From a virus: 64,000 nucleotides of DNA. The notes beneath the pieces were generated by a model. That model saw only the letters and a program-made list of their open reading frames with translations, had not been told where the DNA came from and ran no database searches. Numbering within the stretch: position 1 is the first letter of the stretch; every line of letters starts with the position of its first letter. The stretch covers positions 1-64,000 of the IMG/VR virus record IMGVR_UViG_3300009388_000001. One strand, written 5' to 3'. This document shows positions 1 to 64,000 of this stretch, one piece after another. The position numbers were made by a program, and so were the translations under genes.

Positions 1-687
1 GAGTTGGATGAATTGAAGAATCTTCCCGGCGACATGAAGCTCAAAGCTTTATTCAACCTGGAAAACCGCCAGCGCCGGAGAGTCCAGTGGAATCTTAAAC
101 TGGAACAGGAAAAAACCGTCGCCGATTATGTGCAGGCGGCCGGAACGTATGACGTCACACATAGAACTGCCCTAACCGGCAGCAATTGCTGGAGCGAAAC
201 AGGATCCACACCAGTGAAGCAAATCGAAGATGCCCGCGAAGTTATCCGTAAAGATATCGGCGCGTATCCCAATACGCTTGTACTCGGTGCCGATGCCTAC
301 GCACAGTTGAAATTTCATGCAGACTATACCGATAAGCTGAAACTGACATCCGACAAGGTTGTTCGTCCCGATCTTATCGCCCAGATGCATGACCTCAAAC
401 GCGTCATCATCGGTTTATCCATGAGTCTTGATTCCGATGGAAAATTCACGGACCTGTGGAGCGATAACGCGATCCTTTGTTACATTCCCGAAACCCAGAC
501 GCCGGATATCGATGAACCGAGTTTCGGTTACACCATCAGACCCGGTTTCTCCCCTATTCCGTATCCCTATGTCGATATTTTCACAGAGGAAGGCGGAAAA
601 ATCGTGAATGTGCGTTGTACTGATATGTATGATTCGCAGATAATCATGGCCAGTGCCGGATATCTGTTTAGTAACATCAAGAAATAA
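1..687 (+). CDS. major capsid protein, C-terminal part (gene begins upstream of window)
   Basis: Frame is open from nt 1 (the TTG at 4 is internal) and gives 227 aa ending at TAA 685-687. It lies directly upstream of connector and tail genes and resembles lambda gpE-type capsid proteins by eye. Confidence 0.6.
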   Translation, partial: ELDELKNLPGDMKLKALFNLENRQRRRVQWNLKLEQEKTVADYVQAAGTYDVTHRTALTGSNCWSETGSTPVKQIEDAREVIRKDIGAYPNTLVLGADAYAQLKFHADYTDKLKLTSDKVVRPDLIAQMHDLKRVIIGLSMSLDSDGKFTDLWSDNAILCYIPETQTPDIDEPSFGYTIRPGFSPIPYPYVDIFTEEGGKIVNVRCTDMYDSQIIMASAGYLFSNIKK

Positions 688-748
688 CATGGCTGCCGGG
701 GTCTCGGAGCAATTCGGGGCCTTCGGCACTTTTTAAAATGGAGATGTC

Positions 749-1180
749 ATGGCTTACTGTGCACTGGCTGACATGAAAAAACTGATACCGGAAACAATGT
801 TGATTAATTTGTCCAATGATACATCAGGCGCGACTGCCGTGAACAATGACAACATTGATGAAGCGATAGATCAGGCTGATCGTGAAATCGACGCCTACCT
901 TGTGCTTGCCGGCGAATCAGTCCCGTGTGATCCGGTTCCACCTCTCGTTGCCAATCTTTCCGCTAAAATGGCAATCTGGAATCTTCATCTGCGCAAATAT
1001 TTTGATTCGGCGATATGGAGCAACACTTACAAACAGTGTCTTCGAACTCTTGAAAAAATTGCCGAAGGAAAACTTACTTTGGGACAGGAAGAAGAAGGTG
1101 AAACCACAACCGCCAGCGGCGGATATGCCGCTTCATCGCGCGAACAGAAATTTACCGAAGCTTTCATGGAGGAATTCTAA
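749..1180 (+). CDS. head-tail connector/adaptor protein (Mu gp36 / DUF1320-like)
   Basis: 143 aa. The N-terminal pattern MAYC.LADMKKLIPE and its position after the capsid gene fit the DUF1320 family as I remember it. No search was run. Confidence 0.45.
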   Translation: MAYCALADMKKLIPETMLINLSNDTSGATAVNNDNIDEAIDQADREIDAYLVLAGESVPCDPVPPLVANLSAKMAIWNLHLRKYFDSAIWSNTYKQCLRTLEKIAEGKLTLGQEEEGETTTASGGYAASSREQKFTEAFMEEF

Positions 1181-1647
1181 TGGGAATTCTCGTTGAACGA
1201 GGTAATGTTATTACGTTGCTTTGTAATCATCTGAAAGCACACGTAACGGAATTGAAGCTGGTTAAGCCATATCACGGTGAACTGGACAGATATTCTAAAA
1301 AAGTCCAGATCAAGGAAAGTTCTTTTCCCGCCCAGGTCAACCTGACAACTCCATTTGCTCTGGTTATTTCTAAAACACGTGAACGCATAGAAGGCAAAGG
1401 AGCATCTTTACGTTATAAACATGATTTGTCTATTTATATCGGCGAATCAAACAACCATAATTTTAACAGCACGGAAGTCCCGTCTATCTTTTCTTTGTTA
1501 GACAAATGCGTCAATGCATTGAATGGCAAATCGCTTTTAAAAGGTGCGGGAGAATTAACTCTTGTCAATGATGGTGAATATCTGATCACAACCGATCAAT
1601 TCGTTATCTATGACCAGAAATACTATCAATTAGAAATAGGTTTATAA
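1180..1647 (+). CDS. neck / tail-completion protein (Mu gp37 / DUF1834-like)
   Basis: 155 aa. Its start overlaps the upstream stop as TAATG. It carries a YHGELD motif and sits in the connector position. Confidence 0.4.
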   Translation: MGILVERGNVITLLCNHLKAHVTELKLVKPYHGELDRYSKKVQIKESSFPAQVNLTTPFALVISKTRERIEGKGASLRYKHDLSIYIGESNNHNFNSTEVPSIFSLLDKCVNALNGKSLLKGAGELTLVNDGEYLITTDQFVIYDQKYYQLEIGL

Positions 1648-1658
1648 GGAGGTCTATT

Positions 1659-2228
1659 ATGGGAGCGCCCAGAACTTCACCTAGTCCCGATAATTACATG
1701 ATCGGTAAAGGTATTTTATCTATAGCGAAATGGGAGGGCGGTGTCGTCGGCGCTTATGCCGATGTTGGCAACTGTCCTTCTTTTGAATATGAGCCGACTG
1801 AAGAATCAAAGGAGCATTTTTCTTCGCGTTCCGCTGTTAAGGAACTGGATGCCGAAACAGTGGTAATGAGCGGTTATAATGTAAAATTTGCACTCGATGA
1901 AATTTCCGTTGAAAACCTGCGTATGTTTCTCAAAGGAACTATGAGCGGTTCGCGTATTATTTATGCAAACCAGAATACCAACCGGTATTATGCACTGAAA
2001 TTTATTGCTGATAATCCTGTCGGACCAAACTGCAATTATGAGTTCTGGAAAGTCAAGGTTACACCGAATGGTGCGTTTTCATTAATCGGCGATGAATTTA
2101 CCGTTCTGAATTTCAGCGGCAAAGGTATGGCGGATCGGGCAAATCATGCGTCCAGTCCGTTCTTTTCGGCAACATTCGACACGACAACCTCGACGACTAC
2201 GACTACGACTACCACGTCCCCATCGTAA
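1659..2228 (+). CDS. major tail (tube) protein with C-terminal poly-Thr tail
   Basis: 189 aa with AAGGAGG just upstream. It is the last gene before the chaperone and tape-measure pair, which is the lambda gpV position. It ends DTTTSTTTTTTTTSPS. Confidence 0.5.
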   Translation: MGAPRTSPSPDNYMIGKGILSIAKWEGGVVGAYADVGNCPSFEYEPTEESKEHFSSRSAVKELDAETVVMSGYNVKFALDEISVENLRMFLKGTMSGSRIIYANQNTNRYYALKFIADNPVGPNCNYEFWKVKVTPNGAFSLIGDEFTVLNFSGKGMADRANHASSPFFSATFDTTTSTTTTTTTTSPS

Positions 2229-2297
2229 AATTGTTGAGTCAATAAACTTCTCCCCCGGGGTAGCCCGGGGGATTTTTTTAAATTCATCTAGGAGAGG

Positions 2298-2714
2298 ATG
2301 ACAATGAGATTATCAAAAGAAATTAAAATCGGCGAAAAAACCGTTACTGTATACGAGTTAACGGTCAAGGATATCAAGAATCTTTGGAAAGATATTACCG
2401 GAGAGTCACCGGAAACAGCAGATATGCCAATGTTTTCCAATGAAGTTATTTTACGCAAACATTGGGACAAGTGCGTGCATGGCATTACACTGGAAGAAAC
2501 CGATAATTACGCTTTGAGCGAACTGAAACTTATTTACGACGCATTTGCCGAAGTTAATGAAATTTTTTTCGACCTGGCCCTCAAAATAGAGGGCGAAAAT
2601 CCATTTCTAAAGGGGATCAGGCAAGTGGTGTGGAACAAATTGATGTTTCTATTTGCCGCCTCATCGTCAATGGACATAGAGAAGCCTGGGATTACGGATA
2701 CACCTTCTTTATAA
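2298..2714 (+). CDS. tail assembly chaperone (gpG-like)
   Basis: 138 aa ORF immediately upstream of the tape measure gene. A -1 frame ORF overlaps its 3' end. Confidence 0.6.
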   Translation: MTMRLSKEIKIGEKTVTVYELTVKDIKNLWKDITGESPETADMPMFSNEVILRKHWDKCVHGITLEETDNYALSELKLIYDAFAEVNEIFFDLALKIEGENPFLKGIRQVVWNKLMFLFAASSSMDIEKPGITDTPSL

Positions 2715-2848
2715 CTGCATTGGAGGAAAATGCAAAACGAGAAAATGAATTATTCAGTCGTCTGAAGAAAACTATAGCAATGGGCGTAAAAATCGGACGC
2801 TTTATGAAAGATAAGGATTTTCAGCGATTTATACAGTCTAAGGACTAA
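2298..2848 (+). CDS. tail assembly chaperone, -1 frameshift fusion product (gpGT-like)
   Basis: The -1 frame is open from 2609 to the stop at 2846-2848. A slippery heptamer lies at 2609-2615. The arrangement is the classic G/GT layout before a tape measure gene. Confidence 0.5.
2609..2615 (+). promoter_or_regulatory. -1 programmed ribosomal frameshift slippery site A_AAG_GGG
   Basis: The zero-frame codons are cta|aag|ggg. After a -1 slip the P- and A-site tRNAs re-pair on aaa|ggg. The downstream -1 frame has no stop until 2846. Confidence 0.5.
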
Positions 2849-2851
2849 GTT

Positions 2852-5800
2852 ATGATGGATAAAAAACTTGCAGACTCGTTGGAGGAACGCGAACGACAAT
2901 TACGGGAATCAATTGCTGATTACGAGAAAGCAGCGGAAAAAGCAAAGAGCATTGCTGTTCTGACCAAAAAACAAGATTCCCTGCAAAAAGATATCAGTTC
3001 CTATTTAAACACTTCGCGCCCGGATGCCGGTACGATCAAACGATTGACTGCCGGCCTCGGCGCACTTTCGCCAGTCGATGCTATTTACAAAGCCAATGAA
3101 GGCGCATTGAAAGATTTTGTGACTAATTTTTCGAAGTCTTATGCGAAAAGTATCAGTGATAATTTACTTACTACCGCAACCGGCAAAGATTTTACTCTCA
3201 ATCATAAAACATACAAAGATATCATTACCAAACAAATGGGCATGAAAGACGGTGCGCTAGCAAGTATTCTCGGCCTCGCCGGTGACATTGCTGTTGATCC
3301 TGTTAATTTTGGCGCAATGAAGCCTCTTTTTAAAGGTATTGGTAAAATAGGTTCGTTCTCTGTGGAAATGGCATCGAAAATTCCACGGGTTGAGAAAGGT
3401 ATCGATGTCCTAAAAAGTCAATTCAATATTTTTTATGAAATTGAAAAAGCATTTCCAAAATCAAGTGTTGATAAATTTAAAGATGCGTTTCGCGTAGCCG
3501 CGGAATCGAAAAATTTTGACAAATTGGCGAAATTGGGCTTCGATGTTTCTAACTATACAAAAACAAATTTTCCAGCCAGTACAGTCAAGGCTATACCAAA
3601 ACAATTTTACGATGTCCTGAATAATGCCTTCGGACCGCAGGAGAAAGCCGGCTTTGTAGGCAAATCAATGGATTGGTCTGCTGATTTATTCAAACGCGTT
3701 ATGTCCTGGTCGCCTAAATTTCAGACACGTAATACTCTGGGTGCTCTGTGGCAAGGTATCGCCGAAGGTTCACATCTTGGGGATTACGCAAGTGCAATTA
3801 AATTGATCAAATCTAAAGGTGCGACCGATCCCGCTTTTTATAATCAGTTGAAAGAGTCCGGAGCATTATCGCAGACCGGTATGTTTGAACAAGCTATGTC
3901 TCGCCTTCCTGCGAAATTCGCCGCGTTAAATGAATCGGTTCATCGTACAGCTCTTGCCTTTGCTATGAAAAGACAAGGCAAGAATTTTCCGGAAATAATC
4001 GAGGCAACCGAGCATGCTTTCTATAAATACAACAAAGCGTATCTGACACCTTTTGAAAAGGATGTTGTTAGTCGCGTTCTTCCCTTCTACCAATTTCAAA
4101 AAGGTCAAATGGGATACTGGCCGGAAGCTCTGGGTACAAAAGCGCCGCTTTGGGCAGGTATGGGCAAGGTTAAGGAAGATACAGAACCTGATCTGATTAA
4201 AAAATTCCCTTTCCTTACTCCCGATTATTGGAAAGGACTGTATTCAGTCGGTCCTTTCGCCAATATTGGCTTCCAATTGGAAGACTTTACAAGAAATATT
4301 ACCGGTGACATCAAAAACTGGTGGTCTCAGCTTCATCCTGCACTAAAGATGATGTCAGAGGGCGCAATGGACTGGAATGTATTTTCCGGAAAACAGATTT
4401 CCAAAAATACAACAGCCGGTCAGTATGCAAATTTCGGTACCGGTAACAGTGTTAACCCATATGCGAAATGGTTCATGGAAACATGGTTCGGGCCTATATT
4501 GGATCCTATAAAAAATCTCATGGATCCCAAAAAATCATTCGCAAGTGTTTTTACATCAATCAGAGATTATGATCTCAGCCCGCGGGCATTGTCTATACAA
4601 TCAGAAATGACAAGACGACAGCCCAGTTTCTGGGATCATCTTGTCGCTAAATTCGGCATTGGTCCATCAAGCGTACAGGCAAGTACAATTCCTAATATCC
4701 CATCCAGTACTCCAGCATATTGGAATAGTGCTTACATAAATAACTTTAATACAAAACACGGTGCAGATGTTTTCGGTAAGCAATATGTATATGGAGGTGG
4801 AGGAGATCAGGGTGTCTTTTTTAATGCTTCACAGCGAGCCGGAGAAACACTAAAAAGCGCTCTTTCCATGGCTACACCAGATATCGGCAAAAACTTTGCC
4901 GCGTCCTTCATGCAAAATATTGCCAATTATAAGGCGACGGCCGGTTATTATAATTATGGTCCGGAAACGCAAAAGAAAATAGACGAAGCACTTGCCGGCC
5001 AATACGAAATGATGCGTCCCCGAAAAGTCGGCGAAACTCCGCGCTGGTCTCCCGGAGATCTGCAATACCGCAAAGCTGTCGGCGGCACATCCCTGGAACA
5101 GGACTATAACCGTGCGGTCGACGAGGTTGTTTCGTTCGGTACTAAGACAGCCAGCTTGTGGGAATCAGTCATCGGCAACTCTTATGATGCAATCAAAAAA
5201 AGATTGCAAATCGAATTTAAAAGTCTGGATACTCAAGTTTCCACTCAATACGGCATGATTTCCGGTAAAGATATCAAATCCAGGAAAGATGTCCTGATTG
5301 CCGCTGCAGAAAAATCTTTTCGCGAACTTGATGCAAAATTCGATGCTTCCTACAGCCATTTATTTGATGCCTTCGCTGCCGCTGAAACCGATGCAATGCA
5401 GAAAATCGAATACCAGCGTCAGGCTGATCTGAAAAAGTTTAAGGGTAGTGATGATTATAAACTGTGGTCTGAAAATAAAAAATATGACCTGATCAAATTA
5501 CAGGAACAGGCTATCAATGATAAATACGACAAGGAACGCCGTGAGCAACTGGCCAAAGAAGCTAAGACTCATATGGAAATTGTCAAAAATGTTACTGAAG
5601 AAGAAGCCAAAAATATTATTGCTGCGCTTGATAGCATTTACAAGCGTGGCGGTATGTCTATTGAAGAATATTATTCCGGAAAATTAGCGAAGCAAACAGA
5701 TCAATATATTCAACAAGCAACCGCCGGCATTGATGTCATGCAGACTAATATTGCCGTACTTAATAAAGATAATAAAAATGATAAATTAAACGAATCCGCA

Positions 5801-7159
5801 GCAATCTTAACAAACTTAAAGGCAGCCATATCCGGTGAAACTGATCCCGTTAAAGCCATAGAACTTATTAAAAACGCTCTTAATTTAATATCTGAAAAAT
5901 TACAGGGTATAGATGTAACCGGCCTGAAAGAAGCATTTTCCGCCATAGCCACGGCAGCAAACAAACTCGATCATGCTACCATCGATAATCAAAACGATAC
6001 CTTCAAGGATACTGAAACAGTAAATAAAGCAATTTCTGAAATAAACGAATATTCCGCAAAATTGCGTTATCAGATTTACAGCCAGAATTCTACGCAAACA
6101 CTAGGCGTTCGATCATTCAGCGGTGCTGATGTCAAATTCGGATATCGCACCACACCTTATGCTCCGGAAGGATTTAACGCACACGAGGAAGCATTAAAGG
6201 CTAATCTCGATCAAAACGCAGAAGTCGGCTATCAGAGAATAACGAAAGCATCAATGTTGCCAGGCGGAGATCTTGTCTCTCAAAAAGAGTCATTTGAATC
6301 TTCTCGTGAATATATGATGCGAGTGGAGATGGAGCTGGAAAGACATGAACAAAATAAACAAAATTTATCTGCTGCCGGACAACAAAAATTAAAAGCATTA
6401 CAGGAAGAATACGCTAATTATACTATTTCTTCCAACAACATTATTAAAAAATCAGACGAACAGATATTTCAGGACAGACTGCAAATAGCCAACGATATGG
6501 GAAGTATGCTTGTGCAGACTGCCCAGATAATCTTTAACGCATCCGGTAAACAGAGCAAAGAAGCTTTCTATGCCATGAAAGCATTGGCAATCATTGATGC
6601 CACGATCAAGGGATATCAGGCTGCTACTACTGCCTATGCCAAAGGTATGGAAGCGGGAGGTCCAACTCTTGCTCTTGCTTATGCTGCAATGTCCATGGCT
6701 TTCACCGGTGCTCAGGTCGGCGCGATCACTTCTCAAATGGTCAACGGACCGGAAGGAAAAGCCGAAGGTGGCCCGATCAAGGGTGGTTCCGGCCGCAAAG
6801 ATGATGTTCCGATTATGGCGATGGGCGGAGAATTCGTTATCAAAAAATCTTCCGTCCAGAAATACGGTGTAAATTTCATGGAAGCCTTGAATAAAGGACA
6901 AATTCCATTAAGTTCAATGAATTTTTCTATTCCGTCAATACCTCATTCAGACAGTTATAAAACTCACTATGCTGATGGTGGTGTGGTCTCGTCATCGCCA
7001 ACACCTATAACGGTACAATTAAAAAATGAAAGCGGTACACCGCTAAAGCAAACAAAATCAGAAACATCATTCGATGGCCAGCAGTATGTAGTGTCGGTAT
7101 GGCTAGATGCACTGCAAAGAAATGTCAGCGGGCTGAGAGATGTAGTCGGGGGTCAATAA
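2852..7159 (+). CDS. tape measure protein
   Basis: 1435 aa with long Ala/Lys/Glu-rich helical stretches. It follows G/GT and precedes the distal tail genes. Confidence 0.85.
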   Translation: MMDKKLADSLEERERQLRESIADYEKAAEKAKSIAVLTKKQDSLQKDISSYLNTSRPDAGTIKRLTAGLGALSPVDAIYKANEGALKDFVTNFSKSYAKSISDNLLTTATGKDFTLNHKTYKDIITKQMGMKDGALASILGLAGDIAVDPVNFGAMKPLFKGIGKIGSFSVEMASKIPRVEKGIDVLKSQFNIFYEIEKAFPKSSVDKFKDAFRVAAESKNFDKLAKLGFDVSNYTKTNFPASTVKAIPKQFYDVLNNAFGPQEKAGFVGKSMDWSADLFKRVMSWSPKFQTRNTLGALWQGIAEGSHLGDYASAIKLIKSKGATDPAFYNQLKESGALSQTGMFEQAMSRLPAKFAALNESVHRTALAFAMKRQGKNFPEIIEATEHAFYKYNKAYLTPFEKDVVSRVLPFYQFQKGQMGYWPEALGTKAPLWAGMGKVKEDTEPDLIKKFPFLTPDYWKGLYSVGPFANIGFQLEDFTRNITGDIKNWWSQLHPALKMMSEGAMDWNVFSGKQISKNTTAGQYANFGTGNSVNPYAKWFMETWFGPILDPIKNLMDPKKSFASVFTSIRDYDLSPRALSIQSEMTRRQPSFWDHLVAKFGIGPSSVQASTIPNIPSSTPAYWNSAYINNFNTKHGADVFGKQYVYGGGGDQGVFFNASQRAGETLKSALSMATPDIGKNFAASFMQNIANYKATAGYYNYGPETQKKIDEALAGQYEMMRPRKVGETPRWSPGDLQYRKAVGGTSLEQDYNRAVDEVVSFGTKTASLWESVIGNSYDAIKKRLQIEFKSLDTQVSTQYGMISGKDIKSRKDVLIAAAEKSFRELDAKFDASYSHLFDAFAAAETDAMQKIEYQRQADLKKFKGSDDYKLWSENKKYDLIKLQEQAINDKYDKERREQLAKEAKTHMEIVKNVTEEEAKNIIAALDSIYKRGGMSIEEYYSGKLAKQTDQYIQQATAGIDVMQTNIAVLNKDNKNDKLNESAAILTNLKAAISGETDPVKAIELIKNALNLISEKLQGIDVTGLKEAFSAIATAANKLDHATIDNQNDTFKDTETVNKAISEINEYSAKLRYQIYSQNSTQTLGVRSFSGADVKFGYRTTPYAPEGFNAHEEALKANLDQNAEVGYQRITKASMLPGGDLVSQKESFESSREYMMRVEMELERHEQNKQNLSAAGQQKLKALQEEYANYTISSNNIIKKSDEQIFQDRLQIANDMGSMLVQTAQIIFNASGKQSKEAFYAMKALAIIDATIKGYQAATTAYAKGMEAGGPTLALAYAAMSMAFTGAQVGAITSQMVNGPEGKAEGGPIKGGSGRKDDVPIMAMGGEFVIKKSSVQKYGVNFMEALNKGQIPLSSMNFSIPSIPHSDSYKTHYADGGVVSSSPTPITVQLKNESGTPLKQTKSETSFDGQQYVVSVWLDALQRNVSGLRDVVGGQ

Positions 7160-7569
7160 TGTCAACCACTACCAGTTCAACTACGACTACGACTACGACA
7201 ACTACGACTATTGATTACGATCTTGTAACTGTATGGCCGAACATCACTGAACCGGAATATCCGATTAAAGAATCAACATACCTTCCTTCGCATCATATCG
7301 AAAAAGAAGGTCCTTATGTTCAGGTTCGCAAAAAGTGGACAGCCGGGAAAAAAGAATGGACTCTTGAATGGACAGAAAAAGTTCCGTTGCCGGAATCGGA
7401 TTATCAAATCATTGAAGCATTCTTCCTTGCAAAACAGGGCAGCGCATTTACATGGATTCATTATTCAACAGGTATTTCATATACGGTAATGTTTGATCAG
7501 GATGAACTGGAAGATAACATTATTGTTCCCGGATACAGAACTTTAACTATTAAATTACAGGAAATATAA
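7159..7569 (+). CDS. distal tail protein (lambda gpM position) with N-terminal poly-Thr tract
   Basis: The ATG at 7159 overlaps the tape-measure stop as TAATG. The product is 136 aa and starts MSTTTSSTTTTTTTTTTIDYD. Confidence 0.5.
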   Translation: MSTTTSSTTTTTTTTTTIDYDLVTVWPNITEPEYPIKESTYLPSHHIEKEGPYVQVRKKWTAGKKEWTLEWTEKVPLPESDYQIIEAFFLAKQGSAFTWIHYSTGISYTVMFDQDELEDNIIVPGYRTLTIKLQEI

Positions 7570-8234
7570 TGTTGTCTTTATCATCCATTGCCATTCAGGA
7601 AAAAAACAAGTTAAACACAGATAGCGTTTTTCTTGTCTGTCTTAGAATTGTTATTCCCGGACTCGAAGATGTGGTTCGTCTTGTGGATAATTCAGAAAAT
7701 ATCACGTGGCAACATCTTGGTGACAGTAATCCCGAAACATGGGTAGCCTTTCCGTTTGTAATAAATGAAATAAGCGATAATTCCAGCGGCGAGGTACCGC
7801 TTGTTACAGTACAAATATCTAATGTTAATCGTATTCTTGATCAATATATCGAACTTTATTACTCGTATATCATGACATACGGATACTCTCCGATAACTGT
7901 TTCAATATGCGTTATTAATACCAAAGTTATTGCTGCAAACTCTGCTGCCGATCCGGAAGTTGATCATTTCTTTGAATTAAAACAACCAAAAGCAGATTCG
8001 GAATGGGCTACATTTATCTTGTCTGCAAATAATCCTTACAGCAGAAGATGTCCGCAAAATCTGATTCTACGTAATCACTGTCGTTATAAATTCAAGGGTA
8101 TTGATGGGCGTTGTGGGTATACCGGCGCGGAAACAGAATGCGATCATACATTGCTTCGCTGCAGGGAACTTGGAAATTCAATCAGATTCGGCAATGCGCC
8201 AGGAGTTGGACAAAGTGGATTCGATATTACTTAA
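7569..8234 (+). CDS. minor tail protein L-like
   Basis: 221 aa with a TAATG start overlap. The C-terminal Cys cluster (CRYKFKG..RCGY..ECDH..LRC) resembles the Fe-S-binding end of lambda gpL. Confidence 0.6.
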   Translation: MLSLSSIAIQEKNKLNTDSVFLVCLRIVIPGLEDVVRLVDNSENITWQHLGDSNPETWVAFPFVINEISDNSSGEVPLVTVQISNVNRILDQYIELYYSYIMTYGYSPITVSICVINTKVIAANSAADPEVDHFFELKQPKADSEWATFILSANNPYSRRCPQNLILRNHCRYKFKGIDGRCGYTGAETECDHTLLRCRELGNSIRFGNAPGVGQSGFDIT

Positions 8235-8661
8235 ACTTTTCACAAGCAAATACGAACGCAATTCAAAGACTCAGGGAACTCACGACTGTAAAAGTCTGTT
8301 TGTGGAAGTAATGAATCATTATGGCAATAATATTAAAGTTTCCGATATTGAAATAATGGCTATTGAACAGGTTGTTGCCATGAAAGCCAGAGACGAATAT
8401 CCATACACTGAAATTGACGCAAAGATTATTGAAAAAGAACTGGCGAGCGGAAGATGGCTTCCTTTATCAGAACCGGAAGTTGGATGCGCTGTAGTTATGG
8501 CGCTAGATCCTATGCATCCTGATTTAGTGCAGCATCTTGGCGTATATATCGGAGAAGGCAAGTTTATTCATATTCTTGAAGATATGGGAGTTATAGTAAG
8601 TCGTATTAATGACAGATTTTTTAATCGCAAAATAAAAGGGTTTTGGAAATGGAATCCTTAA
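8194..8661 (+). CDS. NlpC/P60-family tail peptidase (lambda gpK C-terminal-like)
   Basis: It has a catalytic-Cys context (THDCKSL) and downstream His residues (MHPDLVQHLGVYIG). The start is uncertain: ATG 8194 or GTG 8215. It sits in the gpK position. Confidence 0.55.
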   Translation: MRQELDKVDSILLKLFTSKYERNSKTQGTHDCKSLFVEVMNHYGNNIKVSDIEIMAIEQVVAMKARDEYPYTEIDAKIIEKELASGRWLPLSEPEVGCAVVMALDPMHPDLVQHLGVYIGEGKFIHILEDMGVIVSRINDRFFNRKIKGFWKWNP

Positions 8662-11600
8662 TACAGAAAGAAAATATTCATCTTACAAATATTCTAAATC
8701 CGTTTGATCCACGCGGTAGCCGCGAATTCAAAGAAATGCCACGTGGCCTGTCTTTAAAAGAATGTATTGATCTGAACAGGGATCCATTAACCGATTGTTA
8801 TAGTATATCGGCAGCAATAAATGGAGAACTTGTACCGGAAAATGCCGATTATTCCTTAATCTATCCGCATGGCAATGTTGTCATATGTGTTACTCCTCAA
8901 GGTGGTGGCAAGAAAAATACATTACGGCTTATATTGCAGCTTGCAGTTGTTGTTATTGCAGCCGCAGCCACATGGTATCTTGGCGGGGCTGGCGGATATC
9001 TTGTGGGAGCGGGATTTGCGTTAAATACAGCAAATGCAATAGCCATAGGCGCAGGTATGGCAGTCTCAGTTATTGGCAACACATTAATCAGCGCCCTTAT
9101 TCCATACGACATGGGCGATGCTAATGATTCTGAAGTATCTCAAACATATTCATGGGATGCATCAAACAACTCCAACCGCGAAGGTGTTGTCTGGCCTGTT
9201 CTTTATGGAACAACAAGAATTAAACCACCTATAATCGGCAAATATATTGAGATTGTTAATAATAAACAATACCTTAATATATTATATGCTATTGCTGATC
9301 ATGCCATTGATTCGTTTAACGAAACAAGTGTTTTGTTGAATGACAACCCGGTTGCTAAGGATTCCTATGATATTACATGGGAATATCGTACTGGATCTCT
9401 TGACCAAACACCGATTTCTTTCTTTCATGATACAAGATCAACAAAGGCAATAGGCCAGAAATTTGTTGATGGACAATACATAATAATTGATGTCGATGGT
9501 ACGCAAGTAGAGGCAATCGGTGTCGCTATTTCTTGTCCAATGGGAATATATATAGTCAATGATGATGGCAATAATGAAGCTCATGGCATTGATATTGAAA
9601 TAGAATATAAAGAAATCAATGATTCAACATGGGTACGCGCACAGCGTTACACAAGTTCAGAAACAACAATATCAACTGCGCGTTGGTCGGCAGGATTTGA
9701 AATTGGAGGTTCCTGGTATGAATATGAAGTTGGTTCGACCAATTCATCAGATCATATAGAGGGAGATTCTTATAATCCAACTATTTGGTTGTACAGTACT
9801 CGCCAAAGTCGTTTAATAAATAAATGGCACTGGGTTTCTGCCGGAACCAAAATAAACATAATAGGTGAAATAACTTGTAATCGTTATAATATTACTACAT
9901 GTACCAATAAAGCAATTCGTCGCGTTGTTTATATCGATAACCTTCCACCTGGGCAATATCAGGTAAGATTGCGTTGGTATAATGGTAATTTTCAAGCATC
10001 AAACGCAAGATTAATGATTGATACATACATTGATTATATCGAAGCAATCATATATGACCAATTTTCTTTTCCAGGTTCATCAGTATTCGGTTTGCGTGCT
10101 TTGGCAACTGATAAATTTTCGGGCAGCATACCATCATTTTCAATTATTGCCACACGATCAACCGTTCCGGTTTGGGCAGGTGCGGCATATGAAAATCTTC
10201 CAGCCAATAATCCGGCATGGGCATCATATGATATTTTACATGATTCCTTCTATGGTGGTGGTGTTCCTTATTCCAGAATTATTTACGAAGACTTTCTGGC
10301 ATGGGCCAACAATAATGACCTGCATTATATTTCTGATGGCGTTCCTTCGGCAGTACAATTCCGGTGCAATATTTATTTAGATTCTTCATCAAGCCTAAGA
10401 AAAGTCCTAAATACTTTCGGGCAGCTTGGCCGCGGGAATACTATTCAAATGGGTAGCAAATTCACCTGTTTTGTCGATAAACTGGAAACACTTCCAGCTC
10501 AAAGTTTCATATTTAACATGGCCAACATCAAGGCAAAGAGTTTCAATGTCGAATATATGGATATTGAAAACCGTGCCAATGCTGTTAATGTTACTTTTTG
10601 GGATAAAGAAAATAAGTACAAACAACGCACAATTGAAATTCATGCTTCGGACTTTGACTCCGCTACACAAGAGATCAAAAAAACACAACTTTCATTAAAA
10701 GGTTGCACATCTTTGGCGGAAGCGATCGCTCACGGCAACTTTGCGCTAAACTGCAATCGCTTGCTCATACGTACAGGAAATTGGGAGGCCGATATCGATG
10801 CAATCGGTTGTATGCCATGGGATGTTGTGGAAGCACAACATGATGTAACCATGTGGGGTGAAGGTGGACTGATTGTATCAGCTACATTCAGTCAAGTTAC
10901 ATTAGATAAGGAAATCACGTTATCTCCTGGTGTTGCTTACACAATCAAATTTCAATCAGCTGCAGATGACATAATAAAAGAATATACGTTAAATAATGTA
11001 GATTCTGAAGTCACAACTTCAACTGTATCAATAACCGATATATTCGATCCGCTTCCGGTAAGACACGATAAATGGATTATTACATCAATAGGATGTGCAA
11101 CAAAGTATTTTCGGCTTCTTAGAACAAGTCGCCTTAGTGACTTAACCAGAAAATTAATCTGCTTGGAGTACAATGCCAGTATCTATGATGATACAAAACC
11201 TGTGTCTGAACCAGCAACTATACCAACAATAACATACGAAGCCCATCTTCGTGCGCAGGAGGTCCAGCTATGGAATGGCAGTCCTGATACTGTCATTCAC
11301 TTATCCTGGACCGGATTCGCCATGATTTGGTATGTATTCTATAAAAGTTATGATGATGATGAATATACTTATATAGGAAGTACAAATAATCCATTTTTTA
11401 AAATCGAAGGCTTGCAACCTCGTAACGAGGCATATACTTTTTGTGTCAGCCATACCCGCCATGCCAATGACGGTATATCTACGACACTTGTTGTAGCCGG
11501 AATTGGCATTATCGCCGTACCTCAAGTACCTCTCAATTTTACAGCAACATTAATTGATAGAGTAATAAAGTTATCATGGGATGCGCCGACAGATATTACA

Positions 11601-13106
11601 GTTACCGGATATTCCATTTACTTGAATGATTCATTAAAGGCAACAAATATATCAGGAACTTCATATACTTACTCTGAAGTACTCACTGTCGGCACGTATA
11701 ATTTTACACTGGCAGCGCTGACGGTAGGCGGCGAAAGTGAGCAAACCGAAGTGGCTGGTATTACAATTACCGTACCATCAACGCCTGTTCCCACAGCCAC
11801 AGCAGTTAATGAACAATGTATCGTGACATGGGGAGACTGTAAAACATCCCTGCCCATTGCTTTTTATAAAGTAAATACTGTTAATATCGGATCCGCGCTC
11901 AGATACATGGAACGCATCAACTGGATAGGCGAAAGAACGTATACGGTGGTTGCTGTAGATATTGCCGGTAATGAAAGTGCTGAAGGATCGACATCTATAA
12001 CAACAAACGCAATAACAACCGGCACTGACATAACTACCACAGGTCTAACCTATGCCATACATCTTGTTTTGACTTATGCAGAGTTTACCGGTTTTAACTA
12101 TGTAGAAATATGGGCAGCAGAAACAAATAACCGGGCAACGGCAATAAATGTTGGAACTACAAAAACAGCAGCGTGGACACATAATGGCCTTGATCTTGTT
12201 GACAAACGTTATTATTGGATACGCCTTTGTGATATTTATGGAAACACAGGCAATTGGTATCCGTCATCCGCAACCGCAGGCATAGAAGGCAATACATCCA
12301 CAAGCCCAGATGATTATATATTGATTCTTCAGGGATACGAAAATCTCAACCAGATTGCCGGTTCTAATTTCCTTATTGAAGGTATTATTGACGGTCACAA
12401 TGTAGTTGGTGTCACGGGTGACCTAATTATTGATGGTTCGGTTATCGCGGAAAAGCTTGCATCCGGAATTATATATTCAAAACAAATAACTCTTGGTGTC
12501 TCTGATGGCAACGGTGACGCATATATTGCAGCAGGGAAAACTGATTTTAATAATACCCAGGCTGGTTTTATTCTTGGCATTGATGATTCAGACTCAAATA
12601 AGGCAAAATTATTTATTGGAAATGAATCAAATTACTTAAATTGGGATGGAAGTGCATTAACAATTCGAGGCGCCTTGAATGCTTCTGATATTACTTCCGG
12701 AACATTAAATGTTGATAGAATAAGTAGTGGCAGCATTTCTGTCCCGGTGACTGCATTTACAAGTGGTTCAACAAAATTATCATCCGGAACAATTACCTTG
12801 CAATCCGCCGAAATTACAACAATTGGCTCTGTTGTTTTTATTATATTTTCTTGTATTGGAAACAGTGACGGATCGATAGCGAATCCGGCAACACACGATA
12901 TAAAAATTTATCGTGATAGCACACTGATAAAAGAATATGAAGATATGGCATGGATATACAGTGATCACTATCACACACATGCTTTTAGTTTTTCAGATAC
13001 CCCAGCTGCAGGAACATATATTTATTACGCAAAAGCAACTTATGTATCTGGAAGTGCCGGTAATTTTAGCAATAGATCTTTGTTTTTGTTGGAATTAAGA
13101 AAATAA
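8649..13106 (+). CDS. central tail fibre / host-specificity protein (gpJ-like) with gpI-like N-terminal region
   Basis: About 1485 aa. The N-terminal 170 aa or so end in a Gly/Ala-rich hydrophobic segment (VVVIAAAATWYLGGAGGYLVGAGFAL), as in lambda gpI. The rest is J-like, with FN3-like repeats (LNFTATLI..LSWDAP). Confidence 0.75.
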   Translation: MESLIQKENIHLTNILNPFDPRGSREFKEMPRGLSLKECIDLNRDPLTDCYSISAAINGELVPENADYSLIYPHGNVVICVTPQGGGKKNTLRLILQLAVVVIAAAATWYLGGAGGYLVGAGFALNTANAIAIGAGMAVSVIGNTLISALIPYDMGDANDSEVSQTYSWDASNNSNREGVVWPVLYGTTRIKPPIIGKYIEIVNNKQYLNILYAIADHAIDSFNETSVLLNDNPVAKDSYDITWEYRTGSLDQTPISFFHDTRSTKAIGQKFVDGQYIIIDVDGTQVEAIGVAISCPMGIYIVNDDGNNEAHGIDIEIEYKEINDSTWVRAQRYTSSETTISTARWSAGFEIGGSWYEYEVGSTNSSDHIEGDSYNPTIWLYSTRQSRLINKWHWVSAGTKINIIGEITCNRYNITTCTNKAIRRVVYIDNLPPGQYQVRLRWYNGNFQASNARLMIDTYIDYIEAIIYDQFSFPGSSVFGLRALATDKFSGSIPSFSIIATRSTVPVWAGAAYENLPANNPAWASYDILHDSFYGGGVPYSRIIYEDFLAWANNNDLHYISDGVPSAVQFRCNIYLDSSSSLRKVLNTFGQLGRGNTIQMGSKFTCFVDKLETLPAQSFIFNMANIKAKSFNVEYMDIENRANAVNVTFWDKENKYKQRTIEIHASDFDSATQEIKKTQLSLKGCTSLAEAIAHGNFALNCNRLLIRTGNWEADIDAIGCMPWDVVEAQHDVTMWGEGGLIVSATFSQVTLDKEITLSPGVAYTIKFQSAADDIIKEYTLNNVDSEVTTSTVSITDIFDPLPVRHDKWIITSIGCATKYFRLLRTSRLSDLTRKLICLEYNASIYDDTKPVSEPATIPTITYEAHLRAQEVQLWNGSPDTVIHLSWTGFAMIWYVFYKSYDDDEYTYIGSTNNPFFKIEGLQPRNEAYTFCVSHTRHANDGISTTLVVAGIGIIAVPQVPLNFTATLIDRVIKLSWDAPTDITVTGYSIYLNDSLKATNISGTSYTYSEVLTVGTYNFTLAALTVGGESEQTEVAGITITVPSTPVPTATAVNEQCIVTWGDCKTSLPIAFYKVNTVNIGSALRYMERINWIGERTYTVVAVDIAGNESAEGSTSITTNAITTGTDITTTGLTYAIHLVLTYAEFTGFNYVEIWAAETNNRATAINVGTTKTAAWTHNGLDLVDKRYYWIRLCDIYGNTGNWYPSSATAGIEGNTSTSPDDYILILQGYENLNQIAGSNFLIEGIIDGHNVVGVTGDLIIDGSVIAEKLASGIIYSKQITLGVSDGNGDAYIAAGKTDFNNTQAGFILGIDDSDSNKAKLFIGNESNYLNWDGSALTIRGALNASDITSGTLNVDRISSGSISVPVTAFTSGSTKLSSGTITLQSAEITTIGSVVFIIFSCIGNSDGSIANPATHDIKIYRDSTLIKEYEDMAWIYSDHYHTHAFSFSDTPAAGTYIYYAKATYVSGSAGNFSNRSLFLLELRK

Positions 13107-13121
13107 AAAAAGGAATGGCTG

Positions 13122-13310
13122 ATGATAAAAACAATTGAAGAAATCACGCAGGAAAAAACTCTGGCTGAAATTATCGTGGCACGCGACAAAATGATTATTG
13201 TTTTGCATACACAAATGATGGAATTTCAGGAAAAAAACAACATGTTGACAAAACAACTTGAGGAAAAAAACAAGATTATCGAAAATCTTTTAAAAGAGAC
13301 GAAGCAATAA
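13122..13310 (+). CDS. hypothetical coiled-coil protein
   Basis: 62 aa ORF co-directional with the late genes, with AAGGAA upstream. Confidence 0.4.
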   Translation: MIKTIEEITQEKTLAEIIVARDKMIIVLHTQMMEFQEKNNMLTKQLEEKNKIIENLLKETKQ

Positions 13311-13338
13311 AAAATAAACTTGCAGGAGGTAACAAACA

Positions 13339-13614
13339 TTGGAACTTTTTACAAAAGAAGACCTCGAGAAAATTGTCGGAGATGCAGTTACAGATTCAAT
13401 GAAACGGGAATTTAAAAGTTTCTATATCCCACCTGAAAAACACTATAAGCAACATGAATTCATCGAAAAACTCATGGATATTTGCGACGATTGGAACAAG
13501 ACGAAACGGAATGTTATTTCGCGATGTATCTTGTATTTTATTGTCGGTTTATTGTTTCTTGGATTCTTAACATGGGGCATTAAAACATTCAATGTTCCTC
13601 AAATCAAAGGATAA
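13339..13614 (+). CDS. putative holin / membrane protein
   Basis: TTG start 9 nt after AGGAGG. There is a single C-terminal TM segment (ILYFIVGLLFLGFLTWGI). It lies directly upstream of the endolysin. Confidence 0.4.
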   Translation: MELFTKEDLEKIVGDAVTDSMKREFKSFYIPPEKHYKQHEFIEKLMDICDDWNKTKRNVISRCILYFIVGLLFLGFLTWGIKTFNVPQIKG

Positions 13615-13618
13615 AATC

Positions 13619-14053
13619 ATGCGGGAAAATTTCAACAAGGGACTGGATATTGTACTGGGACTGGAAAGTCGAACAACAACTAATGATCCTAAAGATCCTG
13701 GTGGTCTTACTGTGTGGGGACTATCTAAAAAATACAATCCGGAAGTTTATGACGGCATGCCGGAATCAGAAATAGAAGAACTTTATTATCGTAAATACTG
13801 GAAAGCGTCCGGCTGCGATGAAGCACCATTCCCTCTTGATATTTGCTTATTTGACGGCGCGGTAAATCCACAGGACGACAAGAAATTGCCCGGCGCCGGA
13901 AACAAGGAAATTCTTTTGCAGAAACCGAATGACTGGAAAGATTTTCTCTTTTTACGAATGGTACGTTACATGAAAAATTCTCAACGTGTTTATGTGCTCG
14001 GCCATATTCAACGCATCATTAAATTATACGAACAGATTTTGTCATTGAATTAA
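13619..14053 (+). CDS. endolysin, GH108-type lysozyme
   Basis: The motif LGLESRTTTNDPKDPGGLTVWGLS matches the GH108 EGG..NDP.DPGG.T..G signature. The ATG at 13619 follows the upstream stop. Confidence 0.7.
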   Translation: MRENFNKGLDIVLGLESRTTTNDPKDPGGLTVWGLSKKYNPEVYDGMPESEIEELYYRKYWKASGCDEAPFPLDICLFDGAVNPQDDKKLPGAGNKEILLQKPNDWKDFLFLRMVRYMKNSQRVYVLGHIQRIIKLYEQILSLN

Positions 14054-14061
14054 CTATCCCC

Positions 14062-14130
14062 TGCACGGACTGCCCCTCCGTGCATCTCGCCGCAGTGATC
14101 CGGTACTCTCCGCCGGGTCACTGTTTCTTA
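14062..14130 (+). terminator. two hairpins closing the late structural/lysis operon
   Basis: The first hairpin is TGCACGGA/TCCGTGCA (14062-14084). The second is GTGATCCGG/CCGGGTCAC (14095-14121) and is followed by TGTTTCTT. Confidence 0.4.
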
Positions 14131-14144
14131 GTCAATAAAAATAC

Positions 14145-14172
14145 TTGCACAATAAAAATTCTATGTTATAAA
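14145..14172 (+). promoter_or_regulatory. sigma70-like promoter candidate for the glycosylation island
   Basis: TTGCAC, 16 nt spacer, TATAAA, in the 250-nt gap upstream of the first glycosyltransferase gene. Confidence 0.3.
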
Positions 14173-14306
14173 GTGCAACTTATAAAACTTAGATAACTTA
14201 TAAATACAAGGAGGTGTCGCCATGAAATAACAAACATAAACAAAAGTAATTGCAGTTACTTGACCCTAAACTCTAAAACTTAATACTTCGCATAAGGAGG
14301 CAGCCT

Positions 14307-15593
14307 ATGGCGAAAATTGCTATTCTCACTACTTTCATGAAGTTCGATCCCTGGTATTCGCTAACAGGAATCGTCAAAGATCAGGTCAGAATGCTCACCG
14401 AATACGGAAACGAAGTTTTCCTGTTCGTTAATGAAAGATTCAATGATTCTGAAAATCAGTTTAACATTTCGAATTGTACCCTTCTTAAAAAAATACCTTT
14501 TGCCCATTTAAAAGATTATCAAAGCGGCCAACCGCTTTCCGAAGATCACGAAAAAACAGCCAGAGCAACGTGCGATATACTTGTTGAAACTATCAAAGAA
14601 CTGGAAATCGACACGGTCTTTACGCATGACTTCGTTTTTACCGGCTGGAATAAACCGTACGCCATCGGATTGCAATACATTCAAGATAAATTGCAAAAAG
14701 TTATCTGGCTGCACTGGATTCACAGCATACCTACCCAATTTTCCGATTGGTGGGATATGGCCTCTTATGGTCCGGGTCACAAACTTGTATATCCCAATGC
14801 GACAGATAAAATCCGTGTAGCGGAAAGTTACCGCACAAACACATCATCGGTTCGTATCATTCCGCACATCAAAGATCTGCGTGTCATGTTTAATTTTGAT
14901 GAAGCGACCTGCGAATTGATTGATAATTACCCTGCCATGATGTCGTCAGATATTATACAGATATATCCTGCTTCATCCGACCGCTTCGAAGCCAAACGTG
15001 TTTCTGAAGTTATCAGAATCATGGCCTACATCAAATCCATGGGTCATTCTGTTTGCCTTTTTATTGCAAACCAATGGGCAACGACACAAAAACATTACGC
15101 AAATCTGATGGATTATTACGAGATAGGAAAAAAATACGGTCTCGAACCCGGCAAGGATCTAATCTTTTCATCATTGTTTGAACGTAACGGTAAACAACCG
15201 TACAAAGTCGGCGTTCCTGCAAATATCCTTACCCAGTTAATGATGCTTTCTAACTTATTTGTCTTTCCGACACGCGAAGAAACATTCGGCCTTGTTCTTC
15301 CGGAAGTAGCGCTGGCATCCGGCGCTTTGTGCGTACTGAACCGTTCGTTGCACATGCAAGCAGAAGTGTCCGGCGGCAATACATTATTCTTTGATTTCGG
15401 ATCATATACGCATGATCATCATTGCAATGATCAAGACGACTATTTAAAGCAGGTAGCCATAGTGATCCTTGGCCGGATGAATGAAAACGACGGTATCATG
15501 ACGCGAACATTCATGCGCAAGAAATACAATTACGATAATCTCTACTCCAAATATTACGCTCCTGTCATGGCAGAAACGAGGATATATGTATGA
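14307..15593 (+). CDS. GT-B fold glycosyltransferase (GT1/GT4-like)
   Basis: EX7E-type motif FPTREETFGLVLPEVALASG. Strong AAGGAGGCAGCC upstream. Confidence 0.75.
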   Translation: MAKIAILTTFMKFDPWYSLTGIVKDQVRMLTEYGNEVFLFVNERFNDSENQFNISNCTLLKKIPFAHLKDYQSGQPLSEDHEKTARATCDILVETIKELEIDTVFTHDFVFTGWNKPYAIGLQYIQDKLQKVIWLHWIHSIPTQFSDWWDMASYGPGHKLVYPNATDKIRVAESYRTNTSSVRIIPHIKDLRVMFNFDEATCELIDNYPAMMSSDIIQIYPASSDRFEAKRVSEVIRIMAYIKSMGHSVCLFIANQWATTQKHYANLMDYYEIGKKYGLEPGKDLIFSSLFERNGKQPYKVGVPANILTQLMMLSNLFVFPTREETFGLVLPEVALASGALCVLNRSLHMQAEVSGGNTLFFDFGSYTHDHHCNDQDDYLKQVAIVILGRMNENDGIMTRTFMRKKYNYDNLYSKYYAPVMAETRIYV

Positions 15594-16738
15594 GACGACT
15601 TGTATATCTTTACGTATCGAACGGTTCTGCCGCGCCGGATAAAATTCCAAAATGGTCGCCGGAAATACAATCCAGAGATCCTTTTGCCGCACATTTTAAT
15701 GAAGAAGGGTTCTGTTATTTATTCAAGGAATTTATCAAAAAAAACTTATTTGATGAAATTCTTGTAATAATTGAATCTAACCGATCACCGGGATCCTTTG
15801 TCATCTCCAAAAACATCAACGGACTTGTCGTGCCTCATGTTGAATGTCTTTGGCCGTTTTTGCGTCCTGACGATATCATGTGGGCGCGCGGCGGTTGGCG
15901 GTCATGGTGGGCATTTTTGAATCAATGGCACGAAATGGATAGATGGTTGCTGTTTTACCGTGCCGCTTCGAATCGCGGAGCATGGACATTCTGGGACATT
16001 GTTCTCGATGATCTCATTGAGCAATGCGATCAAGATAGTATCGGCCGATTTTATTATCCGATCCGCAAACCGATCAATCCTGAACTTTTTTATTTCATGC
16101 CGAATGTTCAACGCGAATACGACCTGATGATCGGAGCGTCCCATGTTCATGATAAAAAGGGACAATTCAAAATCCTTCCCATACTGTTGGAATACAGAAA
16201 ACAATTCAGCAGACACGATCTGAAATGTATTATGCCCGGCAGTTTATCTCATGGAATCGGAACATCGCATATCACCGAAATGATAAACTGCTATGATCTG
16301 GATATCAGACTGACCGGAATGATCCCGCGCAATGAACTTTGCGAATTGTATAATCAATCAAAGCTTTTCGTACATTGTGGCGTTGCCGGCCAGAATGACC
16401 GCGGCCCGTTGGAAGCAATGGCCTGTGGAACGCCTATCACCTTATCGAATGAGCAATTCCATAGTCCGGCAATCAGGAGCGATCATACTGTATTTTCGTT
16501 TCATTTCGATGTCGATAATCCGGCGCAGGCGGCAAAGCAAATCGATTTTGCCTTGCGTGCTTCTTCCATATTCCCTTCTTTTAATGAAGGAACACGTGAT
16601 TATTTTGATGTTACGCATGGCATCGAAGCAATCTATCCGCAATACGCAGCCTTATTTAACCGAATTTTTCAAACTCCACACAAGGAACGCCAGAAGTGGT
16701 TCGATCTGCTTCTGGGAAAGGAAATATCATGGCACTAA
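15590..16738 (+). CDS. GT-B fold glycosyltransferase
   Basis: C-terminal motif LFVHCGVAGQNDRGPLEAMACGTPI. ATGA overlap with the upstream gene. Confidence 0.6.
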   Translation: MRRLVYLYVSNGSAAPDKIPKWSPEIQSRDPFAAHFNEEGFCYLFKEFIKKNLFDEILVIIESNRSPGSFVISKNINGLVVPHVECLWPFLRPDDIMWARGGWRSWWAFLNQWHEMDRWLLFYRAASNRGAWTFWDIVLDDLIEQCDQDSIGRFYYPIRKPINPELFYFMPNVQREYDLMIGASHVHDKKGQFKILPILLEYRKQFSRHDLKCIMPGSLSHGIGTSHITEMINCYDLDIRLTGMIPRNELCELYNQSKLFVHCGVAGQNDRGPLEAMACGTPITLSNEQFHSPAIRSDHTVFSFHFDVDNPAQAAKQIDFALRASSIFPSFNEGTRDYFDVTHGIEAIYPQYAALFNRIFQTPHKERQKWFDLLLGKEISWH

Positions 16739-17334
16739 AACATCCGATCATGACTAAAACAGCTTTAAGGGATTACGAAATAGGAGATTACACATATGGC
16801 GTACCAAAAATTATCGGAAAAGGAAGTCTTACAATTGGTAAATTTACCTCAATTGCCGATGATGTCACCATTCTTTTCAATGTCGAACATCGGCACGATT
16901 GGACGACAACTTACCCCTTTTCCGCACTTTTCGCCGACGCCCAACACATCGCAGGACACCCTCGAGATAAAGGACCTATCATTATCGGAAATGACGTATG
17001 GATTGGTCATAAAGTTACCATCATGTCAGGAGTTACGATTGGCAATGGCGCGGTTATCGGAGCAAATGCGGTTGTTGCAAGAGATGTCGATGCTTATTCT
17101 GTGGTTGCCGGAAACCCCGCCGTCCATAAAAAATTCCGATTCGATGAATCGTGGTGTGACTATTTACAGCGGAAGTTAAAATGGTGGGAGTTTCCGCTGG
17201 ATAATATTCTCGCCCATATCGAAGATATTCTCAAGCCTCCCGGCGAACATCTTTTTGGTCTGCGCAAAACAATTGAGGAAGAAATAGAAGCGGAAAGGAA
17301 AAGAAAGGAGGCTGAGCAGAATGAAGAGTCTTGA
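16729..17334 (+). CDS. hexapeptide-repeat acetyltransferase (left-handed beta-helix, Vat/CatB-like)
   Basis: Hexapeptide repeats IGNDVWIGHKVTIMSGVTIGNGAVIGANAVV. The ATG at 16729 overlaps the upstream stop. Confidence 0.75.
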   Translation: MALKHPIMTKTALRDYEIGDYTYGVPKIIGKGSLTIGKFTSIADDVTILFNVEHRHDWTTTYPFSALFADAQHIAGHPRDKGPIIIGNDVWIGHKVTIMSGVTIGNGAVIGANAVVARDVDAYSVVAGNPAVHKKFRFDESWCDYLQRKLKWWEFPLDNILAHIEDILKPPGEHLFGLRKTIEEEIEAERKRKEAEQNEES

Positions 17335-17905
17335 AATTACTTATCCGGAAAGATTCTTTGCAAGAAGATCTGGCATTGCCTGGCGCTCGGAAGTGTTGTG
17401 TCCGGTCATCATGGATATTCTGCAGCCAAAAAGCGTTATCGATGTCGGCTGCGCGATCGGAGATTTTGTTAAATGGTTCAATGACCACAAAATCGATTCT
17501 GTCGGCATTGAAGGTTCCCAGGGCGCGCGGAAATATGCCATGACCGATAAAATCATCTATCATGACCTACGCATTCCGATTCTTTCGCCTGTTAAAGTTG
17601 ACCTGGCCATGTCCATCGAGGTTGCCGAACACATTGAACCGGAATACGCGGAAATCTACGTTAAAAACCTGACTATGATGTCCAATAATCTGCTTCTGAC
17701 AATCGCCGGTCCCGAACAGAAAGGACATTCTCATGTCAACCTGCAACCAATAGAATACTGGGATGACCTTTTCTTCAAGTTCAATTTTAGTCGACGAAAA
17801 ATAATCGAATCAAAATTCAAAGGCGCATTGCATCTGCATCGGGCAAACAGATGGGTCAATGCGATCACTAATAATCTTTGTTTTTATCAAGGAGGCAGCC
17901 AATGA
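17321..17905 (+). CDS. class I SAM-dependent methyltransferase
   Basis: Motif I VIDVGCAIGDF, and later LLLTIAGPE. Confidence 0.7.
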   Translation: MKSLEITYPERFFARRSGIAWRSEVLCPVIMDILQPKSVIDVGCAIGDFVKWFNDHKIDSVGIEGSQGARKYAMTDKIIYHDLRIPILSPVKVDLAMSIEVAEHIEPEYAEIYVKNLTMMSNNLLLTIAGPEQKGHSHVNLQPIEYWDDLFFKFNFSRRKIIESKFKGALHLHRANRWVNAITNNLCFYQGGSQ

Positions 17906-18468
17906 AAACACCAGCAGAATATAGGGAAATGGAATTTATCGAATTATTTATTGCTCTGGCCAGATTATTCAAACCGAAAGTCTATGTCGAGCTTGGCACA
18001 AAGAAAGGTTACACGCTAAGGCGCATGGCTGATTATGTCGAAAAAGCAATCGGCATCGATTTTAATCATCTGAATCTCGGCATCAACAATGTAACGCATA
18101 TACAAAGTACAACACTTGAGTATGCCGAATCTTTAAAAGGCCGTGAACCTTTTATAGATATGCTTTTCATCGATGCCGATCATTCTTCGTTGCATGCTAT
18201 GAACGATGTTATCGCATACTTGCCTTATGTCAAAAACGGTACCGGTCTGATTCTCATGCATGACACTCACCCGATCATACCGGAATTGCTTGCTGATGGA
18301 TATTGCCATGATGCATGGCGCGCAGCTGACGATCTTTGGCATCTAACAAGTGCAATTTATCTGGAAATCGTCACGCTGCCCGGACCATGGGCCGGACTTT
18401 CCATTCTGCGAAAACGCGGAGATCATCATTTATCCTGGAAATCTCAGGAGGTCATGAATGAACTATAA
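17902..18468 (+). CDS. class I methyltransferase (O-methyltransferase-like)
   Basis: Motifs VYVELGTKKGYT and MLFIDADHS. GGAGGCAGCC upstream and an ATGA overlap. Confidence 0.55.
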   Translation: MKTPAEYREMEFIELFIALARLFKPKVYVELGTKKGYTLRRMADYVEKAIGIDFNHLNLGINNVTHIQSTTLEYAESLKGREPFIDMLFIDADHSSLHAMNDVIAYLPYVKNGTGLILMHDTHPIIPELLADGYCHDAWRAADDLWHLTSAIYLEIVTLPGPWAGLSILRKRGDHHLSWKSQEVMNEL

Positions 18469-19216
18469 ATCACCGGATATTCTAATTGATATTACAATGA
18501 CTGCCGTGCGCCGTCCGGAAACAATAAAGCGAACGTTGAATTCGTTTTACCGGAATATGCTCGCGCCGATCATTGATAAATGCCGTCTTATTGTCAATAT
18601 CGATCCGATCGGTGATGACATGGCCTCGCATGATATCTGTGAAATTTTTTCAGCGTACTTTAAGCACTACATGGTTAACATGCCGACGGAATCATCATTT
18701 CCTAAAGCCTTTCAATGGACATGGCTGCGATCTGATGCACCATGGGTTTTTCATCTGGAAGATGACTGGGAACTACTCAATGAAATCCCCATCGACTTTA
18801 TGATGGCACTCATGGAAAATTTTCCGCAATTGGCTTCCTTGCGCCTGCCATTTTTTAACGCTGCAGCAACAACAATGAAAAACTGGAATCTGTTCTTCCC
18901 ATGGAACGGACATTATTTTTCTTGTCCGCCTGATCTGCGCAAGACAGCGGGATTTTGCGGCCACCCTTCCCTGCTTCGTGGCGAATTTGTGCGAAGATGC
19001 GCTCCGCTTATCGATATCCGACTCAATCCGGAAAAACAATTTCACGGCGGCAACGATCCACTGGTCAAGGAAGTTCTGCGCTGGGAATACGGTGTTTTTA
19101 GCAGCCCGAATCATCCAAAGATGATCAAGGATATCGGCATTGAATGGAGAAACGCAAACAGATTTCAGAAGAAAGGCAGCAAGGCTTTCTTTACGGAATG
19201 GGAGAAAACATCATGA
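18458..19216 (+). CDS. putative GT-A-like glycosyltransferase
   Basis: N-terminal ILIDITMTAVRRPETIKRTLNSF and an acidic HLEDDWELL motif. The call is weak. Confidence 0.35.
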   Translation: MNYKSPDILIDITMTAVRRPETIKRTLNSFYRNMLAPIIDKCRLIVNIDPIGDDMASHDICEIFSAYFKHYMVNMPTESSFPKAFQWTWLRSDAPWVFHLEDDWELLNEIPIDFMMALMENFPQLASLRLPFFNAAATTMKNWNLFFPWNGHYFSCPPDLRKTAGFCGHPSLLRGEFVRRCAPLIDIRLNPEKQFHGGNDPLVKEVLRWEYGVFSSPNHPKMIKDIGIEWRNANRFQKKGSKAFFTEWEKTS

Positions 19217-20067
19217 ATATTTTAGTTACTGGTTCAAGTGGATTTATCGGAACGCATCTTATTAAAGAACTCATGAAACGACATGCCGTAACTTGTTACG
19301 ATCTTACGAATGGCAACGATATCCGCAATCTCCATGATCTTGACAAAGCATTCGAGACCTCGCAATGCTCCACAGTCGTTCACCTAGCTGCGCGCGCGGG
19401 CGTAAGGCGTGGCAATGACTATCCGCACGAATACATGACAACCAATATTGAAGGCACATGGAATGTCGGCAAGATGTGCGAGAAGTACGGTTGCCGGCTC
19501 ATTTCGTTCAGCTCGTCATCGGTATACGGCGATGCAAAACCGCCGACCAAAGAAGATGATCCCAAAAATCCAATTTCTCTTTACGGCATGACAAAACTTA
19601 TGGGTGAACATGTCGTCAATCAATTAACTATCCCCACAGTAATTATCAGACCGTTTACTGTTTATGGAGAAAATGGCCGCGGCGACCAGGTGTTCTACAA
19701 ATGGTTGAATCAGTACAAGGCCGGGAAACCGATAACTGTATTCGGTGATGGTGACAGTTTACGCGGATATACTTACGTCAAGGATATTGTCTGGGTAATT
19801 AACAGGTTGATCGAATCAAAGTGGAATACTTTGCATGATGATTTCAACATTGGTGGCCGTGAAGTTATGACACTGAACAATATATTAAACATATTTAAAA
19901 ACAACACCCCAACCTTGAAATTCAGTCATGTGGAAAGACCGAATCATGACATCAAGGAAAATTATGCAGATATCAGCAAGGCCACTTCGAAACTAGGATT
20001 CATGCCACTTAAAAAATTCTCGGAAAATCTCACATCTATTATCAACAAGGAGCTTCATTATGCATAA
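19213..20067 (+). CDS. NAD-dependent nucleotide-sugar epimerase/dehydratase (extended SDR)
   Basis: Motifs MNILVTGSSGFIGTHL, SSSSVYG and YGMTK. ATGA overlap with the upstream gene. Confidence 0.8.
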   Translation: MNILVTGSSGFIGTHLIKELMKRHAVTCYDLTNGNDIRNLHDLDKAFETSQCSTVVHLAARAGVRRGNDYPHEYMTTNIEGTWNVGKMCEKYGCRLISFSSSSVYGDAKPPTKEDDPKNPISLYGMTKLMGEHVVNQLTIPTVIIRPFTVYGENGRGDQVFYKWLNQYKAGKPITVFGDGDSLRGYTYVKDIVWVINRLIESKWNTLHDDFNIGGREVMTLNNILNIFKNNTPTLKFSHVERPNHDIKENYADISKATSKLGFMPLKKFSENLTSIINKELHYA

Positions 20068-20911
20068 AATAGGTATCATCGGCTGTGGTTTTGTCGGTTC
20101 CGCTGTCGCTGCCGGTTTCTCACTTAAAGCGGATATCAAAATTTATGACATCAAACCAGAAAAATGCACACATTCTTTTTCTGAAGTCTGTAATCAGGAT
20201 ATTTTGTTTCTATGCCTTCCTACCCCGATGCGCAAATCAGACGGTTTGCCGGAAATGTCTTTCATTTACAATGCTGTCGCAGACATTAACAGGGAGGTCG
20301 CGCAAGTAAAAACCCTGATTCCCAAAATCGTTGTCATCAAGAGTACAGTACTTCCCGGAACAAACAAAACATTGCAGGCAAGTTATCCTTACCTCAGTTT
20401 TGTTTCCAATCCGGAATTTCTGACCGCCAGATCCGCGCGGCTTGATTTCATTAATGCCTCGCGCATTGTGCTTGGTGGCATTGATCGTAATTCAATACAC
20501 GCAGTTGCGGACCTCTATCGGACAATATGCATACACACTCCGATTTATTATTGTACATGGGAAGAAGCGGAACTGGTCAAGTACATGGCCAATTGTTTCT
20601 TTGCTCTTAAAATTTCCTATCTCAATGAAATCTACAAGATCTGTCAGATTATCGATTGTGATTACAGTTTTTTAAAAAGAATGTGGCTGGCGGATGGTCG
20701 GATCGGAAATTCGCATCATGAAGTTCCCGGGCATGACGGAGATTTCGGTTTCGGCGGCACTTGTTTTCCAAAAGACATTGCCGCTTTTGTTGAATATGCA
20801 AAATCGATCGGAGCTCCGATCGAGACACTCAATGCCGCGCACAAGGTTAACGAAAAAGTACGCAATAAAAAAGACTGGCAAATATTCGACGATATGGAGG
20901 ATAAATCATGA
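20060..20911 (+). CDS. UDP-glucose/GDP-mannose 6-dehydrogenase family protein (short form)
   Basis: Motifs IGIIGCGFVGSAV and NPEFL, and the catalytic-Cys motif GGTCFPKDI. At 283 aa it appears to lack the usual C-terminal domain. Confidence 0.7.
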   Translation: MHKIGIIGCGFVGSAVAAGFSLKADIKIYDIKPEKCTHSFSEVCNQDILFLCLPTPMRKSDGLPEMSFIYNAVADINREVAQVKTLIPKIVVIKSTVLPGTNKTLQASYPYLSFVSNPEFLTARSARLDFINASRIVLGGIDRNSIHAVADLYRTICIHTPIYYCTWEEAELVKYMANCFFALKISYLNEIYKICQIIDCDYSFLKRMWLADGRIGNSHHEVPGHDGDFGFGGTCFPKDIAAFVEYAKSIGAPIETLNAAHKVNEKVRNKKDWQIFDDMEDKS

Positions 20912-21783
20912 AATTGCTTTTTGTTTACGACAACTCAATCGGTATTCATTATCTCAAACAGGCCTTATCCTGCGTTCCGCCGGAAAAAGCGGAAATCAAG
21001 ATCATCAAGTTATCTGAATATCCGGCATTCGATGACTCGCAATTTGATGGCCTGATCTACAATACTTTCCCTGATGAAAGTCATCGGCATAAATTCCGGA
21101 AAGATCTGATCGCCGTGACTGACGAAAAATTCATAAGTTTCGCATCTAAAAAGAAATTCCTGTTGCTTGATTCCCACGATGACGGCAACAATGATGCTTT
21201 TTGCCGTTTTGGCTATCCGAAATATCCTCGAATCAAGCTTGCGCCAGGCACAAAAATGCAATCCCTGCTTAACATTGCGATTGAAGTCCCCTTTGCCGTC
21301 AATGTGCAATTCATGAATACCACGAAGCAAAAAAGCGTACCGCTGGTTTACTGCGCAAAACTCGACGGATACGAAACCGATATCCGGAAAAAAGTATTCG
21401 ACGCGATTGCACCGTTCAACCCATTTATCAGCCGTCTTGATCTTTACGCTTATGCCGACGTATTGACTAAAGCAAAAATCGTTGTCGTTGCGCCCGGATG
21501 GGGCGAGGTTTGCTTAGCGCATTACGAAGCGCTGGCGGCCGGCGCCATGCTCTTCGCGCACGAATCCGTACGCAACTACAAATTGTTTCCTTTTGCCGAT
21601 CTGATAGAAGACAAACACTACGTCCTCTATAACCTTGAAAACATCACAGAAAAATTGACTGATCTCATGGCCAATTCGTTCAAAGTAGCCAGGATTTCCA
21701 AAGCAGGAAGCAAGGCGTTTTACAAAGGATACAATCTCAGCAAAACAGCCGAACAGATTATCGATTTCTTTAGTGAGAGGTGA
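20908..21783 (+). CDS. putative glycosyltransferase (GT-B C-terminal-like)
   Basis: Motif VVVAPGWGEVCLAHYEALAAGAMLFAHE. The call is weak and rests mainly on context. Confidence 0.3.
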   Translation: MKLLFVYDNSIGIHYLKQALSCVPPEKAEIKIIKLSEYPAFDDSQFDGLIYNTFPDESHRHKFRKDLIAVTDEKFISFASKKKFLLLDSHDDGNNDAFCRFGYPKYPRIKLAPGTKMQSLLNIAIEVPFAVNVQFMNTTKQKSVPLVYCAKLDGYETDIRKKVFDAIAPFNPFISRLDLYAYADVLTKAKIVVVAPGWGEVCLAHYEALAAGAMLFAHESVRNYKLFPFADLIEDKHYVLYNLENITEKLTDLMANSFKVARISKAGSKAFYKGYNLSKTAEQIIDFFSER

Positions 21784-21787
21784 ATTC

Positions 21788-22030
21788 ATGACTCAAGCCA
21801 TGAATTATCATAAAAACGATGAAAACACTTTAACAACAAAACTTTTAAAGGGAGCAAAATACCATATGAATATTATTGAATCTCTAAAATCTTTTTTGCA
21901 AGGATCTGAAGAAAGAGCAATGCATAAACTTCTTGCTTCTATGAAAGCACAGCAAGCAAGCAATGGTTGGTATCGGCGCTTTACCGGTAGGTCTAAAACA
22001 TTCAAAAAGAATCAAAGAAAAGGTCTGTAA
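21788..22030 (+). CDS. hypothetical small basic protein
   Basis: 80 aa ORF between glycosyltransferase genes. No motif recognised. Confidence 0.3.
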   Translation: MTQAMNYHKNDENTLTTKLLKGAKYHMNIIESLKSFLQGSEERAMHKLLASMKAQQASNGWYRRFTGRSKTFKKNQRKGL

Positions 22031-22041
22031 AGGAGTAAAAT

Positions 22042-23049
22042 ATGATATCAGGAAAACTCTCAATTATTATTCCCTTTGCTCAAGAACATCCCCAAATCGC
22101 CTTTACCGTACAATCCATATTTGCCGAACTGCATGACCGCTGCGACTTTGAAATCATTGTCATTGATAATCATTGTAATGAGTTGCAAGAACAACTGGAT
22201 AAACAGGGCAATAAACGCGACAAAGGCGGAGAATATATGAAGTCACTGGCCGGAGGTTCGCGGCCATGGCTAAAATATCTGGCCTATGACACAAAACTTT
22301 CCCACTGGCAGGCAAAGAATATGGGCGTGGCCAATTCTGATGGTGAATTTCTGTGGTTCGTCGATTCACATTGCATCCCATCACGAAACGCATTATTTGA
22401 TATGTTTTCTTATTATAGAGAGCATCACAAAGAATTGCATGGCACTCTGCATATGCCGCTTGCCTATATGCTCGAAAAACCTGGCGTCGAACTCATTTAT
22501 AAACTTGTCACTCTGCCGGAAAACGGCGTAGTGCATTACAGTTTCACACGCTACAAGCAATCCGACAAACCGTATCAAGTACCCTGCATGTCCACCTGTG
22601 GAATGATGATGTCCCGTGAGATCTATGATAAACTCGGCGGCTGGCCGGAAGAACTGGGAATTTATGGAGGCGGAGAACATTTTATCAACTTTACCCTGGC
22701 TGTTTTGGGATATTCCATTAATATTTTCCCTTCCTGGCCGCTTTACCACTATGCCGCTCCGCGCGGATATCATTGGAATTACGACGATTATCACCGCAAC
22801 CGATGCATAGCAACATTTATGTTCGGCGGCGATGCGTGGGCGTACAAATATATCATGAACATCAAACCGCACGGAGCAAAGCATGATGATTATAAAAAAG
22901 CTATTTTATCCACAATTATCGGTTCGAAGTCATGCATAAAACATCGTGAATTAATTAAAAATAGACAGGTTACGACGATTGCTTACTGGTTACAAAATCA
23001 AGCAATCATTCTCCCTGATGATTTGATTGATATGAATTATGTGGAGTAA
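22042..23049 (+). CDS. GT-A glycosyltransferase with DxH and Gal/GalNAc-T-like motifs (GT2/GT27-like)
   Basis: Motifs LSIIIPFAQE, EIIVIDNHC, FVDSHC (DxH) and YGGGEHFINFTL. Compare FLDSHCE and WGGENLEISFR in animal polypeptide GalNAc-transferases. Confidence 0.65.
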   Translation: MISGKLSIIIPFAQEHPQIAFTVQSIFAELHDRCDFEIIVIDNHCNELQEQLDKQGNKRDKGGEYMKSLAGGSRPWLKYLAYDTKLSHWQAKNMGVANSDGEFLWFVDSHCIPSRNALFDMFSYYREHHKELHGTLHMPLAYMLEKPGVELIYKLVTLPENGVVHYSFTRYKQSDKPYQVPCMSTCGMMMSREIYDKLGGWPEELGIYGGGEHFINFTLAVLGYSINIFPSWPLYHYAAPRGYHWNYDDYHRNRCIATFMFGGDAWAYKYIMNIKPHGAKHDDYKKAILSTIIGSKSCIKHRELIKNRQVTTIAYWLQNQAIILPDDLIDMNYVE

Positions 23050-23055
23050 GTAATT

Positions 23056-23712
23056 ATGCAAATAGGCGTTATTATTCCTATTATTCAAGATGTTTTCATA
23101 AATGGATTATTGAACAATATTAAAAATAACACAGTCCAACCTGCTAAAATAATTATCGTTGACAATAGCAGGAATAATATTATATTAAGCACAAAGAAAA
23201 TGCGTTCTAGCATTAAAGTCTTTAGACCAAACATTCCTCTTGGCGTAAATGCATCATGGAACTATGGCATCCATGAATTGGTACAGGATGTTGATTTAGT
23301 TTCGGTATTGAATGACGATTTGTTAATTGAAAATTATTTTTTTGAAAAGTTAACAAAATTGGTGTCGCTGCATAAGGATGCAGCCGTGTTTTGTCCGGAA
23401 ACGGTAGAAACACCGGAAATGATGTTAAAAACTCCGGCGTTGGGGCTGGAAAAACGTGATGTGATGTATAGAAGGGAGGGGTGGGCCTGGACGATCAGGT
23501 CATCGGTTGCGGTAAAAATTCCCCCTATACCTGAAAAGCTCAAGACATGGTTTGGCGACGACTGGTACTGGACACATTGCCAGAGACTAAAACAGCCGTG
23601 GATAAAGATGCTTAATAACTGGTGCTATCATTACGTTGGCCAGAGTAACAAAATTGTTAAAGCTCACAGTACGCTTAAGGCTGAGAGAGAATTGTTTAAA
23701 GCCTTGACATAA
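23056..23712 (+). CDS. GT-A (GT2-like) glycosyltransferase
   Basis: Motifs IGVIIPII, KIIIVDNS and VLNDDLLI (DxD-like). Confidence 0.55.
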   Translation: MQIGVIIPIIQDVFINGLLNNIKNNTVQPAKIIIVDNSRNNIILSTKKMRSSIKVFRPNIPLGVNASWNYGIHELVQDVDLVSVLNDDLLIENYFFEKLTKLVSLHKDAAVFCPETVETPEMMLKTPALGLEKRDVMYRREGWAWTIRSSVAVKIPPIPEKLKTWFGDDWYWTHCQRLKQPWIKMLNNWCYHYVGQSNKIVKAHSTLKAERELFKALT

Positions 23713-23740
23713 ATAATCGGTGCTGCCTCACCGATTATGG

Positions 23741-23787
23741 AGAAGATATTCATGGTTTACCTGCAAGTTTTCCATGAATCTTTCTTC
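23741..23787. terminator. hairpin between the convergent late and early gene blocks
   Basis: Stem ATTCATGG/CCATGAAT (23748-23779) with extended flanks, followed by CTTTCTTCT. A second small hairpin AATCGGTG/CACCGATT lies at 23715-23736. Confidence 0.45.
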
Positions 23788-24024
23788 TCAAAAATGGGCG
23801 CTCATGGGTTTCCTGTGAGCGCCTTTGTTTTTTCTATTATATATTTGAATCCATTCTGCACGAAAAGTATCCTGTTCGATAATAGATAATTTTTGTTTTA
23901 GCCTGAACCAATTGTATGTTTTTTCGAAATTATGCCATGACGGATCGCATCCCATGGCAACGATAGCCTGCTGCTGCTCTTTGATGATTTCGTTTAATGA
24001 TTTACCTGTTTCCACTTTTGCCAT
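23788..24024 (-). CDS. hypothetical protein
   Basis: Last ORF of the minus-strand array. ATG at 24024. Confidence 0.4.
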   Translation of the reverse strand: MAKVETGKSLNEIIKEQQQAIVAMGCDPSWHNFEKTYNWFRLKQKLSIIEQDTFRAEWIQIYNRKNKGAHRKPMSAHF

Positions 24025-24054
24025 GATTAATTCCTGCAAAGAAAATTGTTTTAA

Positions 24055-24399
24055 TTATATTTCAACGTCGTGATTTCGAAATAAGATGCGCGTGGACTCG
24101 ATATCCTCAACCCTGCCGGAAATTGCTCCGCACTCTGCCCAATCATTAAGCCATTTCTGCTGCAGTGGAGTTAGTTTTTTCCCGGGCTGCTTGACTTCCA
24201 GTTCGAAATGCCGGCCGTTGATACAACCCAGAATATCAGCTCCGCCTTTAATACCGTATCCTGTCTGCGTTCTTATTTCGGCCTTACAACCCGGAACTGC
24301 GTTTAAATAATTAACAATTTTACTTTGCCTTGTTTTTTCGAGAATCCGTAACGGCTTTGCCTTGCCAACTTTGATTCTCTGCAATCTTCTTTCCCACAT
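24055..24399 (-). CDS. VRR-NUC domain nuclease
   Basis: Motif GGADILGCINGRHFELEVKQPG (PD-(D/E)xK type). GGAGG upstream of the ATG at 24399. Confidence 0.7.
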   Translation of the reverse strand: MWERRLQRIKVGKAKPLRILEKTRQSKIVNYLNAVPGCKAEIRTQTGYGIKGGADILGCINGRHFELEVKQPGKKLTPLQQKWLNDWAECGAISGRVEDIESTRILFRNHDVEI

Positions 24400-24418
24400 G
24401 ATATCCTCCTGCAAGTTT

Positions 24419-26038
24419 TTAATCTAATTTTACACTTAATGATGAATTAGGCTGACAGATAACCAGTGATTCTTTGGCCCGCGTCATGCCTACATAAAAT
24501 GTCCTGATAATAGAATCCTTGTTTGTCTGATATTCCTCCATGGCCGCGACCGACAGATCCGGGAAAAGAATAACGGTAGACGCTTCGCCGCCCTTAACTG
24601 AATGAACCGTACCTATTGTGATTTTCGGTCTTGCTTCTAACGCTTCCCTACCCTGCTTCTCATAAACCTTTAAAGGATATTCGACGGCATTGAGCTTTGA
24701 TGCAAGAAGCACATTTCGAAACCATGTAACATCACGCTGCATTGCTTGCTGCAGCGCGAACTCTTTGAATATCTCGGCATAAAATTCTTTTTCGTTGAAA
24801 ATTACGCCTTTGTTTTCTTCAATGACAGACTGGATTTTGTCCTTTGCGCCGCGCTTCAAAACATCGGACACTTTGACCAGTTCCATCCATTTAAGAAGAT
24901 CCTTGGCATTCCAGTAACCATTATTAGGCTTTCCGGATATTTCATCGAGAAATGATAATATTCTTTCTCTTGTACTGGTACGGCCGCCCTGCCCTCTGTG
25001 GAAACTGCCCATCGGATTCCAGTCGCCTCGTGTTGCCCTGTAAGGATTATGAAACGGAAGTCCGGCCTCACGTAGCTGTTTTTGAACATGCTTAAGAAAA
25101 AATCCGCAGCTGGCCAGAATCATGACTGTCTTGCCGTCACGCGCATGGCGCTCGGCCAGTTCGATCGCCATTTCCGGTGTTCTGTATGTCGCCTTGATAT
25201 GCTGAATGGATCCTTCTTCTTCTCTCGGATAGAATTCCTTGATTTCCCGCTTCTTGATCTGCTTTATCCATTTCTGCGAAAATTCATGAACGACCTTCGG
25301 CAAACGCCATGACCGCTGCAAAACCCGATTATTTTCAGCCGGTATATTTACATCGATGAACGCGTCCGGACTTGCTCCACAGAAATCATAGATTGTCTGA
25401 TCGTCATCGCCTCCCAGAATGATGTGATCCTGAAACTTCGACCAGTGTCTGATCAGTTGAAGTTCCAGTCTGTTGAAATCCTGAACTTCATCATAGATTC
25501 CTACCTTCGGTTCGCCGGGAAACGGTTCATTCATGGACGCTGTAAGTGTGATCATATCGGTAAAATCGATATAGTTATTTTCCGACTTCCATTTTTCCCA
25601 CTGCTTTACCCAGAAAATCGTCGGACGTTTCATTAGATGCAACGGAAGACATTTTGCGCGAAACAAATTGTACTCATTGAGGTGTTCATCTCCGGCTGTG
25701 CCGAAAACAGCATCAACGGCCATTTCATCCATCGGCGACTTACTATTAATTGTGATTGCTGATCCGGGATACTGCTCATTGAACTCCTGTGCCTTAACTT
25801 CGGCAATTTCATAATTATAATTTTTCAATGCGCGGTAACAGAGCGCATGGAGCGTGCCGACATTCTCTCTGGGAATCGGCAGATTACGACGGTTGAGTTC
25901 CGTTGCCGCTGTTTTGGTATAGCTGGCAACAATGACATTTTCCGCTCCATGCTTCGCGGCGGCGTTTTCGATCTGCTTGGCCAGATAAGTAGTTTTTCCT
26001 GTTCCGGGCGGTCCAAGCACATGAAATTCATTTTTCAT
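24419..26038 (-). CDS. SF1 (UvrD-like) DNA helicase
   Basis: Walker A GPPGTGKTT, Walker B-like GIYDEVQD, and C-terminal TVHSVKGGEA. Confidence 0.7.
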   Translation of the reverse strand: MKNEFHVLGPPGTGKTTYLAKQIENAAAKHGAENVIVASYTKTAATELNRRNLPIPRENVGTLHALCYRALKNYNYEIAEVKAQEFNEQYPGSAITINSKSPMDEMAVDAVFGTAGDEHLNEYNLFRAKCLPLHLMKRPTIFWVKQWEKWKSENNYIDFTDMITLTASMNEPFPGEPKVGIYDEVQDFNRLELQLIRHWSKFQDHIILGGDDDQTIYDFCGASPDAFIDVNIPAENNRVLQRSWRLPKVVHEFSQKWIKQIKKREIKEFYPREEEGSIQHIKATYRTPEMAIELAERHARDGKTVMILASCGFFLKHVQKQLREAGLPFHNPYRATRGDWNPMGSFHRGQGGRTSTRERILSFLDEISGKPNNGYWNAKDLLKWMELVKVSDVLKRGAKDKIQSVIEENKGVIFNEKEFYAEIFKEFALQQAMQRDVTWFRNVLLASKLNAVEYPLKVYEKQGREALEARPKITIGTVHSVKGGEASTVILFPDLSVAAMEEYQTNKDSIIRTFYVGMTRAKESLVICQPNSSLSVKLD

Positions 26039-26391
26039 GAATCCAATCCTTTCTCATTTTTGACCCTTTTTGCGTTATACAGGCGCAGGAGCATGTTAAA
26101 AGCGACCTGGGCGGCATGGTAACATCCCGTTTCCTGATCAATCGCCAGAGGGTCAATTTGGCAGGCCTCAAGGTGCCTTATAGTGGCATCCCAGAATCTT
26201 CGGTCTGAATCCTGAAACGGTTGAAGACAATTAAAAATTGCATATTTCTTTTCTCCGGCAACAAAAACATCGGCTAGTGGCGTTAAAATACAAAACGGTA
26301 AGGCGTACCATTGCTGTTTTCCCTGGTCGTGTTTTAATCCCTCGGTTGACGGATTCTCCACAACATTGATTTTATTATCTTTATTCTTCAT
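26035..26391 (-). CDS. DUF5664 / dATP-dGTP diphosphohydrolase N-terminal-like protein
   Basis: The pattern HDQGKQQWYALPFCILTPLADVFVAGEKKY resembles the D.GK...L.P..AL..LA.VL..G..KY signature I recall for this phage family. Confidence 0.4.
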   Translation of the reverse strand: MKNKDNKINVVENPSTEGLKHDQGKQQWYALPFCILTPLADVFVAGEKKYAIFNCLQPFQDSDRRFWDATIRHLEACQIDPLAIDQETGCYHAAQVAFNMLLRLYNAKRVKNEKGLDS

Positions 26392-26398
26392 GATATTA

Positions 26399-26720
26399 CC
26401 CCTATATAAGGAAAATAATTTTAATAATATTTTTTAATTTTTTTATTATGGTGTCTTATAGAGCGAAACTATAATAGTCATAATAATGATTATTAATTAC
26501 ATTTAATAAGATAAATATCTGTATTTATTAACTTAATAGTCATAATAATGAAATATAGATATATTTCTGTGTATCTAATTATATTTTTCATTAAAATTTC
26601 CCTTATATAGGGGAATTGCCTGAAAAAAATTCGCGATTTTGATTATTATGGCTATTATGAGTGGCCGTTCTGTGGCTAACTTTCCGAAATAATTCAATTT
26701 ATTCATAATAATTATCGGAC
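26399..26720. repeat. AT-rich structured repeat element, copy A
   Basis: CCCCTATATAAGGAA (26399-26413) and the inverted TTCCCTTATATAGGGG (about 26598-26613) flank multiple CATAATAAT/ATTATTATG motifs. The element is colinear with 60794-61167. Confidence 0.8.
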
Positions 26721-26752
26721 TTTTTTGATTATTAATTGCCATATATCTAAAA

Positions 26753-28546
26753 TCATTGAAGATTATCGACTGCTTCCTGGTCTTTGAGCATTTGTGCTTC
26801 AAGTAACAGTTTGTTGGCATTATTGAGCAAATCCCAATCAACAAATTCCTGAGCAATCTTGTCTTTAGATATTTCTATTTTCCAGACTGATCTTGAAACA
26901 TACCCCTTTTCCTTCTTTATATTGAGCGTAAGAGGCGTAAATCCGTATTCTTTGAGCATGATACCCATTGTTTTGGAATTAATAAGCTCCTTCCAAAACA
27001 TGGCCACATAATTTCGCAGATCGGGACCGAATATATAGAGTGAATCACGGTGATAAAACGGCTTGTGAGCAATGCAACCATCCGTCATATTATAAAGCGG
27101 TTTGAACTGATCGAGAAAATGCCTCAACCAATGACGAATCATTCCTTTGTTGGAAGTGTCATCGCCGGCAGAAACTTCTTCACAGAGATTAAGAAGTGCC
27201 TGAGCGACATGGCGCCACTTCTTTGTTTCCACTGACGGCATATAAACGCCGACCGCATCGGCAATCTTTCTTTTAAGATAAATCTGATCGATTAAATTCT
27301 GAATTCCGCCGAGATGAATACAAGCGCCTTCGGTTTCCAATTTATATTCCGGTGGATCAACCATGTATTTTAAAACGCGTCGAACTTTGATTTTGATTAT
27401 TTTTTCGAGAATTTCTTTTGCTTTAGTTACAATTTCAGCGCGTTTATTCGGATCCTTTATACTTAAAGAACGATCAAAAACGATTATCTCCAATTCTTCG
27501 AACGCTTTCTGATTTTCCAAAGCATTGGACGCCGCCTTTAGCGTCCGGCGGTAATACTGCTCAACAAGTTTCTGTGGAAGTCCATTCACTCTGCGAAACG
27601 CTATCAGTAAATCGACGACTTCCTGATCTGACCATCCCGCGCCATACGCAAAGGATGCCAATGAAAGATCGTAAGCTGACGCTGATTCGTCGCCGGACTT
27701 AAAATCTTTTCTTCTCCGTTCCCAGGAAGCCGAAAATTTCGGCTCAAAAGTCATCAGAGCTTCGAATTTGTCTTTGGGCGGATCTGCATTGGGATCGAGT
27801 TTAAAAATCTCGCCCTGAACCACTGTGGCGCTCGGCAGCGATATTTTTTTACGCTCTCCGATCGGAGTGGCATCATCACCGAGATTTACCCGGAATGCGT
27901 TCAGCGCATCTCGGAATTCTACCGGACTGTAGTAATTCTGGGTACACGATTCCAGTGTAATCGGCAGAGGTGGATTATCCTTGAAATTCTTGCCTCCGGG
28001 GATCCGGAAAACCCGCGATAGGTCAAATGTCATATCCAGATCATATCCCATCGACCGTGCGCAATCCCTCATTGTCCATGTAAAATGGTGAAGAAGATCG
28101 GCCGCAGCTTCATGGTCGCGCGCATTATTGATTTTACCGAACTGCTTGAATACCCACCAGAACTGATAACCATGACCGCTATGCACAATAATTGTCGGTT
28201 TCAATGGAAATGGTTCGATAACTTCAAGAGCTCTTTGGTTGGTTTCCGGAAGATTTAATTTTTGATGTGCGGTAGGATTAAGGACATCAACATCAATCCA
28301 TGCTGCGGGAATACCTGATATTTCCTCAGCTTTGCATCGACGATGGGCTGGCAGCGCTTTAGCGCTTGTTCCACAGCCTATATAAGTATCCTGTTTTTGT
28401 CCGTGAGTATTAAAATGTTTTATGGCATCCGACACATGATCGAACCAATAGGAAAGTTTTTTTTCTTTTCCCTTTTGCCATATAAGGAGATATTCTTTTT
28501 CAGGTTTATTATGAAATAATGTATTTAAAAATAATTCTGCACTCAT
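26753..28546 (-). CDS. primase-polymerase (AEP family)
   Basis: Motifs AAWIDVDV and IIVHSGHGYQFWW. The ATG at 28546 is preferred over the upstream extension. Confidence 0.6.
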   Translation of the reverse strand: MSAELFLNTLFHNKPEKEYLLIWQKGKEKKLSYWFDHVSDAIKHFNTHGQKQDTYIGCGTSAKALPAHRRCKAEEISGIPAAWIDVDVLNPTAHQKLNLPETNQRALEVIEPFPLKPTIIVHSGHGYQFWWVFKQFGKINNARDHEAAADLLHHFTWTMRDCARSMGYDLDMTFDLSRVFRIPGGKNFKDNPPLPITLESCTQNYYSPVEFRDALNAFRVNLGDDATPIGERKKISLPSATVVQGEIFKLDPNADPPKDKFEALMTFEPKFSASWERRRKDFKSGDESASAYDLSLASFAYGAGWSDQEVVDLLIAFRRVNGLPQKLVEQYYRRTLKAASNALENQKAFEELEIIVFDRSLSIKDPNKRAEIVTKAKEILEKIIKIKVRRVLKYMVDPPEYKLETEGACIHLGGIQNLIDQIYLKRKIADAVGVYMPSVETKKWRHVAQALLNLCEEVSAGDDTSNKGMIRHWLRHFLDQFKPLYNMTDGCIAHKPFYHRDSLYIFGPDLRNYVAMFWKELINSKTMGIMLKEYGFTPLTLNIKKEKGYVSRSVWKIEISKDKIAQEFVDWDLLNNANKLLLEAQMLKDQEAVDNLQ

Positions 28547-28619
28547 GTCAGCCTCGCGAAGTAGAATTAATGGAATACAGGGCGGATTGCTCCGCCCTGT
28601 TGAATCAAACATGCATCAA

Positions 28620-29372
28620 CTACTGCATGTCTTCGCGAGCGACTGTCACTTTCTCCATTGATTCGCGGAAAGCTTTAATATAAGAGTCGATTTGGGACTT
28701 TGCGCTATCCGGAAGAACCGCAAGCAAACGCGGTTTTAATTTTGAATATTTGATACCGCCTTTATTCTGATCAGGCTGCAAACCAATACTCAAAATAGCG
28801 TTGGAGTATTTAATATCTTTGCTGGCCAGAGAAAGCATGAATTTCTTTAACGGACCAACCGATGCTACCGGAACAGGCACGACAACCGGCAGAGATTCGC
28901 CTGGTTTCATGACAAACAATGTTCCGACTACCTTGCAGGCTTGACCGCCTCCGCCTTTGGGATCACTTTCCCACTGGGCGTACGGACAAGTTGCGCAAAG
29001 GCCACCGGGATTACCCACGCCCGACTTTAAATCCTTGGAACGGCAATCCGGCATTGAACCTTCTCCGGAAAATTCTTCACGCCAGAAATTGCGCGTAATG
29101 TTATACATCAAAATAATGCCGTCAATTGTTTTAACTGCTTCTGTTTCGCCGTCAAGACCGCAGACTTCCCAATTTGTTGCGCCACCACTGGGGAATTTAA
29201 TGCGCTCGAAATCGGACGGCTTGAGATCCTGACCGCCGAGATTTTCCCTAACGATTGCCAGAGCATTTTCATTAATAAATGCAAAATTATTAATGTCATC
29301 CTGTGTTGCAATAGGGAACTTTCCGTTTTCTTGATTTACAGGCACTATTGCCCCTTTTTCTGCTTTTGCCAT
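28620..29372 (-). CDS. hypothetical Cys-containing protein
   Basis: GGAGGCAGCCTT precedes the ATG at 29372. It contains CATCPYAQW..C. Function not recognised. Confidence 0.5.
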   Translation of the reverse strand: MAKAEKGAIVPVNQENGKFPIATQDDINNFAFINENALAIVRENLGGQDLKPSDFERIKFPSGGATNWEVCGLDGETEAVKTIDGIILMYNITRNFWREEFSGEGSMPDCRSKDLKSGVGNPGGLCATCPYAQWESDPKGGGGQACKVVGTLFVMKPGESLPVVVPVPVASVGPLKKFMLSLASKDIKYSNAILSIGLQPDQNKGGIKYSKLKPRLLAVLPDSAKSQIDSYIKAFRESMEKVTVAREDMQ

Positions 29373-29400
29373 AAGGCTGCCTCCTTTTTTTTGGCTTTTG

Positions 29401-29898
29401 TTACTTTCGTATACGAATGTCAATCTTCTCCGTAACCCTGATCATTTTATTGAAAGGTTCCGGTAACACTGCCGCTATTTCTTCCGGAGTCGCAATAACT
29501 TCTCCGTTGGAATCAATTAAATTGGAATTTTGCTGGATTACTTCACGAACGTACGATGAAAGTTTCTGCGTGCCGAATGAAATATAATCATCCATATCCA
29601 AAGCCATCATTGCGGATACTACTTCTTTTTTATCGACTTCTTTTTCAATACCCGCCCAGATCTGCTTTGCTATATAGACATTCTTGCCACTGGACTTCAT
29701 GGACCTGACGCCCATTTCGATAAACAGGTTTTTTACCTGCTCTTTAACCAATGTCAATTCTGTATCAATATCATCCAGAACTTTTTGTGCTGCTTTCTTT
29801 TCTGAATCAAGTTGTATACACTTTGCTAGTAATGTACTGGCGTCTACTACCGATCCCGCTGCAACGGGAGTTTCCTGCGGTGCTGCCTCACCGTTCAT
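29401..29898 (-). CDS. hypothetical coiled-coil protein
   Basis: 165 aa with AAGGAG upstream. Part of the replication module. Confidence 0.5.
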   Translation of the reverse strand: MNGEAAPQETPVAAGSVVDASTLLAKCIQLDSEKKAAQKVLDDIDTELTLVKEQVKNLFIEMGVRSMKSSGKNVYIAKQIWAGIEKEVDKKEVVSAMMALDMDDYISFGTQKLSSYVREVIQQNSNLIDSNGEVIATPEEIAAVLPEPFNKMIRVTEKIDIRIRK

Positions 29899-29902
29899 AA
29901 TA

Positions 29903-30163
29903 TTACTCCTTTCCTAAAATTGGTCTTTTTTGCATCCACTCCTGATATTTTTCCTGCAAGTTTACGATATTCATTAATTTGGATAATTTGTTCATATGTT
30001 CTTTCTTTGGTTCGGACATTCCGTTTTCCCATTGATAGACCATGTGATACCCTACCCCTATTGCCGTGCCTACATCATCGAGAACCAATTTCGATTCTTT
30101 CCTCCACTGCCTTAGAGGATTCGATGCGAGCCATTCTTTTTTCTGTTCTTTATAATTGCTCAT
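29903..30163 (-). CDS. XRE-family HTH protein
   Basis: HTH motif LDDVGTAIGVGYHMVYQWENG. ATG at 30163, preceded by AACAACAACAACAAAGGAGG. Confidence 0.6.
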   Translation of the reverse strand: MSNYKEQKKEWLASNPLRQWRKESKLVLDDVGTAIGVGYHMVYQWENGMSEPKKEHMNKLSKLMNIVNLQEKYQEWMQKRPILGKE

Positions 30164-30245
30164 ATCGAACCTCCTTTGTTGTTGTTGTTTAATATCTGCA
30201 AACAACAATGTCAAGGTCAATATGAAAACAGAATAAAATCAATTA

Positions 30246-32060
30246 TTAGTGACTGTGAAGACCGACTTCTATTTCACTGCCAAACTTCTTGTCATCAAAT
30301 TCCGGAACGTCTTCGATGTCATTAATGTCTTTATATTGATTGAGAACCGAAGCAATAACTTCCTGTCTCTTTTCCAGAGCTTCCATAACTTTGAAATCAA
30401 CCGTGTCTTTGGCCAGAAGATGCAGATACATGCCTTCCCGCGTCTGTCCAGGACGATCAACACGTTTGATTGATTGCTCATAATCACCCAGAGAAAATCC
30501 CAGAGAATAATAAATTGAATATCTGGCGCGTGTAAAATCGACCCCTTCCCTGCCCGATTTGATCTGTACGCCGAGCACATCGCTCTTGCCGCTCTGCCAC
30601 TGCGACAATTCGTTTGCATTACCGGATAATTCCGCATAACGGCGTCCCTGTTTTTCCGCAACTTCCTTGATTGCTTTCAGATCATTGGTGAACCTTGCAA
30701 AAATAACCAGTGGTTCTTGAAGTTCAAAATCTTCAAGTGTATCAGCTAATAATTTTTTCTTGCTGTCACCGATATGTTGCTTATCAATATAACCGGAAGT
30801 AATTTCCTGTAATCTAAGTAACTTGACTAACGCGTTCGCTGCGGTTACTTCGCCATTATTCACTTCAGCCATAAATTGCGTGTCCATCTGCCGGTAAATC
30901 TTGCGTTCTTCATCGGATAATTCGCATGTTCTTATTTCCGACTGGAATTTCGGTAAATCGAAAACATCGGCCGACTTGACTCTGTGGGCAATGAGAAACA
31001 TTTTATCATGCAGCATTTCGCTATTGCGATAACCCAGAACTACACCATATTCATGCGTCTTTTCCTCATATTCTCCCTGATCGTTGATCTTGCCTGTTTT
31101 TTGAGTACGCATATCGATAAAAGCATACTGGGAACGGAACTTGGTGAATGATGTACCGAATATTCCCGGATCCGCAAAACGGTACTGACCGTATATATCC
31201 AGAGGACTATGCGGTAATGGCGTGCCGGTCAGTTCCAGCCGGCATCTTGCAGTCTTGGCCAGTTTCGCGAAGAACTTGGAAGCCACGCCTCCCGGAGATT
31301 TTATTCTATGACTTTCATCAAGCACGACCAGATCAAATCCGACTTCCATTGCCCACGATGCAAACGGTTCGCGCCATGCCGATTCATAATTAACAACGCA
31401 TACAAACTGTTTGTTCAGATTGGCGGCGCGGTATCTGGCCAGTTCGGCGCTATGCGTCTTTTTCTCTACGCTGATTTTGCTGCCAATAACCGGATGAATA
31501 ATTAGATTTTTGAATGCTTTCGGAACTGCGTGAATTTCAAATTGTCCGATACGATCTTCGTTTCCGGTCCATACTTCAATGACCGGTTGTGGACAGACAA
31601 TCAGTACAGCATTAATGCTTTCCGGATAATTGCAAACCAGATCCACAGTGACTTTTGACTTTCCGCATCCCATGTCCAGTGCTGCCATATATCCGCCACC
31701 TATCGACGAATTATCAACGAGACCGAAAATATTAATCATCATGTTGTATGTGATTAACTGATGATGCCAGCATGGTATATTTGTAACCGGATTTGTAAGC
31801 GGATGTTTTCCGTTTCGGATGGATTGGGCGACAAAGAGACGATCGGCAATTTTTTGAAATTTTTGCCGGTCATCTTCTTTGATTTGACAATTGAAAGATG
31901 ATTGTAAAATACTTGCTGCAGTTGCCGGAGTTAATAAATACTCCCAGGCACGTTCCCGGGGAACCCAACGTCCCCCGGGAATGGCTGCACAACGGTCTTT
32001 TTGATCATAGTGCGTTCTGATACGTACAATATTCGCACCAGAAAAGTCGAATTGAACCAT
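30246..32060 (-). CDS. SNF2-family helicase
   Basis: Motifs MGCGKS, VVLDESHRIK and C-terminal VDRPGQTR. GGAGGCAGCC upstream. Confidence 0.8.
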   Translation of the reverse strand: MVQFDFSGANIVRIRTHYDQKDRCAAIPGGRWVPRERAWEYLLTPATAASILQSSFNCQIKEDDRQKFQKIADRLFVAQSIRNGKHPLTNPVTNIPCWHHQLITYNMMINIFGLVDNSSIGGGYMAALDMGCGKSKVTVDLVCNYPESINAVLIVCPQPVIEVWTGNEDRIGQFEIHAVPKAFKNLIIHPVIGSKISVEKKTHSAELARYRAANLNKQFVCVVNYESAWREPFASWAMEVGFDLVVLDESHRIKSPGGVASKFFAKLAKTARCRLELTGTPLPHSPLDIYGQYRFADPGIFGTSFTKFRSQYAFIDMRTQKTGKINDQGEYEEKTHEYGVVLGYRNSEMLHDKMFLIAHRVKSADVFDLPKFQSEIRTCELSDEERKIYRQMDTQFMAEVNNGEVTAANALVKLLRLQEITSGYIDKQHIGDSKKKLLADTLEDFELQEPLVIFARFTNDLKAIKEVAEKQGRRYAELSGNANELSQWQSGKSDVLGVQIKSGREGVDFTRARYSIYYSLGFSLGDYEQSIKRVDRPGQTREGMYLHLLAKDTVDFKVMEALEKRQEVIASVLNQYKDINDIEDVPEFDDKKFGSEIEVGLHSH

Positions 32061-32108
32061 GAGGCTGCCTCCAAATGGATAACTCGCGTTAACGAAAAAC
32101 GCGGCTAG

Positions 32109-32136
32109 ATTAATATGAACAAAATGTTTATGTCAA
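32109..32136 (-). promoter_or_regulatory. sigma70-like promoter for the SNF2/replication operon
   Basis: On the minus strand this reads TTGACA, 15-16 nt spacer, TATTAAT. A CGTTAACG palindrome lies downstream. Confidence 0.4.
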
Positions 32137-32204
32137 GAAAAAAGTGTTACTGACAGTTAAACAAAATGCATTATCAGTTATAGTGAATTGAAAAATAAAA
32201 AGAA

Positions 32205-32609
32205 TTATTTAGAATTTTTTTTGATTTTATCAAGTCTGTCATTGATACTTTTAGTCATGTCTTTAAGTGTATTCATGATATTGTTGTGAGAACCTTCTTT
32301 ATGTTTTGATAATAAATTCATGGCACTAACATAACTTAAGTAAAAATGTTTTAATACTTTATTGTCGCTTTTTAAAATCTGCAGTACGCATTTTATAATC
32401 TTTTCTTCTTTAACGGTGTAGATAGAAAAATATTCTTCTATATTAGTACCTAATGCTTCGAGGATTTTTTCAAAGGATGGTTGTATAAGCTTTTTCTTGC
32501 CGTTTTCCATTTGGCTGATCTGTGTAATGGATAGTCCGGTCTTTTTGGCAAGTTCAATCTGCGTCATGCCTTTTGCCTGACGCAGTTCTTTTAATCTTTT
32601 ATGCAGCAT
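32205..32609 (-). CDS. XRE/CI-like HTH regulator
   Basis: Motif LKELRQAKGMTQIELAKKTGLSITQISQMENG, with a C-terminal domain of about 70 aa. Confidence 0.65.
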   Translation of the reverse strand: MLHKRLKELRQAKGMTQIELAKKTGLSITQISQMENGKKKLIQPSFEKILEALGTNIEEYFSIYTVKEEKIIKCVLQILKSDNKVLKHFYLSYVSAMNLLSKHKEGSHNNIMNTLKDMTKSINDRLDKIKKNSK

Positions 32610-32616
32610 AACGCAC

Positions 32617-32874
32617 CTATGCATTACAGAATGCTATTTTATCCAGACCAGACGCTGCTTCAAGTACTGCTGTAGTAAATTCAGGAGTATATCCGTTTTC
32701 TGAATTCATCTCATTAGCCCAATCTATAGCATGTTGCAAATCATGTCCACAAAAGAAATTTGTTCCATAGGTTCCACTCAACCCTGGCCAGACAGTACTT
32801 AGTTCATAACCGCGCGCGGAATCGTACATTTCAGGAATAATAACAAAAAGACAACGTGTTTTCTGTCCTGGCAT
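32617..32874 (-). CDS. hypothetical protein
   Basis: 85 aa with GGAGG upstream. First gene after the iteron region. Confidence 0.45.
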   Translation of the reverse strand: MPGQKTRCLFVIIPEMYDSARGYELSTVWPGLSGTYGTNFFCGHDLQHAIDWANEMNSENGYTPEFTTAVLEAASGLDKIAFCNA

Positions 32875-32906
32875 TATTTTTTAAAAATCCTCCTATAAAA
32901 ATTAAA

Positions 32907-32944
32907 AAGACTTAAAAAGACTTTTAGAAGACTTTAAAAGACTT
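32907..32944. repeat. four helically phased AAGACTT repeats
   Basis: AAGACTT occurs at 32907, 32917, 32928 and 32938, giving spacings of 10, 11 and 10 nt. Confidence 0.8.
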
Positions 32945-32988
32945 CATTACAAAAAAACAGAATAAAATCAATTAATTTTATGTTAATT

Positions 32989-33092
32989 GGTCAATAGACG
33001 GCACACTTTTGCCGGTACATGGCATTATCTGGTCGGTAGACGGCACACTCCTGCCGGTATGTGGTATTGTTTCAGTCGATAGATGGCACTAT
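32989..33092 (+). repeat. iteron cluster 1 (three direct repeats, about 42-bp units)
   Basis: GGTCAATAGACGGCACACT (32989), GGTCGGTAGACGGCACACT (33031) and AGTCGATAGATGGCACTAT (33074). Confidence 0.8.
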
Positions 33093-33253
33093 TGTGTTTC
33101 CTTATATATTTTATTGGCTTGATCAAGAACTTCTGCAGACAAACATGCTCCTACCATATCAGTTAATCGACACACATCATGGGTATAATCAATTTTAAAT
33201 AAAAATTGCCTTATAACATTTCTTAATTTTGTTATTTTCTCTTTATCGTCCAT
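33089..33253 (-). CDS. hypothetical small protein between the iteron clusters
   Basis: 54 aa from the ATG at 33253, with AAGGAG upstream. Confidence 0.3.
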   Translation of the reverse strand: MDDKEKITKLRNVIRQFLFKIDYTHDVCRLTDMVGACLSAEVLDQANKIYKETQ

Positions 33254-33279
33254 ATAAAAATCTCCTTTAAAATCAATCA

Positions 33280-33349
33280 GGTCGATAGACGGCACACTCT
33301 AAACAGTCGATAGACGGCACAGTTTTTGTCGGTCGGTAGATGGCACAGT
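33280..33349 (+). repeat. iteron cluster 2 (three direct repeats, 25-26 bp spacing)
   Basis: GGTCGATAGACGGCACACT (33280), AGTCGATAGACGGCACAGT (33305) and GGTCGGTAGATGGCACAGT (33331). Confidence 0.8.
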
Positions 33350-33374
33350 TTACAAAATAAGTTTACTTATAAAA

Positions 33375-34319
33375 CTAAGTGTTCTTATTTTTATAAGTTA
33401 GTGTCTTTGCGTCACTTCCTTTTTTTCTGATTGTAACTATGTCGTCGCGACTTAGATCAAAAAATTCCAGATATTCTTTTTCCTGCAGTTCTTTCAGGCC
33501 AGTTTTGATAATTGCCCGGATGTGTTTACGTTCCTGATTTGTATTAATATTAATGGCTACAACCAGTTTATCGATATGAATTTGATAGTCTTTTCCTTGA
33601 GATTCCAGAAATCGATGAAGTGACTTGGATATCGGTCGTGTTAATGACATTCTAAAATTAACGTCGATAGATGTCACCATTGTTTCCAGATAAGCTTCTT
33701 TGAAGTAAGGATTCAAAGTGACCGTTATTTTGCCGGTTCCGGTTATACTGTAGCCGGTTAAAATGGTATTTCCCATTTTAATCATCGGATTTTTAGTCTT
33801 AATATTATCCCATACCTCAATAGTAACCAAAGTGCCGGTAAGCCGTTCTATGGCCTTGTCCATGGCCACATTAGTATTCTTGCCCCTGCCCTTCCCTATT
33901 GAATCACAAATGTCCTTACGGGACACTGTAAGCGTTAATGCCTGGCGTTTTTGAAAGAGACGAACCAATGCCAGCAATATATCTTCATCCTGAATGGACA
34001 ATTTAACGCCCTTGATAGACATTCTGCCCCATGAATTCTCCCATGTAAGTTCCTGGTATTCACGTTTTGCTTTGTCGCTGAGCGGAAAAAATGGAGATAA
34101 TCTGGTCATTTCAGTGGGAATGAAACTAAAAGTGGCCTGATCCGGTGGGCTGGGCCGGTTAAAAATGGCCTTTCTTACTTCATCGACAGTGCATTGCACG
34201 ATCTGGTTTTCTTCAACTACCTTTTTTACCGCATTGGAAAAAGCAGGATCCTGTGTTGCAAGTTCATAGCTTTTCTTTGCTTTGTCAATGATGCTCTGTA
34301 ATTCATCATCTATCGGCAT
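33375..34319 (-). CDS. plasmid-type replication initiator (RepA / RPA-family-like)
   Basis: Motif MTRLSPFFPLSDKAKREY...IQDEDILLALVRL, as in initiator protein A families. Iterons lie immediately adjacent. Confidence 0.55.
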   Translation of the reverse strand: MPIDDELQSIIDKAKKSYELATQDPAFSNAVKKVVEENQIVQCTVDEVRKAIFNRPSPPDQATFSFIPTEMTRLSPFFPLSDKAKREYQELTWENSWGRMSIKGVKLSIQDEDILLALVRLFQKRQALTLTVSRKDICDSIGKGRGKNTNVAMDKAIERLTGTLVTIEVWDNIKTKNPMIKMGNTILTGYSITGTGKITVTLNPYFKEAYLETMVTSIDVNFRMSLTRPISKSLHRFLESQGKDYQIHIDKLVVAININTNQERKHIRAIIKTGLKELQEKEYLEFFDLSRDDIVTIRKKGSDAKTLTYKNKNT

Positions 34320-34542
34320 GAAGTTCTTCCAGCTTTCTTATGATGTAATCATGCAGTCCCAAATCATCAGGATGCGAGGTTGCTGCGATTTTTAACTTTT
34401 TATGCAATTGTTTTGGAATATACAAAAGAAATGTTTTTACATTTTCCGGAGCAGATTTGGACTTTGTTTCTTTGGAATGCGCATCAATAACATTGAACAA
34501 TTTATTATCTTTCGCGTCTTCTTTCTTTAGTTTCATAACCAT
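34306..34542 (-). CDS. small ParG/RHH-like partition or regulatory protein
   Basis: About 78 aa. The segment FLLYIPKQLHKKLKIAA is compatible with a ribbon-helix-helix strand. It overlaps the end of parA. Confidence 0.4.
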   Translation of the reverse strand: MVMKLKKEDAKDNKLFNVIDAHSKETKSKSAPENVKTFLLYIPKQLHKKLKIAATSHPDDLGLHDYIIRKLEELHADR

Positions 34543-35174
34543 ATGCAGACTTCCTCCCATAATGCTTCAATTTCCCGGACTGCCTCCCGATCTTTATATT
34601 CGATAACGCCCTTCCCTTCCGCGAAACTGCGCTTGTATGCCTGTCTGTAATGCAAGATCGTACCTAACGAAAGCGCTCCTATGTTTTTAAGAATTTCTAC
34701 AGTTTCCTCCCCTATAATAGTATTTCGTACTTGTTGATTAAGCAAGCAAAATATATGCATTGCATTGGGACGCGCCTTTTGGATTTCCTGTGCAATCTTG
34801 ATTGTCCCCTGTGACGCCCACAGATCGGGCGCTGATGGCAATAAGGGAATCAGTACAACGTCAGCCGCGGCCATGGCCGATCGAAATGCCTTGGAATCCC
34901 TGCCCCCTGTATCGATAATGGCCATATCATAAGTTTCCTTGTATTTCTTAGGAAGCTCAGTATGAATGACATCCGAAGTAATATTCGCAACCAGAATTGT
35001 GGGTTTGATATCGCTTTCCGCCCGGACCAGAGCCACGTCAAGCGCAGTTTGTTGCAGATCGGCGTTAACAAGCAATGTTTTCAGCCCATCGCGCATGGCG
35101 GCAATCGCAAGATTGAACGCGATCGTGCTCTTGCCGGTACCGCCCTTCTGGTTGGCAACTGTGATAACTTTCAT
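34533..35174 (-). CDS. parA: ParA partition ATPase (small, type Ib-like)
   Basis: Deviant Walker A VANQKGGTGKST. 213 aa. Confidence 0.8.
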   Translation of the reverse strand: MKVITVANQKGGTGKSTIAFNLAIAAMRDGLKTLLVNADLQQTALDVALVRAESDIKPTILVANITSDVIHTELPKKYKETYDMAIIDTGGRDSKAFRSAMAAADVVLIPLLPSAPDLWASQGTIKIAQEIQKARPNAMHIFCLLNQQVRNTIIGEETVEILKNIGALSLGTILHYRQAYKRSFAEGKGVIEYKDREAVREIEALWEEVCIWL

Positions 35175-35193
35175 GTTATTTTTGTTATATTCC

Positions 35194-35296
35194 TAAGTTT
35201 AGTAAGAACACTAAATTTAGTTAGGAAACTAAGTCACCATTGATAACTTATGTTTCTTTTGAAACTTAAATAGCTTAGAAAAATATGTTTTGTCAA
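35194..35296 (-). promoter_or_regulatory. parA promoter with palindromic operator region
   Basis: On the minus strand this reads TTGACA, 18 nt spacer, TATTTA (35296-35267). Downstream lie the palindrome CTAAATTTAG and the CCTAA...TTAGG inverted repeat (35192-35226). Confidence 0.4.
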
Positions 35297-35302
35297 GGAA
35301 AT

Positions 35303-35569
35303 TTATGGAGCAATTTGTACCGGTGCACGATAATTATTAATTAACCGAATAAGCATTTCGTTTATATTCATATAATCAGTCGTACAAAAAATTGGCAATC
35401 TCTTTTCATTTACGGATAAAGGTGTTTGTGAATATTCTTCAGTTTTAATACTGAAAGGCATATTAAAGTCATTCGTTGAATTCTTAACATGCATATAAAT
35501 TCGATCAATACCTTCTTGAACATCAACAAATGTTCCATCACTGGAACCACCTATTAATAAAATATTCAT
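35303..35569 (-). CDS. hypothetical protein
   Basis: 88 aa with GGAGGCATAAA upstream of the ATG. Confidence 0.5.
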   Translation of the reverse strand: MNILLIGGSSDGTFVDVQEGIDRIYMHVKNSTNDFNMPFSIKTEEYSQTPLSVNEKRLPIFCTTDYMNINEMLIRLINNYRAPVQIAP

Positions 35570-35570
35570 T

Positions 35571-35786
35571 TTATGCCTCCACGACTAATTTTCCCCTGCG
35601 CTCGGCAGGATGATGACTGGTCCAGTATTTTTGTTTATGCTGTTTTTCCGTCAATATCAGCATGTGATTTACTTTGGGCAATGGGGCAGGGCGGACATGG
35701 CCATCCAGAGAAGTATGTGTCATTTCCAGATCGCCGTGTTCTTCCTGTATCTCGCGCAGAAGTGTTATGTAAGTTGATATGTTCAT
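35571..35786 (-). CDS. hypothetical protein
   Basis: 71 aa, co-directional and tightly packed with its neighbours. Confidence 0.45.
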   Translation of the reverse strand: MNISTYITLLREIQEEHGDLEMTHTSLDGHVRPAPLPKVNHMLILTEKQHKQKYWTSHHPAERRGKLVVEA

Positions 35787-35789
35787 TTT

Positions 35790-36158
35790 TTAATCCTCTG
35801 GTGATGATACATACGGATATGTAACATCTACCCAATCAGGACAACCCTCAACTTCATCTTTATCATCAGTAAAGACATCAATAATGACATTGCATTGTTT
35901 GCACCCGGTTGATTTCCACCAATAACCACCACCATAAGATGAATATATTTCAATGATTTCCGGTTCTTTGCCGCAAGTACATTGTTTTTGGCGATCTTCT
36001 TCACGCCAATGTTTATCAACTTCTTCGGAAGTGTCCCATAATTTCGGACAACAAATATCGGATGTACCGTCGTATTCAAAATGTTTTATTGTTCCATCCG
36101 GAAATTTTACCAGACCATGCGCGTGACTCACAACAAATCCCTCCTGATTTTTATCCAT
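35790..36158 (-). CDS. hypothetical Cys-rich protein
   Basis: 122 aa with several CxxC-like pairs. No clear SD. Confidence 0.45.
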   Translation of the reverse strand: MDKNQEGFVVSHAHGLVKFPDGTIKHFEYDGTSDICCPKLWDTSEEVDKHWREEDRQKQCTCGKEPEIIEIYSSYGGGYWWKSTGCKQCNVIIDVFTDDKDEVEGCPDWVDVTYPYVSSPED

Positions 36159-36202
36159 GATATAACAGAACCGATAAATAAAATCAAAAGCAGCTTTTAT
36201 TA

Positions 36203-36553
36203 TTACAACATTCTTATGATACGCGTAGAAGAAAAAGAAACAACGTCTCTGGTACGCTTGATTTCATTCATAGCATTTTCAAGTTGAGTTTTTGTTGTAC
36301 ATGGCAAAACAATAAAATTAAACCATGCGCCTCCGGGACCAGCCAAACCCCATGTATAATAGACACCGAAACTTTGCTGATCGGAATATAGTCGGATCAT
36401 ATCAGCATAGGAATCCTTAAATGCAACATTGCCGCGAGTACATTCCTGCGCAAACTCTTTCTGTATCTTGCCGAATTGTTCCGATGTTGTGTCTTTGGTA
36501 GATAATTCAATAATCTTTCCAATGCCATTGAAATGAATAAGGTATTTATTCAT
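36203..36553 (-). CDS. hypothetical protein
   Basis: 116 aa with TAAGGAGGAAC upstream of the ATG. Confidence 0.5.
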   Translation of the reverse strand: MNKYLIHFNGIGKIIELSTKDTTSEQFGKIQKEFAQECTRGNVAFKDSYADMIRLYSDQQSFGVYYTWGLAGPGGAWFNFIVLPCTTKTQLENAMNEIKRTRDVVSFSSTRIIRML

Positions 36554-36595
36554 GTTCCTCCTTAGAATAGGGTAGGGCGGTTAAGAAAACTTATT

Positions 36596-36940
36596 TCACT
36601 TAGTTAACAAAGCTTGCTTTGCCTGCTCTTTCTTGAGTGCTTCTTTCTTTCTGAAGTGCCAGCGGATAGCACTTGCAACATCAAAACCGCTAGGAATTCT
36701 TTCCCAATCTTTAATCATATTTCCATGCTGATCTGTTGTACGTCCTGATCTGGGAAAAGAAGGATCCATATCACATACTATCTGCCATAAAGTCATACCT
36801 GTACCGGTAATCATAGAATGACACACTTCGTCCCAATCTTCGGAAGCAGGGCAGGGGTTTTCAATGTACGATTTTATTTTGTCCTTTACTGTTATATCAA
36901 GCGATCCAAACGGAGTGGCGCACTGTTTTAATAATTTCAT
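36596..36940 (-). CDS. hypothetical protein
   Basis: 114 aa, co-directional. Confidence 0.45.
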   Translation of the reverse strand: MKLLKQCATPFGSLDITVKDKIKSYIENPCPASEDWDEVCHSMITGTGMTLWQIVCDMDPSFPRSGRTTDQHGNMIKDWERIPSGFDVASAIRWHFRKKEALKKEQAKQALLTK

Positions 36941-36958
36941 ACTTAATTACCTTTTGTC

Positions 36959-37144
36959 TTAATATAGTTCTAATGCTTGCCGTGCCATGCATGGTTCGCA
37001 TTTGCATACAGTTCCGCAATTTCTTTTTACACATCTTTTTTTAGCCATATATTCTAAAACTGCTTTCGTGGCTCTTTTTCTTTTAGTTCGCCATTTTGAG
37101 CAATCTTGACATGTGCATATTTTTTGATCGTGTTCCTCTGACAT
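36959..37144 (-). CDS. small zinc-finger-like protein
   Basis: 61 aa containing CTCQDC...CGTVCKCEPC. AAGGTGG upstream. Confidence 0.45.
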   Translation of the reverse strand: MSEEHDQKICTCQDCSKWRTKRKRATKAVLEYMAKKRCVKRNCGTVCKCEPCMARQALELY

Positions 37145-37169
37145 ACTTAGCCACCTTACAAAACTTAGT

Positions 37170-37700
37170 TTAATTATTCGCCGTATATGGAACAGCGTCG
37201 CCGCGTTGTTCTTTGCCTAACTTCCTCATGTAATAACGGATCCAGACAAACCATTCCCGGTGCGTAAGTTCATCTCCACATAAGCCCGCATTGCCTGTCT
37301 CTTTGCGGTATTCAGATAATTCTCCGGACAGCCAGGCGCGAGGCAGATAAAACCACCATGGATCGTACAAAATGCTTAATTTGTCCGCCCAACATAGCAG
37401 GGAAGGGGGCATACCGTTATCTCGGGCATAGTGTCGTGAGTGGTAAAGACAAAAATATGCCCATTTTGGATCATCAAAAAGATATAATGCGATAGTCCAT
37501 GCAAGTTCTGGATGTTTTATACCTTCAACACCATTCATATTTTCTTTGCCCCAGTATCCCCAATCATGAATAATGATACAGACCACTTCGCGCCAGTTTG
37601 GAAACTTACCGTAAAGTTTGTACCACGCAATGATCACGGTAATTGGATGCCAGATGAATTGATGTACGCCGAATAAAAGACTTTTAGTTCCTGTTTTCAT
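37170..37700 (-). CDS. hypothetical protein with N-terminal hydrophobic segment
   Basis: 176 aa with an IIHDWGYWG motif (possibly HD-like). Not confidently assigned. Confidence 0.45.
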   Translation of the reverse strand: MKTGTKSLLFGVHQFIWHPITVIIAWYKLYGKFPNWREVVCIIIHDWGYWGKENMNGVEGIKHPELAWTIALYLFDDPKWAYFCLYHSRHYARDNGMPPSLLCWADKLSILYDPWWFYLPRAWLSGELSEYRKETGNAGLCGDELTHREWFVWIRYYMRKLGKEQRGDAVPYTANN

Positions 37701-37721
37701 GACTTATATTCCTTATCAAAC

Positions 37722-38387
37722 TTAGTTTTCTTTTGATTTTAAGTTTACTAAAATATCACCGAATATTTCCGGCAATAAAATTGTCAGTTCTTCCAGTAAT
37801 GGAACCATGATTTCCCGCATTTGCGGATGTGCTGTGTGAGAAGTCCGGAGTTTTAATACATGGCGCCACTCGCGGAGATTCGCCGTCATGACGATCTCGG
37901 TCTTGAGGCTGTTCGGCAATACCGACCGTGCCTGCTGTGGAGAACAGTTACCTTTTAACAATTCACAATAGGTTTCCTCGGCGGTTGCCATTGCAAGATA
38001 CCATTTCCATGTATTGTTATCGAGATTTGCATTATCCAATAACCAATGAACGCCAGGTTCAATGTTTATCCACGGTGGAATAATGAATGTTACTCCGCCA
38101 TTATAATTGCAATATCTCGTCGATTCCTGACTGAATGCGACCAGGCGATGCCTCGCCATTTCATGCGTGACGCCGCGATCCACAATAAAACGGACAGAAA
38201 TAGATTCGTGCTCGATGACAGACTCATGACCTCGTTTGATTACCATGGTAATAAACTTAGACGCTGAGTCTTCGGTCATTTTATCTTCGGATTTATAACA
38301 TGTACGGCCGGCAGCTTCGATGCGCCGAAGCAGGACAGGGCGGTTAATTTCCGTAAGAATTTTGTAACTGGGTTTGACAAGAATCAT
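37722..38387 (-). CDS. thyX: FAD-dependent thymidylate synthase
   Basis: ThyX signature ARHRLVAFSQESTRY (RHRxxSxxxxSxR). Confidence 0.85.
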   Translation of the reverse strand: MILVKPSYKILTEINRPVLLRRIEAAGRTCYKSEDKMTEDSASKFITMVIKRGHESVIEHESISVRFIVDRGVTHEMARHRLVAFSQESTRYCNYNGGVTFIIPPWINIEPGVHWLLDNANLDNNTWKWYLAMATAEETYCELLKGNCSPQQARSVLPNSLKTEIVMTANLREWRHVLKLRTSHTAHPQMREIMVPLLEELTILLPEIFGDILVNLKSKEN

Positions 38388-38576
38388 TTATTTCTCCTCC
38401 ATATTTAATAAATCCTGGACATCACAATCGACAAAAACCGCAATACCTTTATCTTCTCCTTCTGGTGTTACGAAATATGCAATATCCGGCATTAGTTTAT
38501 GATCATGTACTTCATGACCAGCTTTTAATATCTTTGCGATTTCTTCATCATCTGCCAAACCGATTATCCATGCCAT
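38388..38576 (-). CDS. hypothetical protein
   Basis: 62 aa with AAGGAG upstream. Confidence 0.45.
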   Translation of the reverse strand: MAWIIGLADDEEIAKILKAGHEVHDHKLMPDIAYFVTPEGEDKGIAVFVDCDVQDLLNMEEK

Positions 38577-38589
38577 TATTTTTCTCCTT

Positions 38590-38784
38590 TTACTTTAACT
38601 GCACAATTACATTGCCCAGAACGGCCTCGATATCTTTCTTCAGGCTGCCGCGCATTTTGCCCAGTTCTTCTTCCAGTTTATGCGTGGCATCCAGGATGGC
38701 CCGGGCGTCGGAATGCGCGAGTACGGTATAAATGTAATTTTGTCCCTGATAGGGTAGGTGGACGACTCTTTCTATTTTGGGCAT
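38590..38784 (-). CDS. hypothetical protein
   Basis: 64 aa with GGAGGCAGCC upstream. Confidence 0.45.
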   Translation of the reverse strand: MPKIERVVHLPYQGQNYIYTVLAHSDARAILDATHKLEEELGKMRGSLKKDIEAVLGNVIVQLK

Positions 38785-38829
38785 CTTAACAAGGCTGCCT
38801 CCTTATTAAAATAAGTTTACTTAGTTTTG

Positions 38830-40413
38830 TTATGCTGCTGTTAATAATAATTCATTTTGCTTCGTGGCGAATAACTGCTTGCCGACATGCTTGCAGTATT
38901 CCAGGGATCCCTCGAATGAATCAATGACGTCCTGTTCTTCCTTGCTGCAATCCTGATACGGTTTGTCGCCATAATCAAAAGGAAGAAAGTTCTTACCGCG
39001 GCACGCTGTAACATTGAACCGGCGCAAGATATCATCACTGTTAAAAGTCAGATGAAGCGTTCCCTTTTTGTAGGCTGTAAGGGTAAAATATGTGCTCCAT
39101 ATTTTACTATTTATCTGATTGTGTAACGCACTGTTTAAAGCTGCATGAATAGAACAATATTTGGACATGCCATCAAAATAATTCATGACAATATCGATAT
39201 CGTTTAGTTCTTCAAGACCATACGCTAATTTCCATTTTCCGGAATAATCATTACAAAATGGACCGCCTTTATATCCACCATAGACAGGAATAATCACTTT
39301 CTTGTTGACATAAAATGCCTTGTTTGTTTTCCAACCATTGAAATAATGAATATTATCGTTATCCAATTCCTTTGAATAAGAATGTTTGATCGTAAATTTA
39401 TCGAAAATTTCCAGAACGGCTTTCGTCAATGTATCCTCGTAACCGCCGATAAAATTAATAACGAACTGTCGGATATTACTTTCAGTAAAATTCATGTTGC
39501 AGTGTTGCGTTAGTTGCACCTCAAACTCACTTCGTCTTTTTGATGTCATGCGCTTCCTAACCTCATCAAGATCAAGCGTCCGGCGCCAGAAATCAGTTCT
39601 CACTCGTTTTAGCAAAGTATTCAATTTGGTCTTCATCATTGCAGTCATATCACCACCATGGGGTTCCCACTTGTCTAACTCACGATCCAGAGCGATATAC
39701 TGACCGACTTTTTTGTAATTTTTGTAATAACCGATGATTGTTTCGGTACCGATTTTAATGACCTGATTATATTCAGCTACCAATTCCGCAATAGTCTGCC
39801 TTGTCGATACTTCATAATTTTCCTTGAGCTCCGGATCCCTATCATGTGTCTGATCACTGCAGCCCTCGAAAAGATCATCTTCGACCTTGCGTTCAATGTT
39901 TATATAAATCAGTGCAATTTCGACACCGGTCGGACGTTCAGCATTTTTGAAAGCACCCTGAATGTATTCAATATCAGCATTTAATTTGGATAGTTTCTTG
40001 ACAAGAGCTTTCCGGTAATTTGTGTGCGGATTCTTGATTGTTTCAGCATTGAGAAGAAAAATAATTTCTCCGCAATACATGATATCAATTGCCTTCAGTA
40101 AATGCAGTTCGCCATCGGCAAACGGCGGGTTGGCAATAATGAGATCGAATTTATCATGTCCGGAAAAATCAAGAAAATCCGTGTCAATAAGTTTATAGCC
40201 TTTTCCGCGCAAGGTGGCCTGCAGATCAGGGTCCTTCTCAATGACGGAAATACAATCGCCGCCTCGACTATATCTGTACCGTTCACAAAGGGCCTCGATA
40301 ATATCACCCTTGCCGCCTGATGGTTCAAGAATATTACCTGGATGACCTTTAATTTTGTCGAGCATTCGGTTAATCAATTTCAATGGTGTCGGATAAAAAT
40401 CTTTATTGATCAT
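38830..40413 (-). CDS. N6-adenine DNA methyltransferase (orphan; no cognate nuclease seen)
   Basis: Motif I ILEPSGGKGDII and motif IV IIANPPF. The ATG at 40413 is preceded by GAGGCAGCT. Confidence 0.75.
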   Translation of the reverse strand: MINKDFYPTPLKLINRMLDKIKGHPGNILEPSGGKGDIIEALCERYRYSRGGDCISVIEKDPDLQATLRGKGYKLIDTDFLDFSGHDKFDLIIANPPFADGELHLLKAIDIMYCGEIIFLLNAETIKNPHTNYRKALVKKLSKLNADIEYIQGAFKNAERPTGVEIALIYINIERKVEDDLFEGCSDQTHDRDPELKENYEVSTRQTIAELVAEYNQVIKIGTETIIGYYKNYKKVGQYIALDRELDKWEPHGGDMTAMMKTKLNTLLKRVRTDFWRRTLDLDEVRKRMTSKRRSEFEVQLTQHCNMNFTESNIRQFVINFIGGYEDTLTKAVLEIFDKFTIKHSYSKELDNDNIHYFNGWKTNKAFYVNKKVIIPVYGGYKGGPFCNDYSGKWKLAYGLEELNDIDIVMNYFDGMSKYCSIHAALNSALHNQINSKIWSTYFTLTAYKKGTLHLTFNSDDILRRFNVTACRGKNFLPFDYGDKPYQDCSKEEQDVIDSFEGSLEYCKHVGKQLFATKQNELLLTAA

Positions 40414-40729
40414 AGCTGCCTCTATGTTTAAGCCCGGAGCGACCGCCACTTCAACACATACCCCTATGCGTCAAAAAAAGTGCACTCTTGTACAGCAGTC
40501 ACTCCGGGAAAATTTTAGAAGAGAGCAATAACGCGCCCCTCGCGAATAATTCCATGATCCTGGCTTGTATTATCTTGCTCATTCAGTAGTGGTCATTACT
40601 GGTTTTACGTTATGCGCTTTCCGCAGTTTTGCAAGACAGGTAAAATTTTAATCCGTACCTCTTTGTGGAACCCCGATCATTTGTTTATTTATCCGTGAGC
40701 CGATAGGCCTGTTATCCCCATAGTCGGAT

Positions 40730-41005
40730 CTAAGCGGCTTTTGCTTGCTGGCTTGGAAGGTCATTTATTCCTTCATTGGCTTGCTCGCTATTCGCCGCCG
40801 CTCCCTCTTGATTATTTTTCTTTTCATCCCAAAGTTCATTCATCTTGGAATGAAATGCTTTGTTCCACTTGGCACTCCATTTTTCAATTTCTTCATCTTT
40901 TTGATGATGTTTAGATGATGCAAACGGTTTAGGACCGGCAACTTCATCCGCATATTTTTCCGCAATGGGGATCAGTTTATTTCTTTCAATTTCGTAATTT
41001 GTCAT
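40730..41005 (-). CDS. hypothetical protein
   Basis: 91 aa with AAGGAA upstream. Confidence 0.45.
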   Translation of the reverse strand: MTNYEIERNKLIPIAEKYADEVAGPKPFASSKHHQKDEEIEKWSAKWNKAFHSKMNELWDEKKNNQEGAAANSEQANEGINDLPSQQAKAA

Positions 41006-41023
41006 GTTGTATTCCTTTCTTAC

Positions 41024-41869
41024 TTATGTTATTGCATTACTTTGAACATTGTAATCTTTCATAACTATTCCATCTTTATTTTGACCACGAACATGAGGTT
41101 GCCACCAGAATAAACCAGTAATTCTTCCAAATAATGGATGTTCTTTTGTGAATTCCTTAAAATGTCCTCGACAAAGATGAACACGATTATGATCAATAGG
41201 GACTATCCCCGGTCGATAATCTTTTTTATTTTTATTTGAAATATCTATGTTTAAAACATGATAATTAAATATTGGTTGTTTTTTATTTCGTTGTCTCTTT
41301 TTGTTTAGCTTTTTGGAAGCAATGATCTTTTGAGAAATAATATTTTTGCAATTAAGTAATACCAAAAAACGTGACACAAGAGAGGCAAAATATCTTAACA
41401 TTTTGTCAGAAGTTTCCTCTAAATCTTCCCATGGAATCTGTTGAACAGGATCTTTCGATATATCATATGCCCATTGTGTAGTACGGTTGGCGCTAAGCAA
41501 TATTCCATATTGATAAAAAGTCCACAGTCCTTTTTTTTCACCATTTGTCTTAAGATGTAAAAATGGAATTATGAAAAGTTGATCATTTTCAAATTGATTA
41601 ATAATAGAAATTTGAAATCCCATTTTAGAACAAATAATATTTTTCACTCGATTGTTTTTAATACACTTACAATCCACCCAACAAGCATCATGAGGTAATT
41701 TGATATATTTGTAAAAAGAAGAATCATTCGCCGTTTTTCGGGTAAGATTAAAAATATTATCAGTATCACCTATATGGTAATGTTCAATTTCTAATAAACT
41801 ATTAATACAATCCCTAATGAATGGAATTTTTATATTAGGAAAATCTTCAATTACTTGATGTGCGTACAT
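41024..41869 (-). CDS. hypothetical protein (visibly AT-richer coding region)
   Basis: 281 aa. Its start overlaps the upstream stop as TAATG. No motif recognised. Confidence 0.5.
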   Translation of the reverse strand: MYAHQVIEDFPNIKIPFIRDCINSLLEIEHYHIGDTDNIFNLTRKTANDSSFYKYIKLPHDACWVDCKCIKNNRVKNIICSKMGFQISIINQFENDQLFIIPFLHLKTNGEKKGLWTFYQYGILLSANRTTQWAYDISKDPVQQIPWEDLEETSDKMLRYFASLVSRFLVLLNCKNIISQKIIASKKLNKKRQRNKKQPIFNYHVLNIDISNKNKKDYRPGIVPIDHNRVHLCRGHFKEFTKEHPLFGRITGLFWWQPHVRGQNKDGIVMKDYNVQSNAIT

Positions 41870-42936
41870 TATGCTGCCAACCTCGTAATTATGCGCCAGT
41901 CTGCCGGACGAAGATCGATGATCTGACCGCCGATCTTTTCCAATTCTGTGGATCGGTCATAATCATCGAGCTCGCCGGCCAGGTTCGTTACTGCCGAAGA
42001 CAATCCCCACTGCGTAAAGTCCTTGCTTTCCAGAAGCCGGGCCAGAATATCCTTGCCTTCATTCTGAGTCATGGAATAACGCTTGGTAACATCTTCGATG
42101 GTATCGGTGATCATGCGCGGATTGAGCGGGTTCTCTGCAGCCGCGCGGAATTTTGCCAGTTCTTCATTGAATTTCTGGCGATTCAGCGCATGTTTCAATG
42201 TGTCGCGAACCTTTAACTTGAATGCGTGTTCATCTGCAGCAATGGTCTCAGCGGAATATATCGGACTGCTGCTTTCTTCGTTTTCATTGACCTCAATGCG
42301 CTTGCCAACATGATATTCTTTCATACTGTGTTCACGCATCATGCCGTTCATGCAGGAAAGCGTCAGAACAAACAGCGATAAATCGAATGCTCCACAGCCG
42401 ACTTCAGAATTACGGAGCGAAAAACCGCCCTTAACAACCTGACCGACCCGTACCTCGCCGACAAGCAGATCTGAAACAACCTTAACGAACATCTGTTTTT
42501 CAGAAAGGTTGCTGGACATTATTTCCAGTTTATTTTCCGGATTGAGCATGAAGGGTAGGGCTTCCGTGAGAACTGTTATATTTTCCTTGCGTTTGTATCT
42601 ATCCGACAAGATTGCCCGGACATTGCCGTCAACCGTTCGGACAAGCCGTCTTTCCGGTATACGGTGCAGCCAGTTGTTGACATTCTGATCCAGAAGGGCA
42701 GGGGCTTCTTCCTGCATGCGCTTGTAATAATCGCGGGGAATTTTTAACCTTGCGCCAATCTGTTCATGGGCAAGCTGACTGACCGTATATTCACTGCTAT
42801 TGCCGTTATCGCCGATCATCAGTGTCTTGCCGTCTTTCATGGCCATTCTGGTCGACGGTACTACCAGATCTTTCTTGCCATCCTCGATTATCTGAATACG
42901 GGCGGCAAGTTCAACTATAGATATGCCTTTGTTCAT
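41869..42936 (-). CDS. DUF932-like protein (family common on plasmids, ICEs and phages)
   Basis: 355 aa. The central segment VRAILSDRYKRKENITVL resembles the DUF932 pattern I recall. GGAGGCAGAC upstream. Confidence 0.4.
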   Translation of the reverse strand: MNKGISIVELAARIQIIEDGKKDLVVPSTRMAMKDGKTLMIGDNGNSSEYTVSQLAHEQIGARLKIPRDYYKRMQEEAPALLDQNVNNWLHRIPERRLVRTVDGNVRAILSDRYKRKENITVLTEALPFMLNPENKLEIMSSNLSEKQMFVKVVSDLLVGEVRVGQVVKGGFSLRNSEVGCGAFDLSLFVLTLSCMNGMMREHSMKEYHVGKRIEVNENEESSSPIYSAETIAADEHAFKLKVRDTLKHALNRQKFNEELAKFRAAAENPLNPRMITDTIEDVTKRYSMTQNEGKDILARLLESKDFTQWGLSSAVTNLAGELDDYDRSTELEKIGGQIIDLRPADWRIITRLAA

Positions 42937-42960
42937 AAGTCTGCCTCCTTATGTTATATT

Positions 42961-43434
42961 TTATGCCGCGAGCTGTTTTTGTTCCTGAAATTCCGGTAAG
43001 ATCTTGTACGATTCGGACATAAGTTTTATTTCTTCAGTGAGATTTTCAAAAATCTTCTTAACATCATCGCCGGCACCCATGAGTTTGATCTTTTTCAAAG
43101 CATTCTCCTGAGCGATTTCAGCTTCAACCAATGGTGTAAACATTTCACGAAGTCGCCGTTCTACTTCACGATCGACCTTGCAGAGATTTTTGCTATTACT
43201 CCAATAATTGTTATTAAAATCTGCAAGTTTATCCTTAATTTCTTCACGGCGAATCTCGATGGCCTCATATTCAGCTAACAGATCATAAATACCGAAATCT
43301 TTCTTAACCTGAATTTCAATGTGACTTTTCATCGCTTCAGATTTAGCTTTCAGCATATTGATCAATGGTTCATATTCTTTTTTAACTAGTTCAATGTACA
43401 TCTCAATCATTCCCAGACTTAATCCTTTGCCCAC
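42961..43434 (-). CDS. hypothetical coiled-coil protein
   Basis: GTG start at 43434, 8 nt after AAGGAGG. The longer upstream extension has no SD. Confidence 0.45.
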   Translation of the reverse strand: MGKGLSLGMIEMYIELVKKEYEPLINMLKAKSEAMKSHIEIQVKKDFGIYDLLAEYEAIEIRREEIKDKLADFNNNYWSNSKNLCKVDREVERRLREMFTPLVEAEIAQENALKKIKLMGAGDDVKKIFENLTEEIKLMSESYKILPEFQEQKQLAA

Positions 43435-43538
43435 GTTGCATTTCCTCCTTGAAATTAATTTTACGGAACGGGCAGGGGAGAATTCATATCCGTTGCGACA
43501 AAACACGCATCAAACATGCGCCCCTGCCCATAAAGTTA

Positions 43539-45233
43539 TTACTTTTTATCTTCGCTTGATTCCATTACAGTCGTCCGGTAAACTTTGTCGTATTTACCAT
43601 TGGCGACAGCTGCAATTTCATCTGGAATAATACCTTTGAGATCTTTCTTCAAAAACATATCGACAAGACCGGTTTTCTTGTATTTACTCAAAGCTTCCTC
43701 GGTTAAATTCAGAATCTTGGATTTCTTGTTCATGGCGATCAATTGATCTTTGGACTTGCGGCTGAGATAATCCTTGTTCATCACAAAAGATTTCTCAATG
43801 TGCAGACCGAACATTTCAGCAATTTTTCTGCGTTTGCTGAGACGGAAATGTCTTTGCGACATGATCATCTTGATTGAAATTTCCCTGATATAGGCCTGAA
43901 CTTCTGATAATTTCATGGTAAATATGGACTCGATGAACTTATCGTCAACTCCATATTCTGAACTTTTTATCTTCCGGTCTTTCAGCACAGCGCTCAATGC
44001 TCCGGGATTATTGATACTCAACGCTAGCAACTGGACTCTGGCAAGTTCTACGCCCTCCGGTTTCTTCATGATGACAGGCGGCAGATTTTCGAAGTAGAAT
44101 TTTTCCGCCGTATCGTAGGCCAAATTTTCCGATTTTACTTTCTTTTTTTTCTGAGAAGCCTTTTCGCTGACTTCAGCGGACGGAGTAGTTTCGGCTGTTT
44201 TCTTGCTGTATGTCTTGGCGTAACATGCCTTGTCGCCGTTACAAACCGGATAAATACCTGAACTGCATTTATCATCGAATACCGTGACGAATTTATCGCA
44301 TTTCAGACAAGCAGCCTTGGTTGTGTAAATAACAAACAATTCAGCCTTGTCCATTTTAAGGACATATCCATTTGTTTTCTGGCTTTTAACCGATGAATGA
44401 TTTTTCCAGTTATCCGGCAACGCTTTCATCTGATTGGCGTTAAAACAACCAGGATTGTTGCATGTAGCTTTTTTGGCTTCACTGATATTATTGCCGAAAA
44501 GTTTCTGCTGATGTTTTGTGGAGCATTGGCATGCTTCGCACCCAACTATCTTAGTGTCGAAGATAGCGTTAGTAAAGTTCATACTGTTTCGATCAATCCA
44601 ATGTTTGAGATCAATAACGGTAGCCTCGTCTTCAATAACTTCCTTGACTAATGACTTTGCCTGTTCAGCATCGACTCTCAGTAATTGTTCGAGGTGGCCA
44701 AAAAGCAATTTTCCATTTTGCCATAGTTTCAATATCGATTCCGGAAGATCGAGGATCCTGGCGCGGCGCTGAATGTAATGAATATTGATACCGGTCTTTT
44801 CCGATAAATCATCAATGGCCTGCGAATCTTTGAATCTTGCGAGATAATCCTTAAATGACACGGCCTGTTCGTAATCGGTGAGATCCTTGCGCTGCAGGTT
44901 TTCAATAAACATCATCTGCAAAGCGGTTTCATCATCAACATTTTCTATAAGGCACGTCGGCTCGTAATCTTTGGGAAGGTCTCCCAGGTCAATTGCTTCC
45001 ATGATAGCCGTGATCCTACGTTCACCCGCGATCAATTCGAGCTTGCCGTTGTTTTTATACTGCCGAACCCTGAGCGGCTGGATTAAACCGTCGCCATTTT
45101 TATTGAATAGACTGACGATTGACTGACGCAATCCGGTCAAATCGCCCATTTCATTCCGGGGATTAAGTCCATTAACTACAATCTTTGCCACCGGAACCTT
45201 CTGCAATACTGCTACTTGCTGTTCTTCTGCCAT
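43539..45233 (-). CDS. ParB/Srx N-terminal-domain protein
   Basis: Motif LIAGERRITA. 564 aa with central Cys clusters. GGAGGCAGCC upstream. Confidence 0.7.
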   Translation of the reverse strand: MAEEQQVAVLQKVPVAKIVVNGLNPRNEMGDLTGLRQSIVSLFNKNGDGLIQPLRVRQYKNNGKLELIAGERRITAIMEAIDLGDLPKDYEPTCLIENVDDETALQMMFIENLQRKDLTDYEQAVSFKDYLARFKDSQAIDDLSEKTGINIHYIQRRARILDLPESILKLWQNGKLLFGHLEQLLRVDAEQAKSLVKEVIEDEATVIDLKHWIDRNSMNFTNAIFDTKIVGCEACQCSTKHQQKLFGNNISEAKKATCNNPGCFNANQMKALPDNWKNHSSVKSQKTNGYVLKMDKAELFVIYTTKAACLKCDKFVTVFDDKCSSGIYPVCNGDKACYAKTYSKKTAETTPSAEVSEKASQKKKKVKSENLAYDTAEKFYFENLPPVIMKKPEGVELARVQLLALSINNPGALSAVLKDRKIKSSEYGVDDKFIESIFTMKLSEVQAYIREISIKMIMSQRHFRLSKRRKIAEMFGLHIEKSFVMNKDYLSRKSKDQLIAMNKKSKILNLTEEALSKYKKTGLVDMFLKKDLKGIIPDEIAAVANGKYDKVYRTTVMESSEDKK

Positions 45234-45306
45234 AAGGCTGCCTCCTTTTTATTTAGTTGTATAAGTTTACTTAGTTTTATAATATTGCAAAAATAGCAGA
45301 ACAAGA

Positions 45307-45501
45307 TTAATTGATTTTTACATCTGCTATTTTATAAATTTCCGCCCATAATTGATTGCAATCACCGCATTGATTTATTACTTCAATGACATGATCGTAA
45401 AATCTTCTATTATAAATACTGATATTCTTTTTGTTGCAGAACGGACAATAATTCGGACTTCTTAAATAGTTCTGCTTTGCTTTTTCAGATAAATCCGGCA
45501 T
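45307..45501 (-). CDS. zinc-ribbon protein (paralogue of the next gene)
   Basis: 64 aa containing CPFCNKKN...CGDCNQLW. Confidence 0.5.
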   Translation of the reverse strand: MPDLSEKAKQNYLRSPNYCPFCNKKNISIYNRRFYDHVIEVINQCGDCNQLWAEIYKIADVKIN

Positions 45502-45698
45502 TAGACACCCTCCACGTCTGTTAGGTTATATACTTCGCGCCATTCGTTTTCGCATATATCGCAGCAAGCACTCTGAAATAATTTGCCTAGACCATTAGTG
45601 ATGTCACGGAAAAGAATATCCGTGCTACCGCAGAAAGGGCATTGATATGGATTATCGAGATAAACTATCTTATTCTTTTCAAGAACTTGCTTTGCCAT
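45501..45698 (-). CDS. zinc-ribbon protein
   Basis: 65 aa containing CPFCGSTD...CCDICENEW. GGAGGCCGC upstream. Confidence 0.5.
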   Translation of the reverse strand: MAKQVLEKNKIVYLDNPYQCPFCGSTDILFRDITNGLGKLFQSACCDICENEWREVYNLTDVEGV

Positions 45699-45718
45699 TA
45701 TGCGGCCTCCTTGATGAA

Positions 45719-46639
45719 TTAACCGAAAATTTTATCAATAATACTGATCAAATAAGGCGTGGTAACCTTGAATTCCGGATTTTCCTCCTGCTTCTTTTTG
45801 CAATAATCGATAACCTGAAAGAAATATGCGGCATCCACACCAGTTAATTGTTCCTCGAGCACCGCGACATTGGTAAGATCGAGTTCGGCAACTTGAAAAA
45901 GCATTTTGAGGATCTGGCCGGCATTGATATACCATCCTTGTTTTAAAAACTTGCGTGTGCGGATGACCGAGCAAACCGGATACAAGGAACCCTGATAGGA
46001 AAGCTGCTTTGCCAGAATACTTTCAAGTGCTGCGGGATGCAGGACCAGTTTTTTTGTATCCGAAGTCCAGTAATTACAGCAATGAATGAAATCATAGTTC
46101 TTATGGATTTCATCCGGGTCACCGTAAAACCGGATAACAAGCTGAATTTTGCCGGAAAGAGTTATGGCATTGGAAGACATGAAAATCGGACGGAAAGGCG
46201 GTTTTGCATTGTCCATTTCTTCTGCCGATTGTTCATCGAGTACGCCGGCAACATTAGCGAACCATTCCTGGCCGATTTCATCAGGTAAATTCTCAAAATA
46301 CCGATAATTGTCATCACCTTTTTCCGAGCAGACACCAGCTGATTTAATGTGAATTTTTACCCTGTTATTATCGTGCCATAAAACTGGCTGTATTTTGTTT
46401 TTCGGATTCAGTTTTTTGAATTGATTAATGTAATATTTGGCAACTGCCTTGACTGTTTCGATATCCCTGAAATAATAATCATAATCATTGACTTTTTCTT
46501 TCAGCAGCAGGGAAACAATGGATCCTCCGGTAAGAATACTGTTCTTATTAACCAGATCACGAACTTTAGGATCTTCGATCGACGCAACAAACTTGTTATG
46601 TTTTTCAATGAGAATCTTTTCAATTAGTCTTCGGTTCAT
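45719..46639 (-). CDS. Pol-beta-superfamily nucleotidyltransferase-like protein
   Basis: Motif LTGGSIVSLLLKEKVNDYDYYF fits hGGx9-13DhDh, as in the head of CCA-adding and poly(A) polymerase enzymes. ATG at 46639 after GGAGGAGC. Confidence 0.4.
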   Translation of the reverse strand: MNRRLIEKILIEKHNKFVASIEDPKVRDLVNKNSILTGGSIVSLLLKEKVNDYDYYFRDIETVKAVAKYYINQFKKLNPKNKIQPVLWHDNNRVKIHIKSAGVCSEKGDDNYRYFENLPDEIGQEWFANVAGVLDEQSAEEMDNAKPPFRPIFMSSNAITLSGKIQLVIRFYGDPDEIHKNYDFIHCCNYWTSDTKKLVLHPAALESILAKQLSYQGSLYPVCSVIRTRKFLKQGWYINAGQILKMLFQVAELDLTNVAVLEEQLTGVDAAYFFQVIDYCKKKQEENPEFKVTTPYLISIIDKIFG

Positions 46640-46835
46640 TAACAAGCTCCTCCTTCTTTATTTCATGCGGATCAAAACATAAATATCCCTGACCCTTTTG
46701 GATCCTTTCAACGATTTTATCTTCCACTTTATCAACCAGAACTTTCCAAAGAAAAGTCTTGGTACCGACTGTTCCCTCGCTATCAACGATTTTTCCGGAA
46801 CCGTAAGGTGTTATTACACGATCACCAATTTTCAT
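46620..46835 (-). CDS. hypothetical small protein (SH3/KOW-like start MKIGDRV)
   Basis: 71 aa with GGAGGGCAAT upstream. Confidence 0.45.
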   Translation of the reverse strand: MKIGDRVITPYGSGKIVDSEGTVGTKTFLWKVLVDKVEDKIVERIQKGQGYLCFDPHEIKKEELVNEPKTN

Positions 46836-46942
46836 ATTGCCCTCCTATATTTTAATGGCTGCGTAGATCAGGAAGTAGAAGCCTGCTTCGGGCCTGACAA
46901 CCCACCTTCTCCGGTTTAACTCTCCGGCACAGCCGTTATTTT

Positions 46943-47146
46943 TTATTGTGCATGCTTCACTTTGTCTTCTGCCTCCGACTTAAGACTTTTGATTAATTCA
47001 TGAAGTATCGGTAACTTACGTTTGAGAATTGTCTGTTTTTCGACAATTTTTTTCATTTCATATTTATTGTGCCGGATTTCTTGCCGGATATTATTTTGTT
47101 CTTTTATCAGATGATTCTTAATTGCAAGCTTTGCTGCTTTTTTCAT
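46943..47146 (-). CDS. hypothetical coiled-coil protein
   Basis: 67 aa with GAAGGAG upstream. Confidence 0.45.
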   Translation of the reverse strand: MKKAAKLAIKNHLIKEQNNIRQEIRHNKYEMKKIVEKQTILKRKLPILHELIKSLKSEAEDKVKHAQ

Positions 47147-47147
47147 A

Positions 47148-47297
47148 CTAAACTCCTTCTTTCTCTGGTATCTTAAAATGTTGAATGACCATGTTTACCT
47201 GAATGTTAAGCGTTCGCTTCTTTGTTACAAGGTGCATAAAAATACACTTGCGCTTTTTTAACATTCCGATTGTCAGTTTATGATTGAAGAAATTCAT
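47148..47297 (-). CDS. hypothetical small basic protein (below the ORF-track size cut-off)
   Basis: I read a 49-aa ORF, MNFFNHKLTIGMLKKRK..., from the ATG at 47297 preceded by GAGGCAGCC. Its stop lies 1 nt before the next gene's ATG. Confidence 0.3.
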   Translation of the reverse strand: MNFFNHKLTIGMLKKRKCIFMHLVTKKRTLNIQVNMVIQHFKIPEKEGV

Positions 47298-47437
47298 GGC
47301 TGCCTCAATTAAACATTAAAAAGCTACCTGCGCCGACCTGAAATATCCGGCAATTGTGTATGCCCATTCTGATTAACTTGAACATAATCTCCCACATCAG
47401 GGGCTCATGTTCTCTTGGAAAGTAATATGTCATTCAG

Positions 47438-47632
47438 TCACTCCTGCTTGTTTAGCAATTTAATGATTTTATCCCGTAATATTCTGTCACCAAAAATTTC
47501 AATTTTATTGGTGTGAATGACTGTTATTCCTTTTCCTAATGCTGACACTGATTCAGTATCAGTGATACCATAGGTTTTTAAATCATTACCCTTGTCTTTG
47601 TAATCATTACCTTTAACAAATCGTTCTGTCAT
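47438..47632 (-). CDS. hypothetical protein
   Basis: 64 aa with GAGGCAGCC upstream. Confidence 0.45.
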   Translation of the reverse strand: MTERFVKGNDYKDKGNDLKTYGITDTESVSALGKGITVIHTNKIEIFGDRILRDKIIKLLNKQE

Positions 47633-48150
47633 GGCTGCCTCGCATCAATTAATATAGTGCCTGAATCTTTCATTGAAATTACTTTGCCGGTTACAATCCG
47701 GCCGATATTCTTGCCTTTAACAATGATGCGGCCGTTTCTATAAAGCGACAAACCATCTCTATCGATTTCTTCTTCCTGCGGGGTAAATGTAAACGTAACA
47801 ATCTCACCGATGAAACATTCGGGACATTCGGCAAATAATTTAGCTTTTGTTGCATCGATCCACTCCCTTTCGGCAGCAACGTATCCGTTATAAGCAACCC
47901 AACCAAACGGATTAAGCCAACCGCCTATGTTATTTATAGTACGTAGTGTGGAGCGAAGTTTTTCCTGAATAGCTATTTCTTTCTTTATCAATCGATACTC
48001 TCTAGCTTCAAATGCTCCCCACGAACCGAACATTACTGTTTGAAAAGCTTCCTCTAAAATAAAACAATTAAAACCGATCAAGCCGACCAAACCTAAATAT
48101 AGAGCAAACCATTTTGGAAATTCTTTTAAAAATGTTTTCAGTTTTTTCAT
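47629..48150 (-). CDS. membrane protein (one TM)
   Basis: The ATG at 48150 (MKKLKTF...) avoids overlap with the tRNA-like gene. TM segment FALYLGLVGLIGFNCFIL. Confidence 0.5.
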   Translation of the reverse strand: MKKLKTFLKEFPKWFALYLGLVGLIGFNCFILEEAFQTVMFGSWGAFEAREYRLIKKEIAIQEKLRSTLRTINNIGGWLNPFGWVAYNGYVAAEREWIDATKAKLFAECPECFIGEIVTFTFTPQEEEIDRDGLSLYRNGRIIVKGKNIGRIVTGKVISMKDSGTILIDARQP

Positions 48151-48167
48151 TTTACTCTCCGGTATTC

Positions 48168-48286
48168 TGGTGGACATGGCCGGATTCGAACCGGCTTCTT
48201 CCGCATTCTCGTCAGATAGTCGGCTTGTACTTCGCCGTAGTTTCCGCTTACTGTAAGCGAATGCACTGCCATTATGCTACACGTCC
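48168..48286 (-). tRNA. tRNA-like gene of aberrant length (119 nt, encoded CCA)
   Basis: On the minus strand the acceptor stem is GGACGTG/CATGTCC, followed by U8-A9. The D arm is GCAT-AATGGCA-GTGC and the T arm is GCCGG-TTCGAAT-CCGGC, ending ACCA. There are 52 nt between the anticodon-stem halves TTCGC/GCGGA. Confidence 0.5.
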
Positions 48287-48290
48287 GTCA

Positions 48291-48378
48291 GCCACCGGAT
48301 TTTCTTGGTGAATATCCCCACAAGGGTTCTGTGATCTTATCTCGTCCCTTGCTTCGTGTTTCCCTCACATCCGGTGGC
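48291..48378 (-). ncRNA. long nested stem-loop between the GHKL gene and the tRNA-like gene
   Basis: A perfect 10-bp closing stem GCCACCGGAT/ATCCGGTGGC encloses inner helices GTGA/TCAC and CAAGGG/CCCTTG. Confidence 0.35.
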
Positions 48379-48383
48379 GGTTT

Positions 48384-49544
48384 TTAGTCAACATTTCTTA
48401 TTTTCCATTGCCTTGCCAACGGCAGCAATTCCTCCAGAATTCCGTCCCTGTTTTTTTTATTGTCCTTGCCCGACAGAAATCTTGTGATAATGCGCTTAAC
48501 GATTAAATACGGCGTGTCCTGCGTCGGTACTTTTGCCTTTGAGGAAGCGATATACGCGGAACTGCCGGTAACATATTCATAGACAATTTTTTCCAGAACA
48601 ACCGGTTCAAGATTATTGTATTTCTGCTTGACGAAATTGGCTTCTTCTTCGGATTGTACCGGAATGACATGCTTGCCGTACTTAGCGACAAAATCATTAT
48701 AATGAAGTGAGCAAAGAGCTTTATAAAGAAGATTGTCCTTATTATAAGCATGCTGCTCGTAATAAGAGACATCTTCGTATTTATCTTTTTGAAGTGAATA
48801 AATGAGATTGGCATAGGTAGAATCAAGATCATTGAACATTTGACCGGTTATCCATTTCAAATTGAACGCACCAACTTTCTGGCGATCACGGTCAAGTGTT
48901 ATGTATCTGGATTTTAAATTGTAGCCATAACGGAATTTTTCTTCAGGTTGAAATTCACAAACAAACAATCCTTCGACAAACAATTTTGATTTGTACTGGT
49001 CATCAAGAAGGATATCGCCGTAATGAGTAGTTAATTTTGATTCAATCTGATTAAGATAGAGACAGTTATTCTTAAAAGTTTTGTAATTTTCCGGAGTGAT
49101 GCCATCCAATTCAAATAATAAATTATCCGAAGGCTTTGAAGGGATAATTGAGATTGTCAGGAGCTCTGTTTCATACAAAGGAGAAAACTCAATCGCCGGC
49201 GCCCATATTTCGTTAGATGTGCGGATCCGGACTCTTGTTCCCATGCGCAAGAAAACAAGCAAAGCTAGCTTATAGCCTTCACCATACTTGCCTATGGCAT
49301 CCCGATTTTCAGCTTTGGTTGTTTCGCCCAGAAGAAGTGTTTTCTTTTCAAGGGAAGAGAGCTTATTGCCGATCGTAATGCGCTGTTTTTGCGGATTATA
49401 CGTAAAAATGATTTCAGCTTTATCATATTCATGATTGCGATCGATGACATTCTGCATTAATTCACGGAATGCCGCCCATTTTGTCCAGTGTGGAATGTAC
49501 TTGGGGCTTAGAGTAAGATAAAATTTTTCATTGCTGTTTTTCAT
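48384..49544 (-). CDS. GHKL (Bergerat-fold) ATPase-like protein
   Basis: N-box-like FRELMQNVIDR and a Gly-rich IGKYGEGYKLAL. 386 aa. Confidence 0.5.
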   Translation of the reverse strand: MKNSNEKFYLTLSPKYIPHWTKWAAFRELMQNVIDRNHEYDKAEIIFTYNPQKQRITIGNKLSSLEKKTLLLGETTKAENRDAIGKYGEGYKLALLVFLRMGTRVRIRTSNEIWAPAIEFSPLYETELLTISIIPSKPSDNLLFELDGITPENYKTFKNNCLYLNQIESKLTTHYGDILLDDQYKSKLFVEGLFVCEFQPEEKFRYGYNLKSRYITLDRDRQKVGAFNLKWITGQMFNDLDSTYANLIYSLQKDKYEDVSYYEQHAYNKDNLLYKALCSLHYNDFVAKYGKHVIPVQSEEEANFVKQKYNNLEPVVLEKIVYEYVTGSSAYIASSKAKVPTQDTPYLIVKRIITRFLSGKDNKKNRDGILEELLPLARQWKIRNVD

Positions 49545-49778
49545 TGTAAAATCCTTTCTGCCTAAAAGATTTTTATGTTGTGTGAGGGGGCCGCCGACTT
49601 GCTTTTTCTCCTTTGCTTACGACTGTTTCCTGTTTCCTACCCCCTCTGAATAAAAGAACACAAAGAAACAGAGTAAAATGAATACTACTATTTCATCAGT
49701 GGATAATGCCTCTATCACCCACCTTCCACTCCTTAAACAGCGGCTGAATCTTTTTTAATAGTTCAAGTTTTTCTGGTG

Positions 49779-50153
49779 TCATTTCCCCTCCAAAAACTCA
49801 ATCGCCTTCTGTAAAAGAGCAGGGGTGTTGAGGATGTATTTATAAATAAACCAAAGTATTAACGAAGTTGCATCATAGCCACTTAATCTACTATCTATTA
49901 TTAATTTTTGAACAAATTCTTTAACCCTTTCCTCCCCGCACTTCTCTTTCATCCGGTTGAGGATGTCTGCGGGATTGGAGTAGGTGGGGTTGTCTCTTAG
50001 TTTAAATTCTTTGCCACATTTAATACACTTATAAGATGTGCATTGATAACGACCGCCATATCTGTCATCTGTGATTATACGACAGTATGGAGACAGTTCT
50101 GGTTCATGCCAGCACCCACCGGTCAGTTCTGTAAATTTCTGTGCGTCAGTCAT
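49779..50153 (-). CDS. hypothetical Cys-containing protein (paralogue of 50382-50738)
   Basis: It shares MTDAQKFTELTGG at the N-terminus and ALLQKAIEFLEGK at the C-terminus with the paralogue. Confidence 0.5.
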   Translation of the reverse strand: MTDAQKFTELTGGCWHEPELSPYCRIITDDRYGGRYQCTSYKCIKCGKEFKLRDNPTYSNPADILNRMKEKCGEERVKEFVQKLIIDSRLSGYDATSLILWFIYKYILNTPALLQKAIEFLEGK

Positions 50154-50385
50154 GGCTTGCCTCCTCTGGCTCTAACTCAACTACGACAGGAGCGTTCACC
50201 AATTCAAATATTAACTCTTTATCTTTTGTATAACCACTATACAGGGAAAAAATTGAGTCTGGAAATTCTGAAGAATGGTCAACTATTTTGTCAAGGAGTA
50301 ATCCGTTATAGGAAGTCCCAACACAAAAGATTTGTGGAAACCCCACTGACTTAACTACCTCTATCTGTTTTATTTTAGTTTTCAT
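50146..50385 (-). CDS. hypothetical protein
   Basis: 79 aa. Its ends overlap both neighbours. Confidence 0.45.
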   Translation of the reverse strand: MKTKIKQIEVVKSVGFPQIFCVGTSYNGLLLDKIVDHSSEFPDSIFSLYSGYTKDKELIFELVNAPVVVELEPEEASHD

Positions 50386-50738
50386 TCCCCTTTCCCCTCC
50401 AAAAACTCAATCGCCTTCTGTAAAAGGGCAGAAGGGTTGAGGATGTATTTTTCTTCAATAGAATATATGGGTGGCTCATCAAACAATGGAGTAATAGAGC
50501 CAACGGTACAGATAAAATTTTCATATTTATCTACTCCGCAAAACTCTTTCATCCGGTTAAGGATGTCTGCTGCGGTCGAGTAGGTGGGGTTTGCGTAAAA
50601 TACAGTTCCGCACCTGTCGCATACGCCATCTATAATATTTTCCCACTTCCCGCCTGTTAGTTCTGTAAATTTCTGTGCGTCAGTCATACGATCTTTCTCA
50701 TCACATGCTTCGCACTCATGGTCAAATGTATCACTCAT
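50382..50738 (-). CDS. hypothetical Cys-containing protein (paralogue of 49779-50153)
   Basis: 118 aa with GGAGGCAAGCC upstream, the same sequence that precedes the paralogue. Confidence 0.5.
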   Translation of the reverse strand: MSDTFDHECEACDEKDRMTDAQKFTELTGGKWENIIDGVCDRCGTVFYANPTYSTAADILNRMKEFCGVDKYENFICTVGSITPLFDEPPIYSIEEKYILNPSALLQKAIEFLEGKGE

Positions 50739-50944
50739 GGCTTGCCTCCATATCTTTTATCCAATTTTTTGAGTCTTTTCCATTCTCCCTTGGTTATAAG
50801 CACGACTTTAACAACTTTATGATAATCAGCACTTACTTCTTTTTCCATCTCTGACTTGTAATGCGAAAAACAATAGCTCAAATACGGCAGGCAACCACCG
50901 ACCCTTAATCCATATCCATGAGCAGCTTCTGCTGGTTTTCTCAT
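50735..50944 (-). CDS. hypothetical protein
   Basis: The ATG at 50944 after GGAGGAAAGG is preferred over the ATG at 50968. Confidence 0.4.
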   Translation of the reverse strand: MRKPAEAAHGYGLRVGGCLPYLSYCFSHYKSEMEKEVSADYHKVVKVVLITKGEWKRLKKLDKRYGGKP

Positions 50945-51058
50945 TTCCTTTCCTCCTTTAATCGGCATGGGGCAGGATTAGTGCTGACATCTTGCGAGTT
51001 TGTCATTATGTGTATTCTCAGGTACACTACTCCTAACCCCGCCACCCATGCCTTTTTA

Positions 51059-51265
51059 CTATTGGTGTTTTGCTAATGTCCGTTCTACTTGTTGCATTGC
51101 CCAATCAAGTTTTTCTGCTGGCATATTGTCCACAACATCATCTACAGGCAATTCTAAATTTTTATGAGAGTACATTCTTTTAAATAATAACTGTTCTTCT
51201 GCTGTGCATTGAGCTAATCCTATTTTTAATTCATTTCTTGCAAAATCTTGTAATTTATTATTCAT
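51059..51265 (-). CDS. hypothetical protein
   Basis: 68 aa with GAGAGG upstream. Confidence 0.45.
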   Translation of the reverse strand: MNNKLQDFARNELKIGLAQCTAEEQLLFKRMYSHKNLELPVDDVVDNMPAEKLDWAMQQVERTLAKHQ

Positions 51266-51388
51266 GCCTTATTTCCTCTCATCCTGTGTCAGGGGTCTTA
51301 ATGTAATAAGTCCACTTCCTTCTTAACTACTTGTTTTATAGCTATTATTCATTCGTTCCAGCAAAAAACCAAGTTGGTATATTGTGTG

Positions 51389-51625
51389 TTAGCGAATACA
51401 TCTTTCGAGAGTCCATCGACCATCAGGACGTTCCCACATCTCAAACCCTGGGTACTCATCGCTATTCACTTCAGAGACAACCTTTAGAATATCTTCTCGC
51501 CGGACAGCATCAAAAGCGGAATCAAGATACGCTTTGGCAGAATCTCGAATATCGTCATTATCAAGAATAACAGCCTTTCCCTTAGGCAATCTTGCAAGCC
51601 ATTCACCAACTTTACCGACAACCAT
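51389..51625 (-). CDS. hypothetical protein
   Basis: ATG at 51625 after GGAGGGCAGT. Confidence 0.45.
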   Translation of the reverse strand: MVVGKVGEWLARLPKGKAVILDNDDIRDSAKAYLDSAFDAVRREDILKVVSEVNSDEYPGFEMWERPDGRWTLERCIR

Positions 51626-51706
51626 ACTGCCCTCCAATAATTAAAGTTTCGCTAACAAGTCGCTGCACCCGATCGTTCGCTCCGCTCACTCCTGGTGAGC
51701 TTGGCG

Positions 51707-51982
51707 TTATCTGTTAACCAACTTAAGCCAGTCTTGGAATCCTTTTTCTCCTAATGCGACACACAAAGCATTTAAAAGAATATCAGACAATTCATCCCAT
51801 CCAATATCGGCAGCACTTAAGTGATGTTTACGGTAACTTTCTTTCACAGCTTCCAAAATGATATTTTCACGGGTAATGTAATCAGTATAAAGAACATAAT
51901 CACCTTCTTTATCAGTCCACATTCTCAATTCATTACCACCCGTAAGGCTTGGTTTAATTTTAGGTGTCCATCGTTCAATCAT
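51707..51982 (-). CDS. hypothetical protein
   Basis: ATG at 51982 after AGGAGAG. Stem-loop repeat SL1 lies just upstream. Confidence 0.45.
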   Translation of the reverse strand: MIERWTPKIKPSLTGGNELRMWTDKEGDYVLYTDYITRENIILEAVKESYRKHHLSAADIGWDELSDILLNALCVALGEKGFQDWLKLVNR

Positions 51983-52008
51983 TTTTACTCTCCTTTTAAA
52001 ACCCAGAT

Positions 52009-52056
52009 AACCAGTCAATCCAGCCGATCGCTACGCTCCGGCTGATTTTCGTTATT
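52009..52056. repeat. intergenic stem-loop repeat, copy 1
   Basis: AACCAGTCAATCCAGCCGATCGCTACGCTCCGGCTGATTTTCGTTATT, with stem CAGCCG/CGGCTG. Confidence 0.8.
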
Positions 52057-52071
52057 GGGCAGAAATAATAA

Positions 52072-52230
52072 TTACCTTAAATCTCGTTCACATGTCCGCA
52101 AGATTTTGTTAATTTCTTCCAAAACAATTAATATCTCTTTATTAATAATTTGTTGGGTGTCGGGGCTTCCATCGTTGGCTAAGATAGCATCCCTTGTTCT
52201 GTCGATTAGTTTGTCTATTCTGTTTTTCAT
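52072..52230 (-). CDS. hypothetical small protein (below the ORF-track size cut-off)
   Basis: I read a 52-aa ORF, MKNRIDKLIDRTRDAIL..., co-directional with its neighbours and lying between two stem-loop repeats. Confidence 0.35.
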   Translation of the reverse strand: MKNRIDKLIDRTRDAILANDGSPDTQQIINKEILIVLEEINKILRTCERDLR

Positions 52231-52276
52231 GTTATTGCCTTTCTCGCAGCGTGTTTTATAGAAAGCCCAACAAGGG

Positions 52277-52309
52277 CAATCCAGCCGATCGCTACGCTCC
52301 GGCTGATTT
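52277..52309. repeat. intergenic stem-loop repeat, copy 2 (shorter)
   Basis: CAATCCAGCCGATCGCTACGCTCCGGCTGATTT. It overlaps the stop of the 52292-52483 gene. Confidence 0.8.
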
Positions 52310-52483
52310 ATTAAAATATGTGTTTACATCAACGCCGCATTGTATTGCCCAATCGCGCATATTTTCGTAGGCATCCTTCCATTTTTCAATTTCATCTGCC
52401 GCCGCAAGCCTAACCTCACGCATTTCTTCTGGACTTTTTCCGTATGGGTTCCTTAAAAAACTTATAATTTGGTTAGTTTTCAC
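52292..52483 (-). CDS. hypothetical protein
   Basis: 63 aa with a GTG start after GGAGAGG. Confidence 0.4.
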   Translation of the reverse strand: MKTNQIISFLRNPYGKSPEEMREVRLAAADEIEKWKDAYENMRDWAIQCGVDVNTYFNKSAGA

Positions 52484-52584
52484 TTTCCTCTCCTATAACC
52501 TGCTAATTGATATACGCTTTCACATTCTACCCGCAAAAAGCCCGGAGGTTGGCGTAACAGCAGAGGGTCCGGGTATATTATATG

Positions 52585-52782
52585 TTATGGTAACGCAATC
52601 TCGAACACAGGGATATTACCGTCCTTAATTGCTTTACCCAATTCAGCGGCATCTTCGTCATCAAGAAGAATTACCCCGTTAAATGTTGTGCCTGAATGAA
52701 ACTGCCCTAAAGTTAAATCCGTTCCGTAAATACTGAGTCCTTTTTTGTCACGCCAATCATTGAAAACTAATTTAATCTGCAT
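52585..52782 (-). CDS. hypothetical protein
   Basis: 65 aa with GGAGG upstream. Stem-loop repeat SL3 lies 17 nt upstream. Confidence 0.45.
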   Translation of the reverse strand: MQIKLVFNDWRDKKGLSIYGTDLTLGQFHSGTTFNGVILLDDEDAAELGKAIKDGNIPVFEIALP

Positions 52783-52798
52783 AAAATAAAACCTCCAT

Positions 52799-52846
52799 AA
52801 CCAGCCAATCCAGCCGATCGCTACGCTCCGGCTGATTTTCGTTATT
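52799..52846. repeat. intergenic stem-loop repeat, copy 3
   Basis: Identical to copy 1 except for one base (CCAGCCAATC versus CCAGTCAATC). Confidence 0.8.
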
Positions 52847-53050
52847 AGTACCCCCCCAATTTATACTTACCAATATACTTACTCGCAGAGTCCATTGAGG
52901 ACTCGTAGCTTTTGTCTTTAATCTTTGGATGTAACTTATAAGGCCTTAATTTTAGGTGAAAATCCGGTATCTGCTTTGCTACTATCCGGCCAAGTTCAAT
53001 CTTCAATGTGCTGGACGCTTCTGCTTACCGGTACTCCTGATGTATAGTTT

Positions 53051-53215
53051 TTAATCATATTTTTCCTTTGATAATTTTTCCCATAATTTTTTAAATTGGC
53101 TGTGATTATTTTTTGTATATTCTTCGTAGTCGGCAATCATCCACATGACGCCCCCCATGAAAAACATTAATAAAAGAAATAAGAAATCTAATAGCGTAAG
53201 TGACGGTTCATTCAT
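53051..53215 (-). CDS. small membrane protein (below the ORF-track size cut-off)
   Basis: I read a 54-aa ORF, MNEPSLTLLDFLFLLLMFFMGGVMWMIADY.... Its ATG overlaps the stop of the upstream gene (AATGAATGA). Confidence 0.35.
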   Translation of the reverse strand: MNEPSLTLLDFLFLLLMFFMGGVMWMIADYEEYTKNNHSQFKKLWEKLSKEKYD

Positions 53216-53480
53216 TAATTACTACCCTTTCTTCACCTTGAAATTTATGTTTGAATCTGGCGAGATATTTGCGCGCCTCGATTATTGATTGTGGTTCCTT
53301 GCCGATGAAATATATTATTCTTCCATCAACTATCATCGGATATTCGACGGGCTTTATATTTATTTTGAAGTATGCAAAAATCAGCGTTGTAAGGAGGATC
53401 AACAGAAAAAGACTGCGTACAACATTGAATGGCATATAAATATACACACCGGGGCGTTGTCGTAGGAATAATTCTAGCAT
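53208..53480 (-). CDS. small membrane protein
   Basis: ATG at 53480 (MLELFLRQ...). TM segment SLFLLILLTTLIFAYF. Confidence 0.4.
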   Translation of the reverse strand: MLELFLRQRPGVYIYMPFNVVRSLFLLILLTTLIFAYFKINIKPVEYPMIVDGRIIYFIGKEPQSIIEARKYLARFKHKFQGEERVVINE

Positions 53481-53683
53481 GACGATACCTGCTGAGCATC
53501 CTGAAGCTGAGCGGCCTGCAGCGCGCATCTTGATGTGCATGTACCTAATGCGCTAATGAATATGCAGTCTGTGTTGTCATTTTCTTCAGAAAGAAAAAAC
53601 CTGCAATCTGTTAACGGTTCAACATCTTTACAGATACCGTTTTTGTTACAATAATTAGCTTTTAATTTGTTTGCTGCTGACAT
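53474..53683 (-). CDS. small Cys-rich protein
   Basis: ATG at 53683 after GGAGG. The product is 69 aa with 7 Cys. Confidence 0.4.
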   Translation of the reverse strand: MSAANKLKANYCNKNGICKDVEPLTDCRFFLSEENDNTDCIFISALGTCTSRCALQAAQLQDAQQVSSC

Positions 53684-53698
53684 ATAAAAAACCTCCAA

Positions 53699-54007
53699 TT
53701 ATTGAATATTGCTTTTTATAAAATCGTTCTTGAGAATATCCAGCCCTCCGAGAAACCGGAAAACATTAACTTTGCCTGGTGATGTTATCGTTAAGCATGT
53801 GTCATTTTCGCAGAAAAGCATGATTGCTCCGCCTTCTGCGTTGTGTTCATGTGCCAGTTTTATGGCTTTTTTAAGGGATTTTTCGATGTCCGGATGAATG
53901 CTTTTTTCGGTTTTGATTAAAGTGAGATTGTTGTGTCTGGTAAGGATAAAAGTCCTGTTTATATATTCAAAACTTTTATGTAAATTAGCAAGAGAATGTA
54001 AGTTCAT
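53699..54007 (-). CDS. hypothetical protein
   Basis: ATG at 54007 after GGAGGCAGCCCG. Confidence 0.45.
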   Translation of the reverse strand: MNLHSLANLHKSFEYINRTFILTRHNNLTLIKTEKSIHPDIEKSLKKAIKLAHEHNAEGGAIMLFCENDTCLTITSPGKVNVFRFLGGLDILKNDFIKSNIQ

Positions 54008-54226
54008 CGGGCTGCCTCCCTTTGAATAATTAAGTTTTGTATAGCAATGCGCAAAGCGCAATTATTTCAAAAATGTAATAGGGAAGGGCGCATTGATTCC
54101 AATGCTTGAGGCGCTCGATTTTTTCGAGTTTAGAATAGATGAATCATGTTGCATACGGGCTGCCTCCCTCCGCAATGATGATTTTCAATACGGTAAAATG
54201 GATTTATCTGTCAAGAAAAAAAATTA

Positions 54227-54817
54227 TTATTTTGCTACTTGTAATGATTTTAATTGATTAGAGTCGATGCGCTTAAGATCGTAATACATGATCCGGGTAT
54301 GCTTCCTTGCATCTTTGTTATGAAGAAAGTCGAATCCGTTTTTCTGATAGAAGTTTATTGTTCCAGGTGTATTGTACGCATCAACCGTGATAAACCGGCA
54401 TCCGGTTCTGTTATCAGTAAGAAAAAGATATTTCGATACGGATAAAAGGAATGTGCCGATTTCGTTGCCCTGATACTGACATGCCACACCTAGTCTGGCA
54501 ATCTTGACGGCTGGCAGCGATTTATAATGAGCTTTCTTTTCCGGCAGAAATTTTTTTCTTTCTTCAACCGGAAAAATAATCGCGTCATTGCAGAAACTAA
54601 TCAGTGCTATATTCATGATATTATCTGAAAAGGATAATGAATATGTTTCTGCCAGTAATTCTTTTTTGTGATTGATTGCGTCTGTTCTGAAAAAATCGTT
54701 CAGGTCGTCTTTCTTGCAGTCGAAAGATTCGGTTTGGTTATAATCGTTAATTTCTAATTTTGATAACTGCCACTTTCCAATATCGAGTTTATTTCTTCTT
54801 TTGGAGAGCATGCGCAA
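54227..54817 (-). CDS. GNAT-family acetyltransferase, TacT/KacT toxin-like
   Basis: N-terminal FDCKKDDLNDFFRTDAINH resembles the FDCG...L..FL pattern of GNAT toxins. Acetyl-CoA region ARLGVACQYQGNEIGTFLL. Confidence 0.55.
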   Translation of the reverse strand: MRMLSKRRNKLDIGKWQLSKLEINDYNQTESFDCKKDDLNDFFRTDAINHKKELLAETYSLSFSDNIMNIALISFCNDAIIFPVEERKKFLPEKKAHYKSLPAVKIARLGVACQYQGNEIGTFLLSVSKYLFLTDNRTGCRFITVDAYNTPGTINFYQKNGFDFLHNKDARKHTRIMYYDLKRIDSNQLKSLQVAK

Positions 54818-54953
54818 GAACTCGCTTTTCTGCTGTACGCAGACTTGGAATCTTGAGACTGTCCAGATTTTTCAGATCTTCATTGACTTTCTTAAAAAAC
54901 TTTCTTGCGTCTTTGGAAGTCAAAGGCGGTGTAGAAGTAATTGCGATAGCCAT
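54789..54953 (-). CDS. small upstream partner of the GNAT gene (putative antitoxin)
   Basis: I read a 54-aa ORF, MAIAITSTPPLTSKDARKFFKKV..., from the ATG at 54953 after AAAGGAGAAAAATC. It overlaps the GNAT start by about 29 nt. Confidence 0.4.
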   Translation of the reverse strand: MAIAITSTPPLTSKDARKFFKKVNEDLKNLDSLKIPSLRTAEKRVLAHALQKKK

Positions 54954-55061
54954 GATTTTTCTCCTTTCTCTTTATGTGAAAATCCTATTTCACTCGTGAA
55001 ACGACTGTATTATACCACGCTTGTCAAGTATTTTATTAACAAATTAGTTAAGTATATGTGA

Positions 55062-55259
55062 TTATGACATTTTACGGAATATGCACTGCCCGCAAAAAGA
55101 GTGGTCCTGGCATTCCTGGCATACTTTGTATGGATCAGCCATCTTTGCAACATGGTTGATAATTTCAATGATTGTTGTTGTCATAGGCATTTGTGATGCC
55201 CATGCTATCCGGCGCAATATGCGTGATTCTTGAAGTGGTAGTTCCGGTGTGTAGGCCAT
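55062..55259 (-). CDS. hypothetical Cys-containing protein
   Basis: 65 aa with GAGAGG upstream. Confidence 0.45.
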   Translation of the reverse strand: MAYTPELPLQESRILRRIAWASQMPMTTTIIEIINHVAKMADPYKVCQECQDHSFCGQCIFRKMS

Positions 55260-55270
55260 AATATCCTCTC

Positions 55271-55606
55271 TTAAATCTGGCAGAATTGCTTTGTTAATCT
55301 TTCTACCATTTTCTGCATGTATACAGAGTAAGGGAAATTATAATTCTTGATGATTGCTGCTTGATTATCGAACTGATCAAGCGGGACTTCTTCGTCGCAG
55401 AAAAACGTGCCGCCATGATTTACCCGTACATGGCGTTCAAGTGTCGCGCCGCAATGTATTACCCACGCGGTGTCGCCATGCCTGATGTCATATATAAATT
55501 TGCATTCCGGCTTCCGGTCTAATGCATCACGGCGCATTTCAGTATAATATCCGGTTATTGTTTTTCCGGATTCCAGTGTTATTTCAATTTTGCGCAGGTC
55601 GTTCAT
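55271..55606 (-). CDS. hypothetical protein
   Basis: 111 aa. First gene after the terminator at 55621-55676. Confidence 0.45.
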   Translation of the reverse strand: MNDLRKIEITLESGKTITGYYTEMRRDALDRKPECKFIYDIRHGDTAWVIHCGATLERHVRVNHGGTFFCDEEVPLDQFDNQAAIIKNYNFPYSVYMQKMVERLTKQFCQI

Positions 55607-55620
55607 ATTGCCTCTTGTTC

Positions 55621-55676
55621 AAAAAAAATCCCCGAACGGTTAGAGTTACGCATGGCTGACGTACCGTCCGGGGATT
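55621..55676 (-). terminator. rho-independent terminator
   Basis: On the minus strand the stem is AATCCCCGGACGG/CCGTTCGGGGATT (one mismatch), followed by T8. Confidence 0.6.
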
Positions 55677-55700
55677 ACCGGCATTAAAAGTGGAGCTTGG

Positions 55701-56030
55701 TTAAATTATTTCCAGTATTGTGTAACTTGTGCTTCCGCGGTATTGCTGTTCTGTAGCGATGGCATTGAGTGTTTGGCCTTTTTTATAGGTTTTGGCTTTT
55801 TCAACAGTATGTCCGAATGCCATTACGCTTGCATCTTTTTTATAACTGATACCGTTAAGCGTGCGGGTTTCACTGACAACAAAACGGACATACTCTTTGT
55901 TGTTCTTGTCCTTTTTGATGGTTACACTTTTGATTTCTTTCGTTAATTGCACATCCTTGGCGAATGATACAGTAGCGAAACAAAACAGCATTGCCGCGAT
56001 GATAATTACTACAAACAAACTTTTTTTCAT
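55701..56030 (-). CDS. secreted protein (signal peptide)
   Basis: ATG at 56030 after GGAGGAAGTC. N-terminus MKKSLFVVIIIAAMLFCFATVSFA. Confidence 0.5.
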   Translation of the reverse strand: MKKSLFVVIIIAAMLFCFATVSFAKDVQLTKEIKSVTIKKDKNNKEYVRFVVSETRTLNGISYKKDASVMAFGHTVEKAKTYKKGQTLNAIATEQQYRGSTSYTILEII

Positions 56031-56043
56031 GACTTCCTCCTTT

Positions 56044-56385
56044 TTATTTTTGTGATTTTTCAAGTTTGTATTCTTCGAGATCTTCATAAAGCACTTCATC
56101 CAGAATTTCATTACGATATGAAAACAGAATACGATCAATTTCCTGTATCAGTTTTAAGCTTACTAAAGCGCAATCCATATCAGTTATGTCGTGGTCAATA
56201 TCATTGTAACAATCGATTTCAAATTGAGCGTATGCTTCGTAGATTTTTTCTGTCATTTCATATTTCCAGTCAGGTTCCGGAACTGCGTAATCCACAGTTG
56301 CAAATACTTGCGGGCCAAAAACCATAAAAATGAATAACAGAAATATAATGCCGACGATTTCAATGAAATATTTTCTGGTGAACAT
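56044..56385 (-). CDS. membrane-anchored or secreted protein
   Basis: ATG at 56385 after GGAGGCAGCC. N-terminus MFTRKYFIEIVGIIFLLFIFMVFGPQVFA. Confidence 0.5.
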   Translation of the reverse strand: MFTRKYFIEIVGIIFLLFIFMVFGPQVFATVDYAVPEPDWKYEMTEKIYEAYAQFEIDCYNDIDHDITDMDCALVSLKLIQEIDRILFSYRNEILDEVLYEDLEEYKLEKSQK

Positions 56386-56451
56386 GGCTGCCTCCATGAA
56401 AAAGTAGGTAAGGCAGTTTTGAGTGATGCCTAGCACTTTAAAAAGTGTTGC

Positions 56452-56838
56452 TTAAAACGGAACGCTATCATCAATACTAACGTCTTGATGTGTTTCGTTT
56501 TCTTCCTGTGCTTTCCTTGCGGAATCCAGCATTTTGATATTTGTAGCAACGATTTCGGTACTATACCGTTCAATATTATCCTTGTCAGTCCATTTGCGGG
56601 TTCGAATTTTACCTTCCACAAGTACGAGTCGTCCGGTTTTCAGGTAATCGTTAGCTATTTCTGCCAACTTGCTGTACGCAACGACACGGTGCCATTCTGT
56701 GCGGGCAACCTTTTCGCCGTTCTGGTTTTTATAGCTTTCATCTGTGGCAACTCTCATATTTGTTACCATTCCGCCGTCACCCATTAAGTTTGTCTGGGGA
56801 TCAGCGCCCAACCTTCCGATTAATGTTGCTCTGTTCAT
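56452..56838 (-). CDS. ssb: single-stranded DNA-binding protein
   Basis: N-terminus MNRATLIGRLGADPQ, an OB fold, and an acidic tail DDSVPF. Confidence 0.85.
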   Translation of the reverse strand: MNRATLIGRLGADPQTNLMGDGGMVTNMRVATDESYKNQNGEKVARTEWHRVVAYSKLAEIANDYLKTGRLVLVEGKIRTRKWTDKDNIERYSTEIVATNIKMLDSARKAQEENETHQDVSIDDSVPF

Positions 56839-56886
56839 GATGTTTCTACCTCCCTTGGTTAAATTTGTTTTAAAAACAGAAAAGAA

Positions 56887-57228
56887 TTAATTAATATTTA
56901 ATGTTACCGGCAATACCTCCCATATCTTGGCATTGGCGAATCCTGTTTTTACGGTGAAGCCAGTATCTTTAAAGAACCCTGACTGCAATGCGGCTTGTGC
57001 GAACTGCTCATTTTCCGACCAGTCTTTGATGTAGGCTTGGTTTACTTCAAGAACACCTGAACAATCAGGAAGATTTACAGTTAAAACACTAAATTCTTCG
57101 CCGTTATCACATATTCCAATGATGGCCAACCGTCCGTTCTGGTATTTCTCAGCAATTAATTTGACATTGTAAATTGTCTTGCCGATAGGTACTTTGATGA
57201 TCTGATTTTCAAATTTGTATTTAGCCAT
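56887..57228 (-). CDS. hypothetical protein
   Basis: 113 aa with CAGGAGGG upstream. Confidence 0.45.
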   Translation of the reverse strand: MAKYKFENQIIKVPIGKTIYNVKLIAEKYQNGRLAIIGICDNGEEFSVLTVNLPDCSGVLEVNQAYIKDWSENEQFAQAALQSGFFKDTGFTVKTGFANAKIWEVLPVTLNIN

Positions 57229-57373
57229 GATACCCTCCTGATCTTAAATTCATGATGAAGCAGAAAAGAATTAATTGATTTATCGCAGTTCGTGTTCCGG
57301 TTTAATTCGGCAGTGCGGCGAACGATAAAAAAAGGGGGAAGGGCGGTATCATTGAAGATACCGCCCAGTTAAT

Positions 57374-58651
57374 TTATTCTTCACAACCGGCAAATTCGTT
57401 ATAGTCAGAAGAATAATCAAAGTCGATTTGCTCCGGCGGCATGGGGCTTTCTTCGCGTGCCGGAGCGTAGGCTTGTTTGCATTTTTTCCATGCGTCCCAG
57501 ATTACAGATTGTTCGTGAGCATTCAGCAGTGTCTTGCCGTTGCTGTATAACCAGTTAGCAACTTTATTTAGATTGCAGTTTTTATCGGCAAGGCGTTCCA
57601 GTGCTTTGAGAGCAATAGGACGTAATTTTGGCGACAGGTTGTGTTTCCTGCGGTTGTATTCATCCCAGATTACGGTTGTCTGGATTTTATTGAACTGCTT
57701 GTCGTTAAATAGCGCCTTGCCGATAGCTTTTAGCGAGGTAATATCCTTTGTTTCGCGGATTTGCTTTAAGATTTTTCTGAAAGCAATCGGTTGTCTATCT
57801 TCCCAGAGGATAGGTCGACCCAGAATCGGATCATTAATATCTCTGGGGTCATCGAGTTTGTGCCAGCCTTCGGATTGAATCATCTGAATATCAGCAGGAT
57901 TGTCAGCATCCACAGTCTTGATTGAGTTAGTATCTTCTTCGAGAGATTCAGTGATGTCGATGATTTTCGGCTCGCCCTCGTCGGTCACTAAGACCATTTG
58001 AGAAGCGAGATTTTCAAAATACCGGAATCCGGCATTGAATTTATCGGGAATGGACAGCCATTTTTCGAATGTACCGGCCATGCGCGGTGTTGTGTCGAGA
58101 ATTTTAAAGGCGAGGGCGAGCGTTTCAGCTTGCTCTATTGTGCAACCGAATTTCTTGCGTATACCGCCTGCGTGCCTGAACCATTCACGTTGAGACTTGA
58201 CTGTGTGCGGCAGAACCGCGTCGCCCTGCGCTGTCATGCCGGCTTCACGGTAGATTATTTTATCAAGACCGGATAATCCTTCGCCGCTTTGCATGTAGCG
58301 GATTCCGCGCTTATCTTTGAATATCTTGGCAGGCTTTGTTTCGCCCAGGTGTTCGGAAACCGCGAATGAACCTTCAAGGTGTGTGAAGTCGGGAATCATG
58401 ATTGCCCTGTGTTCGGGTACGGGAATATCGGAGTCGTATTCCATGAATTCAAGCGGCAGGGCGGGCTGCTCAGCGCGCAGTTTTGGTTCGAGTTTAGCGC
58501 GTCGCTCTGCGAAGTTGGCCGGATTGCGAATGTAGTCCCTATTGTCAAGCGCGTCGATCATGCCTTGCAGCATGTCGAAAGTGATCTGTAAATTGGGCTT
58601 TGCGTTTTCCTTGACGTAGACTGGTTTATCGGTGTAAATGAACTTAGCCAT
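57374..58651 (-). CDS. hypothetical protein
   Basis: 425 aa with GGAGAT upstream. No motif recognised. Confidence 0.5.
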   Translation of the reverse strand: MAKFIYTDKPVYVKENAKPNLQITFDMLQGMIDALDNRDYIRNPANFAERRAKLEPKLRAEQPALPLEFMEYDSDIPVPEHRAIMIPDFTHLEGSFAVSEHLGETKPAKIFKDKRGIRYMQSGEGLSGLDKIIYREAGMTAQGDAVLPHTVKSQREWFRHAGGIRKKFGCTIEQAETLALAFKILDTTPRMAGTFEKWLSIPDKFNAGFRYFENLASQMVLVTDEGEPKIIDITESLEEDTNSIKTVDADNPADIQMIQSEGWHKLDDPRDINDPILGRPILWEDRQPIAFRKILKQIRETKDITSLKAIGKALFNDKQFNKIQTTVIWDEYNRRKHNLSPKLRPIALKALERLADKNCNLNKVANWLYSNGKTLLNAHEQSVIWDAWKKCKQAYAPAREESPMPPEQIDFDYSSDYNEFAGCEE

Positions 58652-58767
58652 GATTCAAATCTCCTATATTTGAGTTAAGGTTAGACTCCGTTCGGTGCTC
58701 GTTACACCTTGCGGAGTCGTTAAATTAATTAATTCAATCAATTACAGAATTAAATTAATTAATTACT

Positions 58768-59082
58768 TTAAGTATTTCTTATCCATTCAATCGCTGCTTT
58801 AATCACGTCACCATGACAATCTTTTGGTTTACAACAACATATCAGGGCGATGTCTTCAATTGAGTTTGCAAGTTCATACAATGCTTTTCGCAGTTTCGAA
58901 CTTGGTTGGTTCAATTCTTTCCATAAATATTTCTTATAATTTTCAATAACTCTTTTCCTTTCATCATCACTATCATTCATCATTTTAAATATATTTCCAT
59001 AAACACTACCTCTCATAATATTAATATACTTAAATCCTTCAATCTTCTTATCTCTTACATTCACAACAATAATCTTATTCAT
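58768..59082 (-). CDS. DUF4326-like protein
   Basis: C-terminal LICCCKPKDCHGDVI matches the C.P..CHGD pattern I recall for DUF4326. ATG at 59082. Confidence 0.45.
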   Translation of the reverse strand: MNKIIVVNVRDKKIEGFKYINIMRGSVYGNIFKMMNDSDDERKRVIENYKKYLWKELNQPSSKLRKALYELANSIEDIALICCCKPKDCHGDVIKAAIEWIRNT

Positions 59083-59151
59083 AATCTTTTCTCCTTTCAA
59101 AAATAAAAGTAAAAGGCACCCAGCTTGAGCCAGATGCCTCCTTTGTAGATA

Positions 59152-59259
59152 TTAAAACACTGCGTAATCTTTACATTTCTTACATTTCTTCCTACAGTTA
59201 TAAATACAGGGTAAAGTCCAACGTTGTTTTCTCCGCTTTTTCGTTCTTCTCTTATTCAT
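59152..59259 (-). CDS. very basic Cys-rich micro-protein (below the ORF-track size cut-off)
   Basis: I read a 35-aa ORF, MNKRRTKKRRKQRWTLPCIYNCRKKCKKCKDYAVF. It is preceded by the same 34-bp SD and start cassette as the DUF4326 gene, and a hairpin plus T-tract follows it on the minus strand (about 59108-59140). Confidence 0.3.
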   Translation of the reverse strand: MNKRRTKKRRKQRWTLPCIYNCRKKCKKCKDYAVF

Positions 59260-59455
59260 AATCTTTTCTCCTTTCAAAAATAAATTAATAATTAAACTCC
59301 TCGCTCTCTTTACCCCACCTGTAGCGCAAAGCGGGATTCCTTGAAGTCAAGAGTCGGAATAAAAAATAATTACCTTTAAATTTATTGATGATATTATTTT
59401 TTATGGAGCCCGCAGGGTTGAAAAGAAATTAAAAGTTTTTTGCCTCGGTGAACGA

Positions 59456-59520
59456 GTAAAAAAGACAGCACATCGAGCAATGGAACAAAGTACGAAACCG
59501 AGATGTGCTGTCTTTTTTAC
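59456..59520. repeat. perfect 19-bp-stem hairpin
   Basis: GTAAAAAAGACAGCACATC pairs with GATGTGCTGTCTTTTTTAC across a 27-nt loop. It is nested in imperfect 25-nt outer arms (59418-59442 and 59527-59551). Confidence 0.85.
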
Positions 59521-59647
59521 TACCTTCAAAAAAGTTTTAATTTGTTTTCAAACTCTTTACTTTAAGGGTCTTGCGCTATAATTGGGGTACAGAGAGAGTT
59601 CCTTAAGGGTCTTTATGGAATGGAGGCTTTTCGCGGAATGGAATATA

Positions 59648-59708
59648 TAACAGACCAAAAAAGACAATTTATTATAGATTTACTCCGCTTGTCTTTTTTG
59701 GTCTGTTA
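59648..59708. repeat. perfect 20-bp-stem hairpin
   Basis: TAACAGACCAAAAAAGACAA pairs with TTGTCTTTTTTGGTCTGTTA across a 21-nt loop. It shares the AAAAAAGACA core with the first hairpin. Confidence 0.85.
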
Positions 59709-59924
59709 TGGTTGGCATTAGCGAAGCGGGCAGCCTCCAGTCTACCTTGATATTGTGTAATAGTTTGCAATCTGTGAAGTGTTATCCTTTGTTGTTTCAT
59801 ATATGTTAGATCATATGAATAGTGTTAAGCGTACGTATATCAGTTTATTACGTCTTTGATTGCTGACAAAATAGAAAAGATAATTTCCAGAAGTGTACAA
59901 ATGTAATGTATGTTAATCAATGAT

Positions 59925-60683
59925 ATTGAATGCATAGCGCATGGCAGCATAGGGAGTGTGAGATAATGAGGCAGGGCGGCGTAGTGACCCACCTCACAGC
60001 AGCATAACACGATATTCTAAAAGCGTAGCACTCTGCCGGTGTAGCGCCTTGCTTCCTGAATGCGTAGCATGATATTGCAAGATAGTGTTACTGCGATGTG
60101 CCGTGCATAATGAAGGCGAGGTCATGGCGCAAAGCGGCGTAGCTGCTAAGCGCCATGGGCGAGCCGTACCTTGCAGCAAGGCAGCATGAATGCTCTGCGC
60201 TTGCCGGCATGGAGCTGGGCAAGTGAAGGCGTGACTCTTGCGCGCGGAGCGCAATAGCAAGAGGCATGACTGAACGGCATAGTGCGCTAAGCAACAATGA
60301 ATGCTCTGCGCTTGCCGCCCAAAGCAACGTGGCTATGATGCGCTAAGGTAGGTCGGCAAGGAGCTGGGCAGCGAGGTCGCCGAGCTGCGGAGCGAAGCGG
60401 AGGGCGAGGCGGGCGAGCGTGTAGTGCATAGCGAAGCGTAGCCGCAGCATAGCACGTTGCCTCAATGAGATCACGTTGCCCTGCAGCAAAGAAGCATATC
60501 GCCAGCCCCTTAGCCGCCGCGCGGCGACAGGGGCAGTACCGCAATGAATAATGCGCGAAGTCGCTGAGATCTCGGCTGCATGAGCGAGAAGTCCATGCCC
60601 CAGAGCTACCCGGGGGCGGCTAAATATCCCAGTTCTATGAGGTAAGGTAGTGACCCTCTCTACAAGGCGCACTATTTTTTTTC
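59925..60683. ncRNA. GC-rich, hairpin-dense non-coding island (candidate large structured RNA)
   Basis: Stops occur in all three plus frames. Only mutually overlapping Ala/Arg-rich minus-strand ORFs are present. G+C that I counted is 46/60 at 60361-60420, against 12/60 at 60841-60900. There are many local GC hairpins, and the island ends at a T9 run (60675-60683). Confidence 0.3.
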
Positions 60684-60793
60684 AAAAAACTGTAAAAATT
60701 CCTGATCTCATTATGCTTTTATCTAACATCTTGTAAATATTAGCACTTTTCCCAACCACTTGATTTCCTTGTTTTTTTTCCACAGAATTCATT

Positions 60794-61167
60794 CCCCTAT
60801 ATAAGGAAGATTTTTTTAATAATTTATTTTAAAAGATCTGGATAGTATCTTATAGAGCGAAACTCATAATAATCATATTAATAATAAATAGTAACAAATT
60901 AGTGTGGATATAGTTGTTTTTATTAACTTAATAGTCATAATAATCAAAATAGATATATTTTTTAAATTCAGTACATATAAATCATAAAATATTTCCTTAT
61001 ATAGGGGAATCAAAAAACAGGGCTTAAAAATTTTTATCTGTATGATATGATTCAGATTTCCCCCATAATAATAATCGCGATTTTGATTATTATGATTATT
61101 ATGCTTTGCGCCTTGCTGCCCTGAACTATGCGGAATGATTCAAGTTGTTTGTATTAACTATCGGAGC
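60794..61167. repeat. AT-rich structured repeat element, copy B
   Basis: It shares blocks with copy A at the same offsets: CCCCTATATAAGGAA, TCTTATAGAGCGAAACT, TTATTAACTTAATAGTCATAATAAT, ATAGATATATTT, TTCCTTATATAGGGGAAT and TCGCGATTTTGATTATTATG. Copy B carries one insertion of about 49 bp. Confidence 0.8.
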
Positions 61168-61316
61168 GCAAAACGGCCGGTTGCTATTATGGACGTCTCT
61201 TTTTTCTATTTAACGTAGCATTATTGTTTAGGATTTTTTATAATAATTACTCATTTTCCGGTGATTTCCGGCTGGCATGATCTTTGCTTTTTCGGGATTT
61301 GAATTCATTATGCAAT

Positions 61317-61343
61317 AATTCGTTTAATTCGTTTAATTCGTTC
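61317..61343 (+). repeat. three tandem 9-bp repeats AATTCGTT(T/C)
   Basis: Read directly. They lie about 180 nt upstream of terS. Confidence 0.8.
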
Positions 61344-61371
61344 ACGCGCGCAAGTGACAGTCGGGACAAAT

Positions 61372-61406
61372 AAAAAACCTCCGTTGGCGGATACCGGAGG
61401 TTTTTT
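61372..61406. terminator. bidirectional rho-independent terminator
   Basis: A6, stem AACCTCCG/CGGAGGTT, then T6. Confidence 0.6.
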
Positions 61407-61450
61407 ACTGCTAAGCTATAAAAAGGAGAATAAAATGCAGCTTTTTAATA

Positions 61451-61474
61451 CTTGACATTTTGCCAATTGTCAAG
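61451..61474 (+). promoter_or_regulatory. inverted repeat CTTGACA(N10)TGTCAAG upstream of terS (possible late promoter/operator)
   Basis: Each arm contains a TTGACA hexamer. No convincing -10 element was found. Confidence 0.25.
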
Positions 61475-61519
61475 CATTTTCTAAACAACAATAACAACAA
61501 CAATAACGGAGATTAAAAA

Positions 61520-62482
61520 ATGAATGAAATTACCGAAAACACAAAATCTCTAAAAATTGATCAGATCGACTGGCAGCGGCGCGAGAAGTTGGCTTTATCC
61601 AGGCTAACCGATAAGCAGAAATTATTCTGTGAGGAATATGTCCGGTCTTTCGATAAGATCAAGGCTATGAAAGCGGGCGGTTATGCCTTGCCTAAGCATA
61701 CAACCGGCGGAGCGCAACGGAAATTAATCGAACAGAATTTTGAGAAGATTATGTCGAGTGAAGCCGTACAGGAATACATTCTGCTGTTAAAACAGGATGT
61801 GGCTTCGCGGCTCGGTGTTTCCGTCGATGATATAATCGATGAATATAAATTAATGGCTTTCGCGAACATAGAAGATTATGTCGAGTGGGATAAAAACGGT
61901 TTTACTAAATTTAAAGATTCAAAGAAACTCACCAGGGCGCAAAAAGCCGGAATTCTTGAGATTACCGAAACGACCACGGTAAAGGGTACTACAATTAAGA
62001 TAAAACTGCATCCCAAGCAGCCGGCGCTGGACCGCCTGTTTGAAATCCTGAAAGAGCTTGAAGAATTTGAATCAAGTCATAAGGGTCAGGCCAATATTTC
62101 ACAGACACAAATTAATGTCATGTTGGGAGATCCACTGATGCGCAGGGCTATTGAGCTTATTGCCACAAAGATGTTTCCCGAACAGATCAAATTAGTCGGA
62201 GTGGATAAAAACCAGATTGAATTCAACAAGCATCTCGACAAGATTATGCATAAATTGGAGGCTACCAGTGGAAGAAAAGGCACGCGAAGCTTTGGAGAGG
62301 CGCAACTCCCGGCGCCGGAAAGCACAGGAGGAAAAGAAAAAGACGGAGGAAATCCTGCAGAAGTCATCAACAACATCGGAGGAAAAAAAGAAGTGTCTCA
62401 AGACGAAAGCTGCGGGGCTGCCGCCGCCGATACTGAACCCGCAGATCGATACGATTTCAATGGGATACGACCGGTTTCTTAG
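61520..62482 (+). CDS. terS: terminase small subunit
   Basis: N-terminal LSRLTDKQKLFCEEYVRSFDKIKAMKAGGY is typical of Terminase_2-type small subunits. It lies directly upstream of terL and overlaps it. Confidence 0.7.
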   Translation: MNEITENTKSLKIDQIDWQRREKLALSRLTDKQKLFCEEYVRSFDKIKAMKAGGYALPKHTTGGAQRKLIEQNFEKIMSSEAVQEYILLLKQDVASRLGVSVDDIIDEYKLMAFANIEDYVEWDKNGFTKFKDSKKLTRAQKAGILEITETTTVKGTTIKIKLHPKQPALDRLFEILKELEEFESSHKGQANISQTQINVMLGDPLMRRAIELIATKMFPEQIKLVGVDKNQIEFNKHLDKIMHKLEATSGRKGTRSFGEAQLPAPESTGGKEKDGGNPAEVINNIGGKKEVSQDESCGAAAADTEPADRYDFNGIRPVS

Positions 62483-64000
62483 CCAACTGCCCTCTGATAC
62501 ATGGAAATATCTGCCTCATACCTTTGCTGCAAAAATGAGTGAAGGTAAATGGATTGCTTTTAATTATCTGGTAATACTCAGCCATATAATCGCCTCGGTT
62601 ATTGTGCGCGGGGGAGGGCGCATTCTTGTTTCTATCCCGCCGCGGCACGGTAAAAGCTGGTTTATATCGCAGTGGATCCCCGTGTGGTTTTTATCAATGT
62701 GGCCAGGATTGAAAGTAATTCTGACAACTTACGAAGCGAACTTCGCGGCAACATGGGGAAGGCGCGTCCGGAATATTATCAAAGAATCGGGGCATGAGGT
62801 AAAACTGCAGCTATCCGACGATTCCACAGCTTCGAATAACTGGGAATTGACGACCGGCGGCGGCATGATTACCGCTGGCGTCGGAGGACCGATAACAGGG
62901 AAGGGCGGTCATTTGCTGCTTTGCGATGATCCGCATAAAAACTGGCAGGAAGCGCAATCGGATACTATCAGGGAGTCAATTAAGGACTGGTATGATTCCA
63001 CTTTCTACACACGTGCCGAACCTGGCGCGACGATAGTTATATTGCACTGTATGACTGGCGACACTCCGGTATTAATGGCGGATGGCACAGAAAAAAACCT
63101 AAAAGATATCAGGGTTGGAGATTTGGTAGCGACATATAAAAAAGGTCGTCTCGGAATATCAAAAGTTGAAAATTGGATAAATAATGGTCTTAGTAAAGTC
63201 TTAACAATTAAGACGACTTCTGGTATTGTTGTTAAAGCAAACGAGAGACACCCATTTCTTGTCAATAAAGAAGGAGTTATAAAATGGAAACGAGTGAAAG
63301 ACTTACGCCCGGGCCACGAAATTTACCGGGTCAATGGGGAAAATGGAAAGGTAAGACATGCAAGTCAGAAGGATGTGATAAACCGGCGTTTTGCCGAGGA
63401 TACTGCAATCACCACTATAATGCAAAACGATGGGCTGATGGAATCCGTCCGCCATCTTGCAATACGATGTCGAGATTTATTGGTAAACTTAAATATCGCT
63501 ATGGCATCTCATTGGAACAATATAATCAAATGTATAAAGCGCAAAATGGATGCTGCCCTATCTGTGGTCGACATGCAAGTCAGGCGAATAACCCATCCAG
63601 TTGGCGCGAAGTCTTGTGCGTCGATCACTGCCACGATACGGGAAAAGTACGAGGCTTGCTCTGCAACGACTGCAACCTGCTCCTTAAACGATACGCAACA
63701 ACAAATATCTTCGAAAAAGCGATTAATTACATCAGACTTCATTCTGGAAAAAATTGAATCAATTACCTATTCGGGAATTGAGGATGTGTTTGATGTCCAA
63801 ATTGCGGAAACCGAAAATTTTATTGCTAATGGTTTGGTGAGTCATAATACCCGCTGGCACGAAGACGACCTGATCGGGTATTTGATGCGTGAGAAAATAG
63901 AGGATGGGTATTTTCATATCAGGATGCCGGCGATTGCCGAAGATGATGACGATATTCTCGGCCGTAAACCCGGCGAGGCGCTTTGTCCGGAGCGTTATGA
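62460..64000 (+). CDS. terL: terminase large subunit, 5' part, interrupted by an intein (runs off the window)
   Basis: I checked the frame codon by codon and it is open from the ATG at 62460 to nt 64000. Walker A VSIPPRHGKSW, Walker B HLLLCDDPH, and the motif IVILH|intein|TRWHEDDLIGY. It is absent from the ORF track because it has no stop in the window. Confidence 0.8.
   Translation, partial: MGYDRFLSQLPSDTWKYLPHTFAAKMSEGKWIAFNYLVILSHIIASVIVRGGGRILVSIPPRHGKSWFISQWIPVWFLSMWPGLKVILTTYEANFAATWGRRVRNIIKESGHEVKLQLSDDSTASNNWELTTGGGMITAGVGGPITGKGGHLLLCDDPHKNWQEAQSDTIRESIKDWYDSTFYTRAEPGATIVILHCMTGDTPVLMADGTEKNLKDIRVGDLVATYKKGRLGISKVENWINNGLSKVLTIKTTSGIVVKANERHPFLVNKEGVIKWKRVKDLRPGHEIYRVNGENGKVRHASQKDVINRRFAEDTAITTIMQNDGLMESVRHLAIRCRDLLVNLNIAMASHWNNIIKCIKRKMDAALSVVDMQVRRITHPVGAKSCASITATIREKYEACSATTATCSLNDTQQQISSKKRLITSDFILEKIESITYSGIEDVFDVQIAETENFIANGLVSHNTRWHEDDLIGYLMREKIEDGYFHIRMPAIAEDDDDILGRKPGEALCPERY
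63048..63848 (+). mobile_element. intein (Hint domain) inserted in terL
   Basis: It begins CMTGDTPVLMADG, has a block-B-like KANERHPFLV, and ends NFIANGLVSHN followed by +1 Thr. It is 801 nt (267 codons) in the terL frame. Confidence 0.75.
63284..63757 (+). CDS. endonuclease VII / HNH-type homing endonuclease, nested in the intein in a different reading frame
   Basis: AAGGAG lies 8 nt upstream of the ATG at 63284. Motifs: Zn finger CKSEGCDKPAFCRGYCNHHY, then CCPICGR...LCVDHCHDTGKVRGLLCNDCN. The ORF start 63284 falls at codon position 3 of the terL frame, which begins at 62460. Confidence 0.75.
   Translation: METSERLTPGPRNLPGQWGKWKGKTCKSEGCDKPAFCRGYCNHHYNAKRWADGIRPPSCNTMSRFIGKLKYRYGISLEQYNQMYKAQNGCCPICGRHASQANNPSSWREVLCVDHCHDTGKVRGLLCNDCNLLLKRYATTNIFEKAINYIRLHSGKN

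What the first reader, a model, noticed from the sequence alone, without database searches (positions are those of the whole stretch)
14307..23712. Twelve-gene nucleotide-sugar, glycosyltransferase and tailoring island at the end of the late operon; candidate virion glycosylation system
**Seen in sequence**
- The island is one co-directional, mostly overlapping gene string with its own promoter-like region and flanking hairpins.
- It contains two GT-B glycosyltransferases, a hexapeptide acetyltransferase and two SAM methyltransferases.
- It also contains a possible GT-A enzyme, an SDR epimerase/dehydratase, a short UDP-glucose 6-dehydrogenase-family enzyme and a possible GT-B enzyme.
- It ends with a small basic protein and two GT-A/GT2 enzymes.
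- I saw no flippase, polymerase, undecaprenyl-phosphate transferase or TM-rich protein.

**Established knowledge**
- The dehydrogenase plus epimerase pair can supply uronic-acid or pentose donors.
- Acetyl and methyl transferases tailor sugars.

**Inference**
- All parts look cytosolic and are expressed with late genes.
- Together with the poly-Thr tags on two tail proteins, this points to a multi-sugar, methylated or acetylated O-glycan built on virion proteins rather than to lysogenic conversion of a cell-surface polymer.
- A system of this size on a lambda-like siphovirus would be unusual.
Basis: partly seen in the sequence, partly recalled or inferred. Interest (0 to 1): 0.8.

Follow-up and report, generated by a model that had tools for sequence, protein, structure and literature searches.

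The report
Phage mucin-type glycosylation island with poly-threonine tags
An uncultivated tailed phage carries twelve soluble sugar-handling genes, and comparison with about 80 related phage contigs indicates they coat threonine-rich tags on virion proteins with sugars, using an enzyme related to the one that starts animal mucin glycosylation.

Summary
Twelve co-directional ORFs (14307-23712) encode 5-6 glycosyltransferases, an acetyltransferase, two methyltransferases, an epimerase most similar to UDP-glucuronic acid 4-epimerases, and a truncated UDP-glucose dehydrogenase. None has a membrane segment. The tail tube ends in TTTSTTTTTTTTSPS, and the next tail protein starts MSTTTSSTTTTTTTTTT.

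New comparative evidence supports the virion-glycosylation reading:
- **Phage context.** ORF1 (GT4-like) was found only in phage contexts wherever I inspected it. It pairs with ORF11 in 34 of 38 fully covered loci.
- **Enzyme family.** An ORF11 family profile matches animal polypeptide GalNAc-transferases best among solved structures (E 3e-8). The DxH motif, GGE motif and third His are invariant.
- **Tag association.** 56 of 82 ORF1-bearing loci carry Thr-dominated tracts, against 0 of 120 random viral loci (p 4e-30) and 2 of 35 related tail modules that show no island gene.
- **Tag position.** The tracts sit on virion proteins (tube, cement-like, gpJ-like). They are co-oriented with ORF1 and often lie at the extreme C-terminus or directly upstream of ORF1.

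The system shares no sequence similarity with the known mycobacteriophage Che8 glycosylation operon. I rate it a new variant of a known kind. It is well supported in silico, but no glycan has been observed. Late expression and sugar identities remain inferred.

The parts
1659..2228 (+). Major tail (tube) protein, 189 aa. Its last 15 residues are TTTSTTTTTTTTSPS (nt 2181-2225). This is a candidate glycan acceptor tag.
   Evidence: The protein matches phrog_807, major tail protein (E 2.5e-28, N-terminal part only). It is a distant homolog of Chi-like phage tube proteins. Sequence is shown. Tube homologs in L032, L096, L341 and L354 also carry S/T tails or linkers.
7159..7569 (+). Minor tail protein directly after the tape measure gene, 136 aa. 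It starts MSTTTSSTTTTTTTTTT (nt 7162-7209). This is the second candidate acceptor tag.
   Evidence: The ATG overlaps the tape-measure stop codon as TAATG. The homolog in L008 has a similar tag, the one in L009 has a short tag, and those in L010-L017 have none.
13339..14053 (+). Lysis genes that separate the tail genes from the island: a one-TM holin-like protein (13339-13614) and a GH108 endolysin (13592-14053).
   Evidence: The endolysin matches Pfam Glyco_hydro_108 (E 6.6e-14). The holin-like protein has a single hydrophobic segment.
14092..14306 (+). Hairpin at 14092-14124, followed by an AT-rich spacer with a weak promoter-like site (14260-14287) and a ribosome-binding site (AAGGAGG) before ORF1.
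   Evidence: The hairpin has no proper T-run and the promoter match is only 9/12.
14307..15593 (+). ORF1, 428 aa. GT-B glycosyltransferase resembling retaining GT4 enzymes. It is the marker and first core gene of the island.
   Evidence: The AlphaFold model has pLDDT 94. Top Foldseek hits are MshA and BshA (E 3.5e-13). The family has 699 metagenomic homologs, 91 IMG/VR matches and only 8 hits in GTDB species genomes. All 8 are MAGs and those with enough flanking DNA lie in phage contexts.
15590..16738 (+). ORF2, 382 aa. GT-B glycosyltransferase of Pfam group 1.
   Evidence: PF00534 E 1.3e-8. Present in 23 of 38 fully covered loci.
16729..17334 (+). ORF3, 201 aa. Hexapeptide-repeat O-acetyltransferase of the Vat/CatB type.
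   Evidence: Hexapep E 2e-11. NCBIfam Vat family E 2e-37, below the family cut-off. Present in 10 of 38 loci.
17321..17905 (+). ORF4, 194 aa. Class I SAM methyltransferase.
   Evidence: Methyltransf_23 E 2e-5, slightly below the gathering score. Present in 24 of 38 loci.
17902..18468 (+). ORF5, 188 aa. Class I SAM methyltransferase (Methyltransf_24).
   Evidence: PF13578 E 5e-11. Present in 12 of 38 loci.
18458..19216 (+). ORF6, 252 aa. GT-A fold glycosyltransferase with no Pfam hit of its own.
   Evidence: The AlphaFold model has pLDDT 94.5. Foldseek matches K4CP, GnT-I, SpsA, POMGnT1 and TarP (E about 4e-9). The family has 436 homologs, some carrying PF00535. Present in the minimal island of L006 and in 26 of 38 loci.
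19213..20067 (+). ORF7, 284 aa. Extended SDR most similar to UDP-glucuronic acid 4-epimerases.
   Evidence: Epimerase E 4e-49. Best solved relatives are 6zl6/6zld (E 9.5e-39) and MoeE5. 6ZLD is cited in papers on the B. cereus UDP-GlcA 4-epimerase. Present in 6 of 38 loci.
20060..20911 (+). ORF8, 283 aa. UDP-glucose 6-dehydrogenase core: NAD-binding and central domains with the catalytic Cys, but no C-terminal UDP-binding domain.
   Evidence: The short form and the Cys motif are conserved in six divergent relatives. Present in 6 of 38 loci.
20908..21783 (+). ORF9, 291 aa. Function unknown, possibly related to a GT-B C-terminal domain.
   Evidence: The only hit is Glyco_trans_1_2, E 1.4e-4, below threshold. 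Homologs occur in L002, L041, L043 and L044 and are not tied to ORF8.
21788..22030 (+). ORF10, 80 aa, basic (pI 10.4). Not conserved and doubtful as a part of the system.
22042..23049 (+). ORF11, 335 aa. GT-A glycosyltransferase resembling the catalytic domain of polypeptide GalNAc-transferases (GT27), with no lectin domain and no membrane anchor. It is the second core gene and the best candidate for the enzyme that puts the first sugar on Thr/Ser.
   Evidence: PF00535 E 5.7e-12. A family profile searched against PDB sequences ranks PGANT9 first (E 3.4e-8), then GalNAc-T10, T4, T7 and T12, ahead of TarP. D108, H110, G210, G211, E212 and H236 are invariant. Present in 34 of 38 loci. The family has 157 representatives at E <= 1e-10 among 1.84 billion.
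23056..23712 (+). ORF12, 218 aa. Small GT-A (GT2-like) glycosyltransferase.
   Evidence: PF00535 E 1.4e-5. Present in 17 of 38 loci.
23796..23824 (+). Terminator-like hairpin (13 pairs, 8 G-C) followed by TTGTTTTTTC. It closes the + strand block.

Best explanation
The island is a phage-encoded, cytoplasmic protein O-glycosylation system. Its substrates are the phage's own virion proteins, which carry genetically encoded Thr/Ser-rich tags.

**Proposed mechanism (inferred).**
1. During virion production, a soluble enzyme transfers a first sugar from a host UDP-sugar onto the hydroxyls of the poly-Thr tags. The tags sit at the tube C-terminus and at the N-terminus of the tail protein encoded next to the tape measure gene. 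ORF11 is the most likely enzyme because it resembles polypeptide GalNAc-transferases. ORF1 is the alternative.
2. The other glycosyltransferases (ORF1, ORF2, ORF6, ORF12 and perhaps ORF9) extend the glycan.
3. ORF3 acetylates it, and ORF4 and ORF5 methylate it.
4. ORF8 and ORF7 may supply uronic acids (GlcA, GalA).

The result would be a mucin-like sugar coat along the tail, and in relatives also on capsid cement-like proteins and fibre proteins.

**Shown.** Gene content, folds, solubility of the proteins, the tags, and the cross-genome association between ORF1 and the tags.

**Inferred.** The acceptor, the order of steps, the sugars, the timing of expression and the benefit. Plausible benefits are shielding, protease resistance, colloidal stability or adhesion.
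For: 1. **Recurrence.** The island recurs at the end of the structural block in related phages of about 72 kb. Content varies around a constant ORF1 + ORF11 core.
2. **Tag association.** 56 of 82 ORF1-bearing loci have Thr-dominated tracts, against 0 of 120 random IMG/VR loci (Fisher p 4e-30). After collapsing ORF1 at 60% identity, the figure is 22 of 34 clusters.
3. **Tag geometry.** Of 103 tagged ORFs, 102 are on the ORF1 strand, 91 lie upstream of ORF1, and 55 have the tract within 6 residues of the C-terminus. In 17 loci the tagged gene ends within 150 bp of ORF1.
4. **Tagged proteins are virion proteins.** They include tube homologs, a Phage_cement_2-like family of about 165 aa, and gpJ-like Phage-tail_3/Rcc01698_C proteins.
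5. **Matched control.** In 35 loci holding the same tail-gene family with no island gene in range, only the two closest relatives carry tags.
6. **ORF11 family.** Its profile matches polypeptide GalNAc-transferases best among solved proteins. The three metal-ligand positions and the GGE motif are invariant.
7. **No membrane machinery.** All island proteins are soluble, and there is no flippase, polymerase or initiating phosphotransferase in the 64 kb window.
8. **Phage contexts only.** Every ORF1-family locus with enough flanking DNA to judge was in a phage context, including the 8 hits in 185,579 species genomes, all of them MAG contigs, some too short to assess.
9. **Precedent.** Mycobacteriophages glycosylate capsid and tube C-termini with their own glycosyltransferases (PMC12363180, PMC12619734).
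Against: - No glycan, glycopeptide or expression data exist, and the phage is uncultivated.
- In this window the island is separated from the tail genes by the lysis cassette, a hairpin and an AT-rich spacer. This layout resembles independently expressed morons.
- 26 of 82 ORF1 loci show no tract within 10 kb, including the minimal-island locus L006.
- Poly-Thr tracts are common in viral contigs without ORF1 nearby: only 1 of 120 poly-Thr loci had it, although those loci are short.
- ORF11 also resembles TarP, a prophage enzyme that glycosylates wall teichoic acid (E 3.1e-5 with the single sequence, 3.6e-6 with the profile). The PDB is rich in GalNAc-transferases, which may favour them in the ranking.
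- The ORF1 loci are related to one another, so they are not fully independent observations.
Confidence: 0.7

Rival explanations
1. The island is a conversion module that modifies a host cell-envelope polymer (LPS, capsule or teichoic-acid-like polymer). This would change receptors or exclude other phages, as gtrABC or prophage TarP do. Under this reading the Thr-rich tags are unrelated flexible linkers.
For: - The island sits after the lysis genes, with its own spacer, weak promoter-like site and flanking hairpins, like a moron.
- The window encodes Rep, ParA and ParB, so a plasmid-like carrier state is plausible.
- The N-terminal half of ORF11 resembles TarP and TarS.
- PHROG hits carry labels such as 'GtrB-like O-antigen conversion'.
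Against: - There is no membrane protein, flippase, polymerase or lipid-carrier transferase in the island or anywhere in the window.
- This reading does not explain the very strong association of ORF1 with co-oriented Thr-tagged virion genes, which are often directly adjacent.
- The ORF1 family is absent from isolate genomes and was seen only in phage contexts.
Confidence: 0.12
2. The glycosyltransferases hypermodify phage DNA by glycosylating hydroxymethylated bases, protecting it from host nucleases.
For: - Fold-level hits of ORF1 in the viral structure library include a cyanophage 'DNA alpha-GT' and a Bacillus phage SP-15 glycosyltransferase. Both are generic GT-B matches with at most 15% identity.
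- Phage glycosyltransferases are often DNA-modifying enzymes (PMC12619734).
Against: - No dCMP/dUMP hydroxymethylase or TET/JBP-type oxygenase was found among the window ORFs scanned. Only an ordinary ThyX and a DNA methyltransferase are present.
- Five or six glycosyltransferases plus acetyl- and methyltransferases are far more than DNA glycosylation needs.
- This reading does not explain the Thr-tag association.
Confidence: 0.04
3. The island makes a glycoconjugate that is not attached to the tags. Examples are glycosylation of host proteins during takeover, or a free or non-covalently bound glycan. Under this reading the tags are either left bare or modified by host enzymes.
For: - 26 of 82 ORF1 loci have no tag within 10 kb.
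- The substrates of all the transferases are unknown.
Against: - Gene adjacency and co-orientation with tagged virion genes recur in many independent lineages.
- ORF11 resembles polypeptide GalNAc-transferases, which act on Ser/Thr-rich peptides.
- There is no precedent for either alternative.
Confidence: 0.08

Closest known systems
Mycobacteriophage virion glycosylation (Che8 gp108-110, Corndog gp38, Myrna; Freeman et al. 2023, as summarised in PMC12363180 and PMC12619734)
   Same: - The glycosyltransferases, with methyltransferase activity, are phage-encoded and soluble.
- They decorate the phage's own capsid and tube subunits at their C-termini.
- The genes are not essential structural genes and are variably present among relatives.
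   Different: - There is no detectable sequence similarity between any island protein and Che8 gp108-110.
- Che8 capsid and tube proteins end in ...KTGS and ...SDGS and have no poly-Thr tag.
- Here the island is larger (12 genes against 3), includes sugar-nucleotide enzymes, and is built around a GT4-like plus GT27-like core.
- MAG labels suggest Desulfobacterota-type hosts, but the host is unknown and these phages are not actinophages.
Mucin-type O-glycosylation initiated by polypeptide GalNAc-transferases (CAZy GT27) in animals and apicomplexans
   Same: - ORF11 aligns with the GT27 catalytic domain over about 240 residues. It keeps the DxH motif, the GGE(N) motif and the third His.
- The presumed acceptors are homopolymeric Ser/Thr stretches, as described for mucin-like targets (PMC3417536).
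- Further transferases would then extend the glycan.
   Different: - ORF11 has no ricin-type lectin domain and no membrane anchor, so it would act in the cytoplasm and not the Golgi.
- Similarity is remote (E 3e-8 with a profile, 0.13 with the single sequence).
- The sugar donor is unknown.
Serine-rich-repeat adhesin glycosylation in Gram-positive bacteria (GtfA/GtfB and follow-on transferases; from my own knowledge)
   Same: - It is a cytoplasmic, stepwise O-glycosylation of long Ser/Thr-rich repeats.
- It uses soluble GT-B (GT4) and GT-A enzymes that take UDP-sugars.
- The enzyme genes sit next to the substrate gene.
   Different: - Sequence searches of ORF1 found no GtfA-like match.
- There is no GtfB partner and no accessory Sec system.
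- The substrates are virion proteins.
Virus-encoded glycosylation machinery of giant viruses (chlorovirus capsid glycans, mimivirus fibril glycosylation clusters; from my own knowledge)
   Same: - The virus carries its own multi-gene set of glycosyltransferases, sugar-nucleotide enzymes and methyl/acetyl tailoring enzymes.
- The set decorates virion surface proteins independently of host membrane pathways.
   Different: - Those are eukaryotic viruses.
- The shared features with ORF1 are at fold level only, for example a chlorovirus GT-B hit at rank 16.
Prophage serotype-conversion glycosyltransferases (TarP of S. aureus phages; gtrABC)
   Same: - They are GT-A enzymes encoded near the lysis end of phage genomes.
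- The N-terminal half of ORF11 resembles TarP.
   Different: - Those enzymes modify cell-wall polymers and, for gtr, need membrane partners.
- None is encoded here, and they are not linked to Thr-tagged virion genes.

Membership tests
Che8-type mycobacteriophage virion glycosylation operon | Glycosyltransferases homologous to Che8 gp110 / Corndog gp38 (and to gp108, gp109) | tested here: not met
   BLASTP of Che8 gp108-110 against all island proteins gave a best E of 0.09. Profiles of the ORF1 and ORF6 families gave no hit.
Che8-type mycobacteriophage virion glycosylation operon | Glycans attached to the C-termini of capsid and tail tube subunits | not testable with these tools
   This needs mass spectrometry of virions. 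At sequence level, the tube C-terminus here carries a poly-Thr tag.
Polypeptide GalNAc-transferases (GT27), for ORF11 | GT-A catalytic domain with a DxH metal-binding motif in place of DxD | tested here: met
   D108-S-H110 is invariant in 44 family members and aligns with the DSH motif of PGANT9.
Polypeptide GalNAc-transferases (GT27), for ORF11 | Gal/GalNAc-T motif (WGGEN...) and a third metal-ligand His | tested here: met
   G210, G211, E212 and H236 are invariant. In the profile alignment they line up with 'iWGGEnle' and 'vGHifrkR' of PGANT9.
Polypeptide GalNAc-transferases (GT27), for ORF11 | C-terminal ricin-type lectin domain | tested here: not met
   The protein is 335 aa and the only Pfam hits are GT2-type catalytic domains in all 44 members.
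Polypeptide GalNAc-transferases (GT27), for ORF11 | N-terminal membrane anchor (type II Golgi protein) | tested here: not met
   There is no hydrophobic segment.
Polypeptide GalNAc-transferases (GT27), for ORF11 | Transfers GalNAc from UDP-GalNAc to Ser/Thr of peptides | not testable with these tools
   This requires an enzyme assay.
GT4-type retaining GT-B glycosyltransferases, for ORF1 | Two-Rossmann-domain GT-B fold | tested here: met
   The model has pLDDT 94. MshA, BshA and other GT4 structures match at E 1e-13 to 1e-9.
GT4-type retaining GT-B glycosyltransferases, for ORF1 | Sequence signature of Glycos_transf_1 / Glyco_transf_4 | tested here: inconclusive
   The window protein has no Pfam hit. 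Many family members carry PF00534 or PF13439.
GtfA/GtfB serine-rich-repeat protein glycosylation | GtfA-type enzyme (GT4 with an inserted beta-domain), a GtfB partner and an accessory Sec export locus | tested here: not met
   GtfA does not appear among the PDB sequence hits of the ORF1 profile or in the top 50 fold hits. No Sec genes are in the window.
UDP-glucose 6-dehydrogenase, for ORF8 | NAD-binding domain and central domain with the catalytic Cys | tested here: met
   PF03721 E 2.8e-20 and PF00984 E 2e-22. GFGGTCFPKD aligns with the catalytic motif of 4a7p.
UDP-glucose 6-dehydrogenase, for ORF8 | C-terminal UDP-binding domain | tested here: not met
   The protein ends about 20 residues after the central domain. 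Solved enzymes are 390-490 aa. The short form is conserved in relatives.
UDP-glucuronic acid 4-epimerase, for ORF7 | Extended SDR closest to characterised UDP-GlcA 4-epimerases | tested here: inconclusive
   Best solved relatives are 6zl6/6zld (E 9.5e-39) and MoeE5, ahead of GalE, RmlB and UXS. Substrate specificity cannot be read from this alone.
gtrABC-type O-antigen conversion | GtrA flippase and a membrane-embedded GtrC-type transferase | tested here: not met
   No multi-pass membrane protein exists in the island or in the window.
Phage DNA glycosylation (hypermodified bases) | An enzyme that makes hydroxymethylated bases (ThyA-like hydroxymethylase or TET/JBP oxygenase) next to the glycosyltransferase | tested here: not met
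   None was found among the ORFs scanned. Only ThyX is present. ORFs under about 100 aa were not all scanned.

The most novel reading that the evidence does not exclude
A lineage-spanning family of uncultivated phages runs a self-contained, cytoplasmic, mucin-type O-glycosylation pathway.

- A lectin-less, anchor-less relative of polypeptide GalNAc-transferases (ORF11) would act together with a phage-restricted GT4 enzyme (ORF1).
- Together they would build methylated or acetylated glycans on short, genetically portable poly-Thr tags fused to the termini of tube, cement and fibre proteins.
- This would make the tag plus the enzyme pair a modular 'glyco-tagging' system.
- It would also place a GT27-like initiating enzyme in the prokaryotic virosphere.
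- As an extra, the domain-truncated dehydrogenase (ORF8) might oxidise sugars by a mechanism that does not use the canonical UDP-binding domain.
Probability: 0.45. Interest if true: 0.9.

Novelty: new variant of a known kind. Interest (0 to 1): 0.78.

Why it matters
Glycosylated virions are documented for only a few mycobacteriophages. If this reading is right, three things follow.

- **Distribution.** Virion glycosylation would be widespread in environmental phages. I found at least 91 IMG/VR contigs with an ORF1-family match and hundreds of metagenomic homologs. It would also have arisen independently, with different enzymes.
- **A readable marker.** Poly-Thr/Ser tags would predict which virion proteins are coated. 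Gene finders currently mis-call these tracts.
- **A compact toolkit.** A soluble enzyme pair plus a 10-15-residue tag could be tested directly in E. coli. It could serve to glyco-engineer proteins or therapeutic phages. It also bears on where polypeptide GalNAc-transferase-like enzymes occur outside eukaryotes.

Tried and rejected
- **No isolate to lean on.** Nucleotide searches of the island and the structural region against GenBank phages found no match. A protein search with ORF1 found none either.
- **ORF11 in cultured phages.** ORF11 finds only TarP genes and one distant homolog, in Tunturiibacter phage Tunturi_4. That phage has no tags on its capsid or tube proteins.
- **Helicase-based negative control.** I tried to obtain island-less close relatives through the neighbouring UvrD helicase. 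Only two loci came back, and both carry the island.
- **L013 as a negative control.** L013 is a close relative without the tail-protein tag. It failed as a control because its gpJ gene is 2361 codons long and the contig ends right after it.
- **Rest of this phage's contig.** Look-ups for it gave nothing useful.
- **ORF9 as the missing UDP-binding domain of ORF8.** Rejected. The two genes do not co-occur across loci, and ORF9 gives only a weak Glyco_trans_1_2 hit.
- **ORF1 as a GtfA-type enzyme.** Rejected. Sequence searches found no such match, and GtfA is not in the top 50 fold hits.
- **Homology to the Che8 operon.** Rejected.
- **Reverse association.** I asked whether poly-Thr-coding loci have ORF1 nearby. 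Only 1 of 120 did, so the tags are not specific to this system, although those loci are short.
- **Literature.** Searches for phage GT27-like enzymes or poly-Thr virion tags found nothing relevant in the held library. The primary Freeman et al. paper is not held.

Full report
**1. What the window is**

The + strand from 4 to 14053 is the late structural block of a siphovirus-type phage:
- the end of the major head protein;
- a tube protein (1659-2228);
- a tape measure protein (2852-7159);
- small tail proteins;
- a gpJ-like tip protein (8643-13106);
- a one-TM holin-like protein;
- a GH108 endolysin.

The minus strand from about 24000 to 59000 holds replication and maintenance genes. These include a VRR-NUC nuclease, a UvrD-like helicase, a primase-polymerase, an SNF2-type helicase, a Rep initiator, ParA, ParB, ThyX, a DNA methyltransferase and SSB. 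The small terminase subunit follows on the + strand.

No GenBank phage is similar at the DNA level. The same sequence occurs on a 14-kb contig assembled from a public sequencing run and, according to the protein index, on a 73.6-kb JGI contig. The phage is therefore uncultivated.

**2. The observation**

The twelve ORFs are there, co-directional and mostly overlapping.
- ORF2 is a group-1 GT-B glycosyltransferase.
- ORF3 is a hexapeptide acetyltransferase of the Vat/CatB type.
- ORF4 and ORF5 are class I methyltransferases.
- ORF7 is an extended SDR.
- ORF8 is a short member of the UDP-glucose dehydrogenase family.
- ORF11 and ORF12 are GT2-type GT-A enzymes.

Two ORFs without Pfam hits were resolved by structure prediction on deep alignments. 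ORF1 (pLDDT 94) has a GT-B fold closest to the retaining GT4 enzymes MshA and BshA. ORF6 (pLDDT 94.5) has a GT-A fold. ORF9 has only a sub-threshold hit. ORF10 is not conserved in any relative.

No island protein has a membrane-like segment, and the whole window lacks multi-pass membrane proteins.

The flanks are a hairpin at 14092-14124, an AT-rich spacer with a weak promoter-like match, and a strong terminator-like hairpin at 23796-23824.

The two tags are real. The tube protein ends ...FDTTTSTTTTTTTTSPS. The gene that starts at the tape-measure stop codon (TAATG, 7159) begins MSTTTSSTTTTTTTTTT. Both use mixed ACN codons, so they are not simple DNA repeats.

**3. The island is a recurrent phage module with a two-gene core**

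ORF1 has 699 homologs in the 5.8-billion-protein collection and ORF6 has 436. Almost none are named.

Contexts of three ORF1 homologs (71%, 55% and 50% identity) all show the same layout: tail genes, then the island, then a UvrD helicase on the opposite strand. One of them has a minimal island of ORF1 + ORF6 + ORF11.

A scan of IMG/VR found 91 matches, of which 80 were fetched. In the 38 loci with at least 9 kb on both sides of ORF1, the other genes are present as follows:

| Gene | Loci (of 38) |
|---|---|
| ORF11 | 34 |
| ORF6 | 26 |
| ORF4 | 24 |
| ORF2 | 23 |
| ORF12 | 17 |
| ORF5 | 12 |
| ORF3 | 10 |
| ORF7 | 6 |
| ORF8 | 6 |
| ORF9 | 3 |

The system is therefore ORF1 + ORF11 plus a variable set of extending and tailoring enzymes.

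In 185,579 species genomes only 8 loci match. All are MAG contigs with inconsistent taxonomic labels. Desulfobacterota-type labels predominate on the long contigs. Those with enough flanking DNA to judge carry other island genes or phage tail genes; the shortest (L347, 1.5 kb) holds only the ORF1 fragment. I found no cellular, non-phage context for this family.

**4. The key test: do the tags travel with the island?**

I defined a Thr-dominated tract as at least 7 Thr and at least 10 Ser+Thr in a 12-residue window, within an ORF of at least 60 codons.

| Set | Loci with a tract | Total sequence |
|---|---|---|
| Non-redundant ORF1 loci | 56 of 82 | 1.38 Mb |
| Random IMG/VR loci (arbitrary 14-mer) | 0 of 120 | 1.06 Mb |
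| Metagenome loci (at least 9 kb) with a homolog of tail gene 7569-8234 and no island gene in range | 2 of 35 | not totalled |

- The difference between the first two sets gives Fisher p = 4e-30.
- Collapsing ORF1 at 60% identity still gives 22 of 34 clusters with a tract.
- Of the 103 tagged ORFs, 102 are on the ORF1 strand and 91 lie upstream of ORF1.
- In 55 of them the tract reaches within 6 residues of the C-terminus. Typical endings are ...TTTTTTA, ...TTTTTV and ...TTTTTAP.
- In 17 loci the tagged gene ends within 150 bp of ORF1.
- The two tagged loci in the matched tail control are the closest relatives of the window (tube 65-68% identical). Their island region lies outside the fetched DNA.

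The tagged proteins are virion proteins:
- tube homologs in L032, L096, L341 and L354;
- a recurrent family of about 165 aa with weak similarity to phage cement proteins, often encoded immediately before ORF1;
- gpJ-like proteins with Phage-tail_3/Rcc01698_C domains.

The window's tube protein matches 'major tail protein with Ig-like domain' families only in its N-terminal part. The tag thus sits where relatives display a surface domain.

The association runs in one direction. Of 120 IMG/VR loci containing ten consecutive Thr codons, only one had ORF1 within the fetched locus, which was short. Poly-Thr tracts therefore also occur in many viruses without this system nearby.

**5. What the enzymes suggest**

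**ORF11.** A profile of 44 ORF11-family sequences was searched against all PDB chain sequences. It ranks the polypeptide GalNAc-transferases first: PGANT9 at E 3.4e-8 over profile positions 3-241, then T10, T4, T7 and T12. TarP follows at 3.6e-6.

The family's invariant residues are D108-x-H110, G210-G211-E212 and H236. They align with the DxH motif, the WGGEN motif and the third metal-ligand His of those enzymes. Polypeptide GalNAc-transferases put the first sugar on homopolymeric Ser/Thr stretches of mucin-like proteins (PMC3417536).

ORF11 lacks their lectin domain and membrane anchor, so it is not a GT27 member in the full sense. It is still the best candidate for the initiating polypeptide glycosyltransferase.

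The family is small and distinct: 157 representatives at E <= 1e-10 among 1.84 billion. Caution is needed, because the PDB holds many GalNAc-transferase structures and Pfam places all these proteins in the same Glycos_transf_2 family.

**ORF7.** Its best solved relatives are 6zl6/6zld and MoeE5. 6ZLD is cited in papers on the B. cereus UDP-glucuronic acid 4-epimerase. That MoeE5 is also a UDP-GlcA 4-epimerase is from my own knowledge.

**ORF8.** It keeps the catalytic Cys motif but lacks the UDP-binding domain. This short form is conserved in six divergent islands. A uronic-acid branch (UDP-Glc to UDP-GlcA to UDP-GalA) is therefore plausible but not secure. How ORF8 works is unexplained.

**6. 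Rival readings**

- **Host-envelope conversion.** The moron-like placement, the plasmid-type maintenance genes and the TarP resemblance favour it. Against it, there are no membrane partners, it does not explain the tag association, and the ORF1 family is absent from isolate genomes.
- **DNA glycosylation.** It lacks the required base-hydroxymethylating enzyme. The enzyme set is far larger than that function needs.
- **Modification of host proteins or a free glycan.** This cannot be excluded, but it has no specific support.

**7. Comparison with what is known**

The nearest known kind is virion glycosylation in mycobacteriophages. There, phage glycosyltransferases decorate the C-termini of capsid and tube subunits and shield them from antibodies (PMC12363180, PMC12619734).

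I fetched the Che8 genome. Its gp108-110 share no detectable similarity with any island protein. Its capsid and tube proteins have no poly-Thr tag. This system therefore works like the Che8 system but is not a member of it.

Mechanistically it also resembles mucin-type O-glycosylation. It further resembles the cytoplasmic glycosylation of serine-rich-repeat adhesins, which I cite from my own knowledge and for which no GtfA-type similarity was found.

I found no paper in the held library describing GT27-like enzymes or poly-Thr virion tags in phages. The library is incomplete.

**8. Verdict**

It is extended in four ways: a defined ORF1 + ORF11 core, a candidate initiating enzyme, a strong genome-wide tag association, and a wide distribution in uncultivated phages.

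Everything rests on sequence comparison. No glycan, transcript or activity has been seen. I put the virion O-glycosylation reading at about 0.7.

Noticed in passing
window 20060-20911; also L002 15193-16116, L019 17795-18667, L024 17861-18688, L084 15314-16120, L004 16417-17190, L074 16452-17225: This is a conserved 'mini' UDP-glucose dehydrogenase of about 260-285 aa. It has the NAD-binding and central domains and the catalytic Cys motif, but no C-terminal UDP-binding domain. How it binds a substrate is unexplained.
   Followed up: partly
window 33375-34319 (-), 34533-35174 (-), 43539-45233 (-): A Rep-type initiator, ParA and ParB are present, and no integrase was found among the ORFs scanned. 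The phage may persist as a plasmid-like prophage.
   Followed up: no
L004/L005 4884-7787 (+): This is a stop-free + strand ORF containing about 650 residues of mucin-like S/T sequence, inside a tail gene block. The public gene calls instead place two ORFs on the opposite strand here. Such tracts are easily mis-annotated.
   Followed up: partly
L006 15654-19025 (-); L348 3281-5443 (+): Relatives carry intein-containing genes. One is a UvrD-like helicase of 1123 aa. The other is a large terminase subunit of 720 aa on a contig from the same sample as the window.
   Followed up: no
L431 (Tunturiibacter phage Tunturi_4, PP885687) 1567-2565: A cultured phage of an Acidobacteriota host encodes a distant ORF11 homolog (22.5% identity, E 2e-9). 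It has a DNH motif and lies between the large terminase and portal genes. Its capsid and tube proteins carry no S/T tags.
   Followed up: partly
L002 7333-8055 and 8059-8565; L023 4079-4591; L039 9335-9976; L088 8452-8973; L094 5807-6331: This is a recurrent protein family of about 165 aa with weak similarity to phage cement proteins (PF09956, E 2.5e-4). Each member ends in a poly-Thr/Ser tail and is usually encoded immediately upstream of the ORF1 homolog.
   Followed up: partly
L218-L337 (IMG/VR loci with ten consecutive ACN codons): Poly-Thr-coding DNA is common in viral contigs, including giant-virus MAG contigs. Five of these loci also hold tube-protein homologs of the window. Only one has ORF1 within the short locus.
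   Followed up: partly
window 37722-38387 (-), 38830-40449 (-): A flavin-dependent thymidylate synthase (ThyX, E 2e-48) and a 539-aa DNA methyltransferase-like protein lie in the replication block.
   Followed up: no
L355 1365-1841 (+): In a close relative, a 159-aa ORF just upstream of the major head protein gene carries the C-terminal Thr tag, and the tube protein does not. The tag appears to move between virion proteins among relatives.
   Followed up: no

Follow-up and report, generated by a model that had tools for sequence, protein, structure and literature searches.

A glycosyltransferase gene within a terminator-bracketed cluster

The gene at 22042-23049 is the sole long open reading frame in its part of the window (the whole stretch of viral DNA analysed, 64,000 nucleotides), and an AAGGAG ribosome-binding site lies 6-11 nt upstream of its start codon. 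The four motif strings that an earlier note on this DNA had quoted were all located in the product: LSIIIPFAQE at residues 6-15 (22057-22086), EIIVIDNHC at residues 37-45 (22150-22176), WFVDSHCIP at residues 105-113 (22354-22380) and GIYGGGEHFINFTLAVLGY at residues 206-224 (22657-22713). In an alignment of 35 homologues sharing 50-77% identity, D108, H110, G209-G210-G211-E212, H236, R241 and Y243 are invariant and C111 is almost so; these motifs are not there by chance. The AF2 model (pLDDT 95.2) begins its first beta strand at residue 2-5 and ends in a helical bundle (H247-323), with the stop following residue 335, and no transmembrane segment was found in the protein (maximum 19-aa hydropathy 1.16). 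Pfam places PF00535 (Glycos_transf_2) over residues 5-132 with an E-value of 5.7e-12 (46.3 bits against a cutoff of 23.3), and all 35 family members match it. Since the PF00535 model covers GT27 catalytic domains as well, this match does not discriminate GT2 from GT27. The best explanation for the product is a soluble, metal-dependent GT-A glycosyltransferase, predicted to be cytoplasmic.

This gene sits in a cluster of soluble enzymes that is bracketed by terminators and has no lipid-carrier machinery (Table 1): all 13 cluster proteins lack transmembrane segments, and neither Wzx, Wzy nor a phosphoglycosyltransferase is encoded in the cluster. Two of the accessory enzymes resemble named families at scores under the equivalog cutoffs, the acetyltransferase (16696..17334) being Vat/CatB/WbbJ-like in NCBIfam and the epimerase/dehydratase (19144..20067) GalE/RmlB-like, and the dehydrogenase-like protein (20060..20911) is short, matching profile positions 67-300 of 413. 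For the 252-aa protein encoded at 18458..19216, we found no match in Pfam, NCBIfam, PHROG or PDB sequences, and its HLEDDWE motif, read by eye, suggests another GT-A enzyme. The small reading frame directly upstream of the gene under study (21773..22030) appears as an 80-aa gene call on an independent assembly.

Table 1. Features of the window discussed in the text. Locus counts refer to the 71 loci that hold the GT27-like gene.
Feature	Position	Strand	Evidence
Major tail (tube) protein, C-terminal poly-Thr tag TTTSTTTTTTTTSPS, predicted acceptor	1659..2228	+	phrog_807, E 2.5e-28
DNA of the tail tube tag	2181-2219	+	Sequence
Minor tail protein in lambda gpM position, N-terminal tag MSTTTSSTTTTTTTTTT, predicted acceptor	7159..7569	+	Tag, position
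DNA of the minor tail protein tag	7162-7209	+	Sequence
Terminator-like hairpin, upstream cluster boundary	14092..14124	+	13-pair stem
GT4-like GT-B glycosyltransferase, 428 aa, near-obligate partner	14307..15593	+	57/71 loci; AF2 pLDDT 92.4
Second GT-B glycosyltransferase (Glycos_transf_1)	15590..16738	+	PF00534, E 1.3e-8; 36/71 loci
Hexapeptide-repeat O-acetyltransferase, accessory	16696..17334	+	Hexapep, E 2e-11; 17 loci
SAM-methyltransferase-like protein (Methyltransf_23)	17321..17905	+	E 2.2e-5, 24.7 bits against cutoff 27; 39 loci
Second methyltransferase (Methyltransf_24)	17878..18468	+	Pfam, E 5.3e-11; 15 loci
Conserved 252-aa cassette protein, HLEDDWE motif	18458..19216	+	39 loci
NAD-dependent nucleotide-sugar epimerase/dehydratase, accessory donor supply	19144..20067	+	Epimerase, E 4e-49; 10 loci
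Nucleotide-sugar 6-dehydrogenase-like protein, 283 aa	20060..20911	+	UDPG_MGDP_dh and N-terminal domain; TIGR03026, E 5e-51; 7 loci
Third GT-B-like protein, weak Glyco_trans_1_2	20908..21783	+	E 1.4e-4, under cutoff; 15 loci
Small ORF directly 5' of the GT27-like gene, system membership uncertain	21773..22030	+	ORF
GT27-like soluble GT-A glycosyltransferase, 335 aa	22042..23049	+	ATG start; sole long ORF
DxH motif (D108/H110) of the GT27-like enzyme	22363-22371	+	Alignment
GGGE motif (residues 209-212) of the GT27-like enzyme	22666-22677	+	Alignment
Putative third metal ligand (H236) of the GT27-like enzyme	22747-22749	+	Alignment
Small GT2 GT-A glycosyltransferase, 218 aa, last cluster gene	23056..23712	+	PF00535, E 1.4e-5; 22 loci
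Terminator-like hairpin and T-run, downstream cluster boundary, strand switch	23796..23824	+	13-pair stem, 8 GC pairs

Relationship to polypeptide GalNAc-transferases

When PDB sequences were searched by HMMER with a family profile built from the 35 homologues, 16 of the 29 sequences matched were GT27 polypeptide GalNAc-transferases, which start mucin-type O-glycosylation in animals and apicomplexans. E-values against the GT27 structures ranged from 1e-5 to 2e-3 over profile positions 66-246 or 5-235, with PGANT9 and TgGalNAc-T3 scoring best (1e-5), and the matched span takes in the DxH motif, the PxM(S/A)xxG segment, the GGGE(N/H) motif and a His/Tyr pair behind them. Following the chain, the profile's viiPfvqe aligns with GalNAc-T iiivfhne, eiividn with eiilvDDaS, fvDaHC with flDaHC/ylDsHC, vPCMSTCGM with sPtMaGGlf, iYGGGEN with iWGGEN and lyHya with vGHif. 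The invariant D108-S-H110 falls on the DSH/DAH of PGANT9, TgGalNAc-T3 and GalNAc-T7, while YGGGE(N/H), H236 and Y243, all invariant, fall on WGGEN, GH and Y of GT27. The colinear motif match that had been drawn by eye in the earlier note is therefore reproduced by a family profile at an E-value of about 1e-5; the window protein on its own matched GT27 weakly in phmmer (E 0.13-0.27). Profile matches outside GT27 (TarP, TarS, heparosan synthase and PcManGT) cover the N-terminal Rossmann half only, as does the best single PDB sequence match of the enzyme, the wall teichoic acid GlcNAc-transferase TarP.

Comparison of structures, which the earlier note had proposed as a check, agrees with the profile. 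The best 50 PDB matches listed by Foldseek for the AF2 model are all GT27 (E 3e-16 to 6e-12), with a query-normalised TM of about 0.7 and 14-18% identity in the structural alignments. The product of 23056..23712, a neighbouring phage GT2, had no GT27 match and was therefore used as the negative control. Rather than falling firmly among polysaccharide-forming GT2 enzymes, the outcome that the earlier note had set against its own reading, the family has a GT27 match that runs from the DxH motif to the third His. The GT27-like relationship of the phage enzyme is real and specific.

The phage enzyme is a distant homologue of the GT27 catalytic domain and not a true member of GT27, because it lacks a lectin domain (none in a Pfam search) and a membrane anchor, shares 14-18% identity with GT27 and rarely matches Glyco_transf_7C significantly (one of 35 members at E 0.078, and above cutoff only in the fusion protein P0245). 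Over that sequence distance, the type of acceptor is not safely transferable. It shares with GT27 (GalNAc-T2 4D0T/2FFU, PGANT9 6E4Q and TgGalNAc-T3 6S22) the GT-A domain and the DxH(C) metal motif, and its PxM(S/A)xxG, (W/Y)GGE(N/H) and conserved His and Tyr align with those of GT27 in the same order; its predicted acceptors, being Thr-rich, often Pro-flanked and disordered, likewise recall mucin PTS domains. It differs in having no ricin-type (beta-trefoil) lectin domain, signal anchor or stem, and in being phage-encoded and, by prediction, cytoplasmic, whereas GT27 enzymes are Golgi-lumenal with type II membrane topology. At E <= 1, neither the window protein nor a single one of the 35 family members matched the Pfam ‘GlcNAc’ domain (PF11397) of GT60, the family of DxH-bearing polypeptide alpha-GlcNAc-transferases. 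No neighbour in the BFVD library of viral structures is close (best E 2.6e-12, TM 0.5-0.64), and some of the weaker ones there bear a GT60 label.

With generic GT2 enzymes (TarP/TarS, GtrB and PglI), the protein has in common the N-terminal nucleotide-binding half (residues 5-132), and it departs from them in carrying DxH instead of DxD, in a C-terminal half that they leave unmatched in the profile search and in lacking a membrane anchor; GtrB-type enzymes are membrane-anchored. We rejected the best PHROG, ‘GtrB-like O-antigen conversion’, as a functional label, as it covers the N-terminal half only, and likewise the NCBIfam labels (arsenosugar GT, HpsN, MftF and PglI), whose matches were all sub-threshold.

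Distribution of the family and fused members

The GT27-like family is compact and almost restricted to uncultured phage contigs. At E <= 1e-3 the profile retrieved 1,585 of 1.84 billion cluster representatives, which marks a sharply delimited family and not a part of the GT2 continuum. Members were seen in at least 70 IMG/VR contigs and hundreds of metagenomic proteins, and in cellular genomes on six MAG contigs among 185,579 species representatives. The phages that carry the gene span 31-65% GC and 10-277 kb, including contigs longer than 200 kb, with enzyme identity down to 32%. By tblastn of 50,697 phage genomes, the sole relative is in Tunturiibacter phage Tunturi_4, at 22.5% identity only, so there is no annotated cultured relative of use; no mycobacteriophage relative was found among these genomes.

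Two members are fusion proteins. P0360, a distant member that shares 27% identity with the window protein, carries a fused domain of the PqqD type, which recognises peptides, and keeps the DxH pair as DAH, with YGGEE for YGGGE and H..RGY for H....RGY. This fusion was seen once, on a contig of 3 kb that has an OppC-like permease upstream of it and offers no convincing candidate for a precursor peptide. P0245 joins a DSH-bearing paralogue, a GT27-like domain and a C-terminal region that, called by eye, resembles the methyltransferase-like protein encoded at 17321..17905; the same three make up a partner-less cassette at another locus (L016).

Poly-Thr/Ser tags near the gene and its homologues

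The poly-Thr tags to which the earlier note had alluded are present in the window, on the tail tube protein and on a minor tail protein (Table 1), 15-20 kb away from the GT27-like gene. The minor tail gene follows the tape-measure gene, whose stop its ATG overlaps as TAATG, and precedes the minor tail/J-like genes. A terminator hairpin follows the stop codon of the tail tube gene. Both tags are composed of ACG/ACT hexanucleotide repeats, (ACGACT)n, with mixed codon usage inside them.

To put a rate on such tags, we counted [TS]>=7 tracts in open reading frames within +/-10 kb of homologues, at loci retrieved by the GT27-like gene itself, and took the base rate from 117 random IMG/VR loci drawn with a random 14-mer control. 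Tracts occur at 42 of the 70 homologue loci and at 3 of the 117 random loci (Fisher p = 1.7e-19), an enrichment of about 20-fold in IMG/VR, leaving 28 homologue loci that are tag-less within the +/-10 kb. Tracts that end no more than three residues from the stop codon were found at 21 homologue loci and at none of the random ones (Fisher p = 1.2e-10). A DNA pattern scan of IMG/VR for ACN x9 gave at least 120 short loci, none with a homologue, and is uninformative as a base rate.

The tagged proteins fall into 38 unrelated clusters from loci of 31-55% GC, the tag often standing at the extreme C-terminus, and this spread argues for convergence rather than shared ancestry. Among them are a tail tube, a tail protein and a recurrent family of 170-290 aa. 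Giant mucin-like proteins reach 1,651 aa and 74% Thr/Ser. The GT27-like gene directly adjoins Thr-rich reading frames at several loci (L016, L023, L039, L048 and L052). Peptide sequences of the tag type include FDTTTSTTTTTTTTSPS, MSTTTSSTTTTTTTTTTIDY, TTTTTAP and TTTTTTTTSPS.

A proposed O-glycosylation pathway and its alternatives

The earlier note had called the enzyme the initiating O-glycosyltransferase of the poly-Thr tags. The link to the tags stands, given their enrichment around homologues; the role of initiator is not established, as the GT4-like partner encoded at 14307-15593 is equally linked to them. On balance, and with modest confidence, we favour the GT27-like enzyme as the core, initiating enzyme of a phage system that O-glycosylates poly-Thr/Ser tags of the virion. 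In the phage of the window, the tail tube protein would accept the glycan at its C-terminus and the minor tail protein in gpM position at its N-terminus. D108, H110 and H236 would hold Mn2+ and the UDP-sugar, and transfer of the first sugar, straight onto hydroxyls of Thr/Ser within the disordered tag, would take place in the cytoplasm; if GT27 is a guide, this sugar may be a Hex or HexNAc whose configuration is retained. The GT4-like partner and the accessory glycosyltransferases would then extend the glycan, and the two methyltransferases and one acetyltransferase would cap it, so that the tail (heads and fibres in other phages) would carry a mucin-like glycan brush.

The best-surviving alternative exchanges the two leading roles: the GT4-like GT-B enzyme would be the peptide-directed, GtfA-like initiator and the GT27-like enzyme would add a second or later sugar. 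Initiators of the GT4/GT-B kind are established in protein O-glycosylation (GtfA/B), the GT4 enzyme GtfA starting the glycosylation of Ser-rich-repeat proteins of Gram-positive bacteria. The partner occurs at 57 of the 71 loci that hold the GT27-like gene, its own retrieval returns that gene at 54 of 80 loci, and 61 of those 80 are tagged. With each gene a near-obligate partner of the other, genomics cannot tell which starts the glycan, and we set co-occurrence aside as an arbiter. Single loci point both ways: at L358 the partner sits amid structural genes that bear tags, and no GT27-like gene turns up within 18.5 kb, while at L016 the GT27-like gene stands beside small mucin-like proteins without the partner, a cassette centred on the GT27-like enzyme whose make-up recurs in the P0245 fusion. 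The fold of the partner is that of a generic GT4 with small-molecule or glycan acceptors, its best 50 Foldseek matches listed including MshA, BshA, PimB', WaaG, TPS (trehalose-P synthase) and glycogen synthase. GtfA, GtfB and OGT are absent from those 50, and we accordingly rejected the partner as a GtfA or OGT look-alike. Some partner homologues carry PF00534/PF13439. Against the exchanged roles also stand the PqqD fusion within the GT27-like family and the solved relatives of the enzyme's C-terminal half, which are peptide-directed only, among the matches listed. We consider a GT4-like initiator unlikely, if still a serious candidate, and the PqqD-fused relative P0360 together with the GT27 fold incline us slightly towards the GT27-like enzyme in that role.

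A second alternative takes the cluster for a moron that acts on a small molecule or on a glycan of the host, be it O-antigen, capsule or teichoic acid, with an ordinary polysaccharide-type GT2 at 22042-23049 and tags that have nothing to do with it. The Glycos_transf_2 domain, the GtrB-like PHROG, TarP as the best PDB sequence (for the N-terminal half only) and the sugar-nucleotide enzymes within the cluster all fit such a role, which we nevertheless find improbable: the cluster is devoid of membrane segments, flippase, polymerase and priming transferase, the C-terminal half of the enzyme fits GT27 and not polysaccharide GT2s, tags are enriched about 20-fold near homologues (p ~1e-19) and the family is nearly missing from cellular genomes. 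That the Thr/Ser runs are a lineage or compositional effect (unglycosylated linkers or (ACGACT)n slippage) and the enzyme targets another protein site such as a terminal Ser is very improbable, since the hexanucleotide make-up of both window tags, the 28 of 70 tag-less loci and the run-free ends of the mycobacteriophage Che8 capsid (...TGS) and tail tube (...DGS) are set against tags that sit at termini on 38 unrelated clusters across 31-55% GC and enzyme identity down to 32%, have mixed codons and almost never occur in random viral loci.

Comparison with known glycosylation systems

The glycans of mycobacteriophage virions are reportedly O-linked at C-termini. To our knowledge, phage virion glycosylation has been shown experimentally in a few actinobacteriophages only. 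Among mycobacteriophages it is described for Che8 (gp108-110), Corndog (gp38) and Myrna (Freeman et al. 2023, as summarised in PMC12363180), where glycosyltransferases of the phage, joined in some phages by methyltransferases, act on subunits of the capsid or tail tube (PMC12363180). The present system resembles the Che8 type in combining phage glycosyltransferases (here the cluster at 14307-23712) with virion subunits that have a terminal acceptor segment, and in the concept of a glycan-shielded virion. We rejected homology to the Che8 glycosyltransferases, as BLASTP of the GT27-like enzyme against the essential gp110 and against gp109 (E 1.2 and 0.023) and hhalign (probability 0.04) detected no relationship. 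The Che8 capsid ends in ...NKTGS and its tail tube in ...YSDGS, without poly-Thr, whereas the predicted acceptors of the window are poly-Thr, and the phages with the present system are uncultured, span 31-65% GC and include contigs longer than 200 kb. From these sequences, it appears to be a variant of virion O-glycosylation whose enzymes and acceptor sites are unrelated to those of Che8.

Compared with the Gram-positive SRRP system (GtfA/GtfB), the likeness lies in the stepwise cytoplasmic O-glycosylation, here predicted, of long, low-complexity stretches rich in Ser/Thr, for which clustered genes supply soluble GT-B and GT-A enzymes, with the GT4-like partner recalling GtfA. SRRP GtfA is a GT4 with an added beta-sheet domain and has GtfB as its partner. 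The phage system differs in lacking accessory Sec export and in its substrates, predicted to be virion proteins, and we know of no SRRP counterpart of the GT27-like component.

Implications

In the full-text literature searched, we found neither a GT27-like enzyme of phages nor the glycosylation of poly-Thr tags described. Small, soluble and lectin-free, the enzyme could, together with a minimal peptide tag, become a glyco-engineering tool in bacteria. Its nearest solved relatives start animal mucin-type O-glycosylation, and the family thus bears on the origin of the GT27/GT60 polypeptide transferases. A bolder reading, which we put forward tentatively as a possibility, is that an unrecognised prokaryotic-virus branch of the GT27 (and GT60) lineage runs a true mucin-type pathway, with direct O-glycosylation of portable poly-Thr(-Pro) tags and giant mucin-like proteins, which would leave the particles under a mucin-like brush of glycans. 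If so, eukaryotes would not have invented dense Thr O-glycosylation, the phage enzymes would be candidates for the sister group, or the source, of those in eukaryotes, and the poly-Thr tag plus two enzymes would form a module ready for glyco-engineering.

Freeman and colleagues reportedly saw few hints of glycosylation among phages at large. A distinct enzyme set with a recognisable poly-Thr acceptor in at least 70 IMG/VR contigs suggests that glycan-coated virions are widespread, and mucin-like sugars may cover the particles of many phages in the environment. Such a coat could alter how virions adsorb, aggregate and stick to mucus or exopolysaccharide, how well they withstand proteases and grazers, and how immune systems recognise them.

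Sequence family of the GT27-like enzyme

The ORF at 22042-23049 begins with ATG directly downstream of an AAGGAG site, and the four motif strings that the earlier note had quoted from it are present at residues 6-15, 37-45, 105-113 and 206-224. The encoded GT27-like enzyme matches only Glycos_transf_2 in Pfam (E 5.7e-12) and has no specific match in NCBIfam or PHROGs. A word-indexed search retrieved 758 homologues, almost all of them unnamed proteins of 300-345 aa from metagenomes. When 35 of these (50-77% identity) were aligned, D108, H110, PCMSTCGM, W201-P202, GIYGGGE, H236, R241, Y243 and R252-N253-R254 proved invariant. When the resulting profile was run in an exhaustive HMM search against 1.84 billion cluster representatives, only 122 passed E <= 1e-30 and 1,585 passed E <= 1e-3; judged by sequence, the family is sharply bounded and lies outside the GT2 continuum. 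At least 70 IMG/VR loci carry a homologue (32-72% identity, 31-65% GC, contigs of 10-277 kb), while 50,697 sequenced phages gave a single match at 22% identity. Among 185,579 species-representative genomes the gene occurs on six contigs (loci L308-L313), every one MAG-derived and two binned as archaeal (Thorarchaeota and Thermoplasmatota); these contigs probably belong to phages or viruses and were binned into MAGs by mistake.

Relation to GT27 by profile and structure

Searched against all PDB sequences, the profile matched 29, of which 16 belong to GT27: PGANT9 and TgGalNAc-T3 (both 1e-5), then T7, T10, T4, T1, T12 and T2. The first match, TarP, was restricted to the N-terminal 130 residues, and the GT27 alignments either extend from the DxH, across the Gal/GalNAc-T-like motif, as far as the next His/Tyr or cover almost the entire catalytic domain. 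Each correspondence in the colinear motif match to GT27 that the earlier note had made by eye was reproduced in these HMMER alignments. A very confident AlphaFold2 model (pLDDT 95.2, pTM 0.93), computed from the alignment, was submitted to the Foldseek comparison that the note had suggested, and the best 50 PDB matches were all GT27 (E 3e-16 to 6e-12, query-normalised TM ~0.7, 14-18% identity); the neighbouring small GT2, used as a control, had no GT27 match. Because profile matches, modelled structure and controls agree, the relationship is genuine yet distant. Membership in GT27 itself was dropped, as the enzyme has no lectin domain, no membrane anchor and no convincing Glyco_transf_7C match in Pfam. 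The BFVD viral structure library held no close neighbour; several of its weaker neighbours, which come from uncultured Caudovirales, bear the label 'Glycosyltransferase, GlcNAc' (the GT60-type Pfam name), so other phage GT-A families akin to polypeptide transferases may exist.

Thr/Ser tags in the window and around homologues

The window phage is siphovirus-like, with a major head protein fragment, tail tube, tape measure, lambda-like minor-tail/J module and GH108 lysin; the + strand sugar-enzyme cluster follows the structural and lysin genes, and replication genes occupy the - strand. Its tail tip module has a protein in the gpM position, minor tail proteins and a homologue of the central tail fibre J (1,487 aa; phrog_31, E 7e-130). 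No tRNA genes were found anywhere in the 64,000-nt window. Both poly-Thr tags to which the earlier note alluded are present, and their coding DNA consists largely of ACG/ACT hexanucleotide repeats (acgactacgactacgact). Slipped-strand mispairing would shift tag length in frame, and tags may have arisen and varied in length in this way.

Features of the window and occurrence of cassette genes among 71 loci
Feature	Coordinates	Loci (of 71)	Remarks
Tail tube protein	1659-2228		C-terminal poly-Thr tag FDTTTSTTTTTTTTSPS, tag DNA 2181-2219
Small protein	start 7159		ATG overlaps tape-measure stop codon; N-terminus MSTTTSSTTTTTTTTTTIDY, tag DNA 7162-7209
Tail tip module	7159-13106		lambda-like
Hairpin	14092-14124		terminator-like, 13-pair stem
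Partner	14307-15593 (+)	57	428 aa
GT4	15590-16738	36
Methyltransferase-like protein	17321-17905	39
252-aa protein	18458-19216	39
Nucleotide-sugar dehydrogenase	20060-20911	7	283 aa
GT27-like enzyme	22042-23049 (+)		335 aa
Small GT2	23056-23712	22
Hairpin	23796-23824		terminator-like, 13-pair stem
Acetyltransferase		17
Second methyltransferase		15
Third GT-B-like protein		15
Epimerase		10

We scanned 10 kb on either side of each homologue for ORFs of at least 80 aa with a Thr/Ser run of at least 7 residues, including at least 5 Thr. Such tagged ORFs occur in 42 of 70 homologue loci (72 ORFs, 5.8 per 100 kb), always on the strand of the enzyme, and in 21 loci the run ends at most three residues from the stop codon. 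By comparison, a random IMG/VR sample drawn with an arbitrary 14-mer (117 loci, 1,037 kb) gave 3 tagged loci, 0.29 per 100 kb and no C-terminal runs (Fisher p = 1.7e-19 for tagged loci and 1.2e-10 for C-terminal runs). C-terminal tags are also found at three of the six MAG loci, and 15 of 38 C-terminal tags end in ...TTTTTAP, ...VP, ...SPP or ...GPPP. Once the runs are masked, the tagged ORFs form 38 clusters with no relation to one another, including tail tube, tail protein and a recurrent 170-290 aa family with no assigned role, so the tags look like a portable module gained repeatedly rather than a lineage trait.

On large phage contigs of 87-224 kb, the enzyme is adjoined by giant ORFs of mucin-like composition; these measure 1,196-1,651 aa, reach 74% Thr/Ser, contain more than 100 STTSTSTST-type runs and have no match in PHROGs. 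The 1,651-aa ORF, with 74% Thr/Ser, lies at 14978-19933 in L040, L041 and L070; others are at 10975-14868 and 17058-20921 in L023 and L039, and at 17333-20923 in L021. In homologue locus L016, positions 8179-11234, directly 3' of a major-capsid-like gene and a dCMP deaminase, form a compact cassette with a methyltransferase, the GT27-like enzyme and a 284-aa GT-A paralogue that has a DSH motif of its own and no match among PDB sequences. Flanking these are a 117-aa TTTTT(V/S/L)AP-repeat protein and a 90-aa Thr-repeat protein, both made of TTTTTVAP-type repeats.

Cassette and cluster

Gene frequencies were obtained by clustering the ORFs of the 70 loci together with the window. The strong hairpins exactly bracket the 9.4-kb cluster, the second where it and the - strand replication genes converge, and for this reason the cluster resembles a self-contained unit capable of insertion. 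The dehydrogenase covers positions 67-300 of a 413-position profile; since its C-terminal domain seems to be missing, it may be truncated, inactive or split. The 252-aa protein, with no match in Pfam, NCBIfam, PHROGs or PDB sequences, has an HLEDDWE motif that recalls GT-A DxD/EDD sites and may represent an unrecognised glycosyltransferase family.

Candidate initiator and proposed mode of glycosylation

The minimal recurrent unit is the partner plus the GT27-like enzyme (for example L023, L036, L039, L046 and L047, all tagged). Reciprocally, the partner profile retrieved 80 loci, 61 of them tagged and 54 with a GT27-like gene 1.5-10 kb downstream; the remaining loci are mostly incomplete or on contigs with a GT27-like gene known farther away. 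As pairing holds in both directions, co-occurrence cannot tell which of the two is the initiator.

The GT27-like enzyme is somewhat favoured as the initiating, peptide-directed transferase because of its GT27 relatives, L016 together with the related protein P0245, and a PqqD fusion. Solved relatives matching its C-terminal half are polypeptide transferases only. The L016 cassette lacks the partner, and its DSH-bearing paralogue, methyltransferase and GT27-like enzyme have mucin-like proteins on both sides. P0245 (740 aa) fuses a DSH paralogue, a GT27-like domain, inside which Pfam Glyco_transf_7C scores above cutoff, and a C-terminal region that is methyltransferase-like by eye; P0244 (601 aa) is a natural fusion of a GT2 and a GT27-like domain. 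The distant member P0360, 27% identical to the window protein, has at its N-terminus a PqqD domain, a peptide-recognition element of RiPP pathways; it keeps the DxH (as DAH), with YGGEE for YGGGE and H..RGY for H....RGY, and suggests that the family may have a cellular branch directed at peptides. Its gene lies at 1313-2584 of a 3-kb contig (L397), downstream of an OppC-like peptide permease.

That the GT27-like enzyme elongates rather than initiates seems rather unlikely to us. GT4 initiators of Ser-rich protein glycosylation are well established, and in partner locus L358 the partner lies amid tagged tail genes with no GT27-like gene within 18.5 kb, but the model of the partner (pLDDT 92.4) resembles retaining GT4 enzymes of a generic kind (MshA, BshA, PimB', WaaG, trehalose-phosphate synthase), with GtfA and OGT absent from its best 50 structural matches. 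L358 (a phage locus of 59% GC; positions 2380-7530 and 16753-17457) is possibly a partner-only variant of the system; its tail genes end in ...TTTTTTA or ...TTTTTV, or start MTTTTTSAPP.

None of the 13 cluster proteins has a membrane segment or is a flippase, polymerase or priming phosphoglycosyltransferase, which fits enzymes that would glycosylate a soluble cytoplasmic acceptor stepwise and counts against lipid-linked polysaccharide synthesis.

Precedents and analogues among known systems

The closest functional precedent comes from the glycosylation of mycobacteriophage virions, for which Che8 gp110 and Corndog gp38 are essential (PMC12363180). Che8 and the window phage share the concept of phage-encoded glycans on virion subunits, which are predicted in the latter. 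Enzymes and acceptor signal differ, however: no similarity of the GT27-like enzyme to Che8 gp109 or gp110 was found, and the C-termini of the Che8 capsid and tail tube are ...NKTGS and ...YSDGS, without a Thr run, whereas the window phage has poly-Thr. Animal mucin-type O-glycosylation by GT27 is the nearest mechanistic precedent, and SRRP glycosylation by GtfA/B the nearest bacterial analogue. The literature searched, with incomplete coverage, does not describe any GT27-like enzyme from phages or any glycosylation of poly-Thr tags on phage proteins.

The earlier note had proposed that the enzyme is the initiating O-glycosyltransferase for the poly-Thr tags. Of this, there is good support for the GT27-like relationship (profile and Foldseek) and the tag link (42/70 versus 3/117 loci), while its role as initiator is no more than plausible. 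Phage virion O-glycosylation is known; the form predicted here would use a previously undescribed GT27-like family and an apparently portable poly-Thr acceptor tag.

Follow-up and report, generated by a model that had tools for sequence, protein, structure and literature searches.

The window, the whole 64,000-nt stretch of viral DNA analysed here, lies within a record of an uncultured phage; the record is complete, circular, 73.5 kb long and read with the standard genetic code. On its minus strand, a leftward run of small accessory genes contains a tRNA-shaped RNA gene between two protein genes, and this is the sole tRNA-like gene in the whole 73.5-kb genome. The locus comprises the following features:

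48384..49544, minus strand: upstream gene, 386 aa, PHROG 6077
48291..48378, minus strand: 88-nt structured element, 4 nt upstream of the RNA gene (folding and a relative)
48168..48286, minus strand: tRNA-shaped RNA gene, 119 nt including an encoded CCA (Rfam and sequence)
48280..48286, minus strand: 5' strand of the acceptor stem, predicted to pair with 48172-48178 at a probability of about 1.0
48263..48277, minus strand: D arm, 4 bp and a 7-nt loop, with A14, A15, G18, G19 and A21 (class I type)
48243..48261, minus strand: predicted hairpin at the anticodon position, 5-bp stem and 9-nt loop (folding)
48221..48237, minus strand: predicted extra hairpin 1, four G-C pairs and a 9-nt loop (folding)
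48197..48216, minus strand: predicted extra hairpin 2, three pairs, tandem G-A mismatches, two pairs and a 6-nt loop (folding)
48179..48195, minus strand: T arm, five Watson-Crick pairs and a canonical T loop
47629..48150, minus strand: downstream gene, 173 aa

The 386-aa protein shows GHKL-like motifs by eye and may be ATPase-like. The ribosome-binding site of the 173-aa gene (about 48155-48160) starts 7 nt past the CCA of the RNA gene. An in-frame ATG within the acceptor stem (48175-48177, minus strand) leads gene callers to a 182-aa downstream protein; translation more likely starts at 48150, which is preceded by a ribosome-binding site of its own. Look-ups of the neighbour proteins in the PDB and the ESM Atlas were uninformative, and promoter and terminator scans around the RNA gene stayed at chance level. 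An 8.6-kb Logan contig from run X1, possibly the source data itself, spanned the RNA gene with zero differences. In this RNA run, the whole region formed one unbranched contig of flat depth with no joint at the RNA gene, indicating that the gene is not an assembly joint. The X1 reads are probably DNA or the source sample, and hence silent on expression and splicing.

GC-closed hairpins flank the ATPase-like gene on both sides (48291-48378 and about 49580-49645, both on the minus strand) and share a purine-rich core, GGAAACA..CG..AAGCAA.GGA. Copies were found in related phages (L132 1255-1315, L133 1900-1965 and 3669-3757, L138 1845-1900, L140 and L147). The upstream type recurs before genes in several of these phages and had no Rfam match at gathering score. 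The hairpins are possibly a protein-binding or antitermination RNA motif.

A previous sequence-only reading had described the RNA as tRNA-like, with canonical acceptor, D and T arms and an insertion in its anticodon region. Re-reading the letters confirmed its sequence, coordinates and parts, including an acceptor stem with 7/7 pairs (one G-U), a D stem with 4/4, a T stem with 5/5 and the encoded CCA. The acceptor pairs include G1-C72, G2-C71, A3-U70 and C4-G69, and the discriminator is A73 (48171). The Infernal search which that reading had proposed matched the Rfam tRNA model RF00005 with 50.9 bits (E 6e-10) and a local gap across the middle. Default ARAGORN missed the gene, and ARAGORN with intron search, also proposed earlier, returned only noise at relaxed settings. 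A tmRNA identity was rejected: the third acceptor pair is A3-U70 and not G3-U70, the permuted tmRNA model scored 14.5 bits against a cut-off of 47, and ARAGORN found no tmRNA.

All 16 acceptor, D and T pairs were intact and 17 of the 18 invariant positions were kept, the exception being A48. The 7-bp acceptor, the D arm with G18 and G19, the 5-bp T arm with its T loop and the NCCA end are all present; the anticodon arm lacks the canonical form of five stem pairs and an open loop of 7 nt. The Levitt pair (purine 15 with pyrimidine 48) is replaced by A15:A48, with A48 located at 48196 just before the T arm. The fetched IMG/VR loci contained A15:A48 twice among 153 normal phage tRNAs and not once among the 72 oversized phage tRNA frames. 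The U of an AACU that follows the first stem might replace the missing partner. Two points had escaped the sequence-only reading, namely that A48 stands opposite A15 and that TTCGC pairs with the first GCGGA.

We then analysed the fold of the middle region. As previously described, GCGGA is present twice and 52 nt separate TTCGC from the second copy. In the preferred fold (-40.9 kcal/mol), the acceptor stem and the D arm are followed by a hairpin of 7-8 bp with a closing loop of 3-5 nt in the anticodon position, two further hairpins and the T arm. For TTCGC, the pairing probability was 0.73-0.91 with the first GCGGA and 0.000 with the second copy, onto which it could be forced only at a cost of 6 kcal/mol. 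The arrangement formerly offered as an alternative, a 9-nt loop plus a 47-nt variable region, is the one preferred by this margin. The 9-nt loop (48243..48261) pairs further, leaving 3-5 nt around CAG, and at the DNA level the hairpin is a 15-bp palindrome. The second GCGGA (48200-48204) is absorbed into extra hairpin 2. Folding of the whole RNA gave z = -3.0. With the tRNA frame held fixed, the middle region folded better than 97-99% of dinucleotide shuffles (z -2.1 to -2.65, P 0.009-0.032), a modest excess. On these predictions, the best description of the extra sequence is a variable region of 47 nt that follows a zipped anticodon arm.

This placement bears on the headline of the sequence-only reading, that 45 nt intervene within the anticodon loop; this idea was not supported. 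We consider it highly improbable that the gene encodes a tRNA with a 45-nt protein-spliced anticodon-loop intron, to be matured into a 74-nt A34 tRNA (ACA or AGA). Deleting 45 nt did produce a cloverleaf that ARAGORN accepted, and in one register a U precedes the insert and a G stands at its end. However, the pre-tRNA fold that splicing requires was 6 kcal/mol worse, with a pairing probability of 0.000. As noted earlier, each 45-nt excision with a 5-bp stem and a 7-nt loop leaves A34; all of these products retain A48 and thus the broken A15:A48. Registers that would read Val(UAC) or Val(GAC) were rejected by folding tests and inspection, since stems must break. Group I introns of tRNA genes have a P3-P7 catalytic core and measure about 200 nt, archaeal and eukaryal protein-spliced tRNA introns have a bulge-helix-bulge at the splice sites, and the Cys identity of a tRNA involves U73. 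The insert of 45 nt is far below group I size and matched none of the Rfam intron models, even with E allowed to reach 10. Three loose bulge-helix-bulge-like hits were obtained, none of them at anticodon-loop splice sites. The complete phage genome had no match to EndA, RtcB or RNA ligase (PF01974, PF01139, PF09414). The excision products combine A73 with a 4-nt variable loop, so that neither Cys nor Ser identity fits; SerRS requires G73 and a long arm (PMC7609411).

Unexplained introns have been reported in tRNAs of Lak phages, and short phage tRNA introns are not new as a claim (PMC6784885). The 'enigmatic' introns of these megaphages lie in tRNAs with ordinary anticodons (Tyr GTA, Thr TGT, Phe GAA and Gly TCC), and alleles without the insert exist for the Thr tRNA (Devoto et al., 2019, PMC6784885). 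They resemble the 119-nt RNA in that a phage tRNA gene exceeds its expected length through extra sequence near the anticodon. In contrast, no excision from the 119-nt RNA restores an ordinary tRNA, and no intron-less allele was found for it. The RNA lends no support to a new bacterial splicing route.

Nine other phage loci (L014, L030, L031, L104, L112, L015, L007, L114 and L056) have 41-48-nt inserts at 27/28-28/29, with CAGCAA or CTGTTCCTAT near the 3' end. Once these inserts are removed, the anticodon arm is perfect again (in Thr, Asn and Lys tRNAs, among others), and no Ro60 was found in the contigs tested. An insertion at this position was rejected for the 119-nt RNA, which has no canonical loop on the 3' side. 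These loci are better intron candidates than the 119-nt RNA.

No homologue of the 119-nt RNA was found in any collection searched (IMG/VR, metagenomes, GTDB, phages and plasmids). Patterns for the 5' end, the D arm with the variable loop, the palindromic loop and the upstream hairpin recovered none from IMG/VR. A T-arm pattern retrieved one unrelated 3' end from the metagenomes, and a 5'-end pattern retrieved ordinary tRNAs (CAU, TTT) and coding matches from GTDB. Blastn against phages and plasmids matched only the T arm or chance words. Model R1, built on the 119-nt RNA, scored at most 44 bits, from the generic tRNA frame, and had no hit at E 1e-9 when run on 49 other viral records in full. 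In the absence of homologues, the extra arms offer no covariation test, and one sequence cannot show selection on them.

The flanking genes have relatives with 60-74% protein identity and are adjacent in four related phages, in all of which the 119-nt RNA is absent from the site. They lie 4 bp apart in L132 and L147 and overlap in L135. In L133/L134, a 118-bp gap separates them, which contains the 88-nt hairpin (77% identical) and no tRNA-like gene. Where this phage has the 119 nt, L133 has about 5 nt; the edges of the difference fall at the predicted mature ends, and the neighbouring DNA differs by 23-29%. The RNA is thus a unit gained or lost whole, as seen against one comparator that gives neither direction nor mechanism. 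Its absence in all close relatives indicated that it is dispensable. No oversized tRNA was present in 12 related phage records. Upstream of the ATPase-like gene, L133, the closest relative, carries an ordinary tRNA-Trp(CCA) (2209-2280) and a remnant of a T arm and 3' end (about 2170-2195), indicating that tRNA pieces come and go in this region. At the corresponding side of that gene, L135 (3836-3915) has a degenerate tRNA-like hairpin set with D-loop-like and T-loop-like words and no Rfam match.

A singleton missing from the same site in four relatives could be a recently acquired tRNA, perhaps tRNA-CAU-like, which was disrupted by local duplications or an insertion and is functionless, at most still cut by RNase P. 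The broken Levitt pair is consistent with this, as is the best GTDB match of the acceptor and D arm, an ordinary tRNA(CAU) (L163). The middle may have grown by local or slippage duplication, as suggested by six G[CA][CG][GA]A pentamers (P 0.0005) and a weakly periodic spacing of 10-11 nt (P 0.03), both post hoc tests; GCGGAA flanks the 45 nt in the manner of a target duplication. However, Tandem Repeats Finder detected no array within the gene, folding of the middle region exceeds chance, and the frame has one lesion only. At least two events would be needed, and any deletion in the variable region still leaves the 9-nt loop. No single deletion gives back an ordinary tRNA, indicating that more than one change occurred while the frame stayed intact. 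In a simple simulation that counted lesions over the 16 pairs and 18 invariant positions, the probability of at most one lesion fell from 0.43 at 5% neutral divergence to 0.10 at 10% and 0.02 at 15%. A single lesion is thus unlikely beyond about 10-15% neutral divergence, and a dead gene would have to be recent. We regard this origin as somewhat unlikely.

Extra hairpin 1 carries GGCGAAG (48230-48236), which matches the YrlA motif GNCGAAN0-1G, and a YUAY (CTAT, 48216-48219) leads into extra hairpin 2. Distances of 10 nt from the motif to the downstream YUAY and of 20 nt from there to the T arm match those of YrlA and of phage RNAs linked to Ro60. The chance expectation was 14% for the motif alone and 1.3% for the motif with YUAY, and the two spacings had 1.3% and 1.2% each (post hoc). 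A shortened Y RNA in tRNA order that docks host Ro60 (Rsr) through this motif is nevertheless quite unlikely. The complete phage has no TROVE gene, whereas 11 of the 12 arm-bearing contigs encode one. The Ro60-arm model R2 scored held-out copies at 26-39 bits and found nothing at this site at E 10. A Y-type fold was 9 kcal/mol worse, and the RF02553 match was limited to the T arm (9.6 bits).

YrlA (RF02553; Chen et al., 2014, PMC4201824) and the phage Ro60-arm RNAs of tRNA order share with the 119-nt RNA the D and T arms and GNCGAAG followed by YUAY. They differ in that the 119-nt RNA has neither a Ro60 gene in its genome nor the long docking helix that carries the motif and closes just before YUAY; its Levitt pair is broken and its order is not permuted as in YrlA. 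The 119-nt RNA does not belong to the Y RNAs on these features, and it is possibly a truncated derivative. A related proposal, very unlikely in our judgement, is that this Ro60-less phage acquired a Y-RNA-like tRNA mimic of minimal size as one exact unit of mature length, and that its exposed GGCGAAG hairpin would serve to engage host Ro60 or other tRNA-surveillance proteins. Separately, a covarying arm ending in GG-TTAT characterises the tRNA-order RNAs of L009, L024, L050, L051, L064, L068, L081, L089, L098, L100, L107 and L108; Ro60/TROVE is encoded in 11 of these 12 contigs and in 0 of 24 other oversized-tRNA contigs.

Among the features of LeuRS substrates are A73 and a long variable region. 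The 119-nt RNA has both, and its 9-nt anticodon loop (centre CAG) contains U33 and ends in AA, as would suit a charged tRNA with a long variable arm that misreads or frameshifts. Such a decoder is extremely improbable: the loop is predicted to be paired (0.70-0.91), the D arm is of class I type, position 48 is A, and the 47-nt two-helix region is far bigger than class II arms.

The two remaining options of the sequence-only reading, a tRNA mimic and a decayed tRNA, both stand, with the extra sequence better placed in the variable region. The intact tRNA outline, the zipped anticodon arm and the two small extra hairpins point to a non-decoding tRNA look-alike that is processed by the host, like RNA1 and RNA2 of phage T5, and may act as a decoy and as an mRNA cut point. 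We give this explanation about an even chance of being correct. In its favour count the frame with its single lesion, the better-than-shuffled folding of the middle region, the need for more than one change to reach this form from an ordinary tRNA, and presence or absence as a whole whose limits fall no more than about 5 nt from the mature ends. Precedents are the T5 RNAs and the 72 oversized phage tRNA frames in the fetched IMG/VR loci. The lack of a homologue, A15:A48, the absence in close relatives and the shortness of the extra hairpins count against it.

A 7-bp acceptor stacked on a T arm with NCCA is a substrate for RNase P and 3' trimming. The look-alike would be co-transcribed in the leftward accessory operon, cut by host RNase P at 48286 and trimmed by 3' nucleases to the encoded CCA, which would free a stable 119-nt RNA. 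As a by-product, the operon mRNA would be split: the message of the ATPase-like gene would keep the 88-nt hairpin, and that of the following gene would gain a new 5' end about 18 nt ahead of its start codon. With no readable anticodon, the RNA would be unable to read codons. It is probably poorly charged or uncharged, since it has no readable anticodon, no G3-U70 and no G73; only LeuRS is conceivable. The likeliest job, which is also the weakest step, would be to serve as a decoy, beyond the reach of anticodon nucleases, for host proteins that bind the elbow or the CCA end of tRNAs.

T5 RNA1 (144 nt) and RNA2 (125 nt) are annotated as 'tRNA-like stable RNA with unknown functions' (AY543070). 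Like the 119-nt RNA, they are phage-encoded and have a tRNA frame with D and T arms, an oversized multi-helix middle and no usable anticodon loop. There is no sequence kinship, as model R1 found nothing in the T5 region. The T5 RNAs lie in a large tRNA cluster, whereas the 119-nt RNA stands alone between two protein genes; stability is annotated for the former and is a prediction for the latter. A long variable region is also shared with allo-tRNAs and with irregular tRNA-like RNAs of five stems, some non-translating members of which have extra stems (Mukai et al., 2017, as reviewed in PMC7609411). Allo-tRNA membership was rejected, because the acceptor domain of allo-tRNAs is 8/4 or 9/3 (PMC7609411) and that of the 119-nt RNA is 7/5.

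A pattern scan of IMG/VR for oversized tRNA-like RNAs recovered 114 stretches in several families. A small family of tRNA-shaped RNAs in L127 (1044-1155), L128 (325-439) and L131 (2405-2519) has three arms in the D-to-T interval, including a second T-loop-like hairpin. L005 and about 37 similar loci (among them L017, L022, L028, L046 and L084) contain a highly conserved 113-nt tRNA-shaped gene in which the anticodon arm is one long hairpin and no excision yields a normal tRNA.

Oversized tRNA-shaped phage RNAs are annotated in T5 with no assigned function, and the 119-nt RNA most likely belongs to this kind, already known from phages and functionally unexplained. Being small, outside a tRNA cluster and matched by a relative with a natural empty site, it would be a simple object for tests of processing, charging and binding.
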